The notes beneath the pieces were generated by a model. It ran no database searches. It was not told the DNA's origin and saw only the letters and a list, made by a program, of their open reading frames with translations. Positions 1-58,311 of a stretch of DNA of 58,311 nucleotides are shown here, in pieces (positions within the stretch are counted from its first letter, which is position 1; every line of letters starts with the position of its first letter). This stretch comes from a virus (Duplodnaviria; Caudoviricetes). Both the position numbers and the translations under genes were made by a program. The stretch covers positions 1-58,311 of IMG/VR virus record IMGVR_UViG_3300021962_000124; one strand, 5' to 3'.

Positions 1-914
1 AAGATTCCATCAGCAACCGACTCTGCGAGACGCTTGTTAAGGGAAACGTTTTTCTCAATTTGCTCGTTGAGTTTTGTCTCCATTTCATCAAGTTTTTCTA
101 CCATGCTCTCAAGCACATCATATTTATCTTCAGGGATTGATACATAATGTTCTTCAAAAAGACCCTTCATTCCTTGGAGGAATGATTCGGTCATTTCAGT
201 CTTAAGACCGTGCTCGATAACGAGTGCATTTTCTTCCATCCACTCGCTCGCAACATACTCAAGGTATGCATCGAGACGCTCTGAAAGTTCGGTCTTAATC
301 TCTTCCACTTCTTCTGCAAGAGCAACTGCATATTGCTCCTCAAGTGCTTCCTTAATATCAGAAACCTTGGAACGAAGAGCAGCTTCAAAAATGGTTCTTG
401 CTTTTTCTTGGAACTCTTCTGAGAGTTCTTCACCTGCAAGCAGAGCATTAACATCTTCTTCGATGTCAAACTCTTCCTTCATTTCCTCTTCATCCTCTTC
501 TTCTTCGTCGTCTTCTTTCTCTTTCTTCTTACCGCCCTCTTCTTCTTCCTCTTCTTCGTGCTTAGCCTCTGCTACTACTTCCTCTTCGGTATCTTCTAAG
601 AGTTCTTCGTCTTCATCATACTCAAACTCTTCACCCTCCTTAACACCTTTCATACCCTCAGCAGCCTTAGCACCTTTATTGACAACATCTCTAACTTGCT
701 TAAGTGATCCACCTGGTGTCTTCAGTTTTGCTGAATCATCAGTTGAACGATAGTTAGAAGGATCGGGACCTCCAAGGTCTTCCCAACCGGCAGTTTGTCC
801 TGGTGTTGCACCAGATAGACTTGGCATTGCATCCCCTGCCTTAGCACCAGCATTGACAGCGGTTTTGGATTGCTTAGTGCCTACTTCCATTTCTTGTAAA
901 TCTCCACGAGACAT
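1..914 (-). CDS. gp22: Prohead core scaffold protein (runs off the window edge)
   Basis: Hand-translated, not in ORF track: MSRGDLQEMEVG...acidic tract...ELSEEFQEKARTIFEAAL...YLEYVASEWMEEN...; directly downstream of gp21; late promoter at 952-959. Confidence 0.92.
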   Translation of the reverse strand, partial: MSRGDLQEMEVGTKQSKTAVNAGAKAGDAMPSLSGATPGQTAGWEDLGGPDPSNYRSTDDSAKLKTPGGSLKQVRDVVNKGAKAAEGMKGVKEGEEFEYDEDEELLEDTEEEVVAEAKHEEEEEEEGGKKKEKEDDEEEEDEEEMKEEFDIEEDVNALLAGEELSEEFQEKARTIFEAALRSKVSDIKEALEEQYAVALAEEVEEIKTELSERLDAYLEYVASEWMEENALVIEHGLKTEMTESFLQGMKGLFEEHYVSIPEDKYDVLESMVEKLDEMETKLNEQIEKNVSLNKRLAESVADGI

Positions 915-951
915 TTGAACTCTCCGTTTACCTTTAGTTATAAACTATATT

Positions 952-959
952 TATTTATA
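952..959 (-). promoter_or_regulatory. T4-type late promoter TATAAATA
   Basis: Exact T4 late consensus 37 nt upstream of the gp22 ATG. Confidence 0.8.
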
Positions 960-969
960 AATTAATAAA

Positions 970-1620
970 TTACAATGAGTTTAAAAACTCATTAAAAAGA
1001 CTTAATTTGTACTCTTCAAGTAGTTTTTCATCTACAAGAGTATTAATTCTTCTCTGAGTTTGCTCTGCCATTTTTTCGCGGAGCATTCCACCATCCCAAA
1101 TCCACTCCTTTCCTTCCATAATTCCCTGAACGAATGCATCAGGTGCAGAAGGATCTGCAACAATATCAGCAGCAGTTGCTAACATAAAATCTTCACCAAC
1201 TTCAGTGTATCCTTCGTTGTTTGGTTTTACTGAACCAATACCACGAGAAGAAACGCCGAGAGTTACTCCTTCCTTTAAAAGTGACTCAGCAATTTTACCC
1301 ATTGGAGTTGATAGAATCTGTGCCTTTCCAATGAAGTTATTTCCTTCACGCTGAAGAGAAACAATTTTATGAGAAACGCGATCCAGATTTACGGTTGGAC
1401 CGTCAGGATGGCCGAGTTCTCCGAGAGCACGACCTTTTTCTACATACTGCTCAGTATAACGCTTTACCTCTCTTTCCATAACAGGCAAACGATACATTCT
1501 ACCATTTCTATTAACTACTTCAGTTTGAAGAAATGGTCCTTGAATATAAAGAGTCTTCTTACCGTTGACCGTTTCGGTAAGAACTTCTACTGATTCGATT
1601 TCTTCGGTAATGAGTTTCAT
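970..1620 (-). CDS. gp21: Prohead core protease
   Basis: MKLITE start, NRNGRMY, ALGELGHP, GVSSRGIGS, DIVADPSAPDAFV motifs; synteny. Confidence 0.97.
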   Translation of the reverse strand: MKLITEEIESVEVLTETVNGKKTLYIQGPFLQTEVVNRNGRMYRLPVMEREVKRYTEQYVEKGRALGELGHPDGPTVNLDRVSHKIVSLQREGNNFIGKAQILSTPMGKIAESLLKEGVTLGVSSRGIGSVKPNNEGYTEVGEDFMLATAADIVADPSAPDAFVQGIMEGKEWIWDGGMLREKMAEQTQRRINTLVDEKLLEEYKLSLFNEFLNSL

Positions 1621-2171
1621 TATGCTTGACCTGTAATTTGTACTTGTTGAAAATAAAGTGTTCCTGATCCGACTCCGTAAGCAGAAATCTTATTAGAAAC
1701 AACCACTGATGCATCTGCAGCAGAGAATGCAGTTACAATTCCACTTGAATCATAATTTACAGTCATTCTTGTCTGGAAATATCCATCAAAACCTGCAGAT
1801 GTATCAATAGATAAAACTTGTTGGTGAGTAAAGTTGTAATATGATTGACCAGTAGCAGTTAGAGTTACATAATCACCAACCGCAAATGGAACTTGAGTTC
1901 CTTCTGGGACAGTAACAATAGTAGTTGTTCCAGTTGTTACTCCAACAACTCTGTTTGATGCTTTAGTTAATCCTAAAGTTACAGTCTCACCTGCTGGGAC
2001 ATAATAATCAGCACTAGTTGCTGATGGAGTAACACCAATTGCAACGTGAGCGGCACCGCCAACTGCAACCACTCTCAAAACGCTAGACTGTACTGTAAAA
2101 GCAGATGAAGTTGTTGCAGCACCTGCAGTAAATGTAAATGAGGAACCCGCCCCAACTGGTCTATGAGCCAT
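1620..2171 (-). CDS. Hypothetical protein, probably virion structural
   Basis: 183 aa, T/V/G/S-rich beta-type composition; stop overlaps gp21 start; late promoter upstream. Confidence 0.75.
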   Translation of the reverse strand: MAHRPVGAGSSFTFTAGAATTSSAFTVQSSVLRVVAVGGAAHVAIGVTPSATSADYYVPAGETVTLGLTKASNRVVGVTTGTTTIVTVPEGTQVPFAVGDYVTLTATGQSYYNFTHQQVLSIDTSAGFDGYFQTRMTVNYDSSGIVTAFSAADASVVVSNKISAYGVGSGTLYFQQVQITGQA

Positions 2172-2194
2172 TATTTTTATAATACACTTTTAGT

Positions 2195-2202
2195 TATTTA
2201 TT
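2195..2202 (-). promoter_or_regulatory. Late promoter AATAAATA
   Basis: Intergenic, about 24 nt upstream of the ATG at 2171. Confidence 0.6.
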
Positions 2203-2208
2203 ATTTAA

Positions 2209-3792
2209 TTAATCTTCTACATAAACGAATGAAGCACTGGCAGCAGTAATGTTGCTAGTGGAAGTAATTACTGCGGTTAAAAAACTGTTTGGCGGAATAT
2301 GAATACCCATATCAATTAAATTAACATCAATTGTGTCTCCATTAGATACATGGAAAGCAGCAATTGCAGGTGTGGATTGTGCTGCTAATGCAAATAAACC
2401 AGTAGTATCCTGTGTTGCATATAGAGACGCATTAAAGTCTGTTTGTGTTGTCCATCTCAAATAATTTGTAAGTATTGGATTGTAATATAAACTAACAACT
2501 GCTGGATTTCCGGTAGTATTGACTGATCCAGTAAGTCTTGAGATAATAAGATCTCTGGTATTGATTTTATTTTGATAAATCAGTTTATTCTTAAGTGAGA
2601 CTAAATGATATAAAGAACCAGGAGAATTCATAGAATCTGTTCTGGTTGCTGTTACTGAAAATGGAAGACGAGTTCTTTCAACTATTCCTTCAATTGCACC
2701 TAGGAAAGATGCGCCTCTACAAGTAACAACTCCAACAGCGTTATTCAAATTTGCTGCAACATATCCAATCTTCATTGATGGATTGTCCAAGTGTGGAATT
2801 TCGTTTTTATTTGTATAATGCTCGTGATGGAAAAAGAACATATCTCCATTACGAGGGTTCTCCATAGCATATCTAATTTCACCAACACCCAACCAACGGA
2901 AGTTGATTTGATATACATTTAACTTTGATGGGTCTACGGTTACTCCAGATGTACCAGTTCCATCAAGTTTATCAAGATTAAAGTCTTCCTGAAATGTCCA
3001 ATATTCCGTTTGTGCTGCTCCCGTTTGAAGATGCGAATTTGTAAATGTGATAGTATTAGTGCTGGTAATATTGAATGTTCCGCTTTGATTTCCGAGAGAT
3101 GTTGATAAAAATCTCAATCTACTTTGATCATATTCTGCAACATATAGAGCCTCAAAAAGTGCCTGTCCCCGTAATCCTTGAACTAGTTGAGATAAATTAC
3201 CAGCAAGTGTTCCTGAATTTAAAGTTACTGCAGTGAATGTTGTACTATTTAAAGTGACAGTTACAGATCCATCTGCTAAGGTAGTAAAGTCAAATCCGTG
3301 AATATGTGCTTTTCCTCCATTAGCACGAAGAACACCAAACTTCCCATTCGTATGTGCGTATCCAATTTGAACCGCATTTTCTTGATTGAACAATCCTGCT
3401 CTTTGAGTAAATCCTACAGGATTACTTGAAAATGATGCAGTAAATCTAGCAACTGCACCTTGTCCTGGACGATATCTAAGAAAGTTAGTGCTTCGGATAA
3501 CACCGTAAGAGTTTGCACTTGAACCAGCACCCACAACAAATCTTGAACTGCTATGCGTAGCAATTCCTGTTGCACTGAATGTATAGGTTTCAAACTCTCT
3601 TGGATTTAATCCATAAACCGCATCACCCTGAACTTTTGGTGTCAATGGGATAGCAAGATTTTCACCAAATGCAGATTTAGAACAGGCACCTTCATTTAGA
3701 ATATTTCCATACTCATCGGCACGGAGATAAACTTCATGAAGTGTTCGTTCTTGATTTAAATAATCTTGTGTAGATTTATTCCACTGAGCCAT
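2209..3792 (-). CDS. Hypothetical protein, probably virion structural
   Basis: 527-aa ORF inside the head gene cluster, beta-rich composition. Confidence 0.75.
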   Translation of the reverse strand: MAQWNKSTQDYLNQERTLHEVYLRADEYGNILNEGACSKSAFGENLAIPLTPKVQGDAVYGLNPREFETYTFSATGIATHSSSRFVVGAGSSANSYGVIRSTNFLRYRPGQGAVARFTASFSSNPVGFTQRAGLFNQENAVQIGYAHTNGKFGVLRANGGKAHIHGFDFTTLADGSVTVTLNSTTFTAVTLNSGTLAGNLSQLVQGLRGQALFEALYVAEYDQSRLRFLSTSLGNQSGTFNITSTNTITFTNSHLQTGAAQTEYWTFQEDFNLDKLDGTGTSGVTVDPSKLNVYQINFRWLGVGEIRYAMENPRNGDMFFFHHEHYTNKNEIPHLDNPSMKIGYVAANLNNAVGVVTCRGASFLGAIEGIVERTRLPFSVTATRTDSMNSPGSLYHLVSLKNKLIYQNKINTRDLIISRLTGSVNTTGNPAVVSLYYNPILTNYLRWTTQTDFNASLYATQDTTGLFALAAQSTPAIAAFHVSNGDTIDVNLIDMGIHIPPNSFLTAVITSTSNITAASASFVYVED

Positions 3793-3795
3793 TTA

Positions 3796-4116
3796 TCAAT
3801 CAATCCATTCTAATTTTGATGGGTGGTATCTGCTTGCTCTTTTGATATTGCAGTTCTTTTCTGCAATTGGATAAATTTGATGAACAATTGCACCTGGATA
3901 TTCTGCTTGTAATTCTTCACCTAAAGATTGTTTAGATGGAATACCTGTTCTACTGGTTAATTCCATCCTATAAAGACTTCCGTTCCACAGTACATCCGCA
4001 ACATATCCTTCACCAACCGATTGTTGCTCTGGTTGAGAAGAATTGATGTAAAGATTTCCGTTAAAGTCTCCGGAAATATTTACAGACTCTGAGATGAACT
4101 GCTTAAAGGATTTCAT
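3796..4116 (-). CDS. Hypothetical protein, candidate internal head protein
   Basis: 106 aa; N-terminus MKSFKQFISE resembles the T4 internal-protein capsid targeting sequence. Confidence 0.75.
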   Translation of the reverse strand: MKSFKQFISESVNISGDFNGNLYINSSQPEQQSVGEGYVADVLWNGSLYRMELTSRTGIPSKQSLGEELQAEYPGAIVHQIYPIAEKNCNIKRASRYHPSKLEWID

Positions 4117-4274
4117 TCTTCCTCTTCTGTTTCGCTATTGAACATTGCGTTTGCTACTGCAGGGCGGAAATCATCAACTTTTTCTGCCGCTTTTGCAAAT
4201 AAAAGGTCTTTAATCTTATCACTAATCTGCGAAGGAGATTCGTCAGTAGCAATCATATCCAGTAAATCATCCAT
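4113..4274 (-). CDS. Small acidic protein at the gp67 prohead-core position
   Basis: Hand-translated 53 aa MDDLLDMIATDESPSQISDKIKDLLFAKAAEKVDDFRPAVANAMFNSETEEEE; ATGA overlap with next gene; TATAAATA at 4303-4310. Confidence 0.75.
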   Translation of the reverse strand: MDDLLDMIATDESPSQISDKIKDLLFAKAAEKVDDFRPAVANAMFNSETEEEE

Positions 4275-4302
4275 TGTTAAAATTCCAATCAGTAATCGTT
4301 TT

Positions 4303-4310
4303 TATTTATA
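4303..4310 (-). promoter_or_regulatory. Late promoter TATAAATA
   Basis: Exact consensus overlapping the gp20 stop codon. Confidence 0.7.
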
Positions 4311-5994
4311 TCTCACCGCCCTTGGGCATTTCTACTGCTTTAGCATTAATTTCTGTTGATTTTTCTTGAGACCTTAAATCTGGTTCCATTACTGGTTGTC
4401 CAAGATCCATTTGTGCAGTTTGATCTAACGGCATTCCTGTCATTGGATCAACTGGTGCATTTGGATCTGGAATAATTCCTTCTTCAATTTCTTTTTTGAT
4501 AAGTTCATCTTGCTCAAGAATTTCAACATCAGTTTGGCGAAGAACCTTTCTTCTTACATAATCTTGCGAGAAATACTTTCCAACATAAGGTTCTGCAATC
4601 TGAACCATATTTAATCTTTCATTAAGTAACTCCGCATCTTTTAGTTCTGCAAAGTGATTATCATATAGGAAGTCATACTGAATATGCTCATCCATTTTAT
4701 TCCAGTCTTCTGGAGTAATAATATTTTTGAGAATTAATTGAGTTCTCAGCATATCGCTAAACATATATGAGAATCTCTTTCTCAAACGAGCAACAAACTT
4801 ACTAAACTTAACTTCATCTCTTAGAATTTCTGATGAACGACCAAGGTTAAATCCACCTTCTCCATCCATTCTCGATGGTGGTACATTCAATGAGCGATAA
4901 AGTTTTTTCTTGAAGTACTCAATATCAGTGATCTCCCCAAGATTTTGTCCGCCAGGAAGTGTAGAGATTTCGGTTCCTCTTCCACCTTCTCTTCTTGGAA
5001 GCCAGAAATCCTCAAGCATTGCCATAAACTTTTTATCATCACGAACTTCGCCAGTGCTTGCATCATAAACAAGTTTATTGCGATATCTCATCATAACATC
5101 TCTGAGATATTGTTCTGCTTTAACTTTGGGAAGATTGCCTACATCAATGTAGAAAATTCTTCTTTCAGGAGCACGAGAAAGACGATAGATAACGAGAGAA
5201 TCCTCAATCATGCGAAGTTGATTGAGTGATTTGATTGCTTTATGAAGATATGAAAGAGTTGATCCTTTATTTCTATCTACAAGACCTGATGTGCAATAAG
5301 TGATAGAATCCTTTGTCATTCTAACACCAGAGTTTGATCCACCCAAATTTCCAGGAGCTGGAGTTCCTGTCGGGTAAGTCATTTTTGGCTCATAAATGAA
5401 ATATTCTTCAATCTCTGGAAAATCATAATCCATTGGATTGTCAATATTCCTATTTGAGACTCTATATTTGTTATCTTCTTTTTTAATTGCCTGCCGAACA
5501 TAACGCATTTTCATTGCGTCAATGTATCTCAGTTCTTGTATTCCTGCTTCTGGATTTTTGAGATCAACTACTTTATGATAATAAAGTCTCCCATCAATAT
5601 ACCAATTTCTATAAATTTCGTGAGATTTCTTATCAAAATCTAAAAGTTCTAAAATATGCTTAAATTCTTGTCTAATTTTTTTCTTAATACCATCACTTGC
5701 ATTCAGATTATCCAAGTCAATCTGAACAGGACTATCATTTGTATCTGATACAATTGCTTCATTTACAATATCTTCGATGGCACTATCACATTCTGGATGA
5801 AGTGCCATTTCACGATATCTTTTAATAAGATCAAATTCTGTTCTATATACGCCTTCAATATCTACATACGAACCAAAAAAACCACTACTCAGGTAATGAT
5901 CAACCCCGTCCTCCTTATTAGGGGGGACGGGGGAAACAGCACCAGGAGATAATGGTTCGTTATCATCAATCGAAAAACCAAAAAGTTTCGCCAT
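4306..5994 (-). CDS. gp20: Portal vertex protein
   Basis: YRLSRAPERRIFYIDVGNLPK, EDFWLPRREGGRGTEI, ILRDEVKF motifs. Confidence 0.99.
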   Translation of the reverse strand: MAKLFGFSIDDNEPLSPGAVSPVPPNKEDGVDHYLSSGFFGSYVDIEGVYRTEFDLIKRYREMALHPECDSAIEDIVNEAIVSDTNDSPVQIDLDNLNASDGIKKKIRQEFKHILELLDFDKKSHEIYRNWYIDGRLYYHKVVDLKNPEAGIQELRYIDAMKMRYVRQAIKKEDNKYRVSNRNIDNPMDYDFPEIEEYFIYEPKMTYPTGTPAPGNLGGSNSGVRMTKDSITYCTSGLVDRNKGSTLSYLHKAIKSLNQLRMIEDSLVIYRLSRAPERRIFYIDVGNLPKVKAEQYLRDVMMRYRNKLVYDASTGEVRDDKKFMAMLEDFWLPRREGGRGTEISTLPGGQNLGEITDIEYFKKKLYRSLNVPPSRMDGEGGFNLGRSSEILRDEVKFSKFVARLRKRFSYMFSDMLRTQLILKNIITPEDWNKMDEHIQYDFLYDNHFAELKDAELLNERLNMVQIAEPYVGKYFSQDYVRRKVLRQTDVEILEQDELIKKEIEEGIIPDPNAPVDPMTGMPLDQTAQMDLGQPVMEPDLRSQEKSTEINAKAVEMPKGGEI

Positions 5995-6024
5995 AATTTA
6001 TTTTTTTAACTTTAACGTTTAGAC

Positions 6025-6032
6025 TATTTATT
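6025..6032 (-). promoter_or_regulatory. Late promoter AATAAATA
   Basis: Between the gp19 stop and gp20 start. Confidence 0.65.
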
Positions 6033-6642
6033 ATTCTCCTAGTTCTCCTTTTTTAGCTGGAGTCCAGTATTGAACCTGGAATTCTACAGTGAATTCTTCA
6101 ATTGTATCAGTGGTATCATAACTCAAATCAATTGCACTAATATTTGTGGGGAAGATGTCATGAAACTTATAAATTATTTCTTCCTTAACATTAGAATTGT
6201 TTGTGTTTAGACCTTGACCTTCTCCCGCACCTTCACCAGTAGTTCTGACGTTAGATGGAAGTCTTGTTAGTTGCTTAACATAAGCATCTACCATATAAGA
6301 TTCGGGTGCAGTTGCTCCACTTGCATCACCATATTGTCCAATGAATTGCATCCAATCTTCCATAACCTTTCTGATTCTGAAAGACTCATCATTAATTACA
6401 GTGATTGTCCAGGTATCAAATGTTCTGTCACCAGCGACTTTAAAAATTCTTCCTCTAAAAGGAACATCAATCATTCCAATGTTTGATGCTGGAAGTTGTG
6501 CTGCTTTACAAAGAATAGAAAAGTCTTCACCAAGGGTTCCTCCACCGGGAATATTTGAGGGAATGCGAACCTCAAATAGATTGGGGCGGGCCCCCCCGCC
6601 AATCAGTGTGGATTTAAATTTTTGAATGGTTGATTCTGCCAT
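6031..6642 (-). CDS. gp19: Tail tube protein
   Basis: GGARPNLFEV, FRGRIFKVAGDRTFDTWTIT, IEEFTVEFQVQYW. Confidence 0.97.
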   Translation of the reverse strand: MAESTIQKFKSTLIGGGARPNLFEVRIPSNIPGGGTLGEDFSILCKAAQLPASNIGMIDVPFRGRIFKVAGDRTFDTWTITVINDESFRIRKVMEDWMQFIGQYGDASGATAPESYMVDAYVKQLTRLPSNVRTTGEGAGEGQGLNTNNSNVKEEIIYKFHDIFPTNISAIDLSYDTTDTIEEFTVEFQVQYWTPAKKGELGE

Positions 6643-6675
6643 TTTTAGTTCCTCGTTTTGTAGTTAAGTTAAAAA

Positions 6676-9306
6676 TCAAACTGTTCCAACAACTTCTTCA
6701 AATGCAACACCAGTTCTAGTGGCAACAAATGTAAGGGTTACATAGTTAATGGACTTGGCAGGCTTCAGGAAGATGTCTGCTCTAAATTCATTATTATCAA
6801 TAACATCTGGAGTATTATTAGAAGAATCACAAACTACCAAGAATCCATAGAGACCACGCTTTGCCTGAACATCACGGAGATATGGTTCAACAATGTTTCT
6901 AAAGTTTGCTCTCGTAATCTCATCGTTTAACTCAAATAGTTGAGCTTGAGCACTTCTTTCTAATGCCTGTTCAATTGTGAGGAATAGGCGACGAACATTG
7001 ATTCTGTCAAATGCAGATGCATATCCTAGAGCGGTTTTATCTCCAAATAGGAGAATTCCAATTCCAGGTTGTGCTACAATTGCATTAATTCTTTGAGGAT
7101 AAAGTTGATCCCTTTGTGCTTTATTGGGGCTATATGCAAGTCTAATGGCATTGTTCAAAATTCCTCTCTGCTGACCAGCAGGAGAGAACCAAGGATATGC
7201 CTGAATACTTGTTCTAACCATCAATCCAGCAACGTCAGGGTTGGTTGGAATGTAGCGGAACTTATTATTAAATCTGTCATATGTATATTTGTATCCAGTA
7301 TCGAATACTGCATATGAAGATGATGGGAGGAATGAATAGAATTCAATAATGTTGTCAGTAATTTGATCTGGTGTCAGATACTGTCTTAATCCAGTTGAGT
7401 ACTCTGGTTCTGAGACAACATCTCCTCTGTGTGGAGAAATGACTGCCATACAATCCTTTCTCTGTTCAGCAATAGAGATCAAGTGTGCTGCCTTAGCTTG
7501 CGATTCAAATTTGTTTGCTAAACCTGGACCCATAATTAAATAATCTACCGCAATTTCGTCTCTATTTGCAAAGAGATCATATGAGGTAAATAGATCACCT
7601 AAAGTTGCGGTCATCGTACCAGTTTCTCCCGGCGACAGATCTGGATCGCCGTAATCCTTACCACCGGTTAGGACATATTGGGCATTACCAATAGCACTGA
7701 ACACTTTGTCCTGTGCAGGTTCGTTCCAGAGACCTTCTGCAACCGTATATGGTGAGAATGATTCGGAGAATCCTACTTGATAAACCTCCTCATTATTTTC
7801 ATTATCTGAAGGATTATCTCCTGCATACAGATAATTTGAATATTGTGCAAGGTATTCCTTGTACCAAATCTTCGTACCTGGATTTACTGCAGAAACGGCA
7901 TCAGTAGCTTTGGATAGATTTAGGTGTTTCTCTAGAAGATTTCCTTGGATTCCAGTAACATCTCCAGTATCATCAATTACGACTACGTGGAGAGTATCTC
8001 CTTTTCCATTTCTATCCAGAACATATCTATTCGTTACTGGTTTTGGTGCAATTGATCTCCAGTAAATATCAGCATTTACTAGATCAAGTTTTTGCTCATC
8101 ATACCAATCTTTAACAAAAGAACTACCTGCAGGTAACGTATAAGTTGTAACTAAACCAGTTGCAGTTCCTACTCCAGCAGTACTATCAATAAATCTTATT
8201 GTAGTTATTCCGCCACTAGCTGATGTTGGTCTTATTGAAAATGCTCTATTCTTTGCCTTATAATCAATAGGAGTATCTACATCCGTACCAATTGCAACTC
8301 TAGAGACAATCTTTACATCAATTTCAGTATCCCTAACTCCAGTTACAATACCCTTTAGATAACCAGTGAAAGTTGTGTTTATACCATTTGATTGAGTATA
8401 AGTTACATTATTCAATGCAACCGTGACTCCCAGACCAACTCCATTATCAGATCTAGCAATCAGAGTGTTATATACGGCAGTTCCAATTCCGATGATTTGA
8501 TCTGCTTTATCATCAATGATACAGACTTTGAGATTGTTTGACCAAGAACCTGGGTTCTTTGCTGAGAACATATATCCAGCAATATCATCCGCATAATTTA
8601 ACTGATAATCGTCGAAGTTTTTGATTTTTAATTCGGACTCACCTACTATTGAAGCTCCGTTGGTGGTATAGATGTCACTGATAGCAAAAGTAAATCCAAC
8701 TCCAATAGCGACTGCATTTCCTGTTGTTCCAACACCAACCGCAGTTGTGCCGATACCAATTACATCTCCTTCATTAAATCCATTACCACCATTTACGATA
8801 GAAACTGATACAGTAGAACCGGTTCCTGCTCCACCATCTGCAACAACGACAGTAAATATTGCTCCATATGATGCGGAGTCGCCACCATTAACTGCATAGG
8901 TTGCAATTCCACTTGTTCTAAATGTGTAAGTTCCGGGTTTTCTTAAAGTAGAAACACCAATAAACCCGGAATCTACATTCGTGTCAATAGCTTCTCCACT
9001 TCTGATTCTTCTTGCATTAGCATTTACAAGAGATTCTCCATCTGTTCTCACTACCTTCATTACTCCACCATAAGAAAGATATGATGAAGCACTCATCCAG
9101 TATTCATACTGTCCATCAAGAGACTGTGGTTTTCCGAATACGTTGAGAAGTTCTTTTTCTGTTGTGATATCTGTAGGGTCATCAACTGGACCTTGTGGGA
9201 ACGGAGCTGCAATAGCACCGATGTTATCCAATACATTATCAGCTCTTCCTACTGTTAAATCAACCTCTCTGATTAATACACCAGGAGATAATTGAGGAGT
9301 CGCCAT
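6676..9306 (-). CDS. gp18: Tail sheath protein
   Basis: LSPGVLIREVDLT N-terminus; WFSPAG, FDRINVRRLF, KPAKSINYVTLTFVATRTGVAFEEV C-terminus. Confidence 0.98.
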   Translation of the reverse strand: MATPQLSPGVLIREVDLTVGRADNVLDNIGAIAAPFPQGPVDDPTDITTEKELLNVFGKPQSLDGQYEYWMSASSYLSYGGVMKVVRTDGESLVNANARRIRSGEAIDTNVDSGFIGVSTLRKPGTYTFRTSGIATYAVNGGDSASYGAIFTVVVADGGAGTGSTVSVSIVNGGNGFNEGDVIGIGTTAVGVGTTGNAVAIGVGFTFAISDIYTTNGASIVGESELKIKNFDDYQLNYADDIAGYMFSAKNPGSWSNNLKVCIIDDKADQIIGIGTAVYNTLIARSDNGVGLGVTVALNNVTYTQSNGINTTFTGYLKGIVTGVRDTEIDVKIVSRVAIGTDVDTPIDYKAKNRAFSIRPTSASGGITTIRFIDSTAGVGTATGLVTTYTLPAGSSFVKDWYDEQKLDLVNADIYWRSIAPKPVTNRYVLDRNGKGDTLHVVVIDDTGDVTGIQGNLLEKHLNLSKATDAVSAVNPGTKIWYKEYLAQYSNYLYAGDNPSDNENNEEVYQVGFSESFSPYTVAEGLWNEPAQDKVFSAIGNAQYVLTGGKDYGDPDLSPGETGTMTATLGDLFTSYDLFANRDEIAVDYLIMGPGLANKFESQAKAAHLISIAEQRKDCMAVISPHRGDVVSEPEYSTGLRQYLTPDQITDNIIEFYSFLPSSSYAVFDTGYKYTYDRFNNKFRYIPTNPDVAGLMVRTSIQAYPWFSPAGQQRGILNNAIRLAYSPNKAQRDQLYPQRINAIVAQPGIGILLFGDKTALGYASAFDRINVRRLFLTIEQALERSAQAQLFELNDEITRANFRNIVEPYLRDVQAKRGLYGFLVVCDSSNNTPDVIDNNEFRADIFLKPAKSINYVTLTFVATRTGVAFEEVVGTV

Positions 9307-9340
9307 GTTTTTCTCCGTAAATCTCAGTTTAACTAAAAAA

Positions 9341-9348
9341 TATTTATT
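9341..9348 (-). promoter_or_regulatory. Late promoter AATAAATA
   Basis: Intergenic, upstream of gp18, followed by a GGAG ribosome-binding site. Confidence 0.7.
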
Positions 9349-9387
9349 AAAACCTCATTTTTCGCAAGGGAAACACGACGTGAATAT

Positions 9388-9618
9388 CTACCAATCGGGA
9401 TATTCTGTGTAAGAAATCGATATGGTTTTTTTCTTTGATCCCAAAACTCTTTTAATTGTACATTCTTTACACTCATAAGAAAAAGAAGAAGAAACTGGAC
9501 CTCTATCTTTACGTGTCCTATAAAATCCATCTATTAAATTTTTTTCCTCTCCACAAATTCTACACTTTCTATCATTTAATAATAGATGACCAAGTTCAAT
9601 TTGTTTATCTAGATCCAT
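9388..9618 (-). CDS. Small zinc-ribbon protein (CxxC...CxxC)
   Basis: CRIC and CKEC motifs; likely start MDLDKQ overlaps the gp17 stop (TAATG). Confidence 0.7.
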   Translation of the reverse strand: MDLDKQIELGHLLLNDRKCRICGEEKNLIDGFYRTRKDRGPVSSSFSYECKECTIKRVLGSKKKTISISYTEYPDW

Positions 9619-11264
9619 TACATATAATCCCACATATATGAACGATCACCATATTCATCAACAAACCAACGATCTCCATCATTATCAACAAAACTATCAT
9701 CTCCCAAACCATCGGATATAAAACCAAAAGGAGACATATCTTGTTCTATTTGATTTTTTTGCTCCTCATATAATCTTTTTCTTACATCCTGGTCTGTAAG
9801 TTCTTTAAAATAATCCTGAGCAACTAACCAGGCATAAATCACAAGGCACATTGCAAGGTCATCATTACATCCTTCTTCTGCTTCAAAGGAATTGTGCTTT
9901 TGGATAAATGTTGTCAATTCGGAAATGATTTCATAGTCATTTAAAAACAATTTATTTTCTTCAATCATTGTCTTTAAATTTAAGCACCCAACTTTTTTTA
10001 CAGTTTTTGACATCTTAACTCCAAGTTGAGTTTTCTTTCCAGAAAATCCCTGACCAACAATTTGACCGGCACGCCCCCTCATTGAACACATAAGAAGATT
10101 GTTGTATTCCAAATCGTACTGAAGAATGCTTGCAACTTGATCACCAACATCATTTACTTCACACAAAATGTAAGCATCATTATATGCCGTTGCTGCTTCG
10201 TGTATAATGCTTGGAAATAGCATAGGTTTGATTTCATTGTTTCTATACTTTGCAACAAGTTTATGGGGAAATTGTGTGATATCAATAATAGTAAATGCTG
10301 AGTAATCATTTCCAACCCCTCTAGCAACATCCACAGTGACCAGATAATCATGATTCTCCTCTGGATCGACATAGACATCTAATCCCGCGCTACGGGTCTT
10401 GGGGGCGTCATAGACGAGGGTTCTGAGCTTGGATGGTGCAATAAGAGTATCGACGGAACCTAAGAATTCGCATTCAAATTCTACTTTGAATTGCTGTTCT
10501 GAAGTATTTGCAATTGTTTGTTTTTTCCACTCCTCATCTCTTCCTGGAACTTCGGACCAATGAACATCAGTGAAAACATATTCATTCTTACCTTTTTCAG
10601 CATCATGCCACATTCGGTAGAAATGATTCATACCATGTGGAGTGGAAACGATTATAACTTTAGTTTGCTTACCTGAAGTAATTGTTGGATAAACAGAAGC
10701 AAAGAATGAATCTGCAATATGATTAGGAACGAACGCAAATTCGTCTAAGAACAGAATGTTGAATGACATACCTCGGACAGCAGATGCAGATGTAGATGCC
10801 GCTAGAATTTTGGATCCATTTTCCAGTTCTAAAGATCCTTTATTCCAAGATATAATTCCTTGTTGCATCCACTTTGGAAGATTTTCATAAGCAGTTTGGA
10901 GACGATCCAAAAGTTCTCTAGCTGTTGCTGCTTTGTTTGCAAGAATACCAATATTTACATTGTCATTGAATACCGCATAGTGTAAAAGAAAAGATACAAC
11001 AGTTGTGGATTTGCCAGTCTGACGTGGCATCTTGCAAATGTTAAATCTATGATTATGAAAATTATTAATTAATTTTTCTTGAAAATGATATGGTTTAAAT
11101 GTCTGCAGACCATGATCTAGAGTTACAATTTTTACGTAATTGTTTGCAAAATAAACCGGATCATCTTTGCACTTTACAAATTCGAGAATTTGTTCTTGTG
11201 TAAATTCAATAGGAGTATTTGCTTTTTTTAAAAGCGGATTACCAAGATAAACATCATTTGACAT
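9618..11264 (-). CDS. gp17: Terminase large subunit
   Basis: YLGNPLLKK, Walker A PRQTGKST, Walker B FLDEFAF, STPHG, nuclease VDVARG and NDDLAM. Confidence 0.99.
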   Translation of the reverse strand: MSNDVYLGNPLLKKANTPIEFTQEQILEFVKCKDDPVYFANNYVKIVTLDHGLQTFKPYHFQEKLINNFHNHRFNICKMPRQTGKSTTVVSFLLHYAVFNDNVNIGILANKAATARELLDRLQTAYENLPKWMQQGIISWNKGSLELENGSKILAASTSASAVRGMSFNILFLDEFAFVPNHIADSFFASVYPTITSGKQTKVIIVSTPHGMNHFYRMWHDAEKGKNEYVFTDVHWSEVPGRDEEWKKQTIANTSEQQFKVEFECEFLGSVDTLIAPSKLRTLVYDAPKTRSAGLDVYVDPEENHDYLVTVDVARGVGNDYSAFTIIDITQFPHKLVAKYRNNEIKPMLFPSIIHEAATAYNDAYILCEVNDVGDQVASILQYDLEYNNLLMCSMRGRAGQIVGQGFSGKKTQLGVKMSKTVKKVGCLNLKTMIEENKLFLNDYEIISELTTFIQKHNSFEAEEGCNDDLAMCLVIYAWLVAQDYFKELTDQDVRKRLYEEQKNQIEQDMSPFGFISDGLGDDSFVDNDGDRWFVDEYGDRSYMWDYM

Positions 11265-11279
11265 AATAAAACCTACTTA

Positions 11280-13016
11280 TTAGTTACAATTCCAACGACG
11301 GAGTGCTTTGTTAATGTTGCTATCTGGATCTCTTGCGGTTTTTTCCGAAGTAAGTTTTGACTTCATGCCTTTCATACGTCTGCAAAATGATGCACGACGC
11401 TTTGCTCTTTTGCCTTTTGGATTTTTTTCAGTAACTGCAGTTTGAAGTTTTGAACCTGGATTTTCTCTACGATAAGCAGCAACGGCATCTTTACTCAATC
11501 CAGCAGTTTTGTCTTGACGATTAACTTTCTGCCAATCTTCGCTAATTTCCACTTCTTCTCCCATAGTCTTCACATAATTTTTATTTGGTCCTGGTTTTGC
11601 CCCACTGCCACCCTGAGGACCAAATGCTTGAATGATTGGTTCTCCCGAAGTAAATTCGGATACAGTATGATGAACTACTTTTGATCCCGGATAAACTTTT
11701 TGAAGTTCGTCGTTAATTTCTTGACGGGATGGAGTTTTAATTTGAGGAAAAAACATTCTTAGAGAATAATATTTTCCTCTCCAAGTTAAAGTAACTGCTA
11801 CAACATTTCCAGTCTGTGCCTGAAGTCTTGTTGCTTCATCCATCTGAGACTTAAATCCTTTGATTGGTTCTGGTTTAATTAAATCAACTACTTCTGCAAA
11901 AGTATTTCCATCAGCATCTTCAATAGTTACATCTTCCGCTTTTACACAGCGATTATACTTTTTACCAAAAAGTGTCTGAGTTCCTTTCTTTTTATATCCA
12001 GGCCAGCACTTCATTTCATCCATAATTTTATCAACTAGTTTTTGTTCTTCCATTTCTCCACTATTAACATAATCTGCTGCAGTATCAATATAATCTGCTG
12101 CTTTGGTAATCTTAGATTGTACCCATGCTTCAAGATCACCTTCTCCTTTACCAACTTTTGCTTGAAGTCGTTTAACGGCACTAACAATAGTTTTTAATTC
12201 CGATCTTGCCATCGAATATTCTTCATCTTTTACCGAAACCTTATCCCAGGCTTTTTCTCCATAAGAACATTCTGATCTTGTTTCTCTTTTATCACATAAA
12301 GGACAATATCTTTGCTCTTCAACTTCTTCTGATTTAGTTCCCCAATTAGCAGCACCAACTTTACGGCATTTGACTAATGCGCCAGAAGCATATGCACTTG
12401 GCCAAACGGAATACCTTGACTTTACTTTGTGATAACAAGCATCTTTTTTTCCACTACCTTTGCCTGGTTTATCCTTTGCTTCCTGTACTTCCATTTCTTC
12501 TTTCATTTTCTTTTTAGGTGAATCTGTAGAAACATATGTTGGTTTTGCGGCTCCTGTTTTCTGTTGCTGTCCAGGATCTGCTGCTTTTTTTCTTCTTGCT
12601 GCAGAAAGTCTTTCTGCAGGTGTCATGCTTGCTCTTTTTGCCGAAGATACGCATTTTGGCGTTCCCTCTCCGGGTTTATCACTTGCACATGTTCCACCAG
12701 TAACCACATTTACCCAACCAGACTTGCCATCTTTTGATTTGGATTTACCAAACCAATCACGAAGACCTTCTTCTTTAATATCTTTAAATTTTTTATGATG
12801 CTTTTTGGCATCTGCTTCCATCTTTTTCAAACGAGTATAATAGTCTGGAATTTCGTCAAGATGTTGAAGAGCAATATCTCTGGCAAGATCATGATCTTTT
12901 GTATGTTCATGCTCAATAGGTTCTCCCATATCAAGTTGCTTTTGTATAAAAGAAACATCCATTCGATGCTTCTTTGCAATTTGTTCAACTGTTTTATGTG
13001 TCTTGATTTTGGGCAT
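11280..13016 (-). CDS. Multi-module basic hypothetical protein between gp16 and gp17
   Basis: 578 aa; string of short Cys/Trp/Lys-rich modules separated by acidic linkers. Confidence 0.8.
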   Translation of the reverse strand: MPKIKTHKTVEQIAKKHRMDVSFIQKQLDMGEPIEHEHTKDHDLARDIALQHLDEIPDYYTRLKKMEADAKKHHKKFKDIKEEGLRDWFGKSKSKDGKSGWVNVVTGGTCASDKPGEGTPKCVSSAKRASMTPAERLSAARRKKAADPGQQQKTGAAKPTYVSTDSPKKKMKEEMEVQEAKDKPGKGSGKKDACYHKVKSRYSVWPSAYASGALVKCRKVGAANWGTKSEEVEEQRYCPLCDKRETRSECSYGEKAWDKVSVKDEEYSMARSELKTIVSAVKRLQAKVGKGEGDLEAWVQSKITKAADYIDTAADYVNSGEMEEQKLVDKIMDEMKCWPGYKKKGTQTLFGKKYNRCVKAEDVTIEDADGNTFAEVVDLIKPEPIKGFKSQMDEATRLQAQTGNVVAVTLTWRGKYYSLRMFFPQIKTPSRQEINDELQKVYPGSKVVHHTVSEFTSGEPIIQAFGPQGGSGAKPGPNKNYVKTMGEEVEISEDWQKVNRQDKTAGLSKDAVAAYRRENPGSKLQTAVTEKNPKGKRAKRRASFCRRMKGMKSKLTSEKTARDPDSNINKALRRWNCN

Positions 13017-13171
13017 TACTCAACTGGTTTTGATTTAGTCTCTTCACCTTTTGCTCTTTTTTTTCTCCCTGCACAGTGAGCACGTTGAGAAAATCCTTTT
13101 GGATTTGAGCAATCAATACTCTTTTTATATTTATTACTCCAGTCTTCTTGAAACTGTTTAAACGTTTTCAT
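13016..13171 (-). CDS. Small basic protein, candidate internal head protein
   Basis: Hand-translated 51 aa MKTFKQFQEDWSNKYKKSIDCSNPKGFSQRAHCAGRKKRAKGEETKSKPVE; TAATG overlap with next gene. Confidence 0.75.
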   Translation of the reverse strand: MKTFKQFQEDWSNKYKKSIDCSNPKGFSQRAHCAGRKKRAKGEETKSKPVE

Positions 13172-13589
13172 TTTCCGTCTGTTGTTTTAGAAGTTTTGCT
13201 AGTTCCGCTGTAGATCCAACAAAAAGTGCATTATTAACAGTTGTGGGTCCTTTTTGTTTTTCTTCTTCAATGTCTTTGAGTTTCTTTTGTAAATCCATTA
13301 ATTTATCAGTTGCATCAGCAACATTTTTAATCAATTGACCTGCAACTTCATAAGCACGAGGCATCTCACTTTCTTGAGCAAGTTCGAGAATTCCATTAAT
13401 TGCTTCTTGACCTTTTTCTATAAGAGAATATAAATTTCCTCTAGTGTAATCATAATCTTTTTTAATATCATCAACTACTGTCGATATCTTTTCTATCTTT
13501 TCAATGACTGCTTCTGATTCGACAGGAACTATTTCCCCATCTACATTAAAGGTTTCATTGAGTTTATCAAACTTTTTTGTCATTTTCAT
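13158..13589 (-). CDS. gp16: Terminase small subunit
   Basis: DYDYTRGNL, PRAYEV, NNALFVGSTAEL motifs; follows gp15. Confidence 0.93.
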   Translation of the reverse strand: MKMTKKFDKLNETFNVDGEIVPVESEAVIEKIEKISTVVDDIKKDYDYTRGNLYSLIEKGQEAINGILELAQESEMPRAYEVAGQLIKNVADATDKLMDLQKKLKDIEEEKQKGPTTVNNALFVGSTAELAKLLKQQTENENV

Positions 13590-13591
13590 AA

Positions 13592-14593
13592 TTAACTAAA
13601 AGATCCATTGAATCCAAAATCATCACCTTCTTCAATAAGTGCATCATCTGCTGCAGTTATTGACTTAATAGGAGAACCTGCTAAGTGAGAAGTAATATTT
13701 GTGTTGTCTTTACCTCTCTCAACTGTGAGAGTATTTCCCAATTTAGAAGTTACATAAATTTCTTCACCTTCTAAATCAAAATAAGTATTAACTGAGATTA
13801 CACTTGCATCATTTACCACAATTGTAGTATCTGTTGTAGTTATATCATTAGTCAAATTAGTAACGATAGTTCCTGTATAATTTTGAATTGCTCTTGGTTC
13901 GACTGAATATACAATTTCTCTTGTTGGTGAAGAAGTAAGATCTCCTGCAACATATCCAACAGTTGCTTTTTTGATAATATCTCTTGTTGCAGAGGAAACT
14001 GGACCAAATAGGTAGGTTTTTGCTGTAAATCTTAATGTATAAATTAAAACTCTTCTAGTAGTAAAATCTCCCTCATAATCATCCTGCATCGTAATATTTT
14101 CAAGAATTACAGGAATATCTCTCTTTTCATTAATTGTATCAACTAAATCAACTGTCATAGTATATGCAGGTTGAAAATAAGGTATAATTTGTTCTACAAT
14201 CTGAAGAGCATCATCATTTAACTTGCACATGATGCTTAATTCAAATTGCATATTATATGGAACGGGAAGATATGCCTTTTTAGTTTCTGTTCCATCAGTT
14301 ACAGACTTTGCAGTGAAATATTGTGTTGTCGTTGATTTTCTTGATGAATCGTAGGTTAAACCTGTAAATTCAAATGACATTCTTGGTAATGTAATTTGAA
14401 CTGGTTTATTTAAATTTGGCGATTGATTCAGTCTTGCAAGAAATTTTTGCGTAGGTCCATATGCAAGAGGAACTTTAATGACGCTAACAACATCATTTGA
14501 ATTATTTTTATGCTTAATACTTATTTCATTAAACAAAGAACCAAAAGCAATTACAGTTCTTCTTAAAATTTCGTGATAAAAATACTCAAACAT
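13592..14593 (-). CDS. gp15: Tail sheath stabiliser / completion protein
   Basis: YFYHEILRR..FG.LFN, KVPLAYGP..KFL, LPRMSFE, QIVEQIIPYFQP. Confidence 0.95.
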   Translation of the reverse strand: MFEYFYHEILRRTVIAFGSLFNEISIKHKNNSNDVVSVIKVPLAYGPTQKFLARLNQSPNLNKPVQITLPRMSFEFTGLTYDSSRKSTTTQYFTAKSVTDGTETKKAYLPVPYNMQFELSIMCKLNDDALQIVEQIIPYFQPAYTMTVDLVDTINEKRDIPVILENITMQDDYEGDFTTRRVLIYTLRFTAKTYLFGPVSSATRDIIKKATVGYVAGDLTSSPTREIVYSVEPRAIQNYTGTIVTNLTNDITTTDTTIVVNDASVISVNTYFDLEGEEIYVTSKLGNTLTVERGKDNTNITSHLAGSPIKSITAADDALIEEGDDFGFNGSFS

Positions 14594-14637
14594 ACTGCTA
14601 ACTTATGGTACTACTATTTAATCAAACTAATAACTAA

Positions 14638-14645
14638 TATTTATA
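14638..14645 (-). promoter_or_regulatory. Late promoter TATAAATA
   Basis: Exact consensus between gp14 and gp15. Confidence 0.65.
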
Positions 14646-14649
14646 TAAT

Positions 14650-16068
14650 CTAAGGCATTCCAAATGGATTTGTTTCATCAAAATCAATGATATCGTTTGC
14701 CTCTTCCTCGATTTCATCATTTGCAGAATAACCATCGTCAGATTTTGCTACTAATATATTGACTGAACGGAGATAATGTGATGCACTTGAGGCGGATCCT
14801 ACAATATTTTCTCCAAGTTTAAAATCTCCAGTTAAGTTTGAAACTTGAAGAACTTGAGTAGTAGAATTCCAAGATTTAACTCTTGCAGTAACTCCACTTT
14901 GAGATCCTGTTACTAGTTCATTGAATACAAAGTTTCCAGTTGAATTGAGTGCTGGATTTCCAATCGTAATTGTAGGAGCGACAGTATATCCAAGTCCGGC
15001 ATTTGTAATGTAGATTGAAGTAATTGATCCAGCGGCAGAAACGACAGCCGTTGCTGCAGCAGACACCGTAGAAATTCCACTAAAGGTTATTGTTGGTGGA
15101 TTTACGTATCCAGAACCTGCATTTGTAACTGTAATTATACCAACAACACCGTTACCTATTGAGGCAATTCCCGTTGCTCCTTTTCCTCCTCCACCAATAA
15201 ATCTTACCTGAGGTGCAACTGTGTATCCATATCCAGCATTTGTAATTAATACTTCTTGGACAGACTTTGCTTGTGGATTTATGTTGTTGTTGCAAACAAC
15301 AATACCACCAATCATCTTAGCAATTGCAGATGCTGTTCCCCCGCCATCTGGAGCAGATGAAATGCCGACAGTTGGTGTGCTTGTATATCCACCTCCACGA
15401 TTTGTAACTGTGATGTGCGTCACTCCACCATTTACTATAGATGCCGTTGCCGTTGCAGTGACTCCAACACCAACCATAGTAAGATTTACAATGTTACCGA
15501 CCGGAACTTTATCAGAATCAGTAGAATCATTTCCATCAATAAGTTTATCAATTTCATCGATACTTGTATCTATGAGCTCATCCTCATATCTGAAGAGTTC
15601 GCATCTCAGTTGATAAGTGTATAATCCTTGGAGTTGATAAAATGGTTTTTCATGCTCTACATACTTGACTTCAAATAATCTTTTTCCCAAAGGAAAATAA
15701 ATCAAATCACCTTCTTTTGGTCTTGATGATACTTTTATATTTGGTTGGTTTTGAACCAAAGGTGAAATATAATTTTTAAATCTTTCTCTTGAAATTGTCA
15801 GTGTTATTTCATTAAGTGCTTGAATTCCAAACTTTGACAATATGGTAGGATTATCGCTATATCCATCATAAGTATCTACGTATGCCTCAATCGGATATGC
15901 ATTATTAAATTCAGACTCAATAACTTCCCTTATAACCGTTTTTTCTGTAATAAATTGTCTTGGTAGATAATGAACTTCAACACCATACATTCTCAATTGT
16001 TCATTAATCAGGTCCTGAATTAGTCCCTGTTCTGTCTTAGAACCCTGAAGAAAGAATGGATTAAGCAT
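14650..16068 (-). CDS. gp14: Neck protein with inserted Gly/Thr repeat region
   Basis: EQ.LIQDLINE...YLPR, SKFG, RPKEGDLIYFP, LFEVKYVE..PFYQL, DFDETNPFG. Confidence 0.93.
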   Translation of the reverse strand: MLNPFFLQGSKTEQGLIQDLINEQLRMYGVEVHYLPRQFITEKTVIREVIESEFNNAYPIEAYVDTYDGYSDNPTILSKFGIQALNEITLTISRERFKNYISPLVQNQPNIKVSSRPKEGDLIYFPLGKRLFEVKYVEHEKPFYQLQGLYTYQLRCELFRYEDELIDTSIDEIDKLIDGNDSTDSDKVPVGNIVNLTMVGVGVTATATASIVNGGVTHITVTNRGGGYTSTPTVGISSAPDGGGTASAIAKMIGGIVVCNNNINPQAKSVQEVLITNAGYGYTVAPQVRFIGGGGKGATGIASIGNGVVGIITVTNAGSGYVNPPTITFSGISTVSAAATAVVSAAGSITSIYITNAGLGYTVAPTITIGNPALNSTGNFVFNELVTGSQSGVTARVKSWNSTTQVLQVSNLTGDFKLGENIVGSASSASHYLRSVNILVAKSDDGYSANDEIEEEANDIIDFDETNPFGMP

Positions 16069-16072
16069 GTTA

Positions 16073-16927
16073 TTAACCTATCATGTCCAGAGGTGGAAGC
16101 TCATAAGTACTGGACATTTTTTCCATCAGAATATCAAGTTCTCGTTGAGCATCATCATACATTTGTCTTCCATTTAATTCGACACCACCTGGAAGTTTAA
16201 CTCCAGTAAATTTCATCATATTTTGTCCCCATTGACGTTTAATCAGTGCAGTTAGATATGGTTTTAAGAAAGAATCATTCCAAACTCGTGAATAATCATT
16301 TGGATCAAGAGTTGAATAGCAATCAATGATAAAGAATTGATCTGCTCTTACTGAACTCCAATCAATGTCTAAGTATAATCTATCTTGTCTTTTATTAAAT
16401 CTTATTTGCTTTTGTGTGTTTAAGAGAAAATCGAGATCTTCTAAGTATGTTTTAACCATTGCATAACTTAGAAGTTCAGTTGTACCCCAGTAGTAAATAT
16501 CATTTAAGAATAATTGATACTTTACACTGAACATATTATGTGTAATAGTATTTGCACCATCAAAAATAAAAATTTTATTCACTCCAATAATACTTGGAGG
16601 CATTTGTAAGTAATTACTATTTTCGTAGAAATTAAAAGTAGTTGGGGTTCCTACTATATTTGCAGTCGCTGATGTGCTTGCAATACCGACTGAACTTGCC
16701 GCATTACTTGCAGTTCCTGCTCTTCCTCTATCAATATCTGCTTGAGTTACTTTATATTTAAAGAAGGTTGGATAAACACCATCAAAATGCCTCTCTTGGA
16801 AAAACTGAACAGCATCATCTACCAGATCTTCAATTTGTTCATCTGCAACGTTAATTTCCAAAACTGGAGCACCCAGTTTTCTCTTGCAGTAATCAATAAG
16901 TTCTTGTCGAGTAGATGGTTGTGCCAT
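16073..16927 (-). CDS. gp13: Neck protein
   Basis: ELIDYCKRKLGAPVLEINV, KRQWGQN..KF.GV.LPGGVELNG. Confidence 0.96.
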   Translation of the reverse strand: MAQPSTRQELIDYCKRKLGAPVLEINVADEQIEDLVDDAVQFFQERHFDGVYPTFFKYKVTQADIDRGRAGTASNAASSVGIASTSATANIVGTPTTFNFYENSNYLQMPPSIIGVNKIFIFDGANTITHNMFSVKYQLFLNDIYYWGTTELLSYAMVKTYLEDLDFLLNTQKQIRFNKRQDRLYLDIDWSSVRADQFFIIDCYSTLDPNDYSRVWNDSFLKPYLTALIKRQWGQNMMKFTGVKLPGGVELNGRQMYDDAQRELDILMEKMSSTYELPPLDMIG

Positions 16928-17097
16928 TAGATTTTAAATTCCGCAACTACTTCTTGTTGTTTAAAATATAATTTAATATAAGATTTTGCAAGATTTCTCA
17001 AAGTTTCGAGATCATCTATACTATCTATATCTCTAGAAAGTTTTTCATATTCAAATAATTTACTCATATTGTCTAAGGATATTTTATCAGGATCCAT
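16927..17097 (-). CDS. Small helical hypothetical protein
   Basis: Hand-translated 56 aa MDPDKISLDNMSKLFEYEKLSRDIDSIDDLETLRNLAKSYIKLYFKQQEVVAEFKI; TAATG overlap with gp13. Confidence 0.75.
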   Translation of the reverse strand: MDPDKISLDNMSKLFEYEKLSRDIDSIDDLETLRNLAKSYIKLYFKQQEVVAEFKI

Positions 17098-17311
17098 TTG
17101 CCAAATTCCTCAATAAATTTTTAATTTCGTTTAAATCACTTTTCATTTCGCTTACGTCATTTTCAAGACTCTTGATTCTCTTGGATTCATTATAAACTCT
17201 TGTATAATTTTCAACGTATTGATTGTAACCATCCATGTCAAAATTTACAATTCCATTTGAATTTAATTCTCTTGCAAGATGATTCTTATCTTTAACTCTT
17301 ATATAATCCAT
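17087..17311 (-). CDS. Small coiled-coil hypothetical protein
   Basis: 74 aa with C-terminal heptads (IKSLENDVSEMKSDLNEIKNLL); tightly packed between neighbours. Confidence 0.75.
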   Translation of the reverse strand: MDYIRVKDKNHLARELNSNGIVNFDMDGYNQYVENYTRVYNESKRIKSLENDVSEMKSDLNEIKNLLRNLANGS

Positions 17312-17317
17312 GATTTA

Positions 17318-20300
17318 TTATGTTGGAATTCTAGGTCTAGTGGTGGCAATTGCCCTCAATTGACGAATCAATGGAGGTGTTGCCTGATTAGTACCTGCCA
17401 TTACAATTTTAATTGCAAAAGCATTGAAAGATGGCAGGTCATCCACAGAATACTCATAATCACGGAAACTGGAATCTGAAGTCTGTCTCACATATGCATC
17501 AGCAGATCCATCATTTAAAGATGGGTCAATAACCCTCTTAATATCTTGTCCATCTACTTGATAATTGGAAGATCCTGGGAATAATTCATAATTTTGTTGT
17601 GCTTTTGGTGCATCATCTCTGAAAATTTGATATAGAACACGAACGTCATTGGTATCATTACGACTTGCTGAAAGAAGAACTTTAATAGAGTTTGCTGGAA
17701 TTTTAAGTCTTATTGGTTTTGAAACATAGATGACTGAATGCTTATCATCATACAAACTTCTAACAGTGTCGTCATTTGCATAGTTTGAATCATCATTTAC
17801 TCCATATGGACTATTGATCAGATTGGATGTCAAAATTGCATTGACTTTAATAGTATCAATTACTGGTGAAACTCTAGAATCAGATGTTCTCATTAAGAAT
17901 TCCATAGTAAATGATCTACTTCCAGGAGACTCTGTAATAAATTTGCTTTCATTGATGTCCGAACAAATCAATTTTGGATTTTCAAAATAAGTAGTTTCTT
18001 GTAAGGGAATAGATCTAAATCCATCATCGATGAAAGATTTTTCATTTCCACTTACGCTAGTTCCTGTAAATGTTCTAATTCTGCAAGACATGTTTGTTTT
18101 TCCAGGAATAATATACGAAACATTGGGAGTAATAGATTCAAATTGAATATTGTTTGTTAGAACTGTTCCTGTCGATCCAGATTGTTTAGTTTCCTTGAAA
18201 TAAAGATCAGGTCTATCAGACCCAATTCCAACACCATCAAAGTCGGTGTCAGAAGTGTCGATTTTAATGAAATATGAATTTAGATTGATTGGATGAGTTG
18301 TATTATCAACTTCAGTAAAATTATGAACTTTATTAATTCTTCTTAATGAAATTCCATTAAATTCATACTTATAAACTGGAACTCCTGATTCATAAGAAAT
18401 TGCCTGAGAACCATCTATTCCTCTTGTTACTGAACCTAAAGATGTTGAAGTATATGATGTGTATCTAATTACTTCGTTACCTATAATTGCATATCCGGGA
18501 TTAAAAGCATCTACCGCATTACCTTCAAAAGTTTCAAATCCACTCGATGATACAATCGGTATAGTAGTTGCACCATCAGTGATAGTGCTCGTTGTTTTAG
18601 AGTTTGTTTCTGTCTGCAGTGGTCTGAAAGAACTAACTCTTAAATAATTTTCGGTAGAGTGCATTCCATGATTCATATGTAAAATTTTCATATGACGACC
18701 ATCATAATAAGAATCGGGTAAAACTGAGGTAATTGTAACTCCCGCTCCTACTATCGTGGTAGTTCCAGTTCCTGCAATATAACTAACTGTAGTAATTCCC
18801 GGTGAGAATGTACCTTGAACATTATCAAGAATAAAAGCATTACTAGAAGCAATACTAACTACAGTCAATCTTCCACCAAATCCAACGTTTTGACCCATTC
18901 CAGTTTCCGGAATAAGTAATGAATCTCCAACTTTGTATCCAAATCCACCATCTGTAATAGTAACGGTTGCAATTCCAACAGTAGTAACTCCTATAGTTGC
19001 CTTTGCATTCTTTCCACTTCCAGTTTCGGTTTCTAATGAAATATTTGTAAAAGTTCCTGCTGTGTATCCAAATCCTGTATTAGAAATAGTAACACCCAAT
19101 CCAACACCAGTTCTAATAGATCCTGCAATTCCTATTAACTTTCCAGTTGCAAATCCTTGAACTATTGTTACTCCAGAAACAACATTTGTTGAATCATATC
19201 CAGTAGATCCAAGACCAACAATAACACGTTTAGAAAGGGGAAGGACTTGATTAGAACCAGTTACAGTTAATTTTTTGTTACCGAGAGACAACTTGGGGTT
19301 AAAGAAGCGTACAAGACCCTCATTGACAAAATCAGCTCTATGAAGTCTGTATTTAAGATCTTCCTGTTGTGTTGGTGTCCAAGTTGAACCATTTTGTGAT
19401 TTAAAAAGACTTCCTAACGTTGGTTGTTCTGACAACATTATACCTTTCCCTTGCCCAGAAGTATCTCCGGGAAGCATTACTTTTTTGCCTTGTTCTGCAA
19501 TAAACGCTCTATATTGAGCACTACCGGAAAGAAGAACTACAGCAAACTGTGAAGTTTGTTGGCTTCCTATTGGTGCTTGACGAACTTCCAACTGTTGTGG
19601 TCCTGGTAAATAAACGGGAGATGGGAATCTAAATTTAGTTGGAACTGTCGCATCAGTTGATAAATTAATCTCATCAGGAGTCAGTGTTACTTCGGAGAAA
19701 GGAACTACAACATTACTTGGAACGCCAGCAATCATTGGTCTAATTTGAAGAGTCACCGGAATGTTACTATCATCCTTTGTTTCGAAGAATACATCAACTG
19801 AAGTTAAAAATACTCCAGTATTGTCACGAACATAGAAAGACTGTGCTAAAGGATCATGAGTTTCCCATACCCTAACTTGATTATTTCCACCTCCAGTTTG
19901 AGTTTGTGTGTTAGTTGTTGTGTTAGTTGTTGTATTAGTTATTGTAGTTGTATTAATATTGTAACTACTTAAAATCTTAATGTTTCTAGTAGTCAAAATA
20001 TTAGTTTCCGTTACATTTCTAATAGCAGAAGATGCAAACTCTGCTTCACCGGAACTTTCGTTGATTCTAGAATCTCCTACATTTGTTGGAGTTTGAATAG
20101 TCTCCGTATCAATTAAGGTAAAGGTATTCTCACCATTAATCCATTTTGGATTGCCAGATGTACTTGGATCTGGAACATAAAGGGATCCAATCAATCTTCC
20201 TGAATTGTCAGAGACTAAACGAATGTTTGAAATTCTAGCTTTTGCACCTGAAGTTTTTCCAACCAAAATCATGTTGGGAGATATCATTCCATAAAAATCT

Positions 20301-23300
20301 TCACTACGAAGTTCAAGTGACCTAGTATCAATATTTAAGAACGTGGAAGACGAACTATAGTTCGTCGGCATTGGTTGTTGAGTATATGGGTTTAGAGTAT
20401 ATTGAGAAAATTCTGCTCCTACTACCGGACTTCCATCAAAAGGTCCTCTTTTGTGATTAGGTTTGCAAAGTCTAAATCTTATGTATTGGGAAGTGAAATG
20501 TGGATCCGTTTCAACAATTTCTCCAATCTGGAATGTTCCAGAGCCAGAGATCATTTCAATTTCAAGTAATTTAGGAATAATATAATTTTTGACATCAATT
20601 CCCTCAAAGAAACTATAAAATCTTGTAACTGGTCTTAATCCTTTTGCATCAAATTCAATATTTCTACTTCTAAGATATTGAACAACTTCTGTATAATTTG
20701 AAATAGATTCAGATGTTGTATCGGAAGTTATAATTTCGGGAGGAATGACTACTGTTGTGGTATTTGATGTTGATGTAGTGCTTGTTGTAGTTGATGAAGT
20801 TGTTATAATATTTGGTGCCTGTCCTGGTGTGAAATCTAGTAATACTCTTCTATTATTATTTTGAGTTTGTATCTGCGTAATAAACTGATTAGCTACGTCT
20901 GCAGGTAAAAGTTGTCTAATTAGATCAAGATCTGATTGATCTATCATATTTTTTAAAACTTCAAGGTGAAGGGTATTGCCGCCATTTATAATAGCATCGC
21001 TGAGTCCTATGGACACTCCACCAAGTCTTCTAACTCCAGATAAAATATTTCTAGCATTATTAATCCAATCAGTTCCATTAATACCAGTTTGAGAATTTGG
21101 TGAGGGAGTATTAACTACCTGATTGACTGTAACATTATTGGTATTGGTAAAATTCTGATCTTCTCTATCAATATTAGTAGTGACTTGATTAAAACTTGTT
21201 GTTGTAAATGCTCTTTCTTCAACCCAACTATCAATTGGTGGGTTGAGAACAATAGCACCTTGCCAATATCTTACCAAAAATGGAGTTACACTTTCACTCT
21301 TAGTAGCGTAAGGTTGCTCAAAGTATTGAACTTCTTGGTAATTGAGAGTAATTAAATCTCCGGTTTTTTTGACACCCGGAGATCCTAGATCTGTTACGTA
21401 GCTTTGATCGGCATTTGGATTAAATGTTTGCCCAACACCACTAATTACTTCAGAACCCAATTGCAAATCGATTGAAGTTGTATAGTGAGTAGGTCTTAAT
21501 GTATTGGTGCTTGTGTCAATACATGATCTAAATATTGGATTTGCTAAGTCGTGGTATTCATGAGAACTAAAGTTATCTACAAAAAATCCACACTTAAATC
21601 TATCTAATCCAGTCTCTGCATCCTTAATGTTGAAGTTTTCAGTCTTACTCTCAAGCATTGAAAGTGTTGTGAATTTTTCAACCCTTTGAATTCTATCTTC
21701 AAGTAAAGAGATATCTGACATTCGATATCTCTTGTGCTTGGACATATCCACATTGACGTTCTTTACGTTATAAACGTAAGGAGGAATGAATATAGTCGCA
21801 ATGTCTAAAGAATTTGATTTAAGTGCAGGTGGAACTGGATTTGAAGATGGTTCTCCTTCATCTATATCAAAAGTTCCATCACTATTCAAATAAACTCTAT
21901 CAATTCTCCCAACATAATAAGAGTATGATAAAATTAAATTCTCACCTGGGCACAATGTATATTCTGAATATTGTCCATCAGATGCAAAATTTCTTGCAGA
22001 AAATTCAAATGGAGAATACGATGATGGAGTATATGTAGCAACTCTGGGTCTTATGTCAATATAATCAGTTAGTCTTGAGTTATAGAATAATGGCACATCG
22101 TGCTTAAAGTTAGATTCTGAATAACTATTAACTGTAATAAATTCTCCAGTATCGGATGAATCGATAGTATAATTTTGGAAAATAATTTTAATTTTTCTTT
22201 TTGGACTTTCAACATCACTCTTTCTTATTATTCTTGAATAATCATAAAAAGTATCTCTTTGTCCATCATCAAAAATAAAGTTCTGAGTAATATTTACATC
22301 ACCTAAAGTTTTATCTGCAACGATTGCTTCTTCTTTGGAATCAATACCAACTATTACTTCATTAATTGAAAACTGAATAGTGTTCAAATATACGTAGTCT
22401 AATTTATCTACTCCCGTTTTGCTGACAATAATAGCAGTTGCCCCAGAGTCCTTTCCTTCAATATATTCTCCTATTACAAAATTTTTATTGCCATTTGAAT
22501 TTCCTGAAATTTGTAAAGAAGGCAGATCTGGATCAGAAATTCCATCTGATTCGTAAATTGCAAGAACTCTAACCGCATCGGGTACATTTAAACTGATTTG
22601 CTTATCTTGTACTCTTGTTCCGTAAATAGCACTATAAGTTAAACCGTCATTTAAAGTTGTAGTACCAATTCCAGAATTTGTTAAATTTGAATTTGAGACG
22701 ACTAGTGATGAAACTTTGTTGAACTTTTTAACTTTTGAACTAGGTTTAATATTTCTAACAGTTGCGATTACAATTGCATTAGTCCCACTTTCCTTACTGA
22801 GACCATAAAATGTTAAAGTTTTTCCATCAAGACTGATATTAAACTTATCAGATCTCATAGGTTCAATAGAACCATCAGAATATGTTATTACAAACCTATC
22901 TTCATCGAAAGTATCGAAGTAAATATCAACATCATTGGCATCAATAGATACTGAGATAGTTGAACCAGAAAAATTTGCGACGTTAAAAGAACGTCTCTGA
23001 ATTACTTCATTATCTTCAAAATTTATAGATTCTACATTATCTACACCCAATCTTGTCAAAAGAGATGAATTAGCTGAATCTACTGTTGGTACAATTTTAA
23101 TAATATTGGTGACATTAAAAGAACCAGAAGGCAATACTCCATTACAAACACCAGTAACTGTAGTGACACCAGTTATTGTAAATGATGTGCCGCCAGATCC
23201 AATAGAAGTTACTTTATTATAAATTGGATCACCTGAAAATGTTGTGCTAGAATATGATACAATATCTCCGACTTTCACGATATTTGTAAAAACACTTCCC

Positions 23301-25063
23301 AATCCAGAAGATACAACTCCGTTATTAATTTGGAATGTTGTTCCTGGTTTTGCTATGTATGAACCACGAGAGAGAACTAAATCTGCGGTGAAAGTATTAA
23401 TACCGACATTATAATAAATTGATTTAACATCAGAAATATCATAATCAGTAACAGAATTAATTAATCTACCATCATCAATTCCATTAATAATTATTTGTTC
23501 GTTTTCTAAGAAGTTGCCAGTGGTTTCATATAACGTAAGTATATTTGACCCTGAAGAAACCGATTCTTTTAAATATCCAGTGGCTCTACTTTTCTTACCT
23601 TCAATAAAACATGGAGTAGAAAGTCCAGAACCACCAAAAGAGGTTGTAAGTCCAATTTTTGTATATGTTTGAACATCAAATAGTCTTAAATTTAATCTAC
23701 TTGTATCATCTACATAATCGCTTTCTGGAATAAAATCATAAACTCTCGCAAGACCAATTGTTGCTCCAGTTGCAACATTTGGAACTTGTCCTACACGAGA
23801 ATCCATCAAACTTATTGTAGTATTCGTGCCGATTCCGAGAGCAGGTGCTCCATAACCATTGTTTAAAACAAATAAAGTTCCTGCATTATAAGGAATGACT
23901 TGATTTGCCGTTGTTTCTGTTGTTCTTGTCTTTGGTGATTCTAATAGCTTTGGAGCGATGGTTTCCACATCATACCCATTTACATATGCCTTACCCGGTC
24001 CAATTTGATAAATCATCAAATCTTCTGCAGGATTTTGACCTTGAATAGTTTTTTGATTTTTGAAATAAATACCGTCGTTTAATACTCTATCATTTAAACT
24101 GTCTCTAACAAAAAGAGTAAATGGCTTGACAAAATAATTTCCAGATTCGTCAAAAGTTCTTCTTGCTAATTCATCTCTTATTAAATTATATTGAGGATTC
24201 TTATTAAAGAACTGAGGTACTCCGTTTTCAACTCTTAAAATTTCTACAAAATTATTAGTTTCTAAATCATCAATAGATTTTTTTGCTAACTCTAAAGTAA
24301 TTTTAAATCTGTCTGCTCCAGGTGCCGCATAATTGGAAAATCCTTGAGCATTATCAAATAAACTGTCATCTTCGTCGGAAGTTACAACTTCTTCGATAAC
24401 ATTGAATCCAACTTTGTAAGAAGGTGAAGTTGAATATTGATCTAAAATAATCGTTTGTGCAAATACTCTAGCAAATACACCTCTAACAAAATAAACACCT
24501 TCAGCAATAGATACTGCAGATCCTTCTGAAGTTGCGTTAGTTGCAATGGTGTTACAAACTCCTTGTCCAACTTGGATTGTAAAGTTTCCATATGTAAGAG
24601 GAGTTTCTAGAGTTAAAGTTTCTCCACTTTGAAAAACTCTATTATCAAAATTTTCTCCTCCACTTCCAAGATACTTTACATATAAAGTATAATTTCCTCT
24701 TTCCGACTCTGTGTTTTTGAGTAGATAAACAACTTGTGCTGTTACACCGCTTGTTGATCCTTTTAACTTTTTATTTAAAATTTGATCAAAATATAATGAA
24801 ACTGGAGCACCATTAAATAAGTCTTCAATTTCTACTGCATACAGTGGAGTTTCGTACTTTAACTGTCCAGGTATTACAACCGAACCTTCTTTAAAAACGT
24901 GCTTTCCGTACTGCTCAACTTGATTTTGAAGAATAGACTGTAAAGTTGTTAGTTCCCTTGCCTGGATAGGATATCCAGGCTTAAACAATACTTTATAATA
25001 ATCTTTATCTACATCAAAGTCGTCGAAGTAGGGGGATACATTTAAATTAGTTTCCTGTGGCAT
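17318..25063 (-). CDS. Large virion structural protein (VrlC-like)
   Basis: 2581 aa; N-terminus PYFDDFD..K.YYKVLFKPG..IQARELT.LQS.LQNQ, APGADR, LARRTFDESG, GFFVDNF, DPLAQSF. Confidence 0.88.
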   Translation of the reverse strand: MPQETNLNVSPYFDDFDVDKDYYKVLFKPGYPIQARELTTLQSILQNQVEQYGKHVFKEGSVVIPGQLKYETPLYAVEIEDLFNGAPVSLYFDQILNKKLKGSTSGVTAQVVYLLKNTESERGNYTLYVKYLGSGGENFDNRVFQSGETLTLETPLTYGNFTIQVGQGVCNTIATNATSEGSAVSIAEGVYFVRGVFARVFAQTIILDQYSTSPSYKVGFNVIEEVVTSDEDDSLFDNAQGFSNYAAPGADRFKITLELAKKSIDDLETNNFVEILRVENGVPQFFNKNPQYNLIRDELARRTFDESGNYFVKPFTLFVRDSLNDRVLNDGIYFKNQKTIQGQNPAEDLMIYQIGPGKAYVNGYDVETIAPKLLESPKTRTTETTANQVIPYNAGTLFVLNNGYGAPALGIGTNTTISLMDSRVGQVPNVATGATIGLARVYDFIPESDYVDDTSRLNLRLFDVQTYTKIGLTTSFGGSGLSTPCFIEGKKSRATGYLKESVSSGSNILTLYETTGNFLENEQIIINGIDDGRLINSVTDYDISDVKSIYYNVGINTFTADLVLSRGSYIAKPGTTFQINNGVVSSGLGSVFTNIVKVGDIVSYSSTTFSGDPIYNKVTSIGSGGTSFTITGVTTVTGVCNGVLPSGSFNVTNIIKIVPTVDSANSSLLTRLGVDNVESINFEDNEVIQRRSFNVANFSGSTISVSIDANDVDIYFDTFDEDRFVITYSDGSIEPMRSDKFNISLDGKTLTFYGLSKESGTNAIVIATVRNIKPSSKVKKFNKVSSLVVSNSNLTNSGIGTTTLNDGLTYSAIYGTRVQDKQISLNVPDAVRVLAIYESDGISDPDLPSLQISGNSNGNKNFVIGEYIEGKDSGATAIIVSKTGVDKLDYVYLNTIQFSINEVIVGIDSKEEAIVADKTLGDVNITQNFIFDDGQRDTFYDYSRIIRKSDVESPKRKIKIIFQNYTIDSSDTGEFITVNSYSESNFKHDVPLFYNSRLTDYIDIRPRVATYTPSSYSPFEFSARNFASDGQYSEYTLCPGENLILSYSYYVGRIDRVYLNSDGTFDIDEGEPSSNPVPPALKSNSLDIATIFIPPYVYNVKNVNVDMSKHKRYRMSDISLLEDRIQRVEKFTTLSMLESKTENFNIKDAETGLDRFKCGFFVDNFSSHEYHDLANPIFRSCIDTSTNTLRPTHYTTSIDLQLGSEVISGVGQTFNPNADQSYVTDLGSPGVKKTGDLITLNYQEVQYFEQPYATKSESVTPFLVRYWQGAIVLNPPIDSWVEERAFTTTSFNQVTTNIDREDQNFTNTNNVTVNQVVNTPSPNSQTGINGTDWINNARNILSGVRRLGGVSIGLSDAIINGGNTLHLEVLKNMIDQSDLDLIRQLLPADVANQFITQIQTQNNNRRVLLDFTPGQAPNIITTSSTTTSTTSTSNTTTVVIPPEIITSDTTSESISNYTEVVQYLRSRNIEFDAKGLRPVTRFYSFFEGIDVKNYIIPKLLEIEMISGSGTFQIGEIVETDPHFTSQYIRFRLCKPNHKRGPFDGSPVVGAEFSQYTLNPYTQQPMPTNYSSSSTFLNIDTRSLELRSEDFYGMISPNMILVGKTSGAKARISNIRLVSDNSGRLIGSLYVPDPSTSGNPKWINGENTFTLIDTETIQTPTNVGDSRINESSGEAEFASSAIRNVTETNILTTRNIKILSSYNINTTTITNTTTNTTTNTQTQTGGGNNQVRVWETHDPLAQSFYVRDNTGVFLTSVDVFFETKDDSNIPVTLQIRPMIAGVPSNVVVPFSEVTLTPDEINLSTDATVPTKFRFPSPVYLPGPQQLEVRQAPIGSQQTSQFAVVLLSGSAQYRAFIAEQGKKVMLPGDTSGQGKGIMLSEQPTLGSLFKSQNGSTWTPTQQEDLKYRLHRADFVNEGLVRFFNPKLSLGNKKLTVTGSNQVLPLSKRVIVGLGSTGYDSTNVVSGVTIVQGFATGKLIGIAGSIRTGVGLGVTISNTGFGYTAGTFTNISLETETGSGKNAKATIGVTTVGIATVTITDGGFGYKVGDSLLIPETGMGQNVGFGGRLTVVSIASSNAFILDNVQGTFSPGITTVSYIAGTGTTTIVGAGVTITSVLPDSYYDGRHMKILHMNHGMHSTENYLRVSSFRPLQTETNSKTTSTITDGATTIPIVSSSGFETFEGNAVDAFNPGYAIIGNEVIRYTSYTSTSLGSVTRGIDGSQAISYESGVPVYKYEFNGISLRRINKVHNFTEVDNTTHPINLNSYFIKIDTSDTDFDGVGIGSDRPDLYFKETKQSGSTGTVLTNNIQFESITPNVSYIIPGKTNMSCRIRTFTGTSVSGNEKSFIDDGFRSIPLQETTYFENPKLICSDINESKFITESPGSRSFTMEFLMRTSDSRVSPVIDTIKVNAILTSNLINSPYGVNDDSNYANDDTVRSLYDDKHSVIYVSKPIRLKIPANSIKVLLSASRNDTNDVRVLYQIFRDDAPKAQQNYELFPGSSNYQVDGQDIKRVIDPSLNDGSADAYVRQTSDSSFRDYEYSVDDLPSFNAFAIKIVMAGTNQATPPLIRQLRAIATTRPRIPT

Positions 25064-25069
25064 AATTCT

Positions 25070-26635
25070 TTAAAATTGCAAAACGACTTTGATATCTTCT
25101 TTTTGGTTTGGTGATCTTGTAATAGATGGTCTGTTGTCAATGTATATTATATTTCCAGAGTATTTTTTGACTTCTGGATTCGCAATTCCATTAATAAAAG
25201 ATTGACCCAAATTATATTTTCTATTATTTATTACTGTACTTATACCGGGATTATTTGTTGATCCAAAACTAGTATCAATTCCTAGAGTAACGCTTCCTCC
25301 AACAATGTCTAAAGACCCTCCGGACCCTGGAGAAGATGTAAATCTATTCAAATTAATACCATATTGTGTGGATGGATTTTGAGATCCATCAGTATTAAAT
25401 CCGGCAAAACTTTTATCTTGCCAATATTTCAGAACTCCTGTCTTTTTTTCATAAGAAATAACTCTACCAACAGCTGTGGTTCCCAAACTTACTGTTTGTG
25501 TGATTTGTGAATTTGGAATAAATGTAGCGTCACTATATCCAACCCCTGTTAGTTTTAGTGCATACACTGCACTTACTTTATCCAAATCCAAAACAGATGT
25601 TGAATTATAAGCTTGTGGATTTTCAACTATTCCAATTCTTGCAACTTTATTCTCAGTTATAAAGTCTGGATTTTCGGTATCATTTTCTATTCTTGAGAAT
25701 AAAAGTACATTGTAAGCACCAAGTTCTCTGTAAATATCTGCTCCATGTCCACCTTTTGGGGGAATAATTACATCAAATGTTGGTGTTACAGTTCCAGTAG
25801 GAACATTTCCTGCTTCTAAATCTACAGTTCCAAAAGTATATCCACTTCCTCCACTTGAAACTACAATACTTTCTACTTTAGAATCATTATCAATTGAAAT
25901 AGATGCCGTAGCACCTGTACCATCTCCTTTAATAGGAACATTAGTATATACTCTATTTGCTGGACCTAAATCCGATCCTCTGTTAGTTATAGTTATAATT
26001 TTGAGTTGAGAAGATGGTGCATTATCTCTAATTGATTTGAATTCAGTTGAGGTATCCCAATTTTTGGGAACTGGCATGAAATTTACAGTATCAAACTTTA
26101 TAAAATCAGTTGGCTTTATAGAATATAAGTATTTCCATATATACCCATCACCACTATCACCAGCAGCTCTAGGTTCTAAATCAACAAAAGTTGGTTCATC
26201 TAAAGAAGGTCTTCCACTAGGATTTTCTGGATCTGTTCCGTTTTGGAGGCAAATATAAACTCTAAGATCGCTATTAACAACATAATAATTTGATCTATAT
26301 AAGCTGGTTGCTCCAGAAGATTTTGCTGTATTAGTTCTGCTTATATCATGGCGATACATGTCATAAGTTATTCCGGAGGACCAAGTTATTTTTGTAATAA
26401 CTTGATTTATGTCATTTTCCTTAATTTTTTTCAATGCAATCATAGTATCCCAATAATAGTTTTCTTGCTCAAAACTATCTTTTGGGGATGGTGGTAATTG
26501 CTCCCAATTAGAGGAATAATCGGTTGCATTTGATAAACCGATAAAAGAATAATACGAATTTTCTGAAGAAGAAGCTACTGAAACAAAATTTTTCGCATTC
26601 AAGATTCGTAATTGATCGGTTATAATTGCTGCCAT
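25070..26635 (-). CDS. gp8: Baseplate wedge subunit
   Basis: MAAIITDQLRILNA, VYICLQNG, DGYIWKYLY, GGHG, IYIDNRPSITRS.NQKEDIKVVLQF. Confidence 0.9.
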   Translation of the reverse strand: MAAIITDQLRILNAKNFVSVASSSENSYYSFIGLSNATDYSSNWEQLPPSPKDSFEQENYYWDTMIALKKIKENDINQVITKITWSSGITYDMYRHDISRTNTAKSSGATSLYRSNYYVVNSDLRVYICLQNGTDPENPSGRPSLDEPTFVDLEPRAAGDSGDGYIWKYLYSIKPTDFIKFDTVNFMPVPKNWDTSTEFKSIRDNAPSSQLKIITITNRGSDLGPANRVYTNVPIKGDGTGATASISIDNDSKVESIVVSSGGSGYTFGTVDLEAGNVPTGTVTPTFDVIIPPKGGHGADIYRELGAYNVLLFSRIENDTENPDFITENKVARIGIVENPQAYNSTSVLDLDKVSAVYALKLTGVGYSDATFIPNSQITQTVSLGTTAVGRVISYEKKTGVLKYWQDKSFAGFNTDGSQNPSTQYGINLNRFTSSPGSGGSLDIVGGSVTLGIDTSFGSTNNPGISTVINNRKYNLGQSFINGIANPEVKKYSGNIIYIDNRPSITRSPNQKEDIKVVLQF

Positions 26636-26655
26636 TTTACAAGACGTTTATTACT

Positions 26656-26663
26656 TATTTATA
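26656..26663 (-). promoter_or_regulatory. Late promoter TATAAATA
   Basis: Exact consensus upstream of gp8. Confidence 0.75.
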
Positions 26664-26680
26664 GGTACAGTTAATAGTTA

Positions 26681-27487
26681 TCAAACGGAAACGGTGCTTA
26701 AATTTCCTGAATCATTAACAATAAGACGATATTGAGTTCCATTAGGTGATGTAAGGATAACTCCATGTGCAGTACTAACACCAACAGAAATATCACCACC
26801 ACGAACTGTTAATTTATTTGTTGGATTTGTGGTTCCAATGCCAACATTAGAGAGTGTGTGAATACCTGCTGATGTTGATACCCAATAAGAAGGTTGGATC
26901 GCATTATTTACATATCCTTCAGTTGCATAACCAACTAAGTTTCCAGATGTTAGAATTCCACTTAAATTTTCTCCAGACCCAAAAAAATAAGCAGCAGTGA
27001 CATCACTAACAGCAGTGACATCACTAACTAATATACTTGCAGGAAGTCTTGAGTTATCTAAAGTTCCTAAAGTTATATTTGTTGCATTGATATCTGTTAA
27101 ACCAGATCCAATCCCAACAAATTTGGAAGAAGTTGTTACACCTGAAACCAATACATTGCCACTTACAGTCAATTTAGAAGTTGGATTTGTAGTTCCTATG
27201 CCAACAAATTCATCTTTTGCAAAAATAATACTTCCAGCAATACCAACAGAAAGAGAAGATGCAGTTACTATACCAACCACTATATTTGGAGTTCCAGACA
27301 AACCCTGAGATATAGTGGATATTCCCGATGTTGAAGCGTATCCAATACTATTTGTTATAGTGGTGCCATTTCCTATAGCATTATAAATTTCATTAAAATT
27401 ACTATTGATTTTTATGGCACCAACCAGTAAGGAGTCTCCATCTCCTGCATCTGGTGCTGATCCGGTGTATATTCCTAACTTTGCCAT
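26681..27487 (-). CDS. Baseplate/fibre-associated protein with gp9/gp10-like N-terminus
   Basis: G..PD.G.GDSL..GAIKINSNFNEIY N-terminal motif; two VGIGTTNPTxKLTV fibre-type repeats. Confidence 0.75.
   Translation of the reverse strand: MAKLGIYTGSAPDAGDGDSLLVGAIKINSNFNEIYNAIGNGTTITNSIGYASTSGISTISQGLSGTPNIVVGIVTASSLSVGIAGSIIFAKDEFVGIGTTNPTSKLTVSGNVLVSGVTTSSKFVGIGSGLTDINATNITLGTLDNSRLPASILVSDVTAVSDVTAAYFFGSGENLSGILTSGNLVGYATEGYVNNAIQPSYWVSTSAGIHTLSNVGIGTTNPTNKLTVRGGDISVGVSTAHGVILTSPNGTQYRLIVNDSGNLSTVSV
26993..27028. repeat. Exact 18-bp tandem duplication (VSDVTA x2)
   Basis: agcagtgacatcactaac occurs twice back to back, in frame. Confidence 0.9.
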
Positions 27488-27506
27488 GAGTATTGATCTT
27501 TATTAG

Positions 27507-27514
27507 TATTTATT
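27507..27514 (-). promoter_or_regulatory. Late promoter AATAAATA
   Basis: Intergenic, about 20 nt upstream of the ATG at 27487. Confidence 0.65.
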
Positions 27515-27516
27515 GT

Positions 27517-30500
27517 TTAGTTATAATTTTTGTACTTCAATCTATTAAATCTAGAAACGCTAGCAGATGATGTAATTCCACTAAATCCATTTGAATCAAA
27601 AATTTGTGGATTTGTTCTCTTAAGATTTGTTATTTTACCCCAACTAAATTCACCATGATAATTAGAAGTACTAATAAATCCACCCACAAAAGTAGTAATT
27701 CCAATATAATCAAAAGTATAAAGTGTGGAATCGAAGAAAATTGAGGTAGTTCCAAATCCAACAGTGCTTAGTCCTGAAGTAGATTCAACTATAGAAGTTA
27801 CTCTCACTACATGAGTATTTCCAACGCCAGGAACATTTTTATACACAGTTTCGATTGAATTTACTTGATAAATTCCATCTGCGTTTTGTGTGGATAATCC
27901 AATTATAGTACCATCATTTCTCCAAGTATAGAATCCAGTGCTAGCAAATCCAACATTAGAATTTTTTACAACGAAGAAGTCATTGACTTGAATCTGACTT
28001 AATGTTACTGCTGTTCCAACAATTTCAGAATTTCTTAAATAAGAATCTGTTGGTATATGAAGATCAAAAATATTATAATCTAAAGTTGGCATTCCAGATT
28101 TTGTCATCGTGGAAATTCCATATCCAACGATTATTCCAAAATCTCCACTGTAAGTAACATTGTCTATAATTTCATATTCTAAAGCAGGTGGTTCTATTAA
28201 AACTATTGGTGGGTTTTGAGGGTCAAAACCATATCCACCATTTTCTACAGTTATCTCAGTAACAGATCCATTTTTACTAATAGTTGGATTAATTGTAGAA
28301 TATCCAAATCTTCCAATTGTCTTTAACTGAGATTCTGTTATATTCGCTTCAAAATCAACAACACAATTAAATTTAGGAGAAACTAATTTTGGATCATCAA
28401 TCGTCAGTATAGGCGAATTTAGATAATTAGAACCTGGATTTGTTATTGTAATGGATGTTATAGTTCCTCCAACTCCAATGCTAGCAATTCCTACAGCAGA
28501 GGAACCAATAGAGGGAGATGATAACGTTATTGAAGGTTCTTGTTGATAACCATATCCGCGATTAGTAATAATAACATCATCAATTTCTCCATTACCATTA
28601 ATAATGGCGATTGCTGTTGCTGTGGCATCTCCAGGTAAAGAACTCAAGTTATAAATTCCAAATTCATCAATTGGAGAAGAAATCGTTACTGTAGGAGCGA
28701 CTGTATAACCATATCCAATATTTGTTACACTAATGGATTCAATTGTTCCATTAAGTCCAACTGGAGAAATTGTTACTATAGGAGCAGATGTGTAACCATA
28801 TCCATTATTTGTGATAGTTACATTGGAAATTTGTCCGTTTTCATCTATGGTAGCAACTGCAGTCGCTGTGGCGTCTCCCGGCAATGTGCCTAAATCATAA
28901 ATTCCAAATTCATCAACAGGAGAAGAAATTGCTATTGTGGGGGCAGATGTGTAACCATATCCAGTGTTTCTAATAATGAGATTATTTACTATTCCAATAG
29001 AAATATCGGGATCAGAAAAAGTTACATCGGGAGTATCAATATACCCAGATCCTTCATATGTTATAGTTATAGTAGAAATTTGACCATTTTCATCTATATT
29101 AGCAACTGCTGTTGCAGTGTCTCCAGTTTCTGATGAAGAAATTGTTATAGTGGGGGCATTTGTATATCCATTACCATATTCTACTATTTGTATATTATTT
29201 ATTGTTCCCTCATCGGAAACAGATGCAATTGCTTCAGCACGTATAGCTATATTTACAGTAGATATTGCCTCGGCATCAGAGTAATTGGCAAGAGTAACAC
29301 TTGCAGTTGCAGTTGCACCTAAAGGAACTTCTGGTGTGGAGAAAGATACATTAGGTGCTACCGTATAACCATACCCAGGATTAGTAATTACAATATTATC
29401 AACTCCTAGAGATTCACTTAAAACAGCATAAGCTTCCGCCTTTATTAATTTGGGATTAGATACAGAAATACTAGGAATAGATGTGTATCCAGATCCACCA
29501 TCTAAAAGATTTATGGAAGTTATTATTCCATCAGATGAAACTGTAGATGTCGCAGACGCAGAAACTAAAGATTTTTGTGTCACTAAAATTATTTTGTTTT
29601 GTGGTTTTTCACTTCCATCAAAAACATACTCCTCTCTACTATCGAAGAAAGTTTTTACGCTTTCAACATAAATCGTTGATGTTTCAATTCCTACGGTTTC
29701 TATTATGTTTGTAGATGGTTGAACATAAGGTTCGTAAATTACTCTATCCTTTCCAATTGGTTTATCATTTATAAAGAGATCGTCAGTTTGACGGCACCAT
29801 TTCAGTGGTCTCAGCAGACTTATGTTCTCAGATACTCCTGGACCAGGATATAAGTTTGTTTGTAGGGAATCTGAAGAAATAATATCAATAACGAATCTTT
29901 CATCCTGAATAAGATTTTCATTTTCACTTGATAGTTTTACATCGTCTCCTACTTTAATTGTTTCTAGTATATCAGCATCCTTAGTATCTACATTAATTGT
30001 TCCGGAGTAGAATAGTATTTTTGATTTATCGCCTGGTTTTGGTGCTTCAGAGAAAGTTATTCTACTTCCTCTCTTAAATGTGTATCCTTTACCTGGAACC
30101 TGGAGAACATCATTGATGAAAACTAATAAAGTTGCCTGAAGATCTAGATTCGATCCTTTTTTGGCTTCTAAAGAAACTCTATTTCCATCAATAGAAAATG
30201 GAAATATTCTTCTTTTTCCATCAAATAAATTATCCAAATGATCTATTACTATTAATCTCCCAATAGTCCAACAACTAATCTTATCATTAAATACCTCATC
30301 AACTATAATTTGGAACTCTGAGAAACTAGATGAACCTGTAGTGTTAATACCCAATGTTCCGCCAGTAGAAATAGTCAAGATATCTCCACGCTTGTACCCA
30401 TATCCAAGATTTTTCATTTCAAAAGATATTACACTTGAACCTTGTCCAACTACAATATCTACTTTTGCTCCAGTTCCAACCCCAGCTTGTGATTGAGAAC

Positions 30501-33500
30501 TATAAACTAATGGAAGATTTGCATACGACAATGGGGAGTCAAAAATAACTGTCGGAGGATTTGTATTTGTGTATCCTATTCCTGGATTTGTAATAGCAAC
30601 ACTAACTACATTTCCACCAATCACAGAAGCTATGCCAACATAGTGGATGCTTGAATTCTCTGTTTTAACTCCTACATTAATAGATGTTTGAATTCCGCTT
30701 CGATAACCAGAACCACTATTTCCAATACTAATAGATTGAATTGTACCTGCAGCGGATACCACTGCAGTTCCTCCAGCAGATACCAAAGGCTGATAACCAA
30801 AACCAGTTGAAGATCCTGTAGATAATATAATTCCTCCTCTAGGAATACTCGCAGTATTTACATCAGAATCTTCTGATACAGTATTTCCCACAAAAGTAAT
30901 AGAAGTAATTCCACTATTTTCGGAAAAATTATATGAACCAACAAAACTAACGGAATTTGGTTCTTGAAGAATACTGTTTATTAGTAAAATACCATTGTCC
31001 GTTGATATTCCAGTAATATTTGATTGATTTGATTTTAATGTAAAGATCGTTCCTATTCCGTTAAATTGCTCAGAAATATCATCAACAATGTAATTTGTAC
31101 TATATGGTTCATTGGTAGTATCTTTTACTCCCGATCTCAAAAATACTCTACCTGAGAAAGAAGAACTTGTTGTTATTCCAACCCAATCAGTTTCATATGG
31201 ATATCTATCATCAGATAAAGGAATTTTTCCATAAGGAGCAGATTCAAAATAAATTCTATTATCTACAATATTATAATCTGCATCAATTTTTCTAACCAAT
31301 GTTGAGGATGAGTGTGTAGATATTCCTGTTCCCAACCAAGGTCTAATAACAGATAATTTATTTGTACTTCCAATACCAACGGAAGCAATCTTCATAATTT
31401 CATCATCAATCTTGACTAAATCTCCAGTTAAGAAATTTTTGGGGTTATTGACATATATTTCATATGCAAAGAAGCTAATATTTTGAGAAAGTAAAGACGT
31501 TGTTGATGTTGATACTATTGGTTGCTGTATTACATTATCAATGCTTATTAAGCACTTATTAATTTCATTTTGTGATTCAAATTTATTACTTCCAGTTCCA
31601 ACAGATGTTAAAGTTAAAACCTCTGGTACTGTCTTAAGTGCATTTTCTGACGAAGATGCAAATCGTATGTCTTGATCATTTAATTTTACAACATATAGAG
31701 TTGGTGGTAATTTATCTGTATTACCTATTCCAGAAATATAAGTTGTAGCTATTCCTATTGGTCCTTCAAAACTAACATAAGAAATTTTTTCTCCTGTTAC
31801 ATAGAAATGATCTTTTAATCTTACTTTGTTTTCATCAATTTTAACTATACTTGTATCACCACCATCAAAATACTTATGGAAAATTGGAGTGTTGTTGTGT
31901 GTTAGATAAAAATCTTTTTTAATATCATTGTGTGTTCCTTTGTATATTCCATAATCATAATTTAATGATCCATTTGTCAGTGATATTTCTTTGTTTTCCT
32001 CTTTTAGTCCCAAATCGACAGCAAATACTTTTACATCAGATTCTATACTTGGATTTGGGGTAAAGTAAATTTTAGTGTTGTTTCCATCAACACCTGAAGT
32101 GATAATGCCCAGGTTTCCATTAGTTTGAACTAGACCAAATTCTGTTGTATATGTTTGCTCTTCATATGATGCCGATATAAATTCAGAAACTTGATAATTT
32201 GAATTTGTCTTATCTTCAATACTGACAACTAAGTATGTTGCGTCATATTTACTATTAGGGAAAGATGATATTATATTAGCAGTTGGAGATCCCGATGATG
32301 CTATTTGAGTTGATGTTGATTTTACTAGACTTCCACCAAGTTCAGTGGATCCAATTCCGGATTTAGATGCATCAGATAAAGAAACTTTGAAAGTATTTAC
32401 AACATAATCAGAAGTGGTTTCTTCATATGGAGTTAGTGAAATTATTACTTGATTATTAGATATCTGTGCATCATAGTAACCTATTCCACTAGATGATTTT
32501 GTCAATAAAGTATTTGTAGTGACTTGTCCATAATCAACAAAATAGACATTAGTACCATCATGTACGTATGTCAGCTCATCAATTTCATAATATGAATCCG
32601 AATCAATTTGAACTAATAATTTGGAAGATCTCAGACTTGTTGAAATGCCTACAATTTCAAAAGAAGAACTAGTTCCACTGGGAATAGTAGTGGTTGCCGT
32701 TCCAACCTCTACCGAGTTACCTAAATTAACATTACCAATGCCGCTGACAATATCATTTAAAGTTAGAGAGAACAACTCTACAGTGTAATCATTGTACTTT
32801 GTTTTAATTGGGTAAAATAGTAGATTGCCTACATTTCCTGTGATGTTAAAATCAAAAGATCCAATATAATCAGAAACATTAATAAAACCATATTGGTTTA
32901 TAAATCCGTTAGTGCCATTGTGTAATAACGTAAGAAGTCCTAACTCTCTTTTATCAAAGAATCTACGATCTTGTACAAATGTTAAATATTTTTTTGATCT
33001 TGTCTTCGATAAATCAAATCTATCAACAACACTAAATTTAGTCACCCTGGGATTGCTGTTAAAATTATCAGAAAAATCATCAATCATTAAAACTTTGTTC
33101 CCTTCAGATTCAATATAATCTTGTATAATTTCTGAATTGAATATTATCTCATCTGATTGAATTAGTTTATCTACGTATAAATTATTTTCTGAACATAAAT
33201 CAAAATCAAAAACGCAATTAGTATCTACAACATTGGAAAAATCAGCTATACCAACAAAATCTCCCCCATTTTGATCAGTATTAATGCCAATATTAGTAAT
33301 ATTTTCTACCTGCAAATCACTAAATTTCTTAAACCCAGCAGTATGATTTAATGCACTTACAGGGTCATTCCAAGTTTCAAAATCTTTTTTAGATTTTAAA
33401 GAGTATGAAAAATATTGATAATAATCACTATCATGCACTCTTTGGAACTGATTATTTAAAAATCCAGTCTCTTTTTTCCACCCCTTTCTATTTTTAGATG

Positions 33501-36500
33501 TGGAATCAATTTTATATTCAGATTCAAATTTTACTACATCTTCAACAATTGCAGTAGAAGCAGATGACTCCCCTATTACTTGATCACCAACTACAAAATT
33601 GTCAAGCGTGGAAATCTTCATATAATCATTGATAGAATTCCAAGATTCTAAAACTCCAACTTTTTGTGAAGTAAGGATATTTTCTCCTTTATAAAAAATA
33701 TTCTTTTTGAGAGTAGATTTAAAAGTTGGGAAATATGATTCTGGAATAATTCTTGCGGAAGAAGAATAAAATTCATTAAAAGATCCGGGAACTTCATCAC
33801 TTCCCAAATATGTTGTAAGATCATAAACAACATTTGCAGGAGTGAGACTTCCTGGACCTCCTCCACCTAATTGAGGATCTACACTTTTTAGAGTGAATAG
33901 TGCATAGTTATAATTTGATGAGTTGTATCCTTTTGCAGTTGTTGTTACTCCAACACTTACACCTTCTATTAATACTTTACTTCCGATTTCAAATGGAAAA
34001 TCTTCAGGGTCACTAAAACTCTTTTCTAAAGAAACAGTAACTTCTTTACTTGAAGAGTTGAAAGAAATATTACTTATCTTAAATCCATTAGAATTATTGA
34101 TTGGTAAAATTTTGGGAGGAATTTCTGATAAATTAGTTGGATTTTTTAAAATAGTTACCTTACTTTCATTTAAAGAAAGTTTTAATTCGACATCTTCAAT
34201 TAAGTTATTGGTAACGCTATCAATGACTATGAGGTTTGGTGAATAATTATAATTTACACCTCTGGAAATTAAATCGATAGTATTAAATGAATATAATGAC
34301 TTTATCTTTAAAATATTTAGGAATGTGGTAGTTGGCCTAATACTATAATCCGAGGAATATTTAAAACCAATATCATACAGACTAGTAGTTTTAACTTCAC
34401 CTATGGTTTTTGTTTCTGGAAGTAAAATTGCACCATCTCCATTAGTAGAAGATATTGATGTTATTCCAGGTAAAACAGAGTATCTTCCAGAGTTTTTCAA
34501 TAAAACATCATGTATTGGTCCTTGTGCAGTCTTGGAATTTGTATAATATTCGACATTATTAGTATATTGATGTTCTTCCGGATAATCTGCAAGATTGTAT
34601 TCGAATGAAGTCGAAGATATTCCAACAACTTCATGCTTTCCATTATACTTACTCTCTAAAAGAATAATATTATTAGCACTAACAACCTCTAAATCCCTTG
34701 CAATTTCTTTTTTAATGCTTGGAGCAGAGTATTTTGGCACTAAGTTATAGTATAAAACATTAGGTGTTTTATCTAAGTATTTTAGAATAACTTTTGCTGT
34801 AGAATCAATACCAATTCTTCCTTCTTGAGTGACTTCAAAAATTTGAGATGATTTAGAACTTTCAAACTCTTTATTAAAGGTAGCATCTTCAAATAGTTTA
34901 AAATCAAACGCAGAATGTGTTGATATTCCCCCAACTCCACCAACATATGATAAAGAAGAATTTGATAGATTAAAAACTAGAGATTGATATCCATTTACTC
35001 TTATTGGTGGGTTTATAGCAGAAATAGTTCCTGAGGTTGATGATGTTATATTAATTTCCTCTGGAATAACTTTTGTTGCTTTATAATAATTTTCTGCTAA
35101 TTTTACTCTATCATTATCTATTGTTATTAGATAATACATTTTATTGTTCTGCAATCCACCAGCAGGAGTGTTTGCTGTGTATAAAACCTTCTGTCCTGTT
35201 ACATAATTATGATTTTTTATGTTAATAATATTTTGTTCGATGTTGATAGTAGAGAATGATCTTGGATTGGCTACAAGTCTTCTATTATAATCATCATATT
35301 GAATATCAACCGATGTGGAAAGACCCGAATTTACATCAATAGTAATTTCATCCTTTAGAGATAGTCCATGAGTTTGTGCTGTAGAAACAGTAACTACGTT
35401 TTTACTTACTTGTCCTCTTAATGTATTTTGGTAGTTTGTTTTAAAACTATGAATTACACCAGAACCAATAGAATTGAAGTATAAAGTTCCACTTGGAGTA
35501 GATCCAACTCCTACAAAAGTTCCTATCGATCCAATACCAACTTTAATAGTTGAAATACCAATCAAATCATTTGAAATTTTTGCAACATAAACTGTTGAAT
35601 TTTCTTGCAATGAAAAAGTGGATGTACCATTAGTTGAAACTCCAAGTGGAGTACCGCCATTGGATGAATATGTTAAAGAATCCCCTGTGTTTAAATTGTG
35701 ATCTTTTACGTAAATAGTTTTTGTTGGAATTTCTAAAATATTCCATTTATTCGCATATGCAACAACTCCTACTCCAGAAAGAGAAGAAGAATCAAAATCA
35801 ATTTTAATAGAAGTTTCTCCTATACCAATAATTTTTTTCTTTGTTGTATTAAATGATACATCAGTGGAATTTACGATGTCAATGTATCCACCGGATTTGT
35901 AGTTATTAATATCTGAAATTTTATTAAAGAACAAGAAGGTTGTTGTTCCTGTTCCAATAGATACTTGACTGTTAAAATCATTAAGATTTACAAAAAATAT
36001 TGAATTGATTCCAACACCAGAAGTAGTTCCCAGTCCAACGGATTCTGAAGGATTAAAATAAATTTCTCTATTAAAATCAAAGTTATAAGAAGTAGAAATT
36101 CCAAAATTTAATTTAAACTTCTTGGGTTTTTCTGTTAAAATTACTCCAGAGGAATGTGCTAATCCAACAGTGCCGTTTTGATTACGAAGAACTCTTATTC
36201 TAGAAGATTTTATATCTATATTTAAAATTTTAACTTCCTCACCCTCAATGCTGTAAATATCATTTTCTTTTACGTTTGGATAACCAAGATTTCCAAATAC
36301 ATTAAAATATGTTACTGTTCCAGTAGAAGCAGTTGAACCAATATCAGAGAATAATACTAACTCATTAGTATCAACATCTATTTTACCTGTTTTCTTGTAA
36401 TCATACTTTCCGGTAAATGTAATTAAATCATTTCCAATATAATTATGTGGGACAGTTGTAAATCCTAAGAAAGTGTTTTCGTATGGATAAAACTCAACAT

Positions 36501-39500
36501 TATCAAATGAAGAGGTAGCAACACTAATACTTGATACTGATTTACCTTGCAATTGAGAAACAACAAACTTTGCATTATTTTCACCAATTCCTTCGGTGAA
36601 AAATACTCTATCACCAATTTTATAATTTGATCCACCTGTCACTATTCCTATAGAATCTACTCCACCAATTGAAGTAGATTTAACCTCAGAATTTTGGGGT
36701 TTTATGTCATTTGAATTAAAAATATATCCATAAGAACTATTTTCACTTAAGAGGTTGTAAGGAGTTGTATTTCTTTTCCAACCTATTTCATTAATATCGA
36801 CAAAATCTTGATTTGAAGAAAATTCAAAATTATAAGATATTGGTTTTGATTTAAAAGTATCTCCTATTGCATATGGGAATGTTGGCTTCTTATAGTTTTT
36901 TACATTAATACCAAAGTCTTCATTTACATCTATGCAAGTAAAATAAGCATAAACCCCATTTGGATATTCTGGAGTTACGCAAAATCTTCCATTATGTTCA
37001 TCCAAATCTCCATTTCCAGTAAATTCATAATCTTCCACAAATATACCCAAAGGATACAATGATGTATCTGGACCATTTTCTCTTGACGTTTTTTTAGAAT
37101 ATCCAGATTTTAATGGTATAATGTTTCCTCCAGTTTTTGTTGAAAATCCATATGGACCGTAGATTGGATTTCCATCATAAGCCCATCCTATTATGGGTGA
37201 ATGTGAATCGGAAATAATTTCATTATTGTTTTCATCAATTTGTAAATCTTTTGAATAAAAAGGTTTTCCATTTAGTGTCTTAACACCTAAAACAATCTTT
37301 CTTAGTTCTCTAGGAGAATACGCATGAGTATATTGTAGTCCATAATTACTATTTGCTCCAGAGTATAAAATTCCATCATCATCTCCTATAATATCTTGTC
37401 TAGAGGAAGATAATAACCTCTCAACAATATTAATTTTCCAAGGAGTTATTTCTGATTCAAATTTAGCACCTTTTCCAGATACATTTACTAATATTGAAGT
37501 ATCTTCTTGTTTATATCCAAGTCCTCCATGAATTATTTTTACATCAGACAACGCACCATTGGAAAAAACAGGAGTTAAAACTGCCCCCGATCCACTACCA
37601 ACTACTTCAATATTGGGTGGGGAATTATATCCATCTCCAGGACTGTTTATAATTACATCTACTATTCTTCCATCAGAAGAAACTATGGGTTGTAATTGTA
37701 TTCCAGATCCAGAGTATAAATCAAATAAAGGTTGTCTATTATGATTTAAAATTTGCTCCGATCCATAGTTATTGCCACCAGACTCTAAAAATACTGATTG
37801 AATTTTTCCTCTAAAAACTGGTTGAATAACCGCATTGAAATTTTGCCCAGATAAAGTTGAAATTCCAATTTTTCCAGTAACAGAGACTTTTATTTCTGGA
37901 TAATTAAATTTATGAACTCCTTCGCCTTTTGATGTAAAATCAATGTACTGCAAAGTATCATAATAAAAAGATTGCACTATTCCCGAAGTTCCTATTCCAA
38001 TTTGAGATAATTTAAATTTATCGTCATCAACTTTAGTGACATAATATGAAGTTGAAGATGATAAACCACCAATGGGAGTTTGTGTTGCATTATAAACTAC
38101 TATTTCTCCACTAGAATATCCATGATTTTTAATTGTTACTGTATCAGTTGCTGTATTAATTCCAACTACTCCAGTAGAAGTAAATTTATTCTGATATCCA
38201 ATTCCTGGATTTTCAACTGTTATTGATGATATTTTTGTTTTCTTGATTTTTGATTTAAAAGAATGATTTCCAACTCCATATGCAGTTAATTGTATTGTAT
38301 TTGTTCCATTCACTGCATCATCGAATGATGGATGCAATTTTACAGTATATTGATCTTGAATAGAAACAAAATAAGAAGAATTTGTCGTTAATCCACTAAC
38401 AGATTGCTGCCCACTTGTTTGGTAAATAACTTCTTCAAAATTTCTAAACTTGTGATATTCTGAAAAAGATATTGTATTAGTTGGATTTAGAGTAACTAAT
38501 TCTGCTTTAGATTGCGAATTGAAAAATACTTCATGATCATAAAGAGATAAATTTGCACGGGCTGACGCTGAGTTTCCATTACCTCCCGATATTGTTATAA
38601 CAGGTTCTTCCAAATAGTCGAATCCTGGATCAATTATGTCAATTCTCTCTAAGGAACCAACTACTGAACATTTTGCAGTAGCTCCAGTTCCTATAGGATC
38701 TACGATGTTTAAGATTGGGGGATTTATAACATCATACCCATCTCCAGGTGCAGTTGTAAATATTCTCTTTATTGGACCATAAAAAACATCATCCTTAGAC
38801 TTATAATTTAATAACTCAACACCATTTACAAAAATACCAATAGGTTTGGAGTGTGGAGTCTGATATATTTTTCCATCATATTGTGAATCAGATATTTTTC
38901 TGAGTAATTTTTGAGATTCTAAAGTTTGTGTATCTAAATTTCTAAAGGTAAATTCTGCATTTTCAAATTTTGAATTTACTGCAGTTCCATCTAATGCAAC
39001 AAAATTATCAGTGAATATGTTATCTTTACTTCTTGCTATTTTTACTTTAGTTTCGCTAATTGTTTTTATAAAATAAACACCAGTTTGTAAACCTAAAGTA
39101 TCATTTTCCGATGGTTTATATACTATTGAGTCTCCAGTATAAAATCCATGTTTTTGTTGAAAATCTATGGTAGTTCCCTTTTTTAAATCATTTTCATCAT
39201 CTGGGGTAAATGTACCACTAAAAGTTATTGATCTATCATTTATTTTTAATCCATCTGATAAGTTATTGTATGATGGAAGAGATGATGAAGCAACGTATAA
39301 AGAATTATCAACATCATCAAAATAAACGTTTTGAACATTTGATAAGTACTTATTGGATTTGGAATAATTTGATGTATTTGTTTTTAATAATTCTTTTTTT
39401 ACAGTGTACTTTAGAGTATCTGATAGAATTGCATCATTTCCAAATTGAACACTAAAAGAAGTTTTATTTGTGAAAGAAATAACCTTTCCACTATATAATT

Positions 39501-40971
39501 CCCCTACTGAAGAAACTAAAGTTGCAATATCTCCAATTCTAAAAACATGCTCATCAAAAGTTTCAATTTCATATGAAAGAGAATTTGAATTATCGTTAGT
39601 GAAAGTAACTTTTGAATTTATGCTTTTAACATTATAAGTTACTGGAATATTAAAGAACCAATTGTTTGATCTTACATCACTTAGTAATTTTCCTAAGTTT
39701 TTAATTTTAATAGTATCGCCTTTGGAGTAAAAAGTTGTTTTATCTGGTATTTCTAAGTCAGAGAGAACGCCAAGGATTCTAATTTTTATATCTTTATCTT
39801 TAGATGATGCAAAAAGATTGCTTTTTACTTGAGTTAATTCTGGTATTTCCTGAGTAATTCCAGAACAACCTAAAAATTGATTTAAAGTTTTTGATTCATA
39901 TTTTATATCTAAAGATGTTCCATTTTCTAAATGAACTACTAAAGATCCATTTTTAACTGGAAAAGATACTGTAGAATCAACTTCTAATGTTTCTGAACCT
40001 ATTTGAGCAGAACTCAATAGTGTTGTTTGTGGATGAATAGAAAACTTACCATAAACAGTTCCGATAGGAACAATATCCTTATCATAATCACTATCTAAAC
40101 TGATAACATAATAATTTTCATTTCCTCTTCGTATTTCTTCTACATTGGTTACTGTTCCCTGTGCTTGATTTATAAATTCGCTTTTTTCTTGATATAGAGT
40201 TCTATTAACAAGATCTGATGGATTTCCTTCAAGTTTTTCTACAACCAAATCTGAAGTTATTCTATACTGTGCGTCAGAAGGTTGGATTAAATAATCTCTT
40301 GGTCTTATTACCTCTACATTTTCTCCATAGAGAGCGCCAAAAAGAATTTTAAACGAATTATCAGTTCCCTTAGAAGAATAAAAATCTATTGCTTGCTTTA
40401 TAAAAACATTCTCATTCAAATCTGAATATAATTCCCTGTATTCAAATCCAGGTGTGATTTGTTTTTTAACTTTTAATAAAAATTCCTTAAGAAATAACAC
40501 ACTAAGATTTGAAACTTTGGTCGGAACTCCATTCAAATCTAGACTAAAATGTTGCTGAGACTCTGTTTCACTAAAAGTTAATTCATCTTTAGTTTTATAA
40601 GAAGTTACGCCACTAAAACCACGAACACATCCTTCAAAAGTTTTAGAAGTTTTTGAAGTATATGTAATGATTTCAGAATCAATCAGAAGAAGTCCATAAG
40701 AATCTGGAAATCCTGCTGTTGATTCGACATTAATAGTAGAATCAAAAAAAGTTACATCTGAACTTAAATTCGTAGAATCTATTAGATTAGTTAAGTTATC
40801 AACCTTGACATACTGATCTATATTTTGAAGTATGTCATTTACGCTGCCATTTGTTTCTAACGCAGTATAATACTGTGATAAAAATTCTGAAACAAGAGGA
40901 AACTCTTCCCTGACGAACTCGGGAAGTTGATTTTCAATTACTGAACTGATTTTGATTCTGGTTTGCGTCAT
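27517..40971 (-). CDS. gp7: Giant baseplate wedge initiator-like protein
   Basis: 4484 aa between gp6 and gp8; NQLPEFVREEFP..FL..YY, FYSSKGT..SF..LF, HSPIIGWAYDGNPIYGPYG...DLDEHNGRFCVTPEYPNGVYAYF, DSDYYQYFSY..HTAGFK. Confidence 0.8.
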   Translation of the reverse strand: MTQTRIKISSVIENQLPEFVREEFPLVSEFLSQYYTALETNGSVNDILQNIDQYVKVDNLTNLIDSTNLSSDVTFFDSTINVESTAGFPDSYGLLLIDSEIITYTSKTSKTFEGCVRGFSGVTSYKTKDELTFSETESQQHFSLDLNGVPTKVSNLSVLFLKEFLLKVKKQITPGFEYRELYSDLNENVFIKQAIDFYSSKGTDNSFKILFGALYGENVEVIRPRDYLIQPSDAQYRITSDLVVEKLEGNPSDLVNRTLYQEKSEFINQAQGTVTNVEEIRRGNENYYVISLDSDYDKDIVPIGTVYGKFSIHPQTTLLSSAQIGSETLEVDSTVSFPVKNGSLVVHLENGTSLDIKYESKTLNQFLGCSGITQEIPELTQVKSNLFASSKDKDIKIRILGVLSDLEIPDKTTFYSKGDTIKIKNLGKLLSDVRSNNWFFNIPVTYNVKSINSKVTFTNDNSNSLSYEIETFDEHVFRIGDIATLVSSVGELYSGKVISFTNKTSFSVQFGNDAILSDTLKYTVKKELLKTNTSNYSKSNKYLSNVQNVYFDDVDNSLYVASSSLPSYNNLSDGLKINDRSITFSGTFTPDDENDLKKGTTIDFQQKHGFYTGDSIVYKPSENDTLGLQTGVYFIKTISETKVKIARSKDNIFTDNFVALDGTAVNSKFENAEFTFRNLDTQTLESQKLLRKISDSQYDGKIYQTPHSKPIGIFVNGVELLNYKSKDDVFYGPIKRIFTTAPGDGYDVINPPILNIVDPIGTGATAKCSVVGSLERIDIIDPGFDYLEEPVITISGGNGNSASARANLSLYDHEVFFNSQSKAELVTLNPTNTISFSEYHKFRNFEEVIYQTSGQQSVSGLTTNSSYFVSIQDQYTVKLHPSFDDAVNGTNTIQLTAYGVGNHSFKSKIKKTKISSITVENPGIGYQNKFTSTGVVGINTATDTVTIKNHGYSSGEIVVYNATQTPIGGLSSSTSYYVTKVDDDKFKLSQIGIGTSGIVQSFYYDTLQYIDFTSKGEGVHKFNYPEIKVSVTGKIGISTLSGQNFNAVIQPVFRGKIQSVFLESGGNNYGSEQILNHNRQPLFDLYSGSGIQLQPIVSSDGRIVDVIINSPGDGYNSPPNIEVVGSGSGAVLTPVFSNGALSDVKIIHGGLGYKQEDTSILVNVSGKGAKFESEITPWKINIVERLLSSSRQDIIGDDDGILYSGANSNYGLQYTHAYSPRELRKIVLGVKTLNGKPFYSKDLQIDENNNEIISDSHSPIIGWAYDGNPIYGPYGFSTKTGGNIIPLKSGYSKKTSRENGPDTSLYPLGIFVEDYEFTGNGDLDEHNGRFCVTPEYPNGVYAYFTCIDVNEDFGINVKNYKKPTFPYAIGDTFKSKPISYNFEFSSNQDFVDINEIGWKRNTTPYNLLSENSSYGYIFNSNDIKPQNSEVKSTSIGGVDSIGIVTGGSNYKIGDRVFFTEGIGENNAKFVVSQLQGKSVSSISVATSSFDNVEFYPYENTFLGFTTVPHNYIGNDLITFTGKYDYKKTGKIDVDTNELVLFSDIGSTASTGTVTYFNVFGNLGYPNVKENDIYSIEGEEVKILNIDIKSSRIRVLRNQNGTVGLAHSSGVILTEKPKKFKLNFGISTSYNFDFNREIYFNPSESVGLGTTSGVGINSIFFVNLNDFNSQVSIGTGTTTFLFFNKISDINNYKSGGYIDIVNSTDVSFNTTKKKIIGIGETSIKIDFDSSSLSGVGVVAYANKWNILEIPTKTIYVKDHNLNTGDSLTYSSNGGTPLGVSTNGTSTFSLQENSTVYVAKISNDLIGISTIKVGIGSIGTFVGVGSTPSGTLYFNSIGSGVIHSFKTNYQNTLRGQVSKNVVTVSTAQTHGLSLKDEITIDVNSGLSTSVDIQYDDYNRRLVANPRSFSTINIEQNIINIKNHNYVTGQKVLYTANTPAGGLQNNKMYYLITIDNDRVKLAENYYKATKVIPEEINITSSTSGTISAINPPIRVNGYQSLVFNLSNSSLSYVGGVGGISTHSAFDFKLFEDATFNKEFESSKSSQIFEVTQEGRIGIDSTAKVILKYLDKTPNVLYYNLVPKYSAPSIKKEIARDLEVVSANNIILLESKYNGKHEVVGISSTSFEYNLADYPEEHQYTNNVEYYTNSKTAQGPIHDVLLKNSGRYSVLPGITSISSTNGDGAILLPETKTIGEVKTTSLYDIGFKYSSDYSIRPTTTFLNILKIKSLYSFNTIDLISRGVNYNYSPNLIVIDSVTNNLIEDVELKLSLNESKVTILKNPTNLSEIPPKILPINNSNGFKISNISFNSSSKEVTVSLEKSFSDPEDFPFEIGSKVLIEGVSVGVTTTAKGYNSSNYNYALFTLKSVDPQLGGGGPGSLTPANVVYDLTTYLGSDEVPGSFNEFYSSSARIIPESYFPTFKSTLKKNIFYKGENILTSQKVGVLESWNSINDYMKISTLDNFVVGDQVIGESSASTAIVEDVVKFESEYKIDSTSKNRKGWKKETGFLNNQFQRVHDSDYYQYFSYSLKSKKDFETWNDPVSALNHTAGFKKFSDLQVENITNIGINTDQNGGDFVGIADFSNVVDTNCVFDFDLCSENNLYVDKLIQSDEIIFNSEIIQDYIESEGNKVLMIDDFSDNFNSNPRVTKFSVVDRFDLSKTRSKKYLTFVQDRRFFDKRELGLLTLLHNGTNGFINQYGFINVSDYIGSFDFNITGNVGNLLFYPIKTKYNDYTVELFSLTLNDIVSGIGNVNLGNSVEVGTATTTIPSGTSSSFEIVGISTSLRSSKLLVQIDSDSYYEIDELTYVHDGTNVYFVDYGQVTTNTLLTKSSSGIGYYDAQISNNQVIISLTPYEETTSDYVVNTFKVSLSDASKSGIGSTELGGSLVKSTSTQIASSGSPTANIISSFPNSKYDATYLVVSIEDKTNSNYQVSEFISASYEEQTYTTEFGLVQTNGNLGIITSGVDGNNTKIYFTPNPSIESDVKVFAVDLGLKEENKEISLTNGSLNYDYGIYKGTHNDIKKDFYLTHNNTPIFHKYFDGGDTSIVKIDENKVRLKDHFYVTGEKISYVSFEGPIGIATTYISGIGNTDKLPPTLYVVKLNDQDIRFASSSENALKTVPEVLTLTSVGTGSNKFESQNEINKCLISIDNVIQQPIVSTSTTSLLSQNISFFAYEIYVNNPKNFLTGDLVKIDDEIMKIASVGIGSTNKLSVIRPWLGTGISTHSSSTLVRKIDADYNIVDNRIYFESAPYGKIPLSDDRYPYETDWVGITTSSSFSGRVFLRSGVKDTTNEPYSTNYIVDDISEQFNGIGTIFTLKSNQSNITGISTDNGILLINSILQEPNSVSFVGSYNFSENSGITSITFVGNTVSEDSDVNTASIPRGGIILSTGSSTGFGYQPLVSAGGTAVVSAAGTIQSISIGNSGSGYRSGIQTSINVGVKTENSSIHYVGIASVIGGNVVSVAITNPGIGYTNTNPPTVIFDSPLSYANLPLVYSSQSQAGVGTGAKVDIVVGQGSSVISFEMKNLGYGYKRGDILTISTGGTLGINTTGSSSFSEFQIIVDEVFNDKISCWTIGRLIVIDHLDNLFDGKRRIFPFSIDGNRVSLEAKKGSNLDLQATLLVFINDVLQVPGKGYTFKRGSRITFSEAPKPGDKSKILFYSGTINVDTKDADILETIKVGDDVKLSSENENLIQDERFVIDIISSDSLQTNLYPGPGVSENISLLRPLKWCRQTDDLFINDKPIGKDRVIYEPYVQPSTNIIETVGIETSTIYVESVKTFFDSREEYVFDGSEKPQNKIILVTQKSLVSASATSTVSSDGIITSINLLDGGSGYTSIPSISVSNPKLIKAEAYAVLSESLGVDNIVITNPGYGYTVAPNVSFSTPEVPLGATATASVTLANYSDAEAISTVNIAIRAEAIASVSDEGTINNIQIVEYGNGYTNAPTITISSSETGDTATAVANIDENGQISTITITYEGSGYIDTPDVTFSDPDISIGIVNNLIIRNTGYGYTSAPTIAISSPVDEFGIYDLGTLPGDATATAVATIDENGQISNVTITNNGYGYTSAPIVTISPVGLNGTIESISVTNIGYGYTVAPTVTISSPIDEFGIYNLSSLPGDATATAIAIINGNGEIDDVIITNRGYGYQQEPSITLSSPSIGSSAVGIASIGVGGTITSITITNPGSNYLNSPILTIDDPKLVSPKFNCVVDFEANITESQLKTIGRFGYSTINPTISKNGSVTEITVENGGYGFDPQNPPIVLIEPPALEYEIIDNVTYSGDFGIIVGYGISTMTKSGMPTLDYNIFDLHIPTDSYLRNSEIVGTAVTLSQIQVNDFFVVKNSNVGFASTGFYTWRNDGTIIGLSTQNADGIYQVNSIETVYKNVPGVGNTHVVRVTSIVESTSGLSTVGFGTTSIFFDSTLYTFDYIGITTFVGGFISTSNYHGEFSWGKITNLKRTNPQIFDSNGFSGITSSASVSRFNRLKYKNYN

Positions 40972-40975
40972 TTGA

Positions 40976-42886
40976 TTATATTCTTACTAGGTCTCCGTTA
41001 GTGTAGCTAGATGTAGAAACATATGTTAATCCAGATATGTCAAACCCAGAGGAAATGTTATCTGCTAATATATTTAATACACTATTATTAATATCTAGTT
41101 GCAAATAAAGATCCTGTAATCCAATAACATCATTTGACTTTGGAATGGAAGAAATTTCGATTATTGGTTGTGAAAATGAAGTTTTTACTGTGGATGAAAT
41201 ATTTACGGGGTATAATCTAATTTCACCTTTAACATAATCAATCGTACCAGCATTCTTCCTTACAACAAAGGGTTGTGTAGCAGATTGCAACTTAAAGAAA
41301 AATATGTTGCCAGTTAATCCATCAGGATTAGGAAGATCTGACATATACAGGGTGTCGTTGATTCCTGCAATTTTAAATCCAGATGATTTTATATTGTATC
41401 CATTCATATTTTTGATATGAAATTGATTTCCATAACAAATTTCGTAGTCTGCAAATTTGTTAAGTTCTGCTCCCATATCACGTCTCATTATAATTTTTGT
41501 TATATTGGACGTTATTGCAACATCAGAATCATCAATTATTTTTAAATATTTGCTATACTTAAAACGAGCCCCATACTTATTCATTTCTTGGGACTTCGAA
41601 TATTTTTCAATATTACTTTGAATTAAACTTTTTAGTCCGTTCGGGCTACTCGATAAATTAGAATTATAATAAGCAGTGGTATTTGTTTCTATATACAAGT
41701 ATTTTAGATCTATAATTTCGGGTACAATTCCCGCTACAGTATATTTTCTTAAATCTCTTTCGATATTATCTTTAATTTGATTAGAAACAAATGGACCATT
41801 TTGGGGTTTAATACTTATGAAGACTCTACCATATTTTGGTGGGTTTAGATCCTCTCCACCAAAAACAGAAACTGAGTCTGTTTCTGGATAAAGAACTGGT
41901 ATGATAGATTCATAATCATTTGCTGTAACCGCACGGTTTTGTGCTGCATATCTTCTTGGAGCATATTTTTTAATAGACTCCACTGATTCAATCTCTTTTC
42001 CACCTTGAGATTGTGAGTTTGTAGTTACGAGAGAAATACCCGTGGTAACTACTCTACCAAGTTCATCAACTATTCTGCCACTAAATGTAAATGAAGATAC
42101 CCCGTTTGCTGCTTCTCCATTAGTTACGTTGTAAGAAACCTCAATATAGTTTAAATTATCAAGTTTTTTGCCAAATACATTATCTCCAAAGAATAATTCG
42201 TATCTCTGATCTTCTATTTCTTGTATAAAGAAAACTTTAGACTCTGGAGTTACTCCAAATAGATTCTTTGAGAGAACAAAATTTCTTTTAATACTACTTA
42301 ACTCAGTATTCCTCACAAACACTTCAATTGAATTTACATCAATATTTGAGTTATCTAAAATAAATTTTTGATTTGGATTATTTGCATCAACTGTAAAATT
42401 ATTTACGATATATGTACCTTCAAATATGCTTAACCTATCAAATAAAGCAATATTATTAATGACAGGTACAGTTACGTCATTTGGTATAATAAAAGAAAAA
42501 CTTTGATTTCCAAAAGAAGTGTTAGTAGTGCATACAACACCTTTCTTAAGGGTTAAGGTGAGAGGTCTTGTGGTGAAACCAGTAGTATCTACAAAGAAAG
42601 AAACATCTGCCCTTGATGCAATACGAGATTGTGGCACATAACCAATATTTCTAGCTAATGATACTACATTTTCCCTGAGAGTAGCACTATCAATAAAAAC
42701 CTCATTGCTAACCATGTTAGCATTATATGAGGAGATATAAGTATTATATGCTAATACGTCAATTATTGTTGATAAATTCGATCCCTCAAAGTCATAATCA
42801 GTAAAATTCGAATTAGCCCTAAGATATTCTCGAATTGAACTTTTTATCTGATCGAAATCTAAATTGGTAAAATTAACTAATGCCAT
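40976..42886 (-). CDS. gp6: Baseplate wedge subunit
   Basis: LDFDQIK, FTDYDFEGSNL, LAYNT, FIDSATLRENVVSLAR.IGY, QNRAVTANDY. Confidence 0.96.
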   Translation of the reverse strand: MALVNFTNLDFDQIKSSIREYLRANSNFTDYDFEGSNLSTIIDVLAYNTYISSYNANMVSNEVFIDSATLRENVVSLARNIGYVPQSRIASRADVSFFVDTTGFTTRPLTLTLKKGVVCTTNTSFGNQSFSFIIPNDVTVPVINNIALFDRLSIFEGTYIVNNFTVDANNPNQKFILDNSNIDVNSIEVFVRNTELSSIKRNFVLSKNLFGVTPESKVFFIQEIEDQRYELFFGDNVFGKKLDNLNYIEVSYNVTNGEAANGVSSFTFSGRIVDELGRVVTTGISLVTTNSQSQGGKEIESVESIKKYAPRRYAAQNRAVTANDYESIIPVLYPETDSVSVFGGEDLNPPKYGRVFISIKPQNGPFVSNQIKDNIERDLRKYTVAGIVPEIIDLKYLYIETNTTAYYNSNLSSSPNGLKSLIQSNIEKYSKSQEMNKYGARFKYSKYLKIIDDSDVAITSNITKIIMRRDMGAELNKFADYEICYGNQFHIKNMNGYNIKSSGFKIAGINDTLYMSDLPNPDGLTGNIFFFKLQSATQPFVVRKNAGTIDYVKGEIRLYPVNISSTVKTSFSQPIIEISSIPKSNDVIGLQDLYLQLDINNSVLNILADNISSGFDISGLTYVSTSSYTNGDLVRI

Positions 42887-43288
42887 TTATCTTGTTGGCT
42901 GAAGTGCAAATGATAACTGTTGTGGTAGAACGTCAATGCCCACAATTCTATAATTTATAGTTACATTAAATTCGTTGTCCTCATAGTTTGGTGCAACATC
43001 TACAGAGATTAAATCCACTCTTGGTTCATAATTTCTAATAGTGTTCTCAATTTCATCCTTAATTATTGATGCAGAGATCTCATCAAGGTTTTCAAAAAGA
43101 GAACGACTTACCTTTGAACCTAAATTTTCATTAAAAAACCGTTCTCCTGGATAAGTTAATACCAAATTTCGAATAGAGCGAGCAATAGCAGTCTCATTTT
43201 TAAGACCAATCAGGTCATAATTAAGAGGATTGACCTGAAAGGTCATACTCAGGTCTTTAAATCCTTTACTGACCCGCTCTAGAGGCAT
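42887..43288 (-). CDS. gp25: Baseplate wedge subunit
   Basis: AIARSIRNLVLT.PGERFF...G, I.NYEPRV. Confidence 0.95.
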   Translation of the reverse strand: MPLERVSKGFKDLSMTFQVNPLNYDLIGLKNETAIARSIRNLVLTYPGERFFNENLGSKVSRSLFENLDEISASIIKDEIENTIRNYEPRVDLISVDVAPNYEDNEFNVTINYRIVGIDVLPQQLSFALQPTR

Positions 43289-43308
43289 AAAAAGTACAAA
43301 ATCTGTAT

Positions 43309-43316
43309 TATTTATT
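43309..43316 (-). promoter_or_regulatory. Late promoter AATAAATA
   Basis: Upstream of gp25, at the head of the baseplate operon. Confidence 0.65.
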
Positions 43317-43569
43317 CGGTTTTTCTTGATTCATAAAGAGGTTCCGTGCCATATTCCCAATCATCATAGTCTTCATCGTTACGAATTTTCTCATGAATTT
43401 CATTTTGATAATAAAAATCATGTTTTTTGGGTGTTAAATCATCATTTGCAATCTCACGAAGCATTTTTTGCTTCTGAACTTGACTTTCCCAACCATATTC
43501 ACTTGACAAATACTGAGTTCCCCACTCATTTTTCATAAAATTTTGGTCCTTATCGACTTTTTTGGTCAT
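43312..43569 (-). CDS. Hypothetical protein
   Basis: 85-aa ORF with GGAG upstream; co-oriented with neighbours. Confidence 0.7.
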   Translation of the reverse strand: MTKKVDKDQNFMKNEWGTQYLSSEYGWESQVQKQKMLREIANDDLTPKKHDFYYQNEIHEKIRNDEDYDDWEYGTEPLYESRKTE

Positions 43570-44071
43570 TGTGTGCTCCTGATTCGTTAAAATCAGAACT
43601 TTTTACGGGGTTGCTATCCCGTTTTTCAATTATATCATAATCATCTTCTAAAATTTCTTTTAAATATGAGTCATCCCACATACTATAGTAGTCAGTTTTT
43701 GCTAAAGTTTCTCTAAATTTACGAAGTTTCCGTGTTGGCTGTCCTAATATTAAATTATATCTTCCATTATTAGTTTGAACACCATTAATAAAGGTATCAT
43801 ATGCACCACAATCTTCAAAAAATTTCCAATCTTGATATTTTGAGTTGTATATTTCAACCCATTTTTGGACCTCTTCAAGATTAAAATAGTCCTCAATGAC
43901 ATATATGATCACATCAAGTCCTTCAATGACCTCTATGGCGCTTGCAGAGCACTCTACGACTTGATATTTGGACTTAGCAGCAAAAGGGCAGATTGCAAAT
44001 CCATTCAATTCTTTTCTAACTTTAGATACTTCATGTATCCATTTAAAAATATATTGTTCTTTTTCAGTCAT
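43550..44071 (-). CDS. Hypothetical protein (CPFA motif)
   Basis: 173-aa ORF, N-terminal W...LNGFAICPFA. Confidence 0.7.
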   Translation of the reverse strand: MTEKEQYIFKWIHEVSKVRKELNGFAICPFAAKSKYQVVECSASAIEVIEGLDVIIYVIEDYFNLEEVQKWVEIYNSKYQDWKFFEDCGAYDTFINGVQTNNGRYNLILGQPTRKLRKFRETLAKTDYYSMWDDSYLKEILEDDYDIIEKRDSNPVKSSDFNESGAHNDQKSR

Positions 44072-44105
44072 AAAAAAAGAGTGCTTAATTCTATTTAAGC
44101 ACTCT
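44072..44105 (-). terminator. Rho-independent terminator
   Basis: AGAGTGCTTAA-atagaa-TTAAGCACTCT perfect 11-bp stem followed by a T run on the minus strand. Confidence 0.8.
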
Positions 44106-44110
44106 GAATA

Positions 44111-44251
44111 TTATTTTCCTTGACCGCGATACTTTTTCTTTCGTCCATTACGAGAGGTTGCACTGAGCAATGTACGAGGAGAACGTCCTTGACGAGTCTT
44201 CTTTGGTGCTCCTGGTTCAAAAATAGTCTTACTCGATCCACCTTTAGCCAT
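44111..44251 (-). CDS. Small basic protein
   Basis: Hand-translated 46 aa MAKGGSSKTIFEPGAPKKTRQGRSPRTLLSATSRNGRKKKYRGQGK; GGAGG upstream; terminator downstream. Confidence 0.75.
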   Translation of the reverse strand: MAKGGSSKTIFEPGAPKKTRQGRSPRTLLSATSRNGRKKKYRGQGK

Positions 44252-44405
44252 TTGTAATTTCCTCCATTTCAATTAAATTTGGATCAATGTCTTCTCCCGA
44301 GTAAAAACGCTCTGAGAAGTCTTGAAGAATCTCACTACAGTCTTCCATAGTGAGATTCGTATAAATTTTACGCCCTTTATATAAAAGATTGTAAAGAGTA
44401 TTCAT
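44244..44405 (-). CDS. Small hypothetical protein
   Basis: Hand-translated 53 aa MNTLYNLLYKGRKIY...; overlaps both neighbours at start and stop. Confidence 0.7.
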   Translation of the reverse strand: MNTLYNLLYKGRKIYTNLTMEDCSEILQDFSERFYSGEDIDPNLIEMEEITNG

Positions 44406-45172
44406 TAGATTACGCGAGTTTTTTCATGTCCAACTCTAATACGAGGATCGCACCAGATTTCAAAGCCTGCTTCTTTTGCATCAAGACAGAATGAAACATC
44501 CTCACCACACATATCTTGAACTGCACCAGACTCAAAGACTTGCATCTTAGGTGCAAACCAAGGATATTCGAGATTCTCAAAGACTCCCTTCTTAATCAGA
44601 ACCCAACCAAATCCAGTATAATCAACTGTGAAAGGCTTTCTACGCTTTGAGATAGACTCAACTGTTTCATGATTCATCACACCACCGTTCTTACGGAAAT
44701 CATCTTCTTCTAACCAATGTGCGACAGAAGTTGTGTGACCATCTTCGGTTGCATACCATCCAGCAACAACTTCCTTTTCCTCTCCTTCAGCAGGAAGAGC
44801 TAAATCACAGAGTTGCCAGAACTTGTTAGAATCAAAAACAATATCACTATCAATCCATAGTTGATAATCATATTGAAGTTTTCCATCCCAAGGAATTTGC
44901 TTTGGACCACGAAGTACATTTGCTCCAAGACATTTGCAACGAGCAAAATTAACCATTGAAGAGTAATCTTGAGAAATCTGAATACTCATTCCATTTTGTA
45001 CAAGATCAAAACAAAGTTGCACAAATGCCTTCAAGAAGATAAATGAACATCCCCTACCAGGAAGACAGAAGACAATTGATTTGCCTCGCATTCTTTCTTT
45101 AATTGCATCAATATCCCATTCTTGTTCTCTGGGCTTAGGTGCTGCTGCTTTTACTGTAAATCCTTTTGCCAT
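44405..45172 (-). CDS. GT-A fold (GT2-like) glycosyltransferase
   Basis: LWIDSDIVF (DxD), TGFGWVLIK..VFE, GEDVSFC, VGHEK. Confidence 0.75.
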   Translation of the reverse strand: MAKGFTVKAAAPKPREQEWDIDAIKERMRGKSIVFCLPGRGCSFIFLKAFVQLCFDLVQNGMSIQISQDYSSMVNFARCKCLGANVLRGPKQIPWDGKLQYDYQLWIDSDIVFDSNKFWQLCDLALPAEGEEKEVVAGWYATEDGHTTSVAHWLEEDDFRKNGGVMNHETVESISKRRKPFTVDYTGFGWVLIKKGVFENLEYPWFAPKMQVFESGAVQDMCGEDVSFCLDAKEAGFEIWCDPRIRVGHEKTRVI

Positions 45173-45195
45173 AATTGAAATTAACTTTCAGATCA

Positions 45196-45225
45196 ATTTT
45201 ATCAGTCTATATATGCTTTTGTCAA
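45196..45225 (-). promoter_or_regulatory. Sigma70-type promoter
   Basis: TTGACA-18 nt-TAAAAT with extended TG, upstream of the glycosyltransferase. Confidence 0.65.
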
Positions 45226-45416
45226 TGTGAAGAATTCAGCAATACTTCCTTATTCACATAAAGTTCTTCATAACTTAAATCATCCTTTGTAAGATCTAAA
45301 TCAAGCAAATCAATCATTCTGTGCATCATCTCCCAAGTCTCAGAGAATTTACTCTCTGATAAACTGTGATAAACACACCGATCCTTTGCGTATATGTGAT
45401 AAACTTTTTCAGTCAT
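45222..45416 (-). CDS. Hypothetical protein
   Basis: 64-aa ORF co-oriented with the cluster. Confidence 0.7.
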   Translation of the reverse strand: MTEKVYHIYAKDRCVYHSLSESKFSETWEMMHRMIDLLDLDLTKDDLSYEELYVNKEVLLNSSH

Positions 45417-45447
45417 AAAAATATTTCCGGAATTTTTTCAATACTTT

Positions 45448-45594
45448 TTATTTTGTTACCGCATTATATATCACAATAAACAAAAATCCAACAGTCCCTC
45501 CGAAGATCGTAAAGCACTGCCGTGGATATCGTATTAACCATCCTGCAAAGACAACCTTCCAGAAGTTCCAATAGGGGGGTTTTCTTCTTCTCAC
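45448..45594 (-). CDS. Small membrane protein
   Basis: Hand-translated, GTG start, 48 aa MRRRKPPYWNFWKVVFAGWLIRYPRQCFTIFGGTVGFLFIVIYNAVTK; GTGA overlap with upstream ORF. Confidence 0.65.
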   Translation of the reverse strand: MRRRKPPYWNFWKVVFAGWLIRYPRQCFTIFGGTVGFLFIVIYNAVTK

Positions 45595-45701
45595 TTTTTC
45601 TTTCTTTTTCTAGCTCCGTTTGTCTTTGCTTGACTTTTATAATTTTTGCAGCGTTTATCAGGTCTTGATTTGCCTTTTTTATGAATCCAACGGCCGAACA
45701 T
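45591..45701 (-). CDS. Tiny highly basic protein
   Basis: Hand-translated 36 aa MFGRWIHKKGKSRPDKRCKNYKSQAKTNGARKRKKK; GGAG upstream. Confidence 0.55.
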   Translation of the reverse strand: MFGRWIHKKGKSRPDKRCKNYKSQAKTNGARKRKKK

Positions 45702-45856
45702 TTTTTTCTCCAAAAAATTTTTTTTATGAGAGTGATATAAAGGTCGAAAAAGACATACACTGTAGGTTGGGAGGGACCCAAAAAATTATATACGCAACGC
45801 CGCGCCGCGACCATAAGAAACCGCCGCAAAACACTGCCGGATCACTATCATCACCA

Positions 45857-45885
45857 AGCATAACATAAAGGTGCCACAGTGTCAA
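45857..45885 (-). promoter_or_regulatory. Sigma70-type promoter inside an imperfect inverted repeat
   Basis: TTGACA-17 nt-TATGCT with extended TG; GGTGC..CAGTG / CACTG..GCACC dyad spans the -35 box. Confidence 0.6.
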
Positions 45886-45906
45886 TCACTGCAGCACCCA
45901 TAACTA

Positions 45907-46047
45907 TCAGAAATCAATCACATCTGCAGTCGGTTCGTTATAACCTGCCTCCGAAACATTATCAGCAGCAAGTGTATCAAGGATCTGCAGAAGTTCGTTG
46001 CCATTGTTAGCACGACCCAGCAGAGAGATGATAACGGAGTTGGACAT
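45907..46047 (-). CDS. Small hypothetical protein
   Basis: Hand-translated 46 aa MSNSVIISLLGRANNGNELLQILDTL... Confidence 0.65.
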   Translation of the reverse strand: MSNSVIISLLGRANNGNELLQILDTLAADNVSEAGYNEPTADVIDF

Positions 46048-46116
46048 AATAAAGAAGAAAAGTGTTATGAACTGTGAGTGCCTAGTTTATACTCATGCGA
46101 CAGGAGTGAGTGTTAC

Positions 46117-46398
46117 TTAAGCAAGAGTGGAAGTGTTCATCAGGTCTTGATAATCCTCCCACTTGTTGATTGCTTGCTCAAGAGTTTCAACATCAGCGAA
46201 CAGGTCAAAGTTCTCAGGTAGATCTAACTGACCAGTGATACCCAAGTAGTTAATGAACCCCAGGATTTGCATACTTTGGTCATAACCTTCGGCGTTGAAG
46301 ATGCGGTCCAATTCTTCATTACGAAAATCAGAACATGCGATCAAGTCAAACACATAGTAGAACGGACGACGAATAGCGTAGGGAATGAAGTTCAGCAT
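46117..46398 (-). CDS. Hypothetical protein
   Basis: ORF track 46117..46434; more likely ATG start at MLNFIPYA. Confidence 0.65.
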   Translation of the reverse strand: MLNFIPYAIRRPFYYVFDLIACSDFRNEELDRIFNAEGYDQSMQILGFINYLGITGQLDLPENFDLFADVETLEQAINKWEDYQDLMNTSTLA

Positions 46399-46434
46399 CA
46401 GAGTGTTAGTAACTGTGTGGTTCTTAAGTATCAA

Positions 46435-46683
46435 TCAGAAGTCGAACACGTCGCTATTCAGTTCGATCACATTTACCTTGGGGTCATCAAACCTTACACC
46501 ATCAAGAGTTTGTGTCATAAACTCACTGATAGATTCGACGAAAGACTGATAATCACCTGCCTCACGGGCGATGTTATATAGACCCTCATCATTTTGAATC
46601 CAGAGAGCAACATTCCAGGTCTCATAATTCTCCCAACCGTTATACTCAGTATCGGTCAGATTTGCTTGATAAGTGACAGTCAT
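46435..46683 (-). CDS. Conserved phage hypothetical protein
   Basis: YNGWENYETWNVALW motif, recognisable from small early proteins of other phages. Confidence 0.8.
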   Translation of the reverse strand: MTVTYQANLTDTEYNGWENYETWNVALWIQNDEGLYNIAREAGDYQSFVESISEFMTQTLDGVRFDDPKVNVIELNSDVFDF

Positions 46684-46726
46684 TTTTCGTTGAGTGAGTG
46701 TTGATTAGTGGGAAACAGATAGGGTA

Positions 46727-46918
46727 TCAGGCACCCAGAACTTGACGTGCGTAGGCATTAGCAGCAACACACAGGTGGATGTCATCGAGGAACATATCTG
46801 AACCGATTAGAAACTCCTGCCACTCACACTTTACGTTGCGAATGAAGTCTTGGTCCGCGAGGTCGATGAGACCATAGACGAAGGAATAGAGTTGATAGAT
46901 GTAGTTGTCAGTGATCAT
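46727..46918 (-). CDS. Hypothetical protein
   Basis: 63-aa ORF downstream of repeat copy 1. Confidence 0.65.
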   Translation of the reverse strand: MITDNYIYQLYSFVYGLIDLADQDFIRNVKCEWQEFLIGSDMFLDDIHLCVAANAYARQVLGA

Positions 46919-46966
46919 TTGGTAAGTCTTGAGTGTTAGCGGGGCGGGTCTTTGTCGTTTGCCCCT

Positions 46967-46999
46967 TACACTATAAGGACACTTTCAAGGCCCCAAGTT
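46967..46999 (-). repeat. 33-bp intergenic element, copy 1
   Basis: plus strand tacactataaggacactttcaaggccccaagtt. Confidence 0.9.
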
Positions 47000-47008
47000 A
47001 CTGTTACT

Positions 47009-47182
47009 CTACCAACGATCGGGTGTGCTTAAGTCCTCAACATACGCATCGCACTTCTCTGCAGGTTCCAACTTGAATAACTTCTCCCAGTCAATCTGAT
47101 GTGGGTCAAAGTCAGGAAACGCTTGAATGTCTAGAGTGATGCGATAACGAACCTTCTGTGCTTGACTGTATGCTACTGACAT
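47009..47182 (-). CDS. Small hypothetical protein
   Basis: Likely start MSVAYSQAQKVRYRITLD, downstream of the sigma70 promoter at 47210-47238 and a GGAG site. Confidence 0.7.
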   Translation of the reverse strand: MSVAYSQAQKVRYRITLDIQAFPDFDPHQIDWEKLFKLEPAEKCDAYVEDLSTPDRW

Positions 47183-47209
47183 AAGTACGCTCCTTGTGTT
47201 ACTGTAAGT

Positions 47210-47238
47210 ATTGTAAGATGCTGAGACGTTTTTGTCAA
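47210..47238 (-). promoter_or_regulatory. Near-consensus sigma70 promoter (leftward)
   Basis: TTGACA-17 nt-TACAAT. Confidence 0.8.
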
Positions 47239-47310
47239 TGGACCTGGGGGTATTTATGGGCGGGTGGTGGATTTTTGTGCGGGATCTGTGAGGATTTTGT
47301 GACGGGGTGC

Positions 47311-47339
47311 TTGACAGATTTGCAAAGTGCTGATACAAT
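47311..47339 (+). promoter_or_regulatory. Near-consensus sigma70 promoter (rightward, no ORF downstream)
   Basis: TTGACA-17 nt-TACAAT with extended TG. Confidence 0.75.
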
Positions 47340-47528
47340 GCGGCCAAAGATAACAAGGTCTAGACACATTTAAAAGGCACAATAAGGTCTCTATTCTCAA
47401 CAATAAACCCTATTGATTCTCAATAAACTAACACTTATTGAGAATGATTTACAACGCTCATATACATTTAAAAACACATTTAATCAATAAAAAAACGTTT
47501 TTTAACGTTATTTTTACCATAAAGGCAT

Positions 47529-47559
47529 AAAAAAAGACCCCTTAAATGGGGTCTCTTTA
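47529..47559 (-). terminator. Rho-independent terminator, possibly bidirectional
   Basis: AGACCCC-6 nt loop-GGGGTCT; T run on the minus strand, CTTTATT on the plus strand. Confidence 0.75.
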
Positions 47560-47682
47560 TTGATTCTCAGTAGCAAACATTTCGATTCCGTTGATTGCTC
47601 GATTGCCTAAATTAGCAATCCCATTGAATCCAACTGTCGAAAGTATGATACCAATGACTACACCTATCAAGAACTTAGACAT
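47557..47682 (-). CDS. Small membrane protein
   Basis: Hand-translated 41 aa MSKFLIGVVIGIILSTVGFNGIANLG... Confidence 0.65.
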   Translation of the reverse strand: MSKFLIGVVIGIILSTVGFNGIANLGNRAINGIEMFATENQ

Positions 47683-47684
47683 AC

Positions 47685-47921
47685 TCAATCCAATGCAAGT
47701 CTGTAACGAGCATAATCCTCTGCATCAGATCTTTTCTTGAAACGTGCTAACTCTCCTTCAAACTTGAGTGGAAGGTATCGGTATTTCTTTCCTTCCTTGG
47801 TGATAACAGTTCTGGAGAATAGATGAAGAGAGTAAATACCTTCCTGATGTAATTCATACTCTTGCTTTACAATGAAAGGGAGAACTTTGTTATCGTTGAA
47901 TGACTTGGTAGAGAGTAACAT
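47685..47921 (-). CDS. Hypothetical protein
   Basis: 78-aa ORF, tightly packed. Confidence 0.7.
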   Translation of the reverse strand: MLLSTKSFNDNKVLPFIVKQEYELHQEGIYSLHLFSRTVITKEGKKYRYLPLKFEGELARFKKRSDAEDYARYRLALD

Positions 47922-47928
47922 AATGGAA

Positions 47929-48063
47929 TTAGTTGTTGATCAGTTCAGCAGGACTTCCGCATGATTTGTAGAACTCAACCATACGTTTTGCTTCCTCTAA
48001 TGTAGAGAAACTTTGCTCTCTCCATTGTTGTTGATAAGGCGTAAAGTAACGGATTTTGAACAT
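47929..48063 (-). CDS. Small hypothetical protein
   Basis: Hand-translated 44 aa MFKIRYFTPYQQQWREQSFSTLEEAKRMVEFYKSCGSPAELINN; TGATG overlap. Confidence 0.7.
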   Translation of the reverse strand: MFKIRYFTPYQQQWREQSFSTLEEAKRMVEFYKSCGSPAELINN

Positions 48064-48380
48064 CAGTTAAGTACCATACCTTCAGTGAAAGGAATTGTGT
48101 TACCATTATCAATCACAAACCATTCAAAGTCACGTTGAAAGATACGGGCATCATTTCCATGAACTTTCAGAATAGCATTGAGACGTGATTTGGTAGTGGG
48201 AGTTTTATACCCACAAGTGTAAAGTTCAAGGAAGGTATCACCAATCGTTGCAATATGATTGCCGTGAAGATACACATAATTGGCATCACGTTCGGGAGAA
48301 TAAGTTACTTCAGTGTTGTCATTCTTCCAGTCTTTGCAATCACAAATTGCTTTATTCATTTGGAGTTCGATCTTTCGCAT
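48063..48380 (-). CDS. Conserved phage hypothetical protein
   Basis: MRKIE..M..AI, VYLHGNHIA, TTKSRLNA, IFQRDFEWF. Confidence 0.8.
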   Translation of the reverse strand: MRKIELQMNKAICDCKDWKNDNTEVTYSPERDANYVYLHGNHIATIGDTFLELYTCGYKTPTTKSRLNAILKVHGNDARIFQRDFEWFVIDNGNTIPFTEGMVLN

Positions 48381-48398
48381 GGTAGGAAGTTCAGTGGT

Positions 48399-48431
48399 TA
48401 TACAATAGGGACACTTTCAAGGCCCCAGGTT
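48399..48431 (-). repeat. 33-bp element, copy 2
   Basis: tatacaatagggacactttcaaggccccaggtt. Confidence 0.92.
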
Positions 48432-48439
48432 GTGATTAC

Positions 48440-48715
48440 TCAGAACTGAGTTGTTGTAACAATCTCCTCTGCAAGTTCATCACCTACAATACCAGCAATG
48501 AACTCTTGAGTTGAATCATCATCCTCACCTTCTGCAACCCAAATATCTTCAATTAGCATTGCAACATCAGTATCACCCTGACCAGGATTTTGGTCAAAAG
48601 ATGACATCATCATTTGCACAGCATAGGATACCAAATCATCCATGTCCATGTTATCAATTACCCGATTGCAATGTGCAACCAGAAGATCAGAAACTTGTTC
48701 GGAAGTAAGAGTCAT
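48440..48715 (-). CDS. Acidic hypothetical protein (paralog of 49549..49809)
   Basis: LT.EQ...LL......ID.MD.D.LV.YA. Confidence 0.75.
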   Translation of the reverse strand: MTLTSEQVSDLLVAHCNRVIDNMDMDDLVSYAVQMMMSSFDQNPGQGDTDVAMLIEDIWVAEGEDDDSTQEFIAGIVGDELAEEIVTTTQF

Positions 48716-48752
48716 TTTGTTGGAAAAAGTTGAGTGGAAAAAAAGAGAGAAA

Positions 48753-48968
48753 TCAGGCAGCGATTGCAGACTCTAGACATACCTCACGAGTGTCCAGGAT
48801 AGCATAATCAAAACCCTCAACTTCTTCCAGGTGTTTTTGATAAGCAACAGCAGAGGAGAAGCAATCAAACAAGCGGAGAGATTTGAAGTCTTCACCTTCA
48901 TAATCAATTCCACCAATCACAGCATAGACAGACATTTTGGACATTTGGGAGGTTTGGAAGAGCATCAT
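48753..48968 (-). CDS. Hypothetical protein
   Basis: VYAVIGGIDYEGE...LFDC.S.A..Y; the start could be any of several in-frame ATGs. Confidence 0.7.
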   Translation of the reverse strand: MMLFQTSQMSKMSVYAVIGGIDYEGEDFKSLRLFDCFSSAVAYQKHLEEVEGFDYAILDTREVCLESAIAA

Positions 48969-48998
48969 ACTATAGGGACACTTTCAAGGCCCCAGGTT
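48966..48998 (-). repeat. 33-bp element, copy 3
   Basis: catactatagggacactttcaaggccccaggtt. Confidence 0.95.
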
Positions 48999-49139
48999 TC
49001 AATCACAAACAATCATCGGTCCTTCAATATCACAAAACTCTAAAAGAAAGTGATCAATGTTGATACCTAACTCATTTGCAAACTGTAGATTTTCTTGGTA
49101 TTGTTCCTGTGATAGAATATAGAAATCAGTCTCAATCAT
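48999..49139 (-). CDS. Small acidic hypothetical protein
   Basis: Likely start MIETDFYILSQ with GGAGG upstream; the longer ORF-track call overlaps another gene. Confidence 0.65.
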   Translation of the reverse strand: MIETDFYILSQEQYQENLQFANELGINIDHFLLEFCDIEGPMIVCD

Positions 49140-49281
49140 TGTCGATTTGTCCTCCTTGAATTTCAACATTTTCGAGTACAGTGACGATTTGATTGTTTGG
49201 AGTAAGGTATTCAATTTGCAGAACATTTGGTGCGATTTCAGTAGATCCAATGATCGCAGATGCAAGCAGAAGTTCAATCAT
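49132..49281 (-). CDS. Small hypothetical protein
   Basis: Hand-translated 49 aa MIELLLASAIIGSTEIAPNVLQIEYL...; TGATTATG coupling to upstream gene. Confidence 0.65.
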   Translation of the reverse strand: MIELLLASAIIGSTEIAPNVLQIEYLTPNNQIVTVLENVEIQGGQIDND

Positions 49282-49283
49282 AA

Positions 49284-49514
49284 TCAGTCGTAACGTGAGG
49301 AGAGATCAGGACCAGGATTTTCGAGATGTGCAACACTATCAGCAACACCTTCAGCAGTTAGTGCAAACTGAACTTTTTTGCCTTCGTGATAGATGTCAAA
49401 GACAGATTGCACATAAGGTGTCAGATTGCCTTGCGAATCCCAGGCATTTCGTGTATGTGAAGTCTCAACGATTTGATAGACTTTAGAGGTGAGAGGTGAA
49501 ACGTAAGTGCTCAT
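49284..49514 (-). CDS. Hypothetical protein
   Basis: 76 aa; its only ATG lies in repeat copy 4. Confidence 0.7.
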   Translation of the reverse strand: MSTYVSPLTSKVYQIVETSHTRNAWDSQGNLTPYVQSVFDIYHEGKKVQFALTAEGVADSVAHLENPGPDLSSRYD

Positions 49515-49544
49515 ACTATAGGGACAATTTGAAGGCCCCAGGTT
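49512..49544 (-). repeat. 33-bp element, copy 4
   Basis: catactatagggacaatttgaaggccccaggtt. Confidence 0.95.
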
Positions 49545-49548
49545 TCAG

Positions 49549-49809
49549 TTAGTTAAGATCAGTTGATGTTACAGTTTCCAGCAATTCTTCTGCAAACTCA
49601 CGATCATAAACTGCTTGGATTTCATCTAGCAATTCTTCAGGAAGTGAGCAACTTTCACGCAACTTTTCTTCTAACATTTCACTTGCAAATTGTACTAAAC
49701 TGTCGATGTCCATTCCATCAACAACTTGCTCAATGTAGAGTGCAAGAAGTTTATCGTATTGGTCTTGAGTAAGTTCCATTTTGTTTGCAGGATTAGGAAG
49801 GGAAATCAT
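49549..49809 (-). CDS. Acidic hypothetical protein (paralog of 48440..48715)
   Basis: MELTQDQYDKLLALYIEQVVDGMDIDSLVQFA. Confidence 0.75.
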   Translation of the reverse strand: MISLPNPANKMELTQDQYDKLLALYIEQVVDGMDIDSLVQFASEMLEEKLRESCSLPEELLDEIQAVYDREFAEELLETVTSTDLN

Positions 49810-50015
49810 TTCAGAATGTGGCGATAATCAATGGATTTAATACACCAACCCGTTGTGCAGGTGATCTCTTCAACGAGATCTTCTTCATCATCTGCCTCCC
49901 AAATTGTACCGATAGTTTCCTCAGTTATTTCATTCTGATAGTCAGGATCTACATCGCCCCAAGTATCATCATCAGAGGAAAAATCAAACTCAATGTAAGT
50001 AACTTGGAATTGCAT
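49806..50015 (-). CDS. Acidic hypothetical protein
   Basis: 69 aa, IEFDF...W.ADDE.DL..EIT..TGWCI. Confidence 0.75.
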   Translation of the reverse strand: MQFQVTYIEFDFSSDDDTWGDVDPDYQNEITEETIGTIWEADDEEDLVEEITCTTGWCIKSIDYRHILK

Positions 50016-50164
50016 CAGACTTCATCCCTCATTTCAGACAGTTTTTCATACAATGCAGACACATCTGCACCTACAATTTCACTCACTTCGTCCCAATCAT
50101 CATGAAACTCAATGAGAGCAAGAATTGCATCCAATTCTTCAAAAGTAAGAGTGGTTTGTGTCAT
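50015..50164 (-). CDS. Small acidic protein (paralog of 51224..51379)
   Basis: Hand-translated 49 aa MTQTTLTFEELDAILALIEFHDDW...EMRDEV. Confidence 0.7.
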   Translation of the reverse strand: MTQTTLTFEELDAILALIEFHDDWDEVSEIVGADVSALYEKLSEMRDEV

Positions 50165-50166
50165 AA

Positions 50167-50352
50167 TCAGGAAACGACAGAGTAACAAGCAACAGAAGAA
50201 GGAATACCTGAAAGTGCTAGCGAACCGTTGCGATCATCGCAATACTCTTGGGCATCATCTTCGCTGTAGAAAGGTCCAATATACTCAGGAGAATTGAGTG
50301 CGTTGGAATCGAAGCGAACTGTGAATGTTTCAGTCATTGTGGTTTGTCTCAT
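50167..50352 (-). CDS. Hypothetical protein
   Basis: 61 aa, EYIGPFYSEDDAQEY. Confidence 0.7.
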   Translation of the reverse strand: MRQTTMTETFTVRFDSNALNSPEYIGPFYSEDDAQEYCDDRNGSLALSGIPSSVACYSVVS

Positions 50353-50382
50353 ACTATAGGGACACTTTGAAGGCCCCAGGTT
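50350..50382 (-). repeat. 33-bp element, copy 5
   Basis: catactatagggacactttgaaggccccaggtt. Confidence 0.95.
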
Positions 50383-50556
50383 TCAGTAACCGTTCAGGAA
50401 ATCAGCAAGTGCTTCCCGATACTGTTCCTCGGTGTGATAGGTTCTAGCACCAATAGTCAGAGGAAAGGTATGCTTTGGAGCAGAAACTTTAGGCAGGTCA
50501 CGACCCTTATCGAGAACCTGTTGCTTATAAGGATTGGAGTTGTAGTTAGTGTTCAT
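50383..50556 (-). CDS. Small hypothetical protein filling one inter-repeat unit exactly
   Basis: Hand-translated 57 aa MNTNYNSNPYKQQVLDKGRDLP...YREALADFLNGY; ATG in copy 6, stop abuts copy 5. Confidence 0.7.
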   Translation of the reverse strand: MNTNYNSNPYKQQVLDKGRDLPKVSAPKHTFPLTIGARTYHTEEQYREALADFLNGY

Positions 50557-50586
50557 ACTATAGGGACACTTTCAAGGCCCCAGGTT
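50554..50586 (-). repeat. 33-bp element, copy 6
   Basis: catactatagggacactttcaaggccccaggtt (identical to copy 3). Confidence 0.95.
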
Positions 50587-50590
50587 ACTA

Positions 50591-50734
50591 TCATCGAAAA
50601 GTTGCATTGACACCTACAACTTTTGCAGTAGGATTTCGTGCTTGTGCAGTCTCGCGGGCATCTTTCGGGGAGTTAGCATACACTTCCTCCTTGAAGACTT
50701 TACCACCAACGTATAACTGAACTTCGTATTTCAT
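50591..50734 (-). CDS. Small hypothetical protein
   Basis: Hand-translated 47 aa MKYEVQLYVGGKVFKEEVYANSPKDARETAQARNPTAKVVGVNATFR. Confidence 0.75.
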   Translation of the reverse strand: MKYEVQLYVGGKVFKEEVYANSPKDARETAQARNPTAKVVGVNATFR

Positions 50735-50753
50735 TGGATTGTTTGTACTTTGA

Positions 50754-50860
50754 GAAAAATCGTTAATTTGACTGCAGCGGATGACCTATGACACCCTCAC
50801 AGTAGAATTGCAGAAAAAACAGGTTTTTGGTCTAGTGCTGGACTGGGTTCTCAGCGAGAC
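50754..50860. other. ~110-bp structured intergenic element, copy A
   Basis: Shares blocks GGATGACCT, AGAATTGnAGAAAAAnCAGGTTTT and CYAGT-n5-ACTGGGnTCTCAG, in the same order and spacing, with 57354-57464. Confidence 0.75.
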
Positions 50861-50871
50861 ACAAGTGAGAA

Positions 50872-51063
50872 TTACAGCGTCTGCCAGTCTTGTGCCTCTT
50901 TCAAGTTAGAGTTAAAGAACTTTTGTAGAATGGAACTGATCACAGGTTGCCATTCTCTGTCTTTAATTAGGTCACGATTTTGTGCTTCAACAAGAAACTT
51001 AAGGATGCAAGTCTCTTCATTAGCAGTGAAATCAACGCGAGTGAAAGTGTATCCGTCAGTCAT
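50872..51063 (-). CDS. Hypothetical protein
   Basis: MTDGYTFTRVDF...; TGATG overlap with upstream ORF. Confidence 0.7.
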   Translation of the reverse strand: MTDGYTFTRVDFTANEETCILKFLVEAQNRDLIKDREWQPVISSILQKFFNSNLKEAQDWQTL

Positions 51064-51221
51064 CAATCGTCTCCAAAGTTGTTAGCAAGAAAGTCCTCAA
51101 GTTCAGCGAGTTTGGTAGGAGTTAATGCCCAAACATATTCACTGATAATTGTAGCGAGAAGGTCAGGATCTTCACGACATTTCTCATTCAAAAAGAACTC
51201 AAGTTCAGTGAGTTTGTTCAT
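51063..51221 (-). CDS. Small acidic protein
   Basis: Hand-translated 52 aa MNKLTELEFFLNEKCREDPDLL... Confidence 0.7.
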   Translation of the reverse strand: MNKLTELEFFLNEKCREDPDLLATIISEYVWALTPTKLAELEDFLANNFGDD

Positions 51222-51223
51222 AA

Positions 51224-51379
51224 TCAAACCTCTTCACGCATTTTGAGAAGTTCTCTACGAAGTTCGCCACCTTCATAGGCAAGAAGACCCGTAGTTTCAA
51301 TCATGTTATACCATCCTTCATCTTGGTGATACTCAATCAGGGCAACTAGAGCATCAATTTGTGTGGTTGTTAAAGTCAT
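51224..51379 (-). CDS. Small protein (paralog of 50015..50164)
   Basis: Hand-translated 51 aa MTLTTTQIDALVALIEYHQD...KMREEV. Confidence 0.7.
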   Translation of the reverse strand: MTLTTTQIDALVALIEYHQDEGWYNMIETTGLLAYEGGELRRELLKMREEV

Positions 51380-51381
51380 AA

Positions 51382-51549
51382 TCAAACAGGGGTAACTTCA
51401 ACGGAACGGATAAGATTTGTGCGATCTTGCGCTAGATAATCGTCTGCAATCTTGCCACAAGATGAACGCGATTGAATGATCTTTTCTTCGTATAGGTTCT
51501 CATCTTCATCAGGAACCCAATACTCAATCAGAAGGCGATAGTTCTTCAT
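51382..51549 (-). CDS. Small hypothetical protein
   Basis: Likely start MKNYRLLIEYW after TGATTATG. Confidence 0.7.
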   Translation of the reverse strand: MKNYRLLIEYWVPDEDENLYEEKIIQSRSSCGKIADDYLAQDRTNLIRSVEVTPV

Positions 51550-51551
51550 AA

Positions 51552-51794
51552 TCAGTACAGAGGGCAGAATGAACCACAGAAGCGACGAACCCACTGCAAA
51601 GTGTCATAATGACTGCGGGGTTTCGACATCACCATGCTTTTATTTGTTTCAGGGTTGAGAGCAATAGCAACGTATTTGTGGTCACATTCCTGATACTCAG
51701 GAGTGATTTGTTGAATAAACATTTGACGTACAGTACCTTCTTTCCAGTTGGTAGTGTAGTGAAAGACTTGATCCATTTCAGTGGTTGTGCTCAT
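51552..51794 (-). CDS. Hypothetical protein
   Basis: 80 aa, ATG in repeat copy 7. Confidence 0.7.
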   Translation of the reverse strand: MSTTTEMDQVFHYTTNWKEGTVRQMFIQQITPEYQECDHKYVAIALNPETNKSMVMSKPRSHYDTLQWVRRFCGSFCPLY

Positions 51795-51824
51795 ACTATA
51801 GGGACACTTTGAAGGCCCCAGGTT
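51792..51824 (-). repeat. 33-bp element, copy 7
   Basis: catactatagggacactttgaaggccccaggtt (identical to copy 5). Confidence 0.95.
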
Positions 51825-51857
51825 TCAATCAACCTGAGGTAAATCAGGTTTATTTTA

Positions 51858-52163
51858 CTACCTTAAAGAATAGACTTCATCACCAACATCACTCAGAAGA
51901 TTTTGTTGAACGTAATCTCGAACATCATTTGAGTAATCAACAATTTTACCTCCCAAAATTACAAGTTCAGTTCTCAACCTTTCAGAAAGTAGATCTTTTG
52001 AAAAGTAAGTTATTGAGGGATCATTGTCGGGAATGGTTGGATCGTAAATGTTTCCTTTAGCAGATTTTTTAACACACCAATCGTAAGATACGATAGATTT
52101 AATTTTATCTTCTTCTGGAAGAAGTTCTACCCTACGACCAGACTTTTCGTGATAGATTTTCAT
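51858..52163 (-). CDS. Hypothetical protein
   Basis: 101 aa, only gene between copies 8 and 7. Confidence 0.7.
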   Translation of the reverse strand: MKIYHEKSGRRVELLPEEDKIKSIVSYDWCVKKSAKGNIYDPTIPDNDPSITYFSKDLLSERLRTELVILGGKIVDYSNDVRDYVQQNLLSDVGDEVYSLR

Positions 52164-52183
52164 TTGAGTTTGAGAGGTGTGCT

Positions 52184-52216
52184 TACACTATGGGGACACT
52201 TTGAAGGACCCAGGTT
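52184..52216 (-). repeat. 33-bp element, copy 8
   Basis: tacactatggggacactttgaaggacccaggtt. Confidence 0.9.
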
Positions 52217-52224
52217 ACTGATAC

Positions 52225-52488
52225 TTACCAAGTTCCACGTTGGATGTGGATCTTGCGGATCTCTTGATAAAGAAACTGACGAAGTTTAGGTTCGGAAGTG
52301 TTATCAAAAGCATAATAAAGACGATTCAAGTATTCATCCTGTGTGGCACCTATGTTACCATCACCACCGATCTCATTGAGTGCAGAACCTGCAACAACTT
52401 TGCTCTTGCCGAAGTTGCCAGACACACGCCCAGATGTCCTCAGTTTGGGTTTGATCTTTGAGAGGTTAGAGTAAGTCATTGACATCAC
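52225..52488 (-). CDS. Hypothetical protein
   Basis: SNLSKIKPKLRTSG.VSGNFG...; 87 aa. Confidence 0.75.
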   Translation of the reverse strand: MMSMTYSNLSKIKPKLRTSGRVSGNFGKSKVVAGSALNEIGGDGNIGATQDEYLNRLYYAFDNTSEPKLRQFLYQEIRKIHIQRGTW

Positions 52489-52916
52489 TTCGCGTACAGA
52501 TAACCACCAGACCAGTCTGCATTTTCCAGCAGATACTCACGATCTTTGATCAATCGCAGGTCATAACGAACACCTTTGGCAGGAGATTTCCAGGTGGCAG
52601 ACTTATACACTTCGCCAGTGTTCTTATCAATGAAGCAATGAACACTACGCGATCCGCCACCACTCACAAAGATGACTTTGTGATACTTTTTACCAGTCTC
52701 AACAGTATAATCAATGTCACACTTGCCAGACTTGAGTTCATCAATCTTGCGCTGATGATACTCTTGAGTGTCAGCATCATTCACGAACTTTTGATGACCG
52801 CGAATAGAATACTGACGATAATTGTCTTTCAATGCTTCAATCAGCAGCAGAGTGTTCTTATACACATTGTCTGCAATGGTTTGTTGTGCTTGTGCTTGCA
52901 TTGTAGTTGTGCTCAT
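52485..52916 (-). CDS. Conserved phage hypothetical protein
   Basis: GKKYHKV..SVHCFIDKNTGEVYKSATWKSPAKGVRY; start placed at or after the ATG of copy 9 because the ORF-track extension crosses the repeat. Confidence 0.8.
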   Translation of the reverse strand: MSTTTMQAQAQQTIADNVYKNTLLLIEALKDNYRQYSIRGHQKFVNDADTQEYHQRKIDELKSGKCDIDYTVETGKKYHKVIFVSGGGSRSVHCFIDKNTGEVYKSATWKSPAKGVRYDLRLIKDREYLLENADWSGGYLYAK

Positions 52917-52946
52917 ACTATAAGGACAATTTGAAGGCCCCAGGTT
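52914..52946 (-). repeat. 33-bp element, copy 9
   Basis: catactataaggacaatttgaaggccccaggtt. Confidence 0.93.
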
Positions 52947-52950
52947 ACAT

Positions 52951-53859
52951 TCACCAATTCTTTTGAAGTGTAAAGTTTTGACGACTGAACTCTTCACGAT
53001 TTACGATCTTGTACGATCCAAACTTGTTGGTCATAACATAACCTTCGTGATCGCTCAGTTGTCCATCAATCTCACACGAAATGTCGGTGTCAGATTCAAT
53101 GAAGCAGAACAAATCCATCTTGATAGATTCAACCAACTTCCACAAACGCAGAACATTCACATCAACATCATAATTTTCTGCAATTTCATGCTCATCGACC
53201 TCCTTACCCTCACGGATGTAGGAATTGATGACTTTTTTGAGTTCTGTTGCTTGTTTGTTGCTTACAAAGGTGCAAAGAGTGCTCATTTGTTTAGCAAACT
53301 TGCAGAAGTCTTCGATGTCATCACGATGAGGACAGATAGATGCTTCAGGTTGCACCCATTTCACATCCAGAGTATCAACAAACTGTTTGCTGATAGGATG
53401 TGCAACAGCATTGCGAAGATCACTCTCACAATCATACTCAGTGTGAGGAGCAATGATTACACTTTGCTCGATCACCTCATCGAACTTGTAAGTGATCGTA
53501 TTGGGGCGATAAGTATCATCACCGCCAAAACCAATAAAATCACCTTGATAGATGTGATTTGTGCGAGGAAGACTATCAAAGCAAGCATGAAGAATAGTCG
53601 CAACTTTACCCTCATGGTTCGCATCAATTTCTTCATGTGAATGATTGATCTTGATCTTTACTTTGTTGAACACAGATTTGGTGCCAACGAAGAACTTACC
53701 ATTGGCAGGATTGCGACCCCACACAATAGCAGGAGCACCATCAATCTTGACACTGATAGTAGAATCAGCAGAGAACCAATCAAGAACCGAAAGATCACCC
53801 GTAAGGATCATATCTTCAGGATGTTCGAGATGTTTGTTTTGCATTGGTTGCTTGCTCAT
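52951..53859 (-). CDS. Protein with ligase/nucleotidyltransferase-like motifs
   Basis: HLEHPED N-terminus, SVKIDGAP (KxDG), HEGYV, YKIVNR. Confidence 0.7.
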   Translation of the reverse strand: MSKQPMQNKHLEHPEDMILTGDLSVLDWFSADSTISVKIDGAPAIVWGRNPANGKFFVGTKSVFNKVKIKINHSHEEIDANHEGKVATILHACFDSLPRTNHIYQGDFIGFGGDDTYRPNTITYKFDEVIEQSVIIAPHTEYDCESDLRNAVAHPISKQFVDTLDVKWVQPEASICPHRDDIEDFCKFAKQMSTLCTFVSNKQATELKKVINSYIREGKEVDEHEIAENYDVDVNVLRLWKLVESIKMDLFCFIESDTDISCEIDGQLSDHEGYVMTNKFGSYKIVNREEFSRQNFTLQKNW

Positions 53860-53889
53860 ACTACTACGACAGTTTCAAGGCCCCAGGTT
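53857..53889 (-). repeat. 33-bp element, copy 10
   Basis: catactactacgacagtttcaaggccccaggtt. Confidence 0.88.
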
Positions 53890-53892
53890 ATA

Positions 53893-54096
53893 TTAAACTT
53901 GCACCAATTTGGCAAGACGATTGCGAATATCAAAGATCTCCATTTCATCCATATCTACGGCATCCAAATCTACAGGAGCAAACTCCTCAAGATTTACATT
54001 TCCGTCAGCATAGATGGGTGCATAATACAACTCATCACCATCTTCTTGCGAGAGAGTATAAACGCAACCGTGACCAGGAACAGTGAGAAAAATCAT
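53893..54096 (-). CDS. Small acidic hypothetical protein
   Basis: Likely start MIFLTVPGHGCVYTL. Confidence 0.7.
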   Translation of the reverse strand: MIFLTVPGHGCVYTLSQEDGDELYYAPIYADGNVNLEEFAPVDLDAVDMDEMEIFDIRNRLAKLVQV

Positions 54097-54117
54097 TGGA
54101 GTTTCACGAACAAAGGT

Positions 54118-54163
54118 ACAATAAAGGAGCACAAGCATAAAAGCAAGTGCTCCTGTGACAGTT
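54118..54163 (-). promoter_or_regulatory. Stem-loop with embedded sigma70-like promoter and upstream AAACTGTCACA box
   Basis: AGGAGCAC / GTGCTCCT stem; TTGCTT-17 nt-TATTGT. Confidence 0.5.
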
Positions 54164-54165
54164 TA

Positions 54166-54423
54166 TCAAGCGGAACGACGCTTGCGGGTTTTAGTAACAG
54201 TAGCAGGTTGCTCCACTACTTCAGCAGGAGAAAGTTGTGCTTTACCAAACTCAATCAGTGTATCAACAAACTTCAGAAACTGAAGAGTTGCAACACGAAC
54301 TTTCTCACTTCCATTGTTCTCATTGAAGGAACGAATGAGGAATTGAACTACACCAACAACGACGGCACTGATAGTAGCGACGTTCTTGACGAGAGTATCA
54401 ACAAATGTCCAGTAAAAGGTCAT
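54166..54423 (-). CDS. Hypothetical protein with hydrophobic segment and basic tail
   Basis: Likely start MTFYWTFVD; VATISAVVVGVVQFLI; ends KTRKRRSA. Confidence 0.7.
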   Translation of the reverse strand: MTFYWTFVDTLVKNVATISAVVVGVVQFLIRSFNENNGSEKVRVATLQFLKFVDTLIEFGKAQLSPAEVVEQPATVTKTRKRRSA

Positions 54424-54458
54424 AGTTTGTATTAGAAACTGCGGTGGGGACACGTCCT

Positions 54459-54491
54459 CACATCATAGGGACACTTTCAAGGCCCCAGGTT
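54459..54491 (-). repeat. 33-bp element, copy 11
   Basis: cacatcatagggacactttcaaggccccaggtt. Confidence 0.9.
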
Positions 54492-54495
54492 TAAC

Positions 54496-55269
54496 TCAAC
54501 CAAATTGCGTCAGATCAACTGGAATGTTTCCAATTCGATCCTCTGCGATCTTAAAGTATTCGGAATCACTTTCCATACCAATGAACTTACGTCCTAGTTT
54601 TACAGCAGCAACACCTGTAGATCCAGATCCCATACAATTATCCAACACAACTTCACCCTCGTTAGAGTAAGTTTTTACCAACCATTCCATTAGTGGAACT
54701 GGTTTTTGTGTAGGATGAACTTGTTGCTGAGCACTGAAATCTCTTGAAATGTTGAGAACTGACTTCGGATACCTTGTACCATCATTAGAGAATGATTTGC
54801 GTGGTTTCATACCATAACCATGATCATTCTTTCGACCAACGTAACCCTCTGGGTTCTTACTTGTTCTTGAGTATGGTTCTCCTTTTTCCATCTGTGGGTT
54901 GTATGTACCACCTGCGTTCTTGTAGAAGATCAGAATGTTCTCGTGAGTCTTCATTGGTCTGTATTTGGCAAGTCCAGGCGACCCACATTTGTTCTTGTTC
55001 CACACTAACTCGTACCTGAACCATTCTAACTTTGAGCAAATAAGTTGTGCGGAAAAAGGCTGAGAACCAAACAGGCAAATCACACCCTTAGGTTTAATGA
55101 TTCTGCCATACTGTTCCCACATAAGGTTAAAATCTAAAACCTCATCCCATTTGATCGAAGTAGTACCAAAAGGTGGATCACAGCAAATAAAATCAATAGA
55201 AGAATCGGGGATGTCTTTCATCAACTGAAGGCAATCCCCGAATTGTAGATCAAAGTTGCTCAAAACCAT
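54496..55269 (-). CDS. DNA amino-methyltransferase (N6A/N4C, beta class)
   Basis: GDCL, motif IV DPPF, HPTQKPV.L, motif I VLDNCMGSGSTG, in beta-class order. Confidence 0.93.
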   Translation of the reverse strand: MVLSNFDLQFGDCLQLMKDIPDSSIDFICCDPPFGTTSIKWDEVLDFNLMWEQYGRIIKPKGVICLFGSQPFSAQLICSKLEWFRYELVWNKNKCGSPGLAKYRPMKTHENILIFYKNAGGTYNPQMEKGEPYSRTSKNPEGYVGRKNDHGYGMKPRKSFSNDGTRYPKSVLNISRDFSAQQQVHPTQKPVPLMEWLVKTYSNEGEVVLDNCMGSGSTGVAAVKLGRKFIGMESDSEYFKIAEDRIGNIPVDLTQFG

Positions 55270-55855
55270 TGTGTGCGTTAATTTTGCGGCGTACAGATTC
55301 CTTGTAACATTCTACCAGAAACTTGTATGCTTGTCCATAGTCACGCTCAACGGGTTGAGTGTTATCCTTCCACTTAATTTGGAAGGGAAGATTATTACCA
55401 TTTGGAGTAATCTTCTGAAGAGACTTGAGACTTTGCAGATAAACTTTCTGAGTTCCCTTATCTACAACAATGATATAATAATCACGGTTGTTCTCTGCTC
55501 CACTGTGATTCTTCAGTGCATCCTGGAACTTTGCCCAGGAACTTGCATTAACTTGATCTTCAGGAAGATCAGTCAGAGCATACAAAATTGCTGCTTTTGA
55601 CGAAAAGTTATCTGCTGCACCTTTGTTGAAATCAGATGACTTAATGTTGAGATAATACCCAAACAATTTGACATCCCACCAGCAACGTGCTGGTGGTTTC
55701 TCTACATTTTCAGGACCATACTTCTCAACAAGAAGATCAATTACAGTGTCTTCATCTGCAATACTATTCACTCGCCCATCTTCATGACTCTCACTAATTG
55801 TAACAATGCCAGAGAGATAACTCACTACATCGGTAAGTTGTTGCGGAAAGTTCAT
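55250..55855 (-). CDS. Putative type II restriction endonuclease
   Basis: Overlaps the methyltransferase; E...WWD...NIK arrangement compatible with a PD-(D/E)xK variant. Confidence 0.55.
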   Translation of the reverse strand: MNFPQQLTDVVSYLSGIVTISESHEDGRVNSIADEDTVIDLLVEKYGPENVEKPPARCWWDVKLFGYYLNIKSSDFNKGAADNFSSKAAILYALTDLPEDQVNASSWAKFQDALKNHSGAENNRDYYIIVVDKGTQKVYLQSLKSLQKITPNGNNLPFQIKWKDNTQPVERDYGQAYKFLVECYKESVRRKINAHNGFEQL

Positions 55856-55867
55856 GTGGTTAGTGGT

Positions 55868-55900
55868 TACAATGAAGAGACAGTTTCAAGGCCCCAGGTT
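55868..55900 (-). repeat. 33-bp element, copy 12 (3' part degenerate)
   Basis: tacaatgaagagacagtttcaaggccccaggtt. Confidence 0.85.
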
Positions 55901-55904
55901 AGCA

Positions 55905-56108
55905 TTAGTCAATAGGTAATTTTGCATTAGAGCAATTTTTTCTGTGGTCGGTGATATACTTTCGTGCAGAACTTTCAGTCCTACAGAGTTTCTCAAGTTG
56001 CTGACCATTGTGGATGATTAGATACTGATTTCCATAAGGAATTGCAGCATAGGTGTCTTTGAACATCGTAAATCCTTCTTTCATTTTAGAAAAACTTAGT
56101 TTGTGCAA
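55905..56108 (-). CDS. Small hypothetical protein
   Basis: YAAIPYG.QY.IIHNGQQL..CRT..SA; true start probably MKEGF. Confidence 0.7.
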   Translation of the reverse strand: MHKLSFSKMKEGFTMFKDTYAAIPYGNQYLIIHNGQQLEKLCRTESSARKYITDHRKNCSNAKLPID

Positions 56109-57231
56109 GATTACCTAGTGCAGGTTTCATTAGTGGATTAGATTCTGCCAGGAACTTATTCCAAGAAGTGCTATCAGATCCTTCAAAAGGAATAGCGGTA
56201 TTCTGAGTTCCCTTAAACTTCAACCGTTTGATGCGACAATAATCATTGTAAAGAAATACAAAACGACAAACAGCAGGTTCATTTCCTTTATAGACACCAT
56301 TACCCTGAACAACATCAGATTGTTTGAGATTTCTAGCATCAGGATCAACCACACTCATAATGTCTCCATATTCAGTGAAGTAAAACTTCATCATCCCAGA
56401 AAATGAATCAACGTTGTTCTTTTTATCCACATCTTCAATATAAGAATGGAATGTTTTCAAGAAAAGAGAACCAGCAACAGTAGCATTGCCTTCAACATCT
56501 CTTGCACATTCGTGGGTAGTAAATGCTGTCAGATATTTTGTTGTATATTCTCTACCTGCCAGACGAATAGCAGTGCTCAAATATGAATGAGAAGGACAAT
56601 TAAACTTTGCCCCGTCAAGAGTTCCTGCAATACCAATACTGAACTTGGAAAGATATTGGTAGAGATTAGTTGCCCACTCTTCTTCGGCATAATATGCAGA
56701 CTTGAACTTATCATCACCACTTTGGTTAGTTCGATAGTTACAATCTGTATTGTGATCCAATGACTCAATGCGAATCATTTCCTCATAAGAGACACTCTTA
56801 CGATGCAATTTAAGAGAAACAATTACTCTTGCATTTTCATTTCTTCCGCAAGCATATCGTTTTGATGCACGATTATTTCCTTTTGTTAGAACTGCTTTTA
56901 GAGTTGGACGAAGATATGCAGAAAGAGTATCTGCAGCATCATAAGAAAACCCACCTCGTTTTTCGATGTGCTGTTTCTGATTACCATACCTAAGTTCTTC
57001 AATACGATTGTAGGTAGGATCGCTCCAAAGATCTCCAACTTTAGCAGAACAAATGACTGTAGAACCTTCAGCAATCTCTCCAGAGTTATATTTGGAAACA
57101 ATATCTTCCATAAGAGGAAGATTTTCTGGCGGGTTATCTACTGTTCCAAAACCTTGCAAGTATTCTTTGGTCTTATCATCTACCTTATCTTCGTAACACT
57201 TGCACACGCGAAGAAGTTCCTTAAATGCCAT
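56086..57231 (-). CDS. Hypothetical protein, possible ParB/Srx-like N-terminal domain
   Basis: 381 aa; VGDLWSDPTYNR and LTKGNNR resemble ParB/DGQHR-type motifs; AGGAGG ribosome-binding site. Confidence 0.7.
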   Translation of the reverse strand: MAFKELLRVCKCYEDKVDDKTKEYLQGFGTVDNPPENLPLMEDIVSKYNSGEIAEGSTVICSAKVGDLWSDPTYNRIEELRYGNQKQHIEKRGGFSYDAADTLSAYLRPTLKAVLTKGNNRASKRYACGRNENARVIVSLKLHRKSVSYEEMIRIESLDHNTDCNYRTNQSGDDKFKSAYYAEEEWATNLYQYLSKFSIGIAGTLDGAKFNCPSHSYLSTAIRLAGREYTTKYLTAFTTHECARDVEGNATVAGSLFLKTFHSYIEDVDKKNNVDSFSGMMKFYFTEYGDIMSVVDPDARNLKQSDVVQGNGVYKGNEPAVCRFVFLYNDYCRIKRLKFKGTQNTAIPFEGSDSTSWNKFLAESNPLMKPALGNLAQTKFF

Positions 57232-57268
57232 TTTTAGCCTCCTTTGTTTTTGCTAAAATTATAGTTTG

Positions 57269-57335
57269 AAAATCAACCGTTTTTATGTGTTATGGTTGAT
57301 TTTTTTAGTTTAACAACTTTGGGTAGGGATGTCAA
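57269..57335 (-). promoter_or_regulatory. Sigma70 promoter with downstream 10-bp inverted repeat
   Basis: TTGACA(57330-57335)-17 nt-TAAACT(57307-57312) with extended TG; AAAATCAACC-n15-GGTTGATTTT at 57269-57303. Confidence 0.7.
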
Positions 57336-57353
57336 GCCCTGGATCACACTTTT

Positions 57354-57464
57354 GAAAAAATCAGTGATTTCCTTGTGGTGGATGACCTGTAGGGTCTGTG
57401 ACGCAGAATTGAAGAAAAATCAGGTTTTGACCCCAGTCCACCACTGGGATCTCAGTGGGTCTCA
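57354..57464. other. ~110-bp structured intergenic element, copy B
   Basis: Aligns block for block with 50754-50860; perfect CCCAGT-ccacc-ACTGGG hairpin. Confidence 0.75.
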
Positions 57465-58311
57465 CCTGCGAACCACCGACACAGCAGGTTCGCCCTTCTC
57501 AAAGATCGTATCAACCACTGCCTGCACACTGCGGGCGGTGCTGATACCAACCTTAGAATACACAGGGATACACACAAGACCAAACGATTTGGTATATTGA
57601 CCCAGGTTGCCAGGTTGGATGCTACCATCGCGCAAACCTTTGGCATCATCGTGATGCAGACGGATGCAACGTCCGATAGTCTGACTGATACCAATGAAGT
57701 CCATATTACGCAGGAACAGCACTGCTTCCAGACCGCTCACATTGATACCCTCAGCGAGGATACTGTGGTGAAGAACAACGAACTTCTTATCGTTATCCTT
57801 ACCCCAGGCAGATAGCGTGTCGAAGAACACCTCACGATTGACCTTCTGACCATCAATAACTGCACCTGTCTTAGCAGTAATATACATCCAAGAGAAACCA
57901 CGTTGCTCTAGTTCAAAGCAGAAGTCAGTTTCAGACACCAGCGAAACGATTTGCTTGGTTGCTTTAGCACAAATCAGAATCTTACCGACCTTGTTCTCAT
58001 CAATAGTTTCCAGCAGGTTAGCAGCATCGCGGTCGAAGTTGGTCTGCTTACCCTTCACCATCTCCAGTTGCTTGACGATCACTTTAGGGGGTACAATGTA
58101 ACCACCTTCGACAAGTTCAGGAGCAGGAACTTTGCAGATGACCTGACCATAAACTGCAGCATCATTCATTCCAGGTTTGCCAACGGCAAGGGAATGTTTG
58201 GGAGTTGCAGTGAAGAAGTAGCAGCGACGTGCATTAGCAGCAAAGTGCTCAGTTGCAGGGAAAAAGTGACGCTGAACGCTGTTATGTGCCTCATCAAAGT
58301 AGATCGTATCC
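57462..58311 (-). CDS. SF2 (DEAH) helicase, ResIII-like, 5'-truncated by the window edge
   Basis: Frame is open to the window edge: YFDEAH, FTATPK, ILAEGINV, QTIGRCIR. Confidence 0.9.
   Translation of the reverse strand, partial: DTIYFDEAHNSVQRHFFPATEHFAANARRCYFFTATPKHSLAVGKPGMNDAAVYGQVICKVPAPELVEGGYIVPPKVIVKQLEMVKGKQTNFDRDAANLLETIDENKVGKILICAKATKQIVSLVSETDFCFELEQRGFSWMYITAKTGAVIDGQKVNREVFFDTLSAWGKDNDKKFVVLHHSILAEGINVSGLEAVLFLRNMDFIGISQTIGRCIRLHHDDAKGLRDGSIQPGNLGQYTKSFGLVCIPVYSKVGISTARSVQAVVDTIFEKGEPAVSVVRR

What the first reader, a model, noticed from the sequence alone, without database searches (positions are those of the whole stretch)
46967..55900. Cassette-like gene array punctuated by 12 copies of a 33-bp element that abuts stop codons and donates start codons
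Seen in sequence: 12 direct repeats, coding-strand consensus AACCTGGGGCCTT(G/C)AAAGTGTCCCTATAGTATG, ending (plus coordinates) at 46999, 48431, 48998, 49544, 50382, 50586, 51824, 52216, 52946, 53889, 54491 and 55900. Spacing is 204-1432 bp, and each unit holds whole genes. In 11 of 12 copies the AAC end lies 0-9 nt after the previous stop codon. The left 22 bp are nearly invariant while the TATAGT part varies. GGGGC/GTCCC can pair as a hairpin. There is no TTGACA at -35 spacing. Established: T4-type phages have repeated early-promoter cassettes (PeSL elements) that shuffle small genes by recombination, and integron attC sites also begin with AAC just after a stop codon. Inference: this is a non-canonical phage early promoter or activator site, or a recombination site for gene capture and shuffling, or both. 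No recombinase gene is in this window.
Basis: partly seen in the sequence, partly recalled or inferred. Interest (0 to 1): 0.88.

Follow-up and report, generated by a model that had tools for sequence, protein, structure and literature searches.

The report
Repeated promoter-like cassette punctuation in cyanophage
A T4-like cyanophage marks the head of each small early-region operon with the same roughly 40-base promoter-like element, whose upstream box differs between phage lineages, and gene cassettes are gained and lost at these elements in related phages.

Summary
Twelve same-strand copies lie at 46967-55900, against 0 expected by chance. Eleven of 12 start 0-9 nt after a stop codon, and 7 of 12 supply an ATG that opens an ORF.

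The window is a fragment of a T4-like cyanomyovirus. The array sits in the small-ORF region between a helicase gene and the baseplate genes.

The element is bipartite. The core AAAGTGTCCCTATAGTRT is shared with phages S-SM2 and SynMITS9220M01 and with more than 119 IMG/VR stretches. The upstream 14-16 nt are nearly uniform within a genome but differ sharply between lineages. Their most constrained hexamer sits 16-17 bp upstream of an invariant T-A-n-n-n-T, which is the slot of a bacterial -35 box. It is not TTGACA-like.

P-TIM68 carries 13 related copies with the same geometry.

In close contig pairs, similarity breakpoints hit 58 of 125 element-bearing gene junctions but only 32 of 243 others. 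Clean "element-cassette-element versus single element" indels exist.

Best reading (0.5): a host-RNA-polymerase promoter class with a phage-specific upstream recognition box, which also serves as a substrate for homologous recombination, like the PeSL elements of T4-type phages.

No transcript 5' ends, no trans factor and no recombination intermediates were seen. The hairpin, attC-like and T7-like readings are not supported.

The parts
55868..55900 (-). Element copy 12. The core is degenerate, with GTA instead of ATG. It heads the endonuclease and N6/N4-methylase cassette.
   Evidence: gene families
54459..54491 (-). Element copy 11 (TATGAT, GTG). It heads two small ORFs.
53857..53889 (-). Element copy 10 (AGTAGT variant). 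Its ATG is followed 15 nt later by an in-frame ATG that aligns with the conserved N-terminus of the DUF6267 protein.
52914..52946 (-). Element copy 9. Its ATG opens the DUF7717 ORF.
52184..52216 (-). Element copy 8 (CATAGT, GTA). The next ATG lies about 30 nt downstream.
51792..51824 (-). Element copy 7. It heads a six-ORF operon. It is the one copy that lies 33 nt after the previous stop codon.
50554..50586 (-). Element copy 6. Its ATG is the only start of a 57-aa ORF that ends exactly at the next copy.
50350..50382 (-). Element copy 5. It heads a four-ORF operon.
49512..49544 (-). Element copy 4. It heads a two-ORF operon.
48966..48998 (-). Element copy 3. It heads a two-ORF operon that includes a DUF7326 protein.
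48399..48431 (-). Element copy 2 (TATTGT, ATA). It heads the Kyano_Gp96 operon, which ends at the terminator.
46967..46999 (-). Element copy 1 (GTA variant). It lies downstream of the sigma-70-like promoter unit.
47530..47562 (-). Intrinsic terminator (GC-rich hairpin followed by a T run). It closes the run of 11 elements and is the only clear terminator inside the array region.
   Evidence: sequence read; the hairpin is listed
47210..47238 (-). Canonical sigma-70-type promoter (TTGACA, 17 nt, TACAAT), in a 340-nt non-coding stretch after the terminator. It shows that the phage also uses ordinary host-type promoters.
57307..57335 (-). Sigma-70-type promoter match (TTGACA, 17 nt, TAAACT, preceded by TG), upstream of the 381-aa ORF just before the array.

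Best explanation
Each copy is a compact promoter cassette that fills the whole gap between two operons in the early, hyperplastic region of a T4-like cyanomyovirus.

Inferred anatomy on the coding strand:
- A lineage-specific box, TGGGGC within AACCTGGGGCCTTS in this phage. It occupies about -34 to -29, which is the slot of a -35 element.
- A spacer whose first part, AAAGTGT, is conserved in all lineages.
- A -10 hexamer TAGTRT.
- A conserved R-A-R-C-A stretch, where transcription would start.
- A G-poor A/C-rich leader.

Inferred mechanism. Host RNA polymerase uses the -10 hexamer. The box is read by something other than region 4 of the host primary sigma factor, most likely a phage-encoded factor that co-evolves with it. 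This resembles in logic the MotA box of T4 middle promoters, but nothing here is homologous to that system. There are no terminators between copies, so transcripts from each copy run through all downstream cassettes to the terminator at about 47540.

Second role. The copies are near-identical direct repeats. They are therefore also substrates for homologous recombination, which deletes, inserts and swaps whole cassettes, as described for the PeSL elements of T4-type coliphages and vibriophages.

Shown here: the repeats, their bipartite conservation, their geometry, their genomic restriction, and the coincidence of cassette breakpoints with elements in relatives.

Inferred, not shown: promoter activity, the position of the transcription start, the existence of a trans factor, and the recombination mechanism.
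For: 1) Context. Pfam hits to gp6, gp8 and gp9/10, with giant baseplate ORFs, mark a T4-like cyanomyovirus. The region is syntenic with helicase - small ORFs - purM - baseplate in S-SM2 and SynMITS9220M01.

2) Distribution.
- The 19-nt core occurs 7 times in S-SM2 and 8 times in SynMITS9220M01. All are on the forward strand, all within 38.9-57.1 kb of roughly 190-kb genomes, and the reversed-pattern control gave 0.
- 527 distinct copies were collected.

3) Bipartite conservation.
- In 67 contigs with at least 4 copies, pairwise identity of the left 14 nt is 0.873 within contigs and 0.464 between contigs.
- Only 6 of 504 copies carry a box foreign to their contig.
- Where flanking genes are 85-95% identical between contigs, the box differs at a mean of 4.8 of 10 positions (211 downstream-flank pairs).

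4) Promoter geometry.
- Among 463 copies chosen without using the -10 part, the most conserved bases spell T(.98) A(.97) G(.91) T(.99) R T(.95). These match the T-12, A-11 and T-7 positions of a sigma-70-type -10 hexamer. The first two bases of 'TATAGT' are weaker (.81 and .77).
- Degenerate copies in the window keep the n-A-n-n-n-T pattern.
- Within-contig mismatch is 0.3-3.6% at box positions L5-L10, which lie 16-17 nt upstream of that hexamer (49 contigs, 389 copies).

5) Gene relation.
- The copies share the strand of the genes and lie only at operon heads.
- When the motif lacks ATG, the first ORF-opening ATG lies a median of 21 nt after the position-7 triplet (which starts one base before the hexamer's last T), with a sharp lower bound at 15. 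Leaders are 7% G.

6) P-TIM68 has 13 forward copies at 47.1-56.1 kb of its 197-kb genome. They share their box with one contig type. They have TAATGT at the same distance from the box, then in several copies AAGGA and an ATG 13-17 nt after the hexamer.

7) A distinct promoter class. Perfect TTGACA-17/18-TAnnnT promoters also occur in the window.

8) Recombination.
- Of 82 internal ends of high-identity segments in 22 close contig pairs, 28 lie inside an element and 44 within 20 nt. Random positions give 2.6% and 5.1%.
- 58 of 125 element-bearing junctions are breakpoints, against 32 of 243 element-less junctions. The odds ratio is 5.7 (directed, non-independent pairs).
- Clean cases: L047/L134, L047/L059 and L031/L063 show two copies flanking 0.3-1.3 kb in one contig against a single copy in the other. 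L029/L054 show unrelated 2.8-kb and 3.8-kb inserts between matching copies.
Against: - No transcript 5' ends exist for any phage carrying the element, and no RNA run was listed.
- With TAGTRT as the -10 hexamer, the motif ATG lies at -8 to -6, upstream of any start made by that promoter. Yet this ATG opens an ORF of at least 30 aa in 213 of 228 copies. In 77 of 244 copies no other ATG follows within 51 nt. In S-SM2 and SynMITS9220M01 it is the annotated start of the conserved DUF6267 gene. Those genes would have to be translated from read-through transcripts of upstream copies.
- Predicted leaders would be only about 6-10 nt when the start codon sits at the common +15 position.
- No candidate factor was found. 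S-SM2 and SynMITS9220M01 show only the gp55-type sigma region 2 hit, no region 4_2 and no MotA C-terminal domain.
- A screen of 34 gene families in the contigs found none tightly coupled to box type.
- The uniformity of the box could come from gene conversion or recent spread rather than from recognition.
- The breakpoint evidence comes from metagenome assemblies, where repeats can in principle cause mis-joins, and from relatives. No relative with at least 92% identity to this window was available.
- The between-lineage conservation of the core in the IMG/VR set is partly built in, because the loci were fetched with the core pattern.
Confidence: 0.5

Rival explanations
1. Plain promoter with a passive upstream half. 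The element is a host-polymerase promoter that needs only the -10 hexamer. The lineage-specific half is not read by any protein. Its uniformity within a genome comes from gene conversion or repeated recombination among copies, and from exchange mostly among close relatives.
For: - Cassette recombination at the elements is frequent in relatives.
- Hybrid and foreign boxes exist (L052 and L120; 6 of 504).
- No factor gene was found.
- By my recall, not from a call, marine picocyanobacterial promoters often lack a -35 element.
Against: - In the window the upstream half is better conserved than the -10 part: 2 of 156 mismatches against 9 of 72.
- Across 49 contigs the sharpest constraint falls on a discrete hexamer (0.3-3.6% mismatch), while the 3 nt next to the core vary at 9-21%. 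Homogenisation alone predicts an even profile.
- Foreign boxes make up only 1.2% of copies, although the shared core offers homology between lineages.
- P-TIM68 keeps a box identical to one contig type while its core has diverged.
Confidence: 0.22
2. RNA-level element. The conserved sequence acts in the polycistronic transcript, as a processing site or as a 5'-end-defining and translation-start module. The RNA 5' end would be created at the 3' edge of the core. This would give either a nearly leaderless AUG or a leader of at least 15 nt.
For: - The motif ATG opens an ORF in 213 of 228 copies.
- Start codons sit either exactly at the motif or at least 15 nt downstream.
- Of 167 copies with both a motif ATG and a second ATG, 140 have the two in frame.
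- The element starts right after stop codons.
- Changes in the window's stem are mostly G-U compatible.
Against: - No Rfam family matches.
- The hairpin is not conserved: 4 of 20 box types reach z < -1.5 and the mean z is -0.38.
- The spacing from the core to the start codon is not fixed.
- The conservation pattern T-A-n-n-n-T plus a box 16-17 nt upstream is what a DNA promoter predicts.
- The in-frame bias is also expected from selection on read-through transcripts.
Confidence: 0.15
3. Promoter for a phage-encoded single-subunit (T7-type) or otherwise unknown RNA polymerase that starts at the G of CTATAG.
For: - A core of about 16-18 nt is conserved up to a TATA-G.
- By recall it resembles SP6- and T7-type promoters.
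- The plus strand reads ACTATAGGGA.
- All copies within a genome are near-identical, as in T7-like phages.
- A start at that G would place the motif ATG at the 5' end of the RNA.
Against: - No PF00940 match in six-frame searches of the complete S-SM2 and SynMITS9220M01 genomes. No control genome rang, so the sensitivity of that search is unproven.
- The 866-aa ORF just upstream of the S-SM2 array is a tail-fibre-like protein with a Peptidase_G2 domain.
- 88 of 463 copies have AGTA or TGTA instead of TATA.
- CTATAG is its own reverse complement, so some of the resemblance comes for free.
Confidence: 0.04
4. Site-specific recombination site for cassette capture, like an integron attC.
For: - The element begins with AAC just after stop codons.
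- Each unit holds whole genes.
- Cassette indels are bounded by copies.
Against: - There is no inverted-repeat or bulged-hairpin architecture and no closing GTT-type half-site.
- No integrase-type gene is known in this phage group, and none was seen among the window ORFs scanned. The window covers only 27% of the genome.
- Indels have the form expected from homologous exchange between direct repeats.
- T4-type phages have very active homologous recombination (recall).
Confidence: 0.03

Closest known systems
PeSL elements (promoter-early stem-loop) of T4-type phages RB49/phi1, T4/PST and KVP40/nt-1 (Arbiol 2010, PMC2839356: listing and start of abstract only; Comeau 2014, PMC4122927: first part of the text and one passage)
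   Same: Both are short repeated regulatory cassettes between small ORFs of hyperplastic regions, in one orientation. In both, indels and replacements between close relatives end in them. They work alike as mobile promoter punctuation.
   Different: PeSLs carry a sigma-70-type -35 box (TTGACA, TTTACW or TTGYVH) at 17-nt spacing and a stem-loop upstream. Here the -35 slot holds a lineage-specific box unlike TTGACA, the stem-loop is not general, and the element abuts or overlaps both the stop and the start codon. The PeSL text I read does not mention cyanophages (0 occurrences). Puxty 2015 found no dense PeSLs in S-PM2.
T4 middle promoters (MotA box plus sigma-70 -10 hexamer, with AsiA 'sigma appropriation'). 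nt-1 has the related 'PmSL' elements.
   Same: Both have a sigma-70-type -10 hexamer combined with a conserved, non-sigma box around -30 to -35 in place of a -35 element. This suggests a phage-encoded activator.
   Different: There is no TGCTT box. No MotA C-terminal domain was found in S-SM2 or SynMITS9220M01. Cyanomyoviruses are reported to lack motA and asiA (Clokie 2010, passage). Here the box differs from lineage to lineage.
Promoters of T7-, SP6- and T3-type single-subunit polymerases
   Same: Near-identical copies occur within a genome, the specificity part differs by lineage, and a TATA lies next to a G.
   Different: No such polymerase gene was found in the two complete genomes. The lineage-specific part lies further upstream than in T7-type promoters (recall).
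Integron attC sites
   Same: Both lie between cassettes and start with AAC near a stop codon.
   Different: There is no imperfect palindrome, no integrase, and no closing half-site. The definition of attC used here is recalled, not taken from a call.
Intergenic repeats of halovirus HF2 that carry promoters (PMC8707807; listing and start of abstract only)
   Same: Repeated intergenic elements of a virus that were conjectured to be promoters and were cloned upstream of a reporter gene to test this. I saw only the title ('carry promoters') and the start of the abstract, not the reporter result.
   Different: That is an archaeal virus with an archaeal promoter type, and the sequence is unrelated.

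Membership tests
PeSL (T4-type promoter-early stem-loop) | Repeated element in a hyperplastic region between small ORFs, co-oriented with them | tested here: met
   12 of 12 copies lie on the gene strand at operon heads. The same holds in S-SM2, SynMITS9220M01 and P-TIM68.
PeSL (T4-type promoter-early stem-loop) | Sigma-70-type early promoter with a -35 box (TTGACA-like), 17 nt, and a -10 box | tested here: not met
   The -10-like TAGTRT is present. The -35 slot holds TGGGGC, GGGGAC, AGTAAC, GCTCAC and so on, not TTGACA-like sequences.
PeSL (T4-type promoter-early stem-loop) | Stem-loop immediately upstream of the promoter | tested here: not met
   A weak stem overlaps the spacer in G-rich types only. 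4 of 20 types reach z < -1.5 and the mean z is -0.38.
PeSL (T4-type promoter-early stem-loop) | Indel and replacement end points between close relatives fall in the elements | tested here: met
   28 of 82 segment ends lie inside elements, against 2.6% for random positions. 58 of 125 element junctions are breakpoints, against 32 of 243 others. All of this is in relatives, not in the window itself.
PeSL (T4-type promoter-early stem-loop) | Excised circular cassette products | not testable with these tools
   No run holding the window was listed, and no reads were laid.
T4 MotA-dependent middle promoter | MotA box (TGCTT-containing) centred near -30 | tested here: not met
   No such box is visible in any of the box types listed.
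T4 MotA-dependent middle promoter | motA and asiA genes in the phage | tested here: not met
   PF09158 is absent from S-SM2 and SynMITS9220M01. A review states that cyanomyoviruses lack them. The window's own genome is only 27% present.
T7-type single-subunit polymerase promoter | Phage encodes a single-subunit RNA polymerase | tested here: not met
   PF00940 gave 0 candidates in both complete genomes. No positive control rang in that search.
Integron attC | Imperfect inverted repeat with paired core sites, folding into a bulged hairpin | tested here: not met
   Inverted repeats in the upstream half are not enriched (p = 0.09), and folding is not general.
Integron attC | Associated tyrosine-recombinase integrase | tested here: inconclusive
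   None was seen among the window ORFs scanned, but most of this genome is missing. The complete relatives were not scanned for an integrase.
Any Rfam RNA family | Covariance-model match | tested here: not met
   Only 3 chance-level hits at E of 0.06 or more, none at an element.

The most novel reading that the evidence does not exclude
A clade of T4-like cyanomyoviruses, which lack MotA and AsiA, controls a whole class of early-region operons through an unidentified phage-encoded promoter-specificity factor. The factor reads a hexamer in the -35 slot. Factor and box switch together between lineages, giving a dozen or more discrete 'promoter dialects'. These dialects also act as compatibility groups that limit which cassettes can be exchanged and expressed.
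Probability: 0.33. Interest if true: 0.85.

Novelty: new variant of a known kind. Interest (0 to 1): 0.62.

Why it matters
How T4-like cyanophages switch transcription without the T4 proteins Alt, Mod, MotA and AsiA has been described as unclear (Clokie 2010 review, passage seen).

This element gives a concrete, sequence-defined promoter class to test. It occurs in two or three cultured phages: S-SM2, SynMITS9220M01, and in a diverged form P-TIM68. Its lineage-specific box is a direct handle for fishing out the protein that reads it.

It also extends PeSL-type 'mobile promoter cassette' shuffling to marine cyanophages. Their hyperplastic regions carry host-takeover genes and auxiliary genes.

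On the practical side, the motif marks operon starts. It can correct start-codon calls, as for the DUF6267 homologue of P-TIM68. It could also serve as a marker for this clade in metagenomes.

Tried and rejected
Expression data. No RNA holder was listed for window 46900-56000, so no reads were laid and read laying was not used.

Literature. Doron 2016 (Syn9 transcriptome) is not held, by DOI or by PMC id. Weigele 2007 was not looked up. Both concern Syn9, which lacks the core at up to 3 mismatches beyond what the control gave. Searches found no description of this motif. The text search for an 11-mer of the core returned 22 unrelated papers; I took them for primer or T7-promoter contexts from their titles alone and did not open them. 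Sullivan 2010 Fig. S5 (logos of predicted cyanophage promoters, named in the passage) could bear on novelty and was not seen.

Other cultured phages. The core is absent at up to 2 mismatches from B23, Bellamy, S-B05 and S-SSM7. P-TIM68 gave one chance-like hit. It is absent from S-PM2.

Hairpin. Rejected as a general feature.

Palindromes in the upstream half. Mean arm length was 2.40 against 2.13 in shuffles, p = 0.09, so not significant.

Candidate factors.
- The 381-aa ORF at 56086-57231, which has a sigma-70-like promoter, has homologues in Syn1, S-RIM44 and S-CREM1. It has none in the neighbouring ORFs of S-SM2 or SynMITS9220M01.
- SSM2_040 (866 aa) is tail-fibre-like.
- In the screen of 34 families against box type, most families have near-identical members in contigs of different box types. 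DUF7326 showed the mildest coupling: 58.7% identity within types, 46.7% between, maximum 80.7%. That is a lead only.

Flanks of foreign-type copies. These gave no consistent donor pattern.

Rfam. Nothing relevant.

Structure prediction, fold search, the search for homologous proteins, the search of protein representatives, complex prediction and the metagenome or genome contig scans were not used.

Full report
WHAT IS THERE. The 24-nt left part of the reported consensus occurs 12 times in the window. None of 100 shuffles gave any match. An independent repeat search recovered the same family. Using the ORF lists and the sequence, the element begins 0-9 nt after the previous stop codon in 11 of 12 copies. 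In 7 of 12 copies its last three bases are an ATG that opens the next ORF. Counting by eye, mismatches are 2 of 156 in the first 13 nt, 9 of 120 in AAAGTGTCCC and 9 of 72 in TATAGT. The left part is therefore the best conserved.

CONTEXT. The window is a 58-kb virus record, estimated 27% complete. Its large ORFs hit T4 gp6, gp8 and gp9/10 families, next to 4484-aa and 2581-aa baseplate or fibre-like proteins. The best gp6 matches are about 60% identical and come from Synechococcus and Prochlorococcus myoviruses B23, S-SM2, Bellamy and P-TIM68. The array lies between a helicase gene and the baseplate genes, as in S-SM2 and SynMITS9220M01. It punctuates about 30 small ORFs, mostly of Kyanoviridae-specific DUF families, plus an endonuclease and N6/N4-methylase pair and a DUF6267 protein. 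Inside a unit, genes overlap or abut without the element, so each unit is an operon of 1-6 genes. The run of 11 copies from 55900 down to 48431 ends at a strong intrinsic terminator near 47540. After it come a 340-nt non-coding stretch and a perfect TTGACA-17-TACAAT promoter. The phage therefore also uses ordinary host-type promoters, and the repeat is a different class.

THE ELEMENT IS BIPARTITE AND WIDESPREAD. A BLAST search with one copy hit only its right half in S-SM2 and SynMITS9220M01. Pattern searches of these complete genomes gave 7 and 8 copies. All are on the forward strand and all lie in one roughly 15-kb stretch of the syntenic region. The reversed-pattern control gave none. Their right halves match the window (AAAG[T/C]GTCCCTATAGT[A/G]T), but their left halves are quite different: AAGGGGGGTCGCCT in S-SM2 and AATGTTACTCACCTCT in SynMITS9220M01. 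Each is uniform within its genome. I collected 527 distinct copies from these loci. In the 67 contigs with at least 4 copies, the left 14 nt are 87% identical within a contig and 46% identical between contigs. The 10 nt after the core are 56% and 50%. The between-contig conservation of the core is partly built in by the way the loci were fetched. It is independently shown by the window, S-SM2 and SynMITS9220M01. Only 6 of 504 copies carry a box foreign to their contig, and one of these looks like an overlap artefact. Where the gene downstream is 85-95% identical between two contigs (211 pairs), the 10 most constrained box positions differ at 4.8 sites on average. At 95% identity or more (71 pairs) they differ at 0.76. 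The upstream half therefore changes as a set within a genome, and much faster than the neighbouring genes.

GEOMETRY. I chose 463 copies by the upstream half and AAAGTGTCCC only, so that the downstream part was unbiased. The next bases are T .81, A .77, T .98, A .97, G .91, T .99, R, T .95, R, A .85, n, C .63, A .79. The invariant bases spell TAGTRT, which fits the T-12, A-11 and T-7 positions of a sigma-70-type -10 hexamer. 'TATAGT' is the weaker parse, since AGTAGT and TGTAGT make up 88 of 463 copies. Measured against each contig's own consensus (49 contigs, 389 copies), mismatch is 0.3-3.6% at box positions L5-L10. It is 9-21% at the three bases next to the core, below 1% at AAA and GT of the core, and 25-45% in the flanks. 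With TAGTRT at -12 to -7, L5-L10 falls at about -34 to -29. That is the -35 slot with a 16-17-nt spacer. In the window this hexamer is TGGGGC. Other lineages have GGGGAC, AGTAAC, GCTCAC, TGAGCC, TGGGCC and more. None resembles TTGACA. This is the architecture of a bacterial promoter whose upstream box is not meant for the host primary sigma factor.

A DIVERGED RELATIVE. P-TIM68 lacks the core. In the syntenic region it has 13 forward copies of a related element. Its box, TGTTAGTTACCTCT, is the same as in one contig type (L092, L135). It is followed by AAATTGA, then TAATGT at the same distance as TAGTRT. In several copies an AAGGA follows, with an ATG 13-17 nt after the hexamer. This is a box, -10, short leader and start codon layout, and it supports the promoter reading. 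Bellamy has other repeats in this region: a hairpin followed by an AT-rich stretch. Syn9, S-PM2, B23, S-B05 and S-SSM7 lack the core.

START CODONS. After TATAGT the triplet is ATG in 244 of the 527 copies, GTA in 155, ATA in 78 and something else in 50. In a second tally of copies with enough downstream sequence, the motif ATG opens an ORF of at least 30 aa in 213 of 228 copies that carry it. If ATG is absent, the first ORF-opening ATG lies a median of 21 nt further on, with a sharp lower limit at 15 nt. The leaders are only 7% G. Of the 244 ATG copies, 167 have a second ATG within 51 nt. It is in frame in 140 of them and lies exactly 15 nt on in 83. These copies are not independent, because many belong to homologous genes. 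In the DUF6267 family either the motif ATG or the second ATG aligns with the conserved N-terminus. This cuts two ways. Under the TAGTRT parse the motif ATG lies at -8 to -6, so it cannot be on the transcript that its own copy starts. Genes that depend on it must then be read from transcripts of upstream copies. That is possible, because no terminators lie between copies, and the in-frame bias would then be selection on those read-through transcripts. The alternative is an RNA 5' end at the core's edge, which would give leaderless or long-leader mRNAs. I keep that as a rival.

WHO READS IT. Six-frame family searches of the complete S-SM2 and SynMITS9220M01 genomes found no single-subunit RNA polymerase (no control genome carries one, so sensitivity is unproven). 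They found only the gp55-type sigma region 2 match, no sigma region 4_2 and no MotA C-terminal domain. A review passage states that cyanomyoviruses lack alt, mod, motA and asiA, and that their early and middle control is unclear. A factor, if there is one, belongs to no family I could name. My screen of 34 gene families in the contigs found none tightly coupled to box type. The factor gene may lie outside these fragments.

RECOMBINATION. The window has no relative with at least 92% identity in the collections I searched. Gene-order maps against 18 contigs show a common backbone with many cassette gains and losses and some reorderings, for example in L123, L067 and L015. Among the fetched loci, 22 pairs share two or more segments of at least 92% identity. 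Of 82 internal segment ends, 28 lie inside an element and 44 within 20 nt, against 2.6% and 5.1% for random positions. With simple gene calls, 58 of 125 element-bearing junctions are breakpoints, against 32 of 243 junctions without an element. The odds ratio is 5.7 (the pairs are directed and not independent, so the p-value is only indicative). Four cases are clean. L047/L134, L047/L059 and L031/L063 show two copies flanking 0.3-1.3 kb in one contig and a single copy in the other. L029/L054 show unrelated 2.8-kb and 3.8-kb inserts between matching copies. This is the signature of exchange between direct repeats that was described for PeSLs. One caveat: these are metagenome assemblies, and repeats can cause mis-joins. 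However, a 40-48-nt repeat is shorter than the larger k-mers usually used, by my recall.

WHAT IT IS NOT. The GGGGC/GTCCC stem is real in this phage, but only 4 of 20 box types fold better than shuffles at z < -1.5. Palindromes are not enriched. No Rfam family matches. The attC and PeSL stem-loop features are therefore not met. The likeness to T7-type promoters rests on CTATAG, which is its own reverse complement, and it lacks a polymerase gene to go with it.

VERDICT. It is a bipartite, promoter-like cassette element of a clade of T4-like cyanomyoviruses, with a genome-specific box in the -35 slot, and it coincides with cassette exchange points. In function it is closest to PeSLs. In logic it is closest to MotA-type promoters. 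It fails defining features of both, so I call it a new variant of a known kind. I found no description of it in eight full-text searches. Doron 2016, Weigele 2007 and all supplements were out of reach. Promoter activity, the transcription start, the timing class, the factor and the recombination mechanism all remain inferences.

Noticed in passing
window 47200-47562 (minus strand): A strong intrinsic terminator is followed by a 340-nt AT-rich non-coding stretch and a perfect TTGACA-17-TACAAT promoter. A mirror-image match lies on the plus strand at 47311-47339. This could be a divergent control region inside the early cluster.
   Followed up: partly
window 54496-55855 (minus strand): An endonuclease (phrog_3978, E = 4e-88) and an N6/N4 DNA methylase (PF01555) form one cassette behind element copy 12. 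They are about 76% identical in DNA to a 'DNA adenine methylase | restriction endonuclease' pair in S-MbCM100 and ACG-2014a phages.
   Followed up: partly
window 27517-40971 and 17318-25063 (minus strand): Giant ORFs of 4484 aa (gp7 position, with a YHYH domain) and 2581 aa (DUF4815). GC content drops to 0.29-0.31 across the first one, against 0.40-0.41 in the array region.
   Followed up: no
window 53641-54435 (plus strand): A 264-aa ATG ORF runs antisense to two small minus-strand ORFs and to the start of DUF6267. It has no Pfam-type or PHROG hit, so it is probably not a gene. The two small minus-strand ORFs have no hits either.
   Followed up: partly
window 49549-49809 and 48440-48715 (minus strand): Two very acidic DUF7326 paralogues lie in different cassettes. 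In the contig set this family showed the mildest coupling to box type: 58.7% identity within types, 46.7% between, and no cross-type pair above 81%.
   Followed up: partly
L148 (P-TIM68) 10281-10425: The DUF6267 homologue seems to start at an ATG 13 nt after the element's hexamer (reading MKNLHLEHPE). That is about 100 nt upstream of the annotated start.
   Followed up: partly
IMG/VR loci, e.g. L066/L096 versus L061/L111: Two box types carry 8-mers that are reverse complements of each other, GAAGCCTC and GAGGCTTC, at the same place. I have no explanation.
   Followed up: no
L052 and L120: Mixed arrays. L052 has one copy with a box from another type and one apparent hybrid box. L120 has one foreign box among six copies. 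These could be traces of exchange between lineages.
   Followed up: partly
L147 (Bellamy) about 15650-16745 and 6457-6520: A different repeat family sits in the syntenic region: a GC-rich hairpin followed by TGTAT(T/A)ATTAAAGAGTCAAAGG. It looks more like a classical stem-loop-plus-promoter (PeSL) layout.
   Followed up: no
window, plus strand of every well-kept copy: The plus strand reads ACTATAGGGA. As I recall, this equals the -6 to +4 stretch of the T7 promoter, but it points antisense to the genes. I judged it a by-product of the palindromic CTATAG.
   Followed up: partly

Follow-up and report, generated by a model that had tools for sequence, protein, structure and literature searches.

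A non-coding cassette kept in both orientations by T4-like cyanophages may be a portable promoter module

The 58,311-nucleotide viral sequence analysed here (the window) carries one non-coding element twice, which raises the question of whether this element acts as a structured RNA, as a small gene or as DNA. In a minus-strand alignment, positions 50735-50871 (copy A) and 57338-57472 (copy B) are two diverged copies with 80% identity over 142 columns. Even with up to three mismatches, the 24-base core AGAATTGNAGAAAAANCAGGTTTT is present at exactly two places in the window (expected 0.00 from 100 shuffles), and GGATGACCT occurs three times against 0.31 expected. These counts and the identity bear out the original observation, both copies being real and above chance, and the block order, the equal-length diverged spacers and the hairpins CCCAGT/ACTGGG (copy B) and TCTAGT/ACTGGG (copy A) that it described were all recovered. 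It had drawn the element at about 110 bp (50754-50860 and 57354-57464); the element is there, but its true extent is about 135 nt. The stop codons at which the copies were said to begin also exist, but on the minus strand (TAA at 50872-50874, TGA at 57462-57464) and not at the plus-strand starts. The proposed tie of AAAACCTG to the 33-bp repeat of the window is without statistical support, since this string occurs three times against 3.19 expected. Copy A spans exactly 50735-50871, from TAA to ATG, and copy B starts inside the helicase stop codon. Copy A is a clean insertion of about 137 bp: in the relative G003 both flanking genes overlap (ATGA) with no cassette between them. The cassettes and their neighbours are as follows.

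50735-50871, no strand assigned: copy A, whole intergenic cassette, flanked by the stop of a 64-aa gene and the phrog_685 ATG (nhmmer match 50870-50738, E 1e-36)
57338-57472, no strand assigned: copy B, whole cassette, beginning in the helicase stop TGA at 57462-57464 (nhmmer match 57472-57338, E 1e-34)
57462-58310, minus strand: helicase gene, 3' part only, running past the window end (phrog_16 DNA helicase, E 6e-39)
50591-50734, minus strand: 47-aa phrog_685 gene, directly after copy A (E 1e-21)

The cassette belongs to a family. About 100 distinct versions, many with the same ordered blocks, were collected from IMG/VR contigs and cultured Kyanoviridae, the isolates being Syn33, S-CREM1, S-RIM50, ACG-2014a/b/g and S-CAM8. 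One or two copies were present per genome in five genomes of 174-284 kb. The cassette almost always lies zero to two genes after the helicase gene, an annotation shared by related isolates; the position of copy B, directly after the helicase, is repeated in 37 of 80 helicase-anchored loci, and of the 38 such loci that carry the cassette, 37 have it on the strand of the helicase gene. Lake and estuary contigs hold it in sense orientation, and the cultured isolates hold it antisense to all neighbouring genes (8/8 examined). Of the 74 helicase-anchored relatives for which sufficient sequence exists, 36 lack the cassette, as do the five model cyanophages searched (Syn9, S-PM2d, P-HM2, P-SSM2 and S-RSM4), and the genes downstream of it differ widely between relatives. 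Identity to copy B is 0.63-0.74, against 0.46-0.67 at four-fold sites of the helicase gene in the same relatives; within closely related marine isolates, conservation of the element (79-99%) does not exceed that of the helicase gene (96-97%).

Two halves can be distinguished within the cassette. The hairpin half, nearest the upstream gene, varies in length and holds all indels found in 66 aligned elements, including 1-nt ones. The other half, of about 85 bp, is unstructured and constant in length: from AATTCT to CATCC no indel was found in 66 of 66 elements, though the intervening sequence is unconserved. The invariant core forms the highest-information columns of the 66-sequence alignment. 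Measured against composition-matched shuffles, the hairpin half folds moderately (mean z -1.39 on the minus strand of the window and -0.96 on the plus strand), compared with -0.21 and -0.55 for the spacing-constrained half. The hairpin of copy A reaches -5.5 kcal/mol on the plus strand versus -1.1 on the minus strand. Hairpin loops come in both polarities across the family (CCACC/GGTGG and CCAGC/GCTGG), in agreement with the near reverse-complement loops noted originally.

50831-50860, no strand assigned: copy A hairpin region, H1 (GTCTCGCTGAGA, 50849-50860) and H2 (50831-50847)
57432-57466, no strand assigned: copy B hairpin region, H1 (57450-57466) and H2 (CCCAGT-GGTGG-ACTGGG, 57432-57448)
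50802-50827, no strand assigned: copy A invariant core; on the minus strand it reads AAAACCTG, a T6 tract and CTGCAATTCTAC
57403-57428, no strand assigned: copy B invariant core; on the minus strand it reads AAAACCTG, a T5 tract and CTTCAATTCTGC
50741-50770, no strand assigned: copy A distal A/T cluster, CAAATTAA, GATTTTTC and AAAGTAC; tracts recur with about 10-bp phasing
57341-57371, no strand assigned: copy B distal A/T cluster, GAAATCAC, GATTTTTTC and AAAGTGTG

The A/T tracts occupy alignment columns 67-71, 76-81, 86-89, 127-130 and 136-141, with an autocorrelation peak at 9-10 bp. Their polarity can flip, as from T5 to A5 in S-CREM1 and S-RIM50, and all antisense-class members examined have an A-run as their distal tract. 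Only a DNA-level constraint would tolerate such flips.

Promoter-like hexamers lie on both strands.

50781-50808, plus strand: copy A promoter-like site, ATGACC (50781-50786), 16-bp spacer and TAGAAT (50803-50808); 9/12 matches in a consensus scan
57382-57409, plus strand: copy B promoter-like site, ATGACC (57382-57387), 16-bp spacer and CAGAAT (57404-57409)
50804-50812, minus strand: copy A extended -10-like motif TGC-AATTCT, offset by one base from the plus-strand hexamer

Among 100 distinct elements, 99 have a plus-strand spacer of 16 bp; ATGACC serves as the -35 in 69, ATGGGT in 15 and ATGACT in 7, and the -10 is TAGAAT in 74 and CAGAAT in 15. The usual -35/-10 criteria admit the plus-strand site of 65 elements and exclude that of 35, and its -35 starts with A, never T. 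On the minus strand, which is gene-sense in the window, none of the 100 elements passes the standard -35/-10 criteria; in the TGn-AATTCT motif, TG is present in only 78 and T at -12 in none. The minus-strand AATTCT is offset by 1 nt from the plus-strand TAGAAT in copy A, and likewise from CAGAAT in copy B. These opposed hexamers have their -11A and -7T reciprocally paired and predicted start sites 18 bp apart; since ANNNT always has this symmetry, the bidirectional geometry alone is weak evidence. Across the whole region, promoter-like sites were not enriched (25 versus 26.2 in shuffles).

Could the element encode a product? A structured non-coding RNA, one of the options originally proposed, was not supported: Rfam returned no match at gathering score over the window and none inside either copy at E <=10, the RNAalifold consensus contained no pairs on either strand, and three named helices (H1, H2 and a third) were 62.3% paired versus 62.6% in shuffles, with no covariation beyond them. 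PhotoRC-II, manA and wcaG are Rfam cyanophage RNA motifs, and the cassette resembles them in being conserved, non-coding and found by comparative genomics in marine cyanophages, but differs in its lack of an Rfam model match and of covarying structure. The other option proposed, a multi-site DNA element, fits better, given the fixed spacing around a free spacer, the phased A/T tracts that flip and the occurrence in either orientation. Judged from sequence, the element is most likely a DNA-level module, and neither a folded RNA nor a gene. An independent small or antisense RNA gene nevertheless deserves consideration, although we regard it as unlikely. The plus-strand promoter would then yield a functional RNA of about 70-80 nt that covers the conserved AAAACC/T-tract, H2 and H1 and either lies antisense to the upstream gene's 3' end or acts in trans. 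The self-contained unit found in either orientation, the one or two copies per genome and the conserved sequence just downstream of the best promoter are consistent with such a gene, as is raw folding energy, which favours plus-strand hairpins (H1 in 51/66 and H2 in 39/66 elements), and the share of G-U pairs (75/442 on the plus strand versus 18/338). However, beyond the missing pairs, covariation and Rfam match, the plus strand is less unusual than the minus strand against composition-matched shuffles, a terminator was not found downstream, the hairpin part contains 1-nt indels, and the polarity flips of the hairpin loops and of the first A/T tract would alter the RNA. A small plus-strand protein gene starting at the ATG in GGATGACC can hardly be right. 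The two window copies do have open frames of 42 and 73 or more codons, and VELQKNQV recurs among the translations. In 58 anchored elements, however, frame length runs from 2 to more than 70 codons: it is at least 30 codons in 35 elements, 10-29 in 16 and below 10 in 7, of which three were mis-anchored at an earlier ATG. A stop follows after 2-5 codons in the antisense-class members S-CREM1, Syn33, L032 and L038, 1-nt indels fall within the frame, spacer-encoded residues are unconserved and the ORFs annotated over the element in isolates use differing frames. On these grounds the protein gene was rejected, and the short ORFs annotated over the cassette in several GenBank records are probably spurious. 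With abundant homologues and no conserved reading frame, neither of the two objections foreseen originally, a lack of homologues with conserved blocks or a small ORF that explains the similarity, applies.

Two alternatives leave the function in the DNA. The cassette may be a one-way version of the promoter-early stem-loop (PeSL) cassettes outlined for T4-type phages (Arbiol et al. 2010, PMC2839356; Comeau et al. 2014, PMC4122927), with terminator hairpins, a sense promoter TGn-AATTCT, a leader of about 70 nt and incidental plus-strand hexamers; we consider this improbable. In its favour, 20 of 80 relatives carry a short form after the helicase, CTGATTTTTCTGC-TATACT-AC with TTGTCA 17 bp upstream and a Shine-Dalgarno and ATG downstream. 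The TGC-AATTCT of copy A is homologous to this predicted TGC-TATACT promoter 3' of the helicase, where a phrog_685 homologue directly follows the helicase gene. Ahead of Syn33 gene 063 lies a comparable promoter, TGC-AATACT, whose TTGCCA is 17 bp upstream. Moreover, the cassette extends from a stop codon to the next ATG and adjoins variable genes, and some covariation is seen in one hairpin with a T-run immediately ahead of the core (16 double-change cells versus 7.2, a value reached by 0/500 shuffles). Against it, this T-run is an A-run in some members, including S-CREM1 and S-RIM50, and the hairpin registers differ; the cassette is antisense to all genes in the eight isolates, and its gene-sense strand never passes the promoter criteria. 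The leader has no conserved fold and a middle that falls into three unrelated sequence types, all equal in length, and in copy B and about ten relatives the supposed leader runs into another full promoter (TTGACA-17-TAAACT) and not into a gene. An origin of replication, or another DNA site for protein assembly, appears slightly less probable still. Here a promoter would adjoin bent, easily opened DNA and its transcript would prime DNA synthesis, as at T4 oriF/oriG. The T4 minimal origins are described as comprising a promoter and an A+T-rich unwinding element within about 100 bp (PMC3016281), and the cassette resembles them in size and in its promoter-like site. It further resembles oriF/oriG in its special DNA next to the promoter-like site and in a predicted indifference to the direction of neighbouring genes, and it has phased A/T tracts and palindromes within 100-135 bp, orientation independence, one or two copies per genome and a replication-type helicase gene beside it. 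A placement of T4 oriA beside dda was ruled out, as the same review puts oriA near soc (PMC3016281). Unlike oriF/oriG as described there, the cassette has no MotA-type box and no skew signal, and its promoter is followed by about 20 bp of A/T tracts and then G+C-rich hairpins, with no A+T-rich unwinding stretch. Cyanophages are not known to carry MotA. A GC-skew inflection was not found at the element in S-CREM1 and Syn33, where the cumulative skew is monotonic, a weak test because the genes there all lie on one strand. With a mean skew of +0.07 the predicted transcript is not rich in G, and many helicase-anchored relatives and the five model cyanophages do without the cassette. It is likewise improbable, in our estimate, that the cassette is the first recognisable origin-type element of T4-like cyanophages or an orientation-free transcription unit with a short transcript acting on DNA or RNA. 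In that case bent DNA would flank a strong promoter next to the helicase gene, and the short conserved transcript made from it would either serve as a primer for DNA synthesis or silence the neighbouring operon at its 3' end.

We favor, at slightly below even odds (about 45%), a sigma-70-type promoter module with hairpins that is independent of orientation, probably bidirectional and related to PeSL cassettes. What was observed directly is the anatomy of the cassette, its conservation and spacing, its orientation, its copy number and the insertion. The promoter role was absent from the DNA functions originally given as examples, and we infer where RNA polymerase would start, in which direction, and what the transcript would do. 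On the minus strand, the upstream gene's stop is followed closely by one or two hairpins that vary in length, and then by the segment of about 85 bp and invariant length. Its plus strand would form a full promoter, with ATGACC as the -35-like element, the free 16-bp spacer, TAGAAT or CAGAAT as the -10 and, as a further part, the phased A/T tracts about 48-68 bp upstream. The minus strand, one base off, would offer TGn-AATTCT, the homologue of an ordinary sense promoter after the helicase in cassette-less relatives. The opposed -10 hexamers would thus let the cassette fire both ways, which would explain why it is kept in either orientation.

This arrangement resembles the symmetrical bidirectional sigma-70 promoters reported by Warman et al. 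2021 (cited through PMC10268837), in which opposed -10s pair -11A and -7T reciprocally and start sites lie 18 bp apart. Offset opposed -10 hexamers are the usual geometry of bacterial bidirectional promoters. The cassette shares the two opposed -10-like hexamers with a one-base offset, and differs from that model in its flanking 26-nt invariance and phased tracts. Like PeSL cassettes as outlined, it is intergenic, about 100 bp long and composed of A/T-rich DNA with sigma-70-like hexamers and stem-loops. It also borders a hyperplastic small-gene region and is gained or lost whole (copy A is absent in G003 and downstream genes vary), and its two direct copies bracket a 6.5-kb gene block. In contrast to PeSL, which occur in dozens of copies with an N17 +/- 1 promoter facing the downstream gene, there are one or two cassettes per genome, they occur in both orientations, and the site that passes in 65/100 elements faces away in this window. 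Their hairpins have no consistent terminator T-run, and the core is conserved far beyond promoter needs. The 12-copy 33-bp repeat of the window is a closer PeSL analogue than the cassette.

In the window, the better promoter of the proposed module would fire antisense and enter the helicase gene and the 64-aa gene at their 3' ends; in marine isolates its direction would match that of the genes. The promoter reading offers no purpose for antisense firing in this window and leaves the near-invariance of AAAACC, TGAGA and CCACCACT unexplained. The cassette also marks the boundary at which the helicase gene gives way to the variable small genes and, like PeSL, can be gained and lost as a unit.

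The T4-like cyanophages rank with the most abundant viruses of the ocean and lakes, but only a handful of model phages have provided what is known of their transcription signals. With about 100 distinct versions across several genera, the cassette belongs to the best-conserved non-coding sequences of this lineage. Nearly all transcription of T4-like cyanophage genomes proceeds from one strand, and yet both orientations of the cassette have been retained. An origin role, if correct, would answer an open question. If the cassette is a bidirectional or antisense-firing promoter, it would provide a defined handle on antisense control and on the switching and exchange of accessory-gene blocks beside replication genes.

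The element stands at two gene junctions of the window, and all genes around both copies lie on the window minus strand, as judged from ORFs and PHROG matches (helicase, endonuclease, methyltransferase and phrog_685). We call reading along this strand forward.

50735-50871, minus strand: copy A, read forward; fills the entire gap from the TAA (50872-50874) of a 64-aa gene to the ATG (50734) of the 47-aa phrog_685 gene
57338-57472, minus strand: copy B, read forward; starts inside the TGA (57462-57464) of the helicase gene

The original prediction of two diverged, related copies held: they share 80% identity across 142 aligned columns, and the 24-base core AGAATTGNAGAAAAANCAGGTTTT, the near-invariant block beside hairpin H2, has its sole window sites at 50804-50827 and 57405-57428 with up to three mismatches allowed (0.00 expected). 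GGATGACCT occurs three times in the window, against 0.31 expected. The suggested tie to a 33-bp repeat through AAAACCTG proved to be at chance level (three occurrences, 3.19 expected). Directly after copy B, and back to back with it, is a near-consensus promoter, TTGACA-17-TAAACT with TG (57238-57335, minus strand), followed by a hairpin (ATCAACC...GGTTGAT), a T-run, AAGGAGG and a 381-aa phrog_15918 gene. Comparison of gene order across 50872-57464 with Syn33 (locus L043) placed the endonuclease and methyltransferase genes after the helicase, between the two copies, in the window, and an endonuclease and a dam methylase before the helicase in Syn33.

The exact core was found in 41 IMG/VR stretches, representing 27 distinct sequences including the two of the window. 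A looser pattern was found in 108 stretches, 94 of which contained the element by nhmmer, nearly full-length in 90. With 100 distinct versions in total, from IMG/VR contigs and cultured Kyanoviridae, the homologues expected of such an element do exist. BLAST of copy A against phage records matched 130 of them at E up to 10. Among these were cultured cyanophages from several genera of Kyanoviridae (Syn33, S-RIM12, S-RIM50, ACG-2014a/b/g/f and S-CAM8); seven Escherichia phage records are taken to be chance matches. Copy B gave two weak matches only, and reached S-CREM1 weakly. With a sequence-only covariance model, three large IMG/VR genomes had two, two and one copies, Syn33 and S-CREM1 had one each, and Syn9, S-PM2d, P-HM2, P-SSM2 and S-RSM4 had none. 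As for a host origin, a degenerate core pattern matched only three of 185,579 species genomes (Treponema, Verrucomicrobiota and Bacteroidota assemblies), none of them cyanobacterial; these matches cover model positions 45-69 only and so reflect a T-rich word matched by chance. We found no description of the cassette in the literature searched. As far as that literature goes, the cassette is a genuine non-coding element, widespread and undescribed.

The position of the element was followed at 80 loci fetched via the helicase protein.

Table. State of the helicase-side junction at 80 loci
Element present: 38 of 80 loci; 37 on the helicase strand right after the stop codon, 1 inverted
45-nt short form in place of the element: 20 of 80 loci
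Neither element nor short form: 16 of 80 loci
Too short to tell: 6 of 80 loci

In all eight isolates examined, the element lies 0-2 genes past the helicase but points the other way, antisense to all its neighbouring genes, and two IMG/VR members (L032 and L038) share this arrangement. Because essentially every gene of Syn33 and S-CREM1 is on a single strand, an antisense cassette is conspicuous there. The cassette also behaves as a discrete insert: the 64-aa and phrog_685 genes overlap (ATGA) in the relative G003, and a 137-bp cassette lies exactly between them in the window and in G001. Short-form relatives have phrog_685 directly after the helicase; in the window, 6.6 kb separate the two, with one cassette per junction, and relatives vary widely in the genes that come after the helicase-side cassette. 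Such portable behaviour resembles that of the promoter-early stem-loop (PeSL) cassettes of T4-type phages, as presented in PMC2839356. Unlike the present cassette, PeSLs are numerous in each genome and face their genes; a closer analogue is the 33-bp repeat of the window.

This repeat has 12 copies within 46962-55910 (for example, 51787-51834), reads AACCTGGGGCCTTGAAAGTGTCCCTATAGT on the minus strand and stands in front of most of the region's small genes. It carries TATAGT as a would-be -10 and an invariant AACCTGG in place of TTGACA at the -35 position, and a later ATG about 15-25 nt downstream in at least 7 of the 12 copies adds to its promoter-like appearance; judged by its sequence, it looks like a phage-specific promoter. 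In the 340-nt IMG/VR contig L216, the element is accompanied by an extra inverted partial core (CTGCAATTCTGCTGCA ... TGCAGTAGAATTGCAG) by an inverted repeat of the 33-bp type, which may be the fossil of an inversion event. Elsewhere in the window, several families of 27-177-nt direct repeats (D2 and D4-D10; 14953-38223) look to lie within long minus-strand structural (fibre-like) genes.

The alignment showed which features of the element are kept. The stretch from AAAACC to AAAGT (approximately 85 bp) had no length change in 65 of 66 aligned sequences, and that from AATTCT to CATCC had none in 66 of 66, its bases being nearly free and of three unrelated types. A/T runs recur about 10 bp apart (alignment columns 67-71, 76-81 and 86-89, then 127-130 and 136-141) and hold their positions but can switch strand: T5 has become A5 in S-CREM1 and S-RIM50, and all members of the antisense class, in which the cassette opposes the neighbouring genes, have an A-rich distal run. 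Both polarities are also found in the hairpin loops. Polarity flips of this kind make no difference to duplex DNA but do to an RNA, and the conserved features of the element look like DNA signals. In the H2 loop (columns 51-60 of alignment A3), close relatives have exact reverse complements (GCTGG/CCAGC, GGTGG/CCACC) on a preserved stem, as in L058 versus L107 and window copy B versus L003, a pattern that marks small hairpin inversions by strand switching. Where identity to the window at helicase four-fold sites was 46-67%, relatives retained 63-74% identity over the element, with near-invariant blocks; among close marine isolates with 96-97% helicase identity, there was no extra conservation of the element (79-99%).

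A small or antisense RNA unit would fit the self-contained layout. No Rfam match was obtained at the gathering score, nor for copy A at E up to 10; around copy B only sub-threshold chance matches appeared, at 57250-57325, outside the element, on the hairpin that comes after the next promoter. RNAalifold predicted 0 pairs both for 29 forward sequences and for the hairpin half of 55 reverse sequences. Counted on fixed alignment columns, H1, H2 and a spacer helix, all three drawn by eye, showed no covariation (62.3% of cells paired, 62.6% in shuffles), and the hairpin just before the first T-tract did slightly better (69.7% versus 65.7% paired; 16 versus 7.2 double changes). Single sequences folded in the half nearest the upstream gene (mean z -1.39 forward, -0.96 reverse), and the other half does not fold (-0.21 and -0.55). 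The remark that the stem changes give G-U pairs only on the plus strand agrees with raw energy, by which the reverse strand has the more stable hairpins (for H1, in 51 of 66 sequences) and more G-U pairs. The reverse strand is G/U-rich, however, and shuffle-corrected scores do not favour it. What counts against an RNA unit is that a conserved structure, a terminator and tolerance of the polarity flips are lacking. A small reverse-frame ORF from the ATG in GGATGACC was rejected: it ranges from 2 to over 70 codons, has 1-nt indels and stops early in four antisense-class members. The ORFs annotated across the element in GenBank (Syn33_062, ACG-2014g gp054, S-CAM8 P29A0810_050, S-RIM50 gp184 and ACG-2014a Syn7803C42_48) use reading frames that differ between phages, and these short hypothetical ORFs are probably not genes.

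The conserved blocks spell ATGACC, 16 bp, TAGAAT when the reverse strand is read, and 99 of 100 versions keep the 16-bp spacer. At the -35, 69 versions have ATGACC, 15 have ATGGGT and 7 have ATGACT; at the -10, 74 have TAGAAT and 15 have CAGAAT. Of the 100, 65 pass standard promoter criteria, and copy A was also caught by a consensus scan. On this reading, the distal A/T cluster lies about 48-68 bp upstream, in the usual place for UP elements and bent DNA. Read forward, the core gives TGC-AATTCT, which passes -35/-10 criteria in 0 of 100 versions and keeps the TG in 78. It shares homology with the TGC-AATACT promoter ahead of Syn33 gene 063 and, clearly, with the short form CTGATTTTTCTGC-TATACT-AC, in which TTGTCA lies 17 bp upstream, within the hairpin formed by the 3' end of the helicase gene, and a Shine-Dalgarno sequence and ATG lie downstream. 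At the short-form loci (L068, L069, L087 and 17 others), the last helicase codons form an 8-bp hairpin with the -35 TTGTCA in its loop and the stop codon in its 3' arm, followed by a T-run and TGC-TATACT; the short form is a predicted terminator and promoter packed into 45 nt. Promoter-like sites across the region were no commoner than in shuffles. A look-up of public RNA runs for 50300-57700 listed none. Inspection by eye gave no convincing match in the element to the Pho-box or IHF consensus sequences or to NtcA sites (GTA-N8-TAC in PMC3037559).

A one-way PeSL would account for the homology, but it founders on how the cassette is oriented in the isolates and on how weak its sense promoter is. 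A replication-origin-type site would agree with the size, bent DNA, orientation freedom and copy number of the element; against it, the predicted transcript is not G-rich and the cassette is missing from many relatives. GC skew is uninformative on this point because it is monotonic in Syn33 and S-CREM1, where essentially all genes lie on one strand. The forward and reverse -10-like hexamers of the cassette are shifted by one base relative to each other. Bacterial bidirectional promoters most often have this geometry, with starts 18 bp apart and -11A and -7T reciprocally paired (PMC10268837). The element is best read as a candidate orientation-independent promoter module related to PeSLs, to which we assign a probability of roughly 0.45. 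Such a module, if it fires both ways, would still work after inversion, which would be the simplest account of its presence in both orientations.
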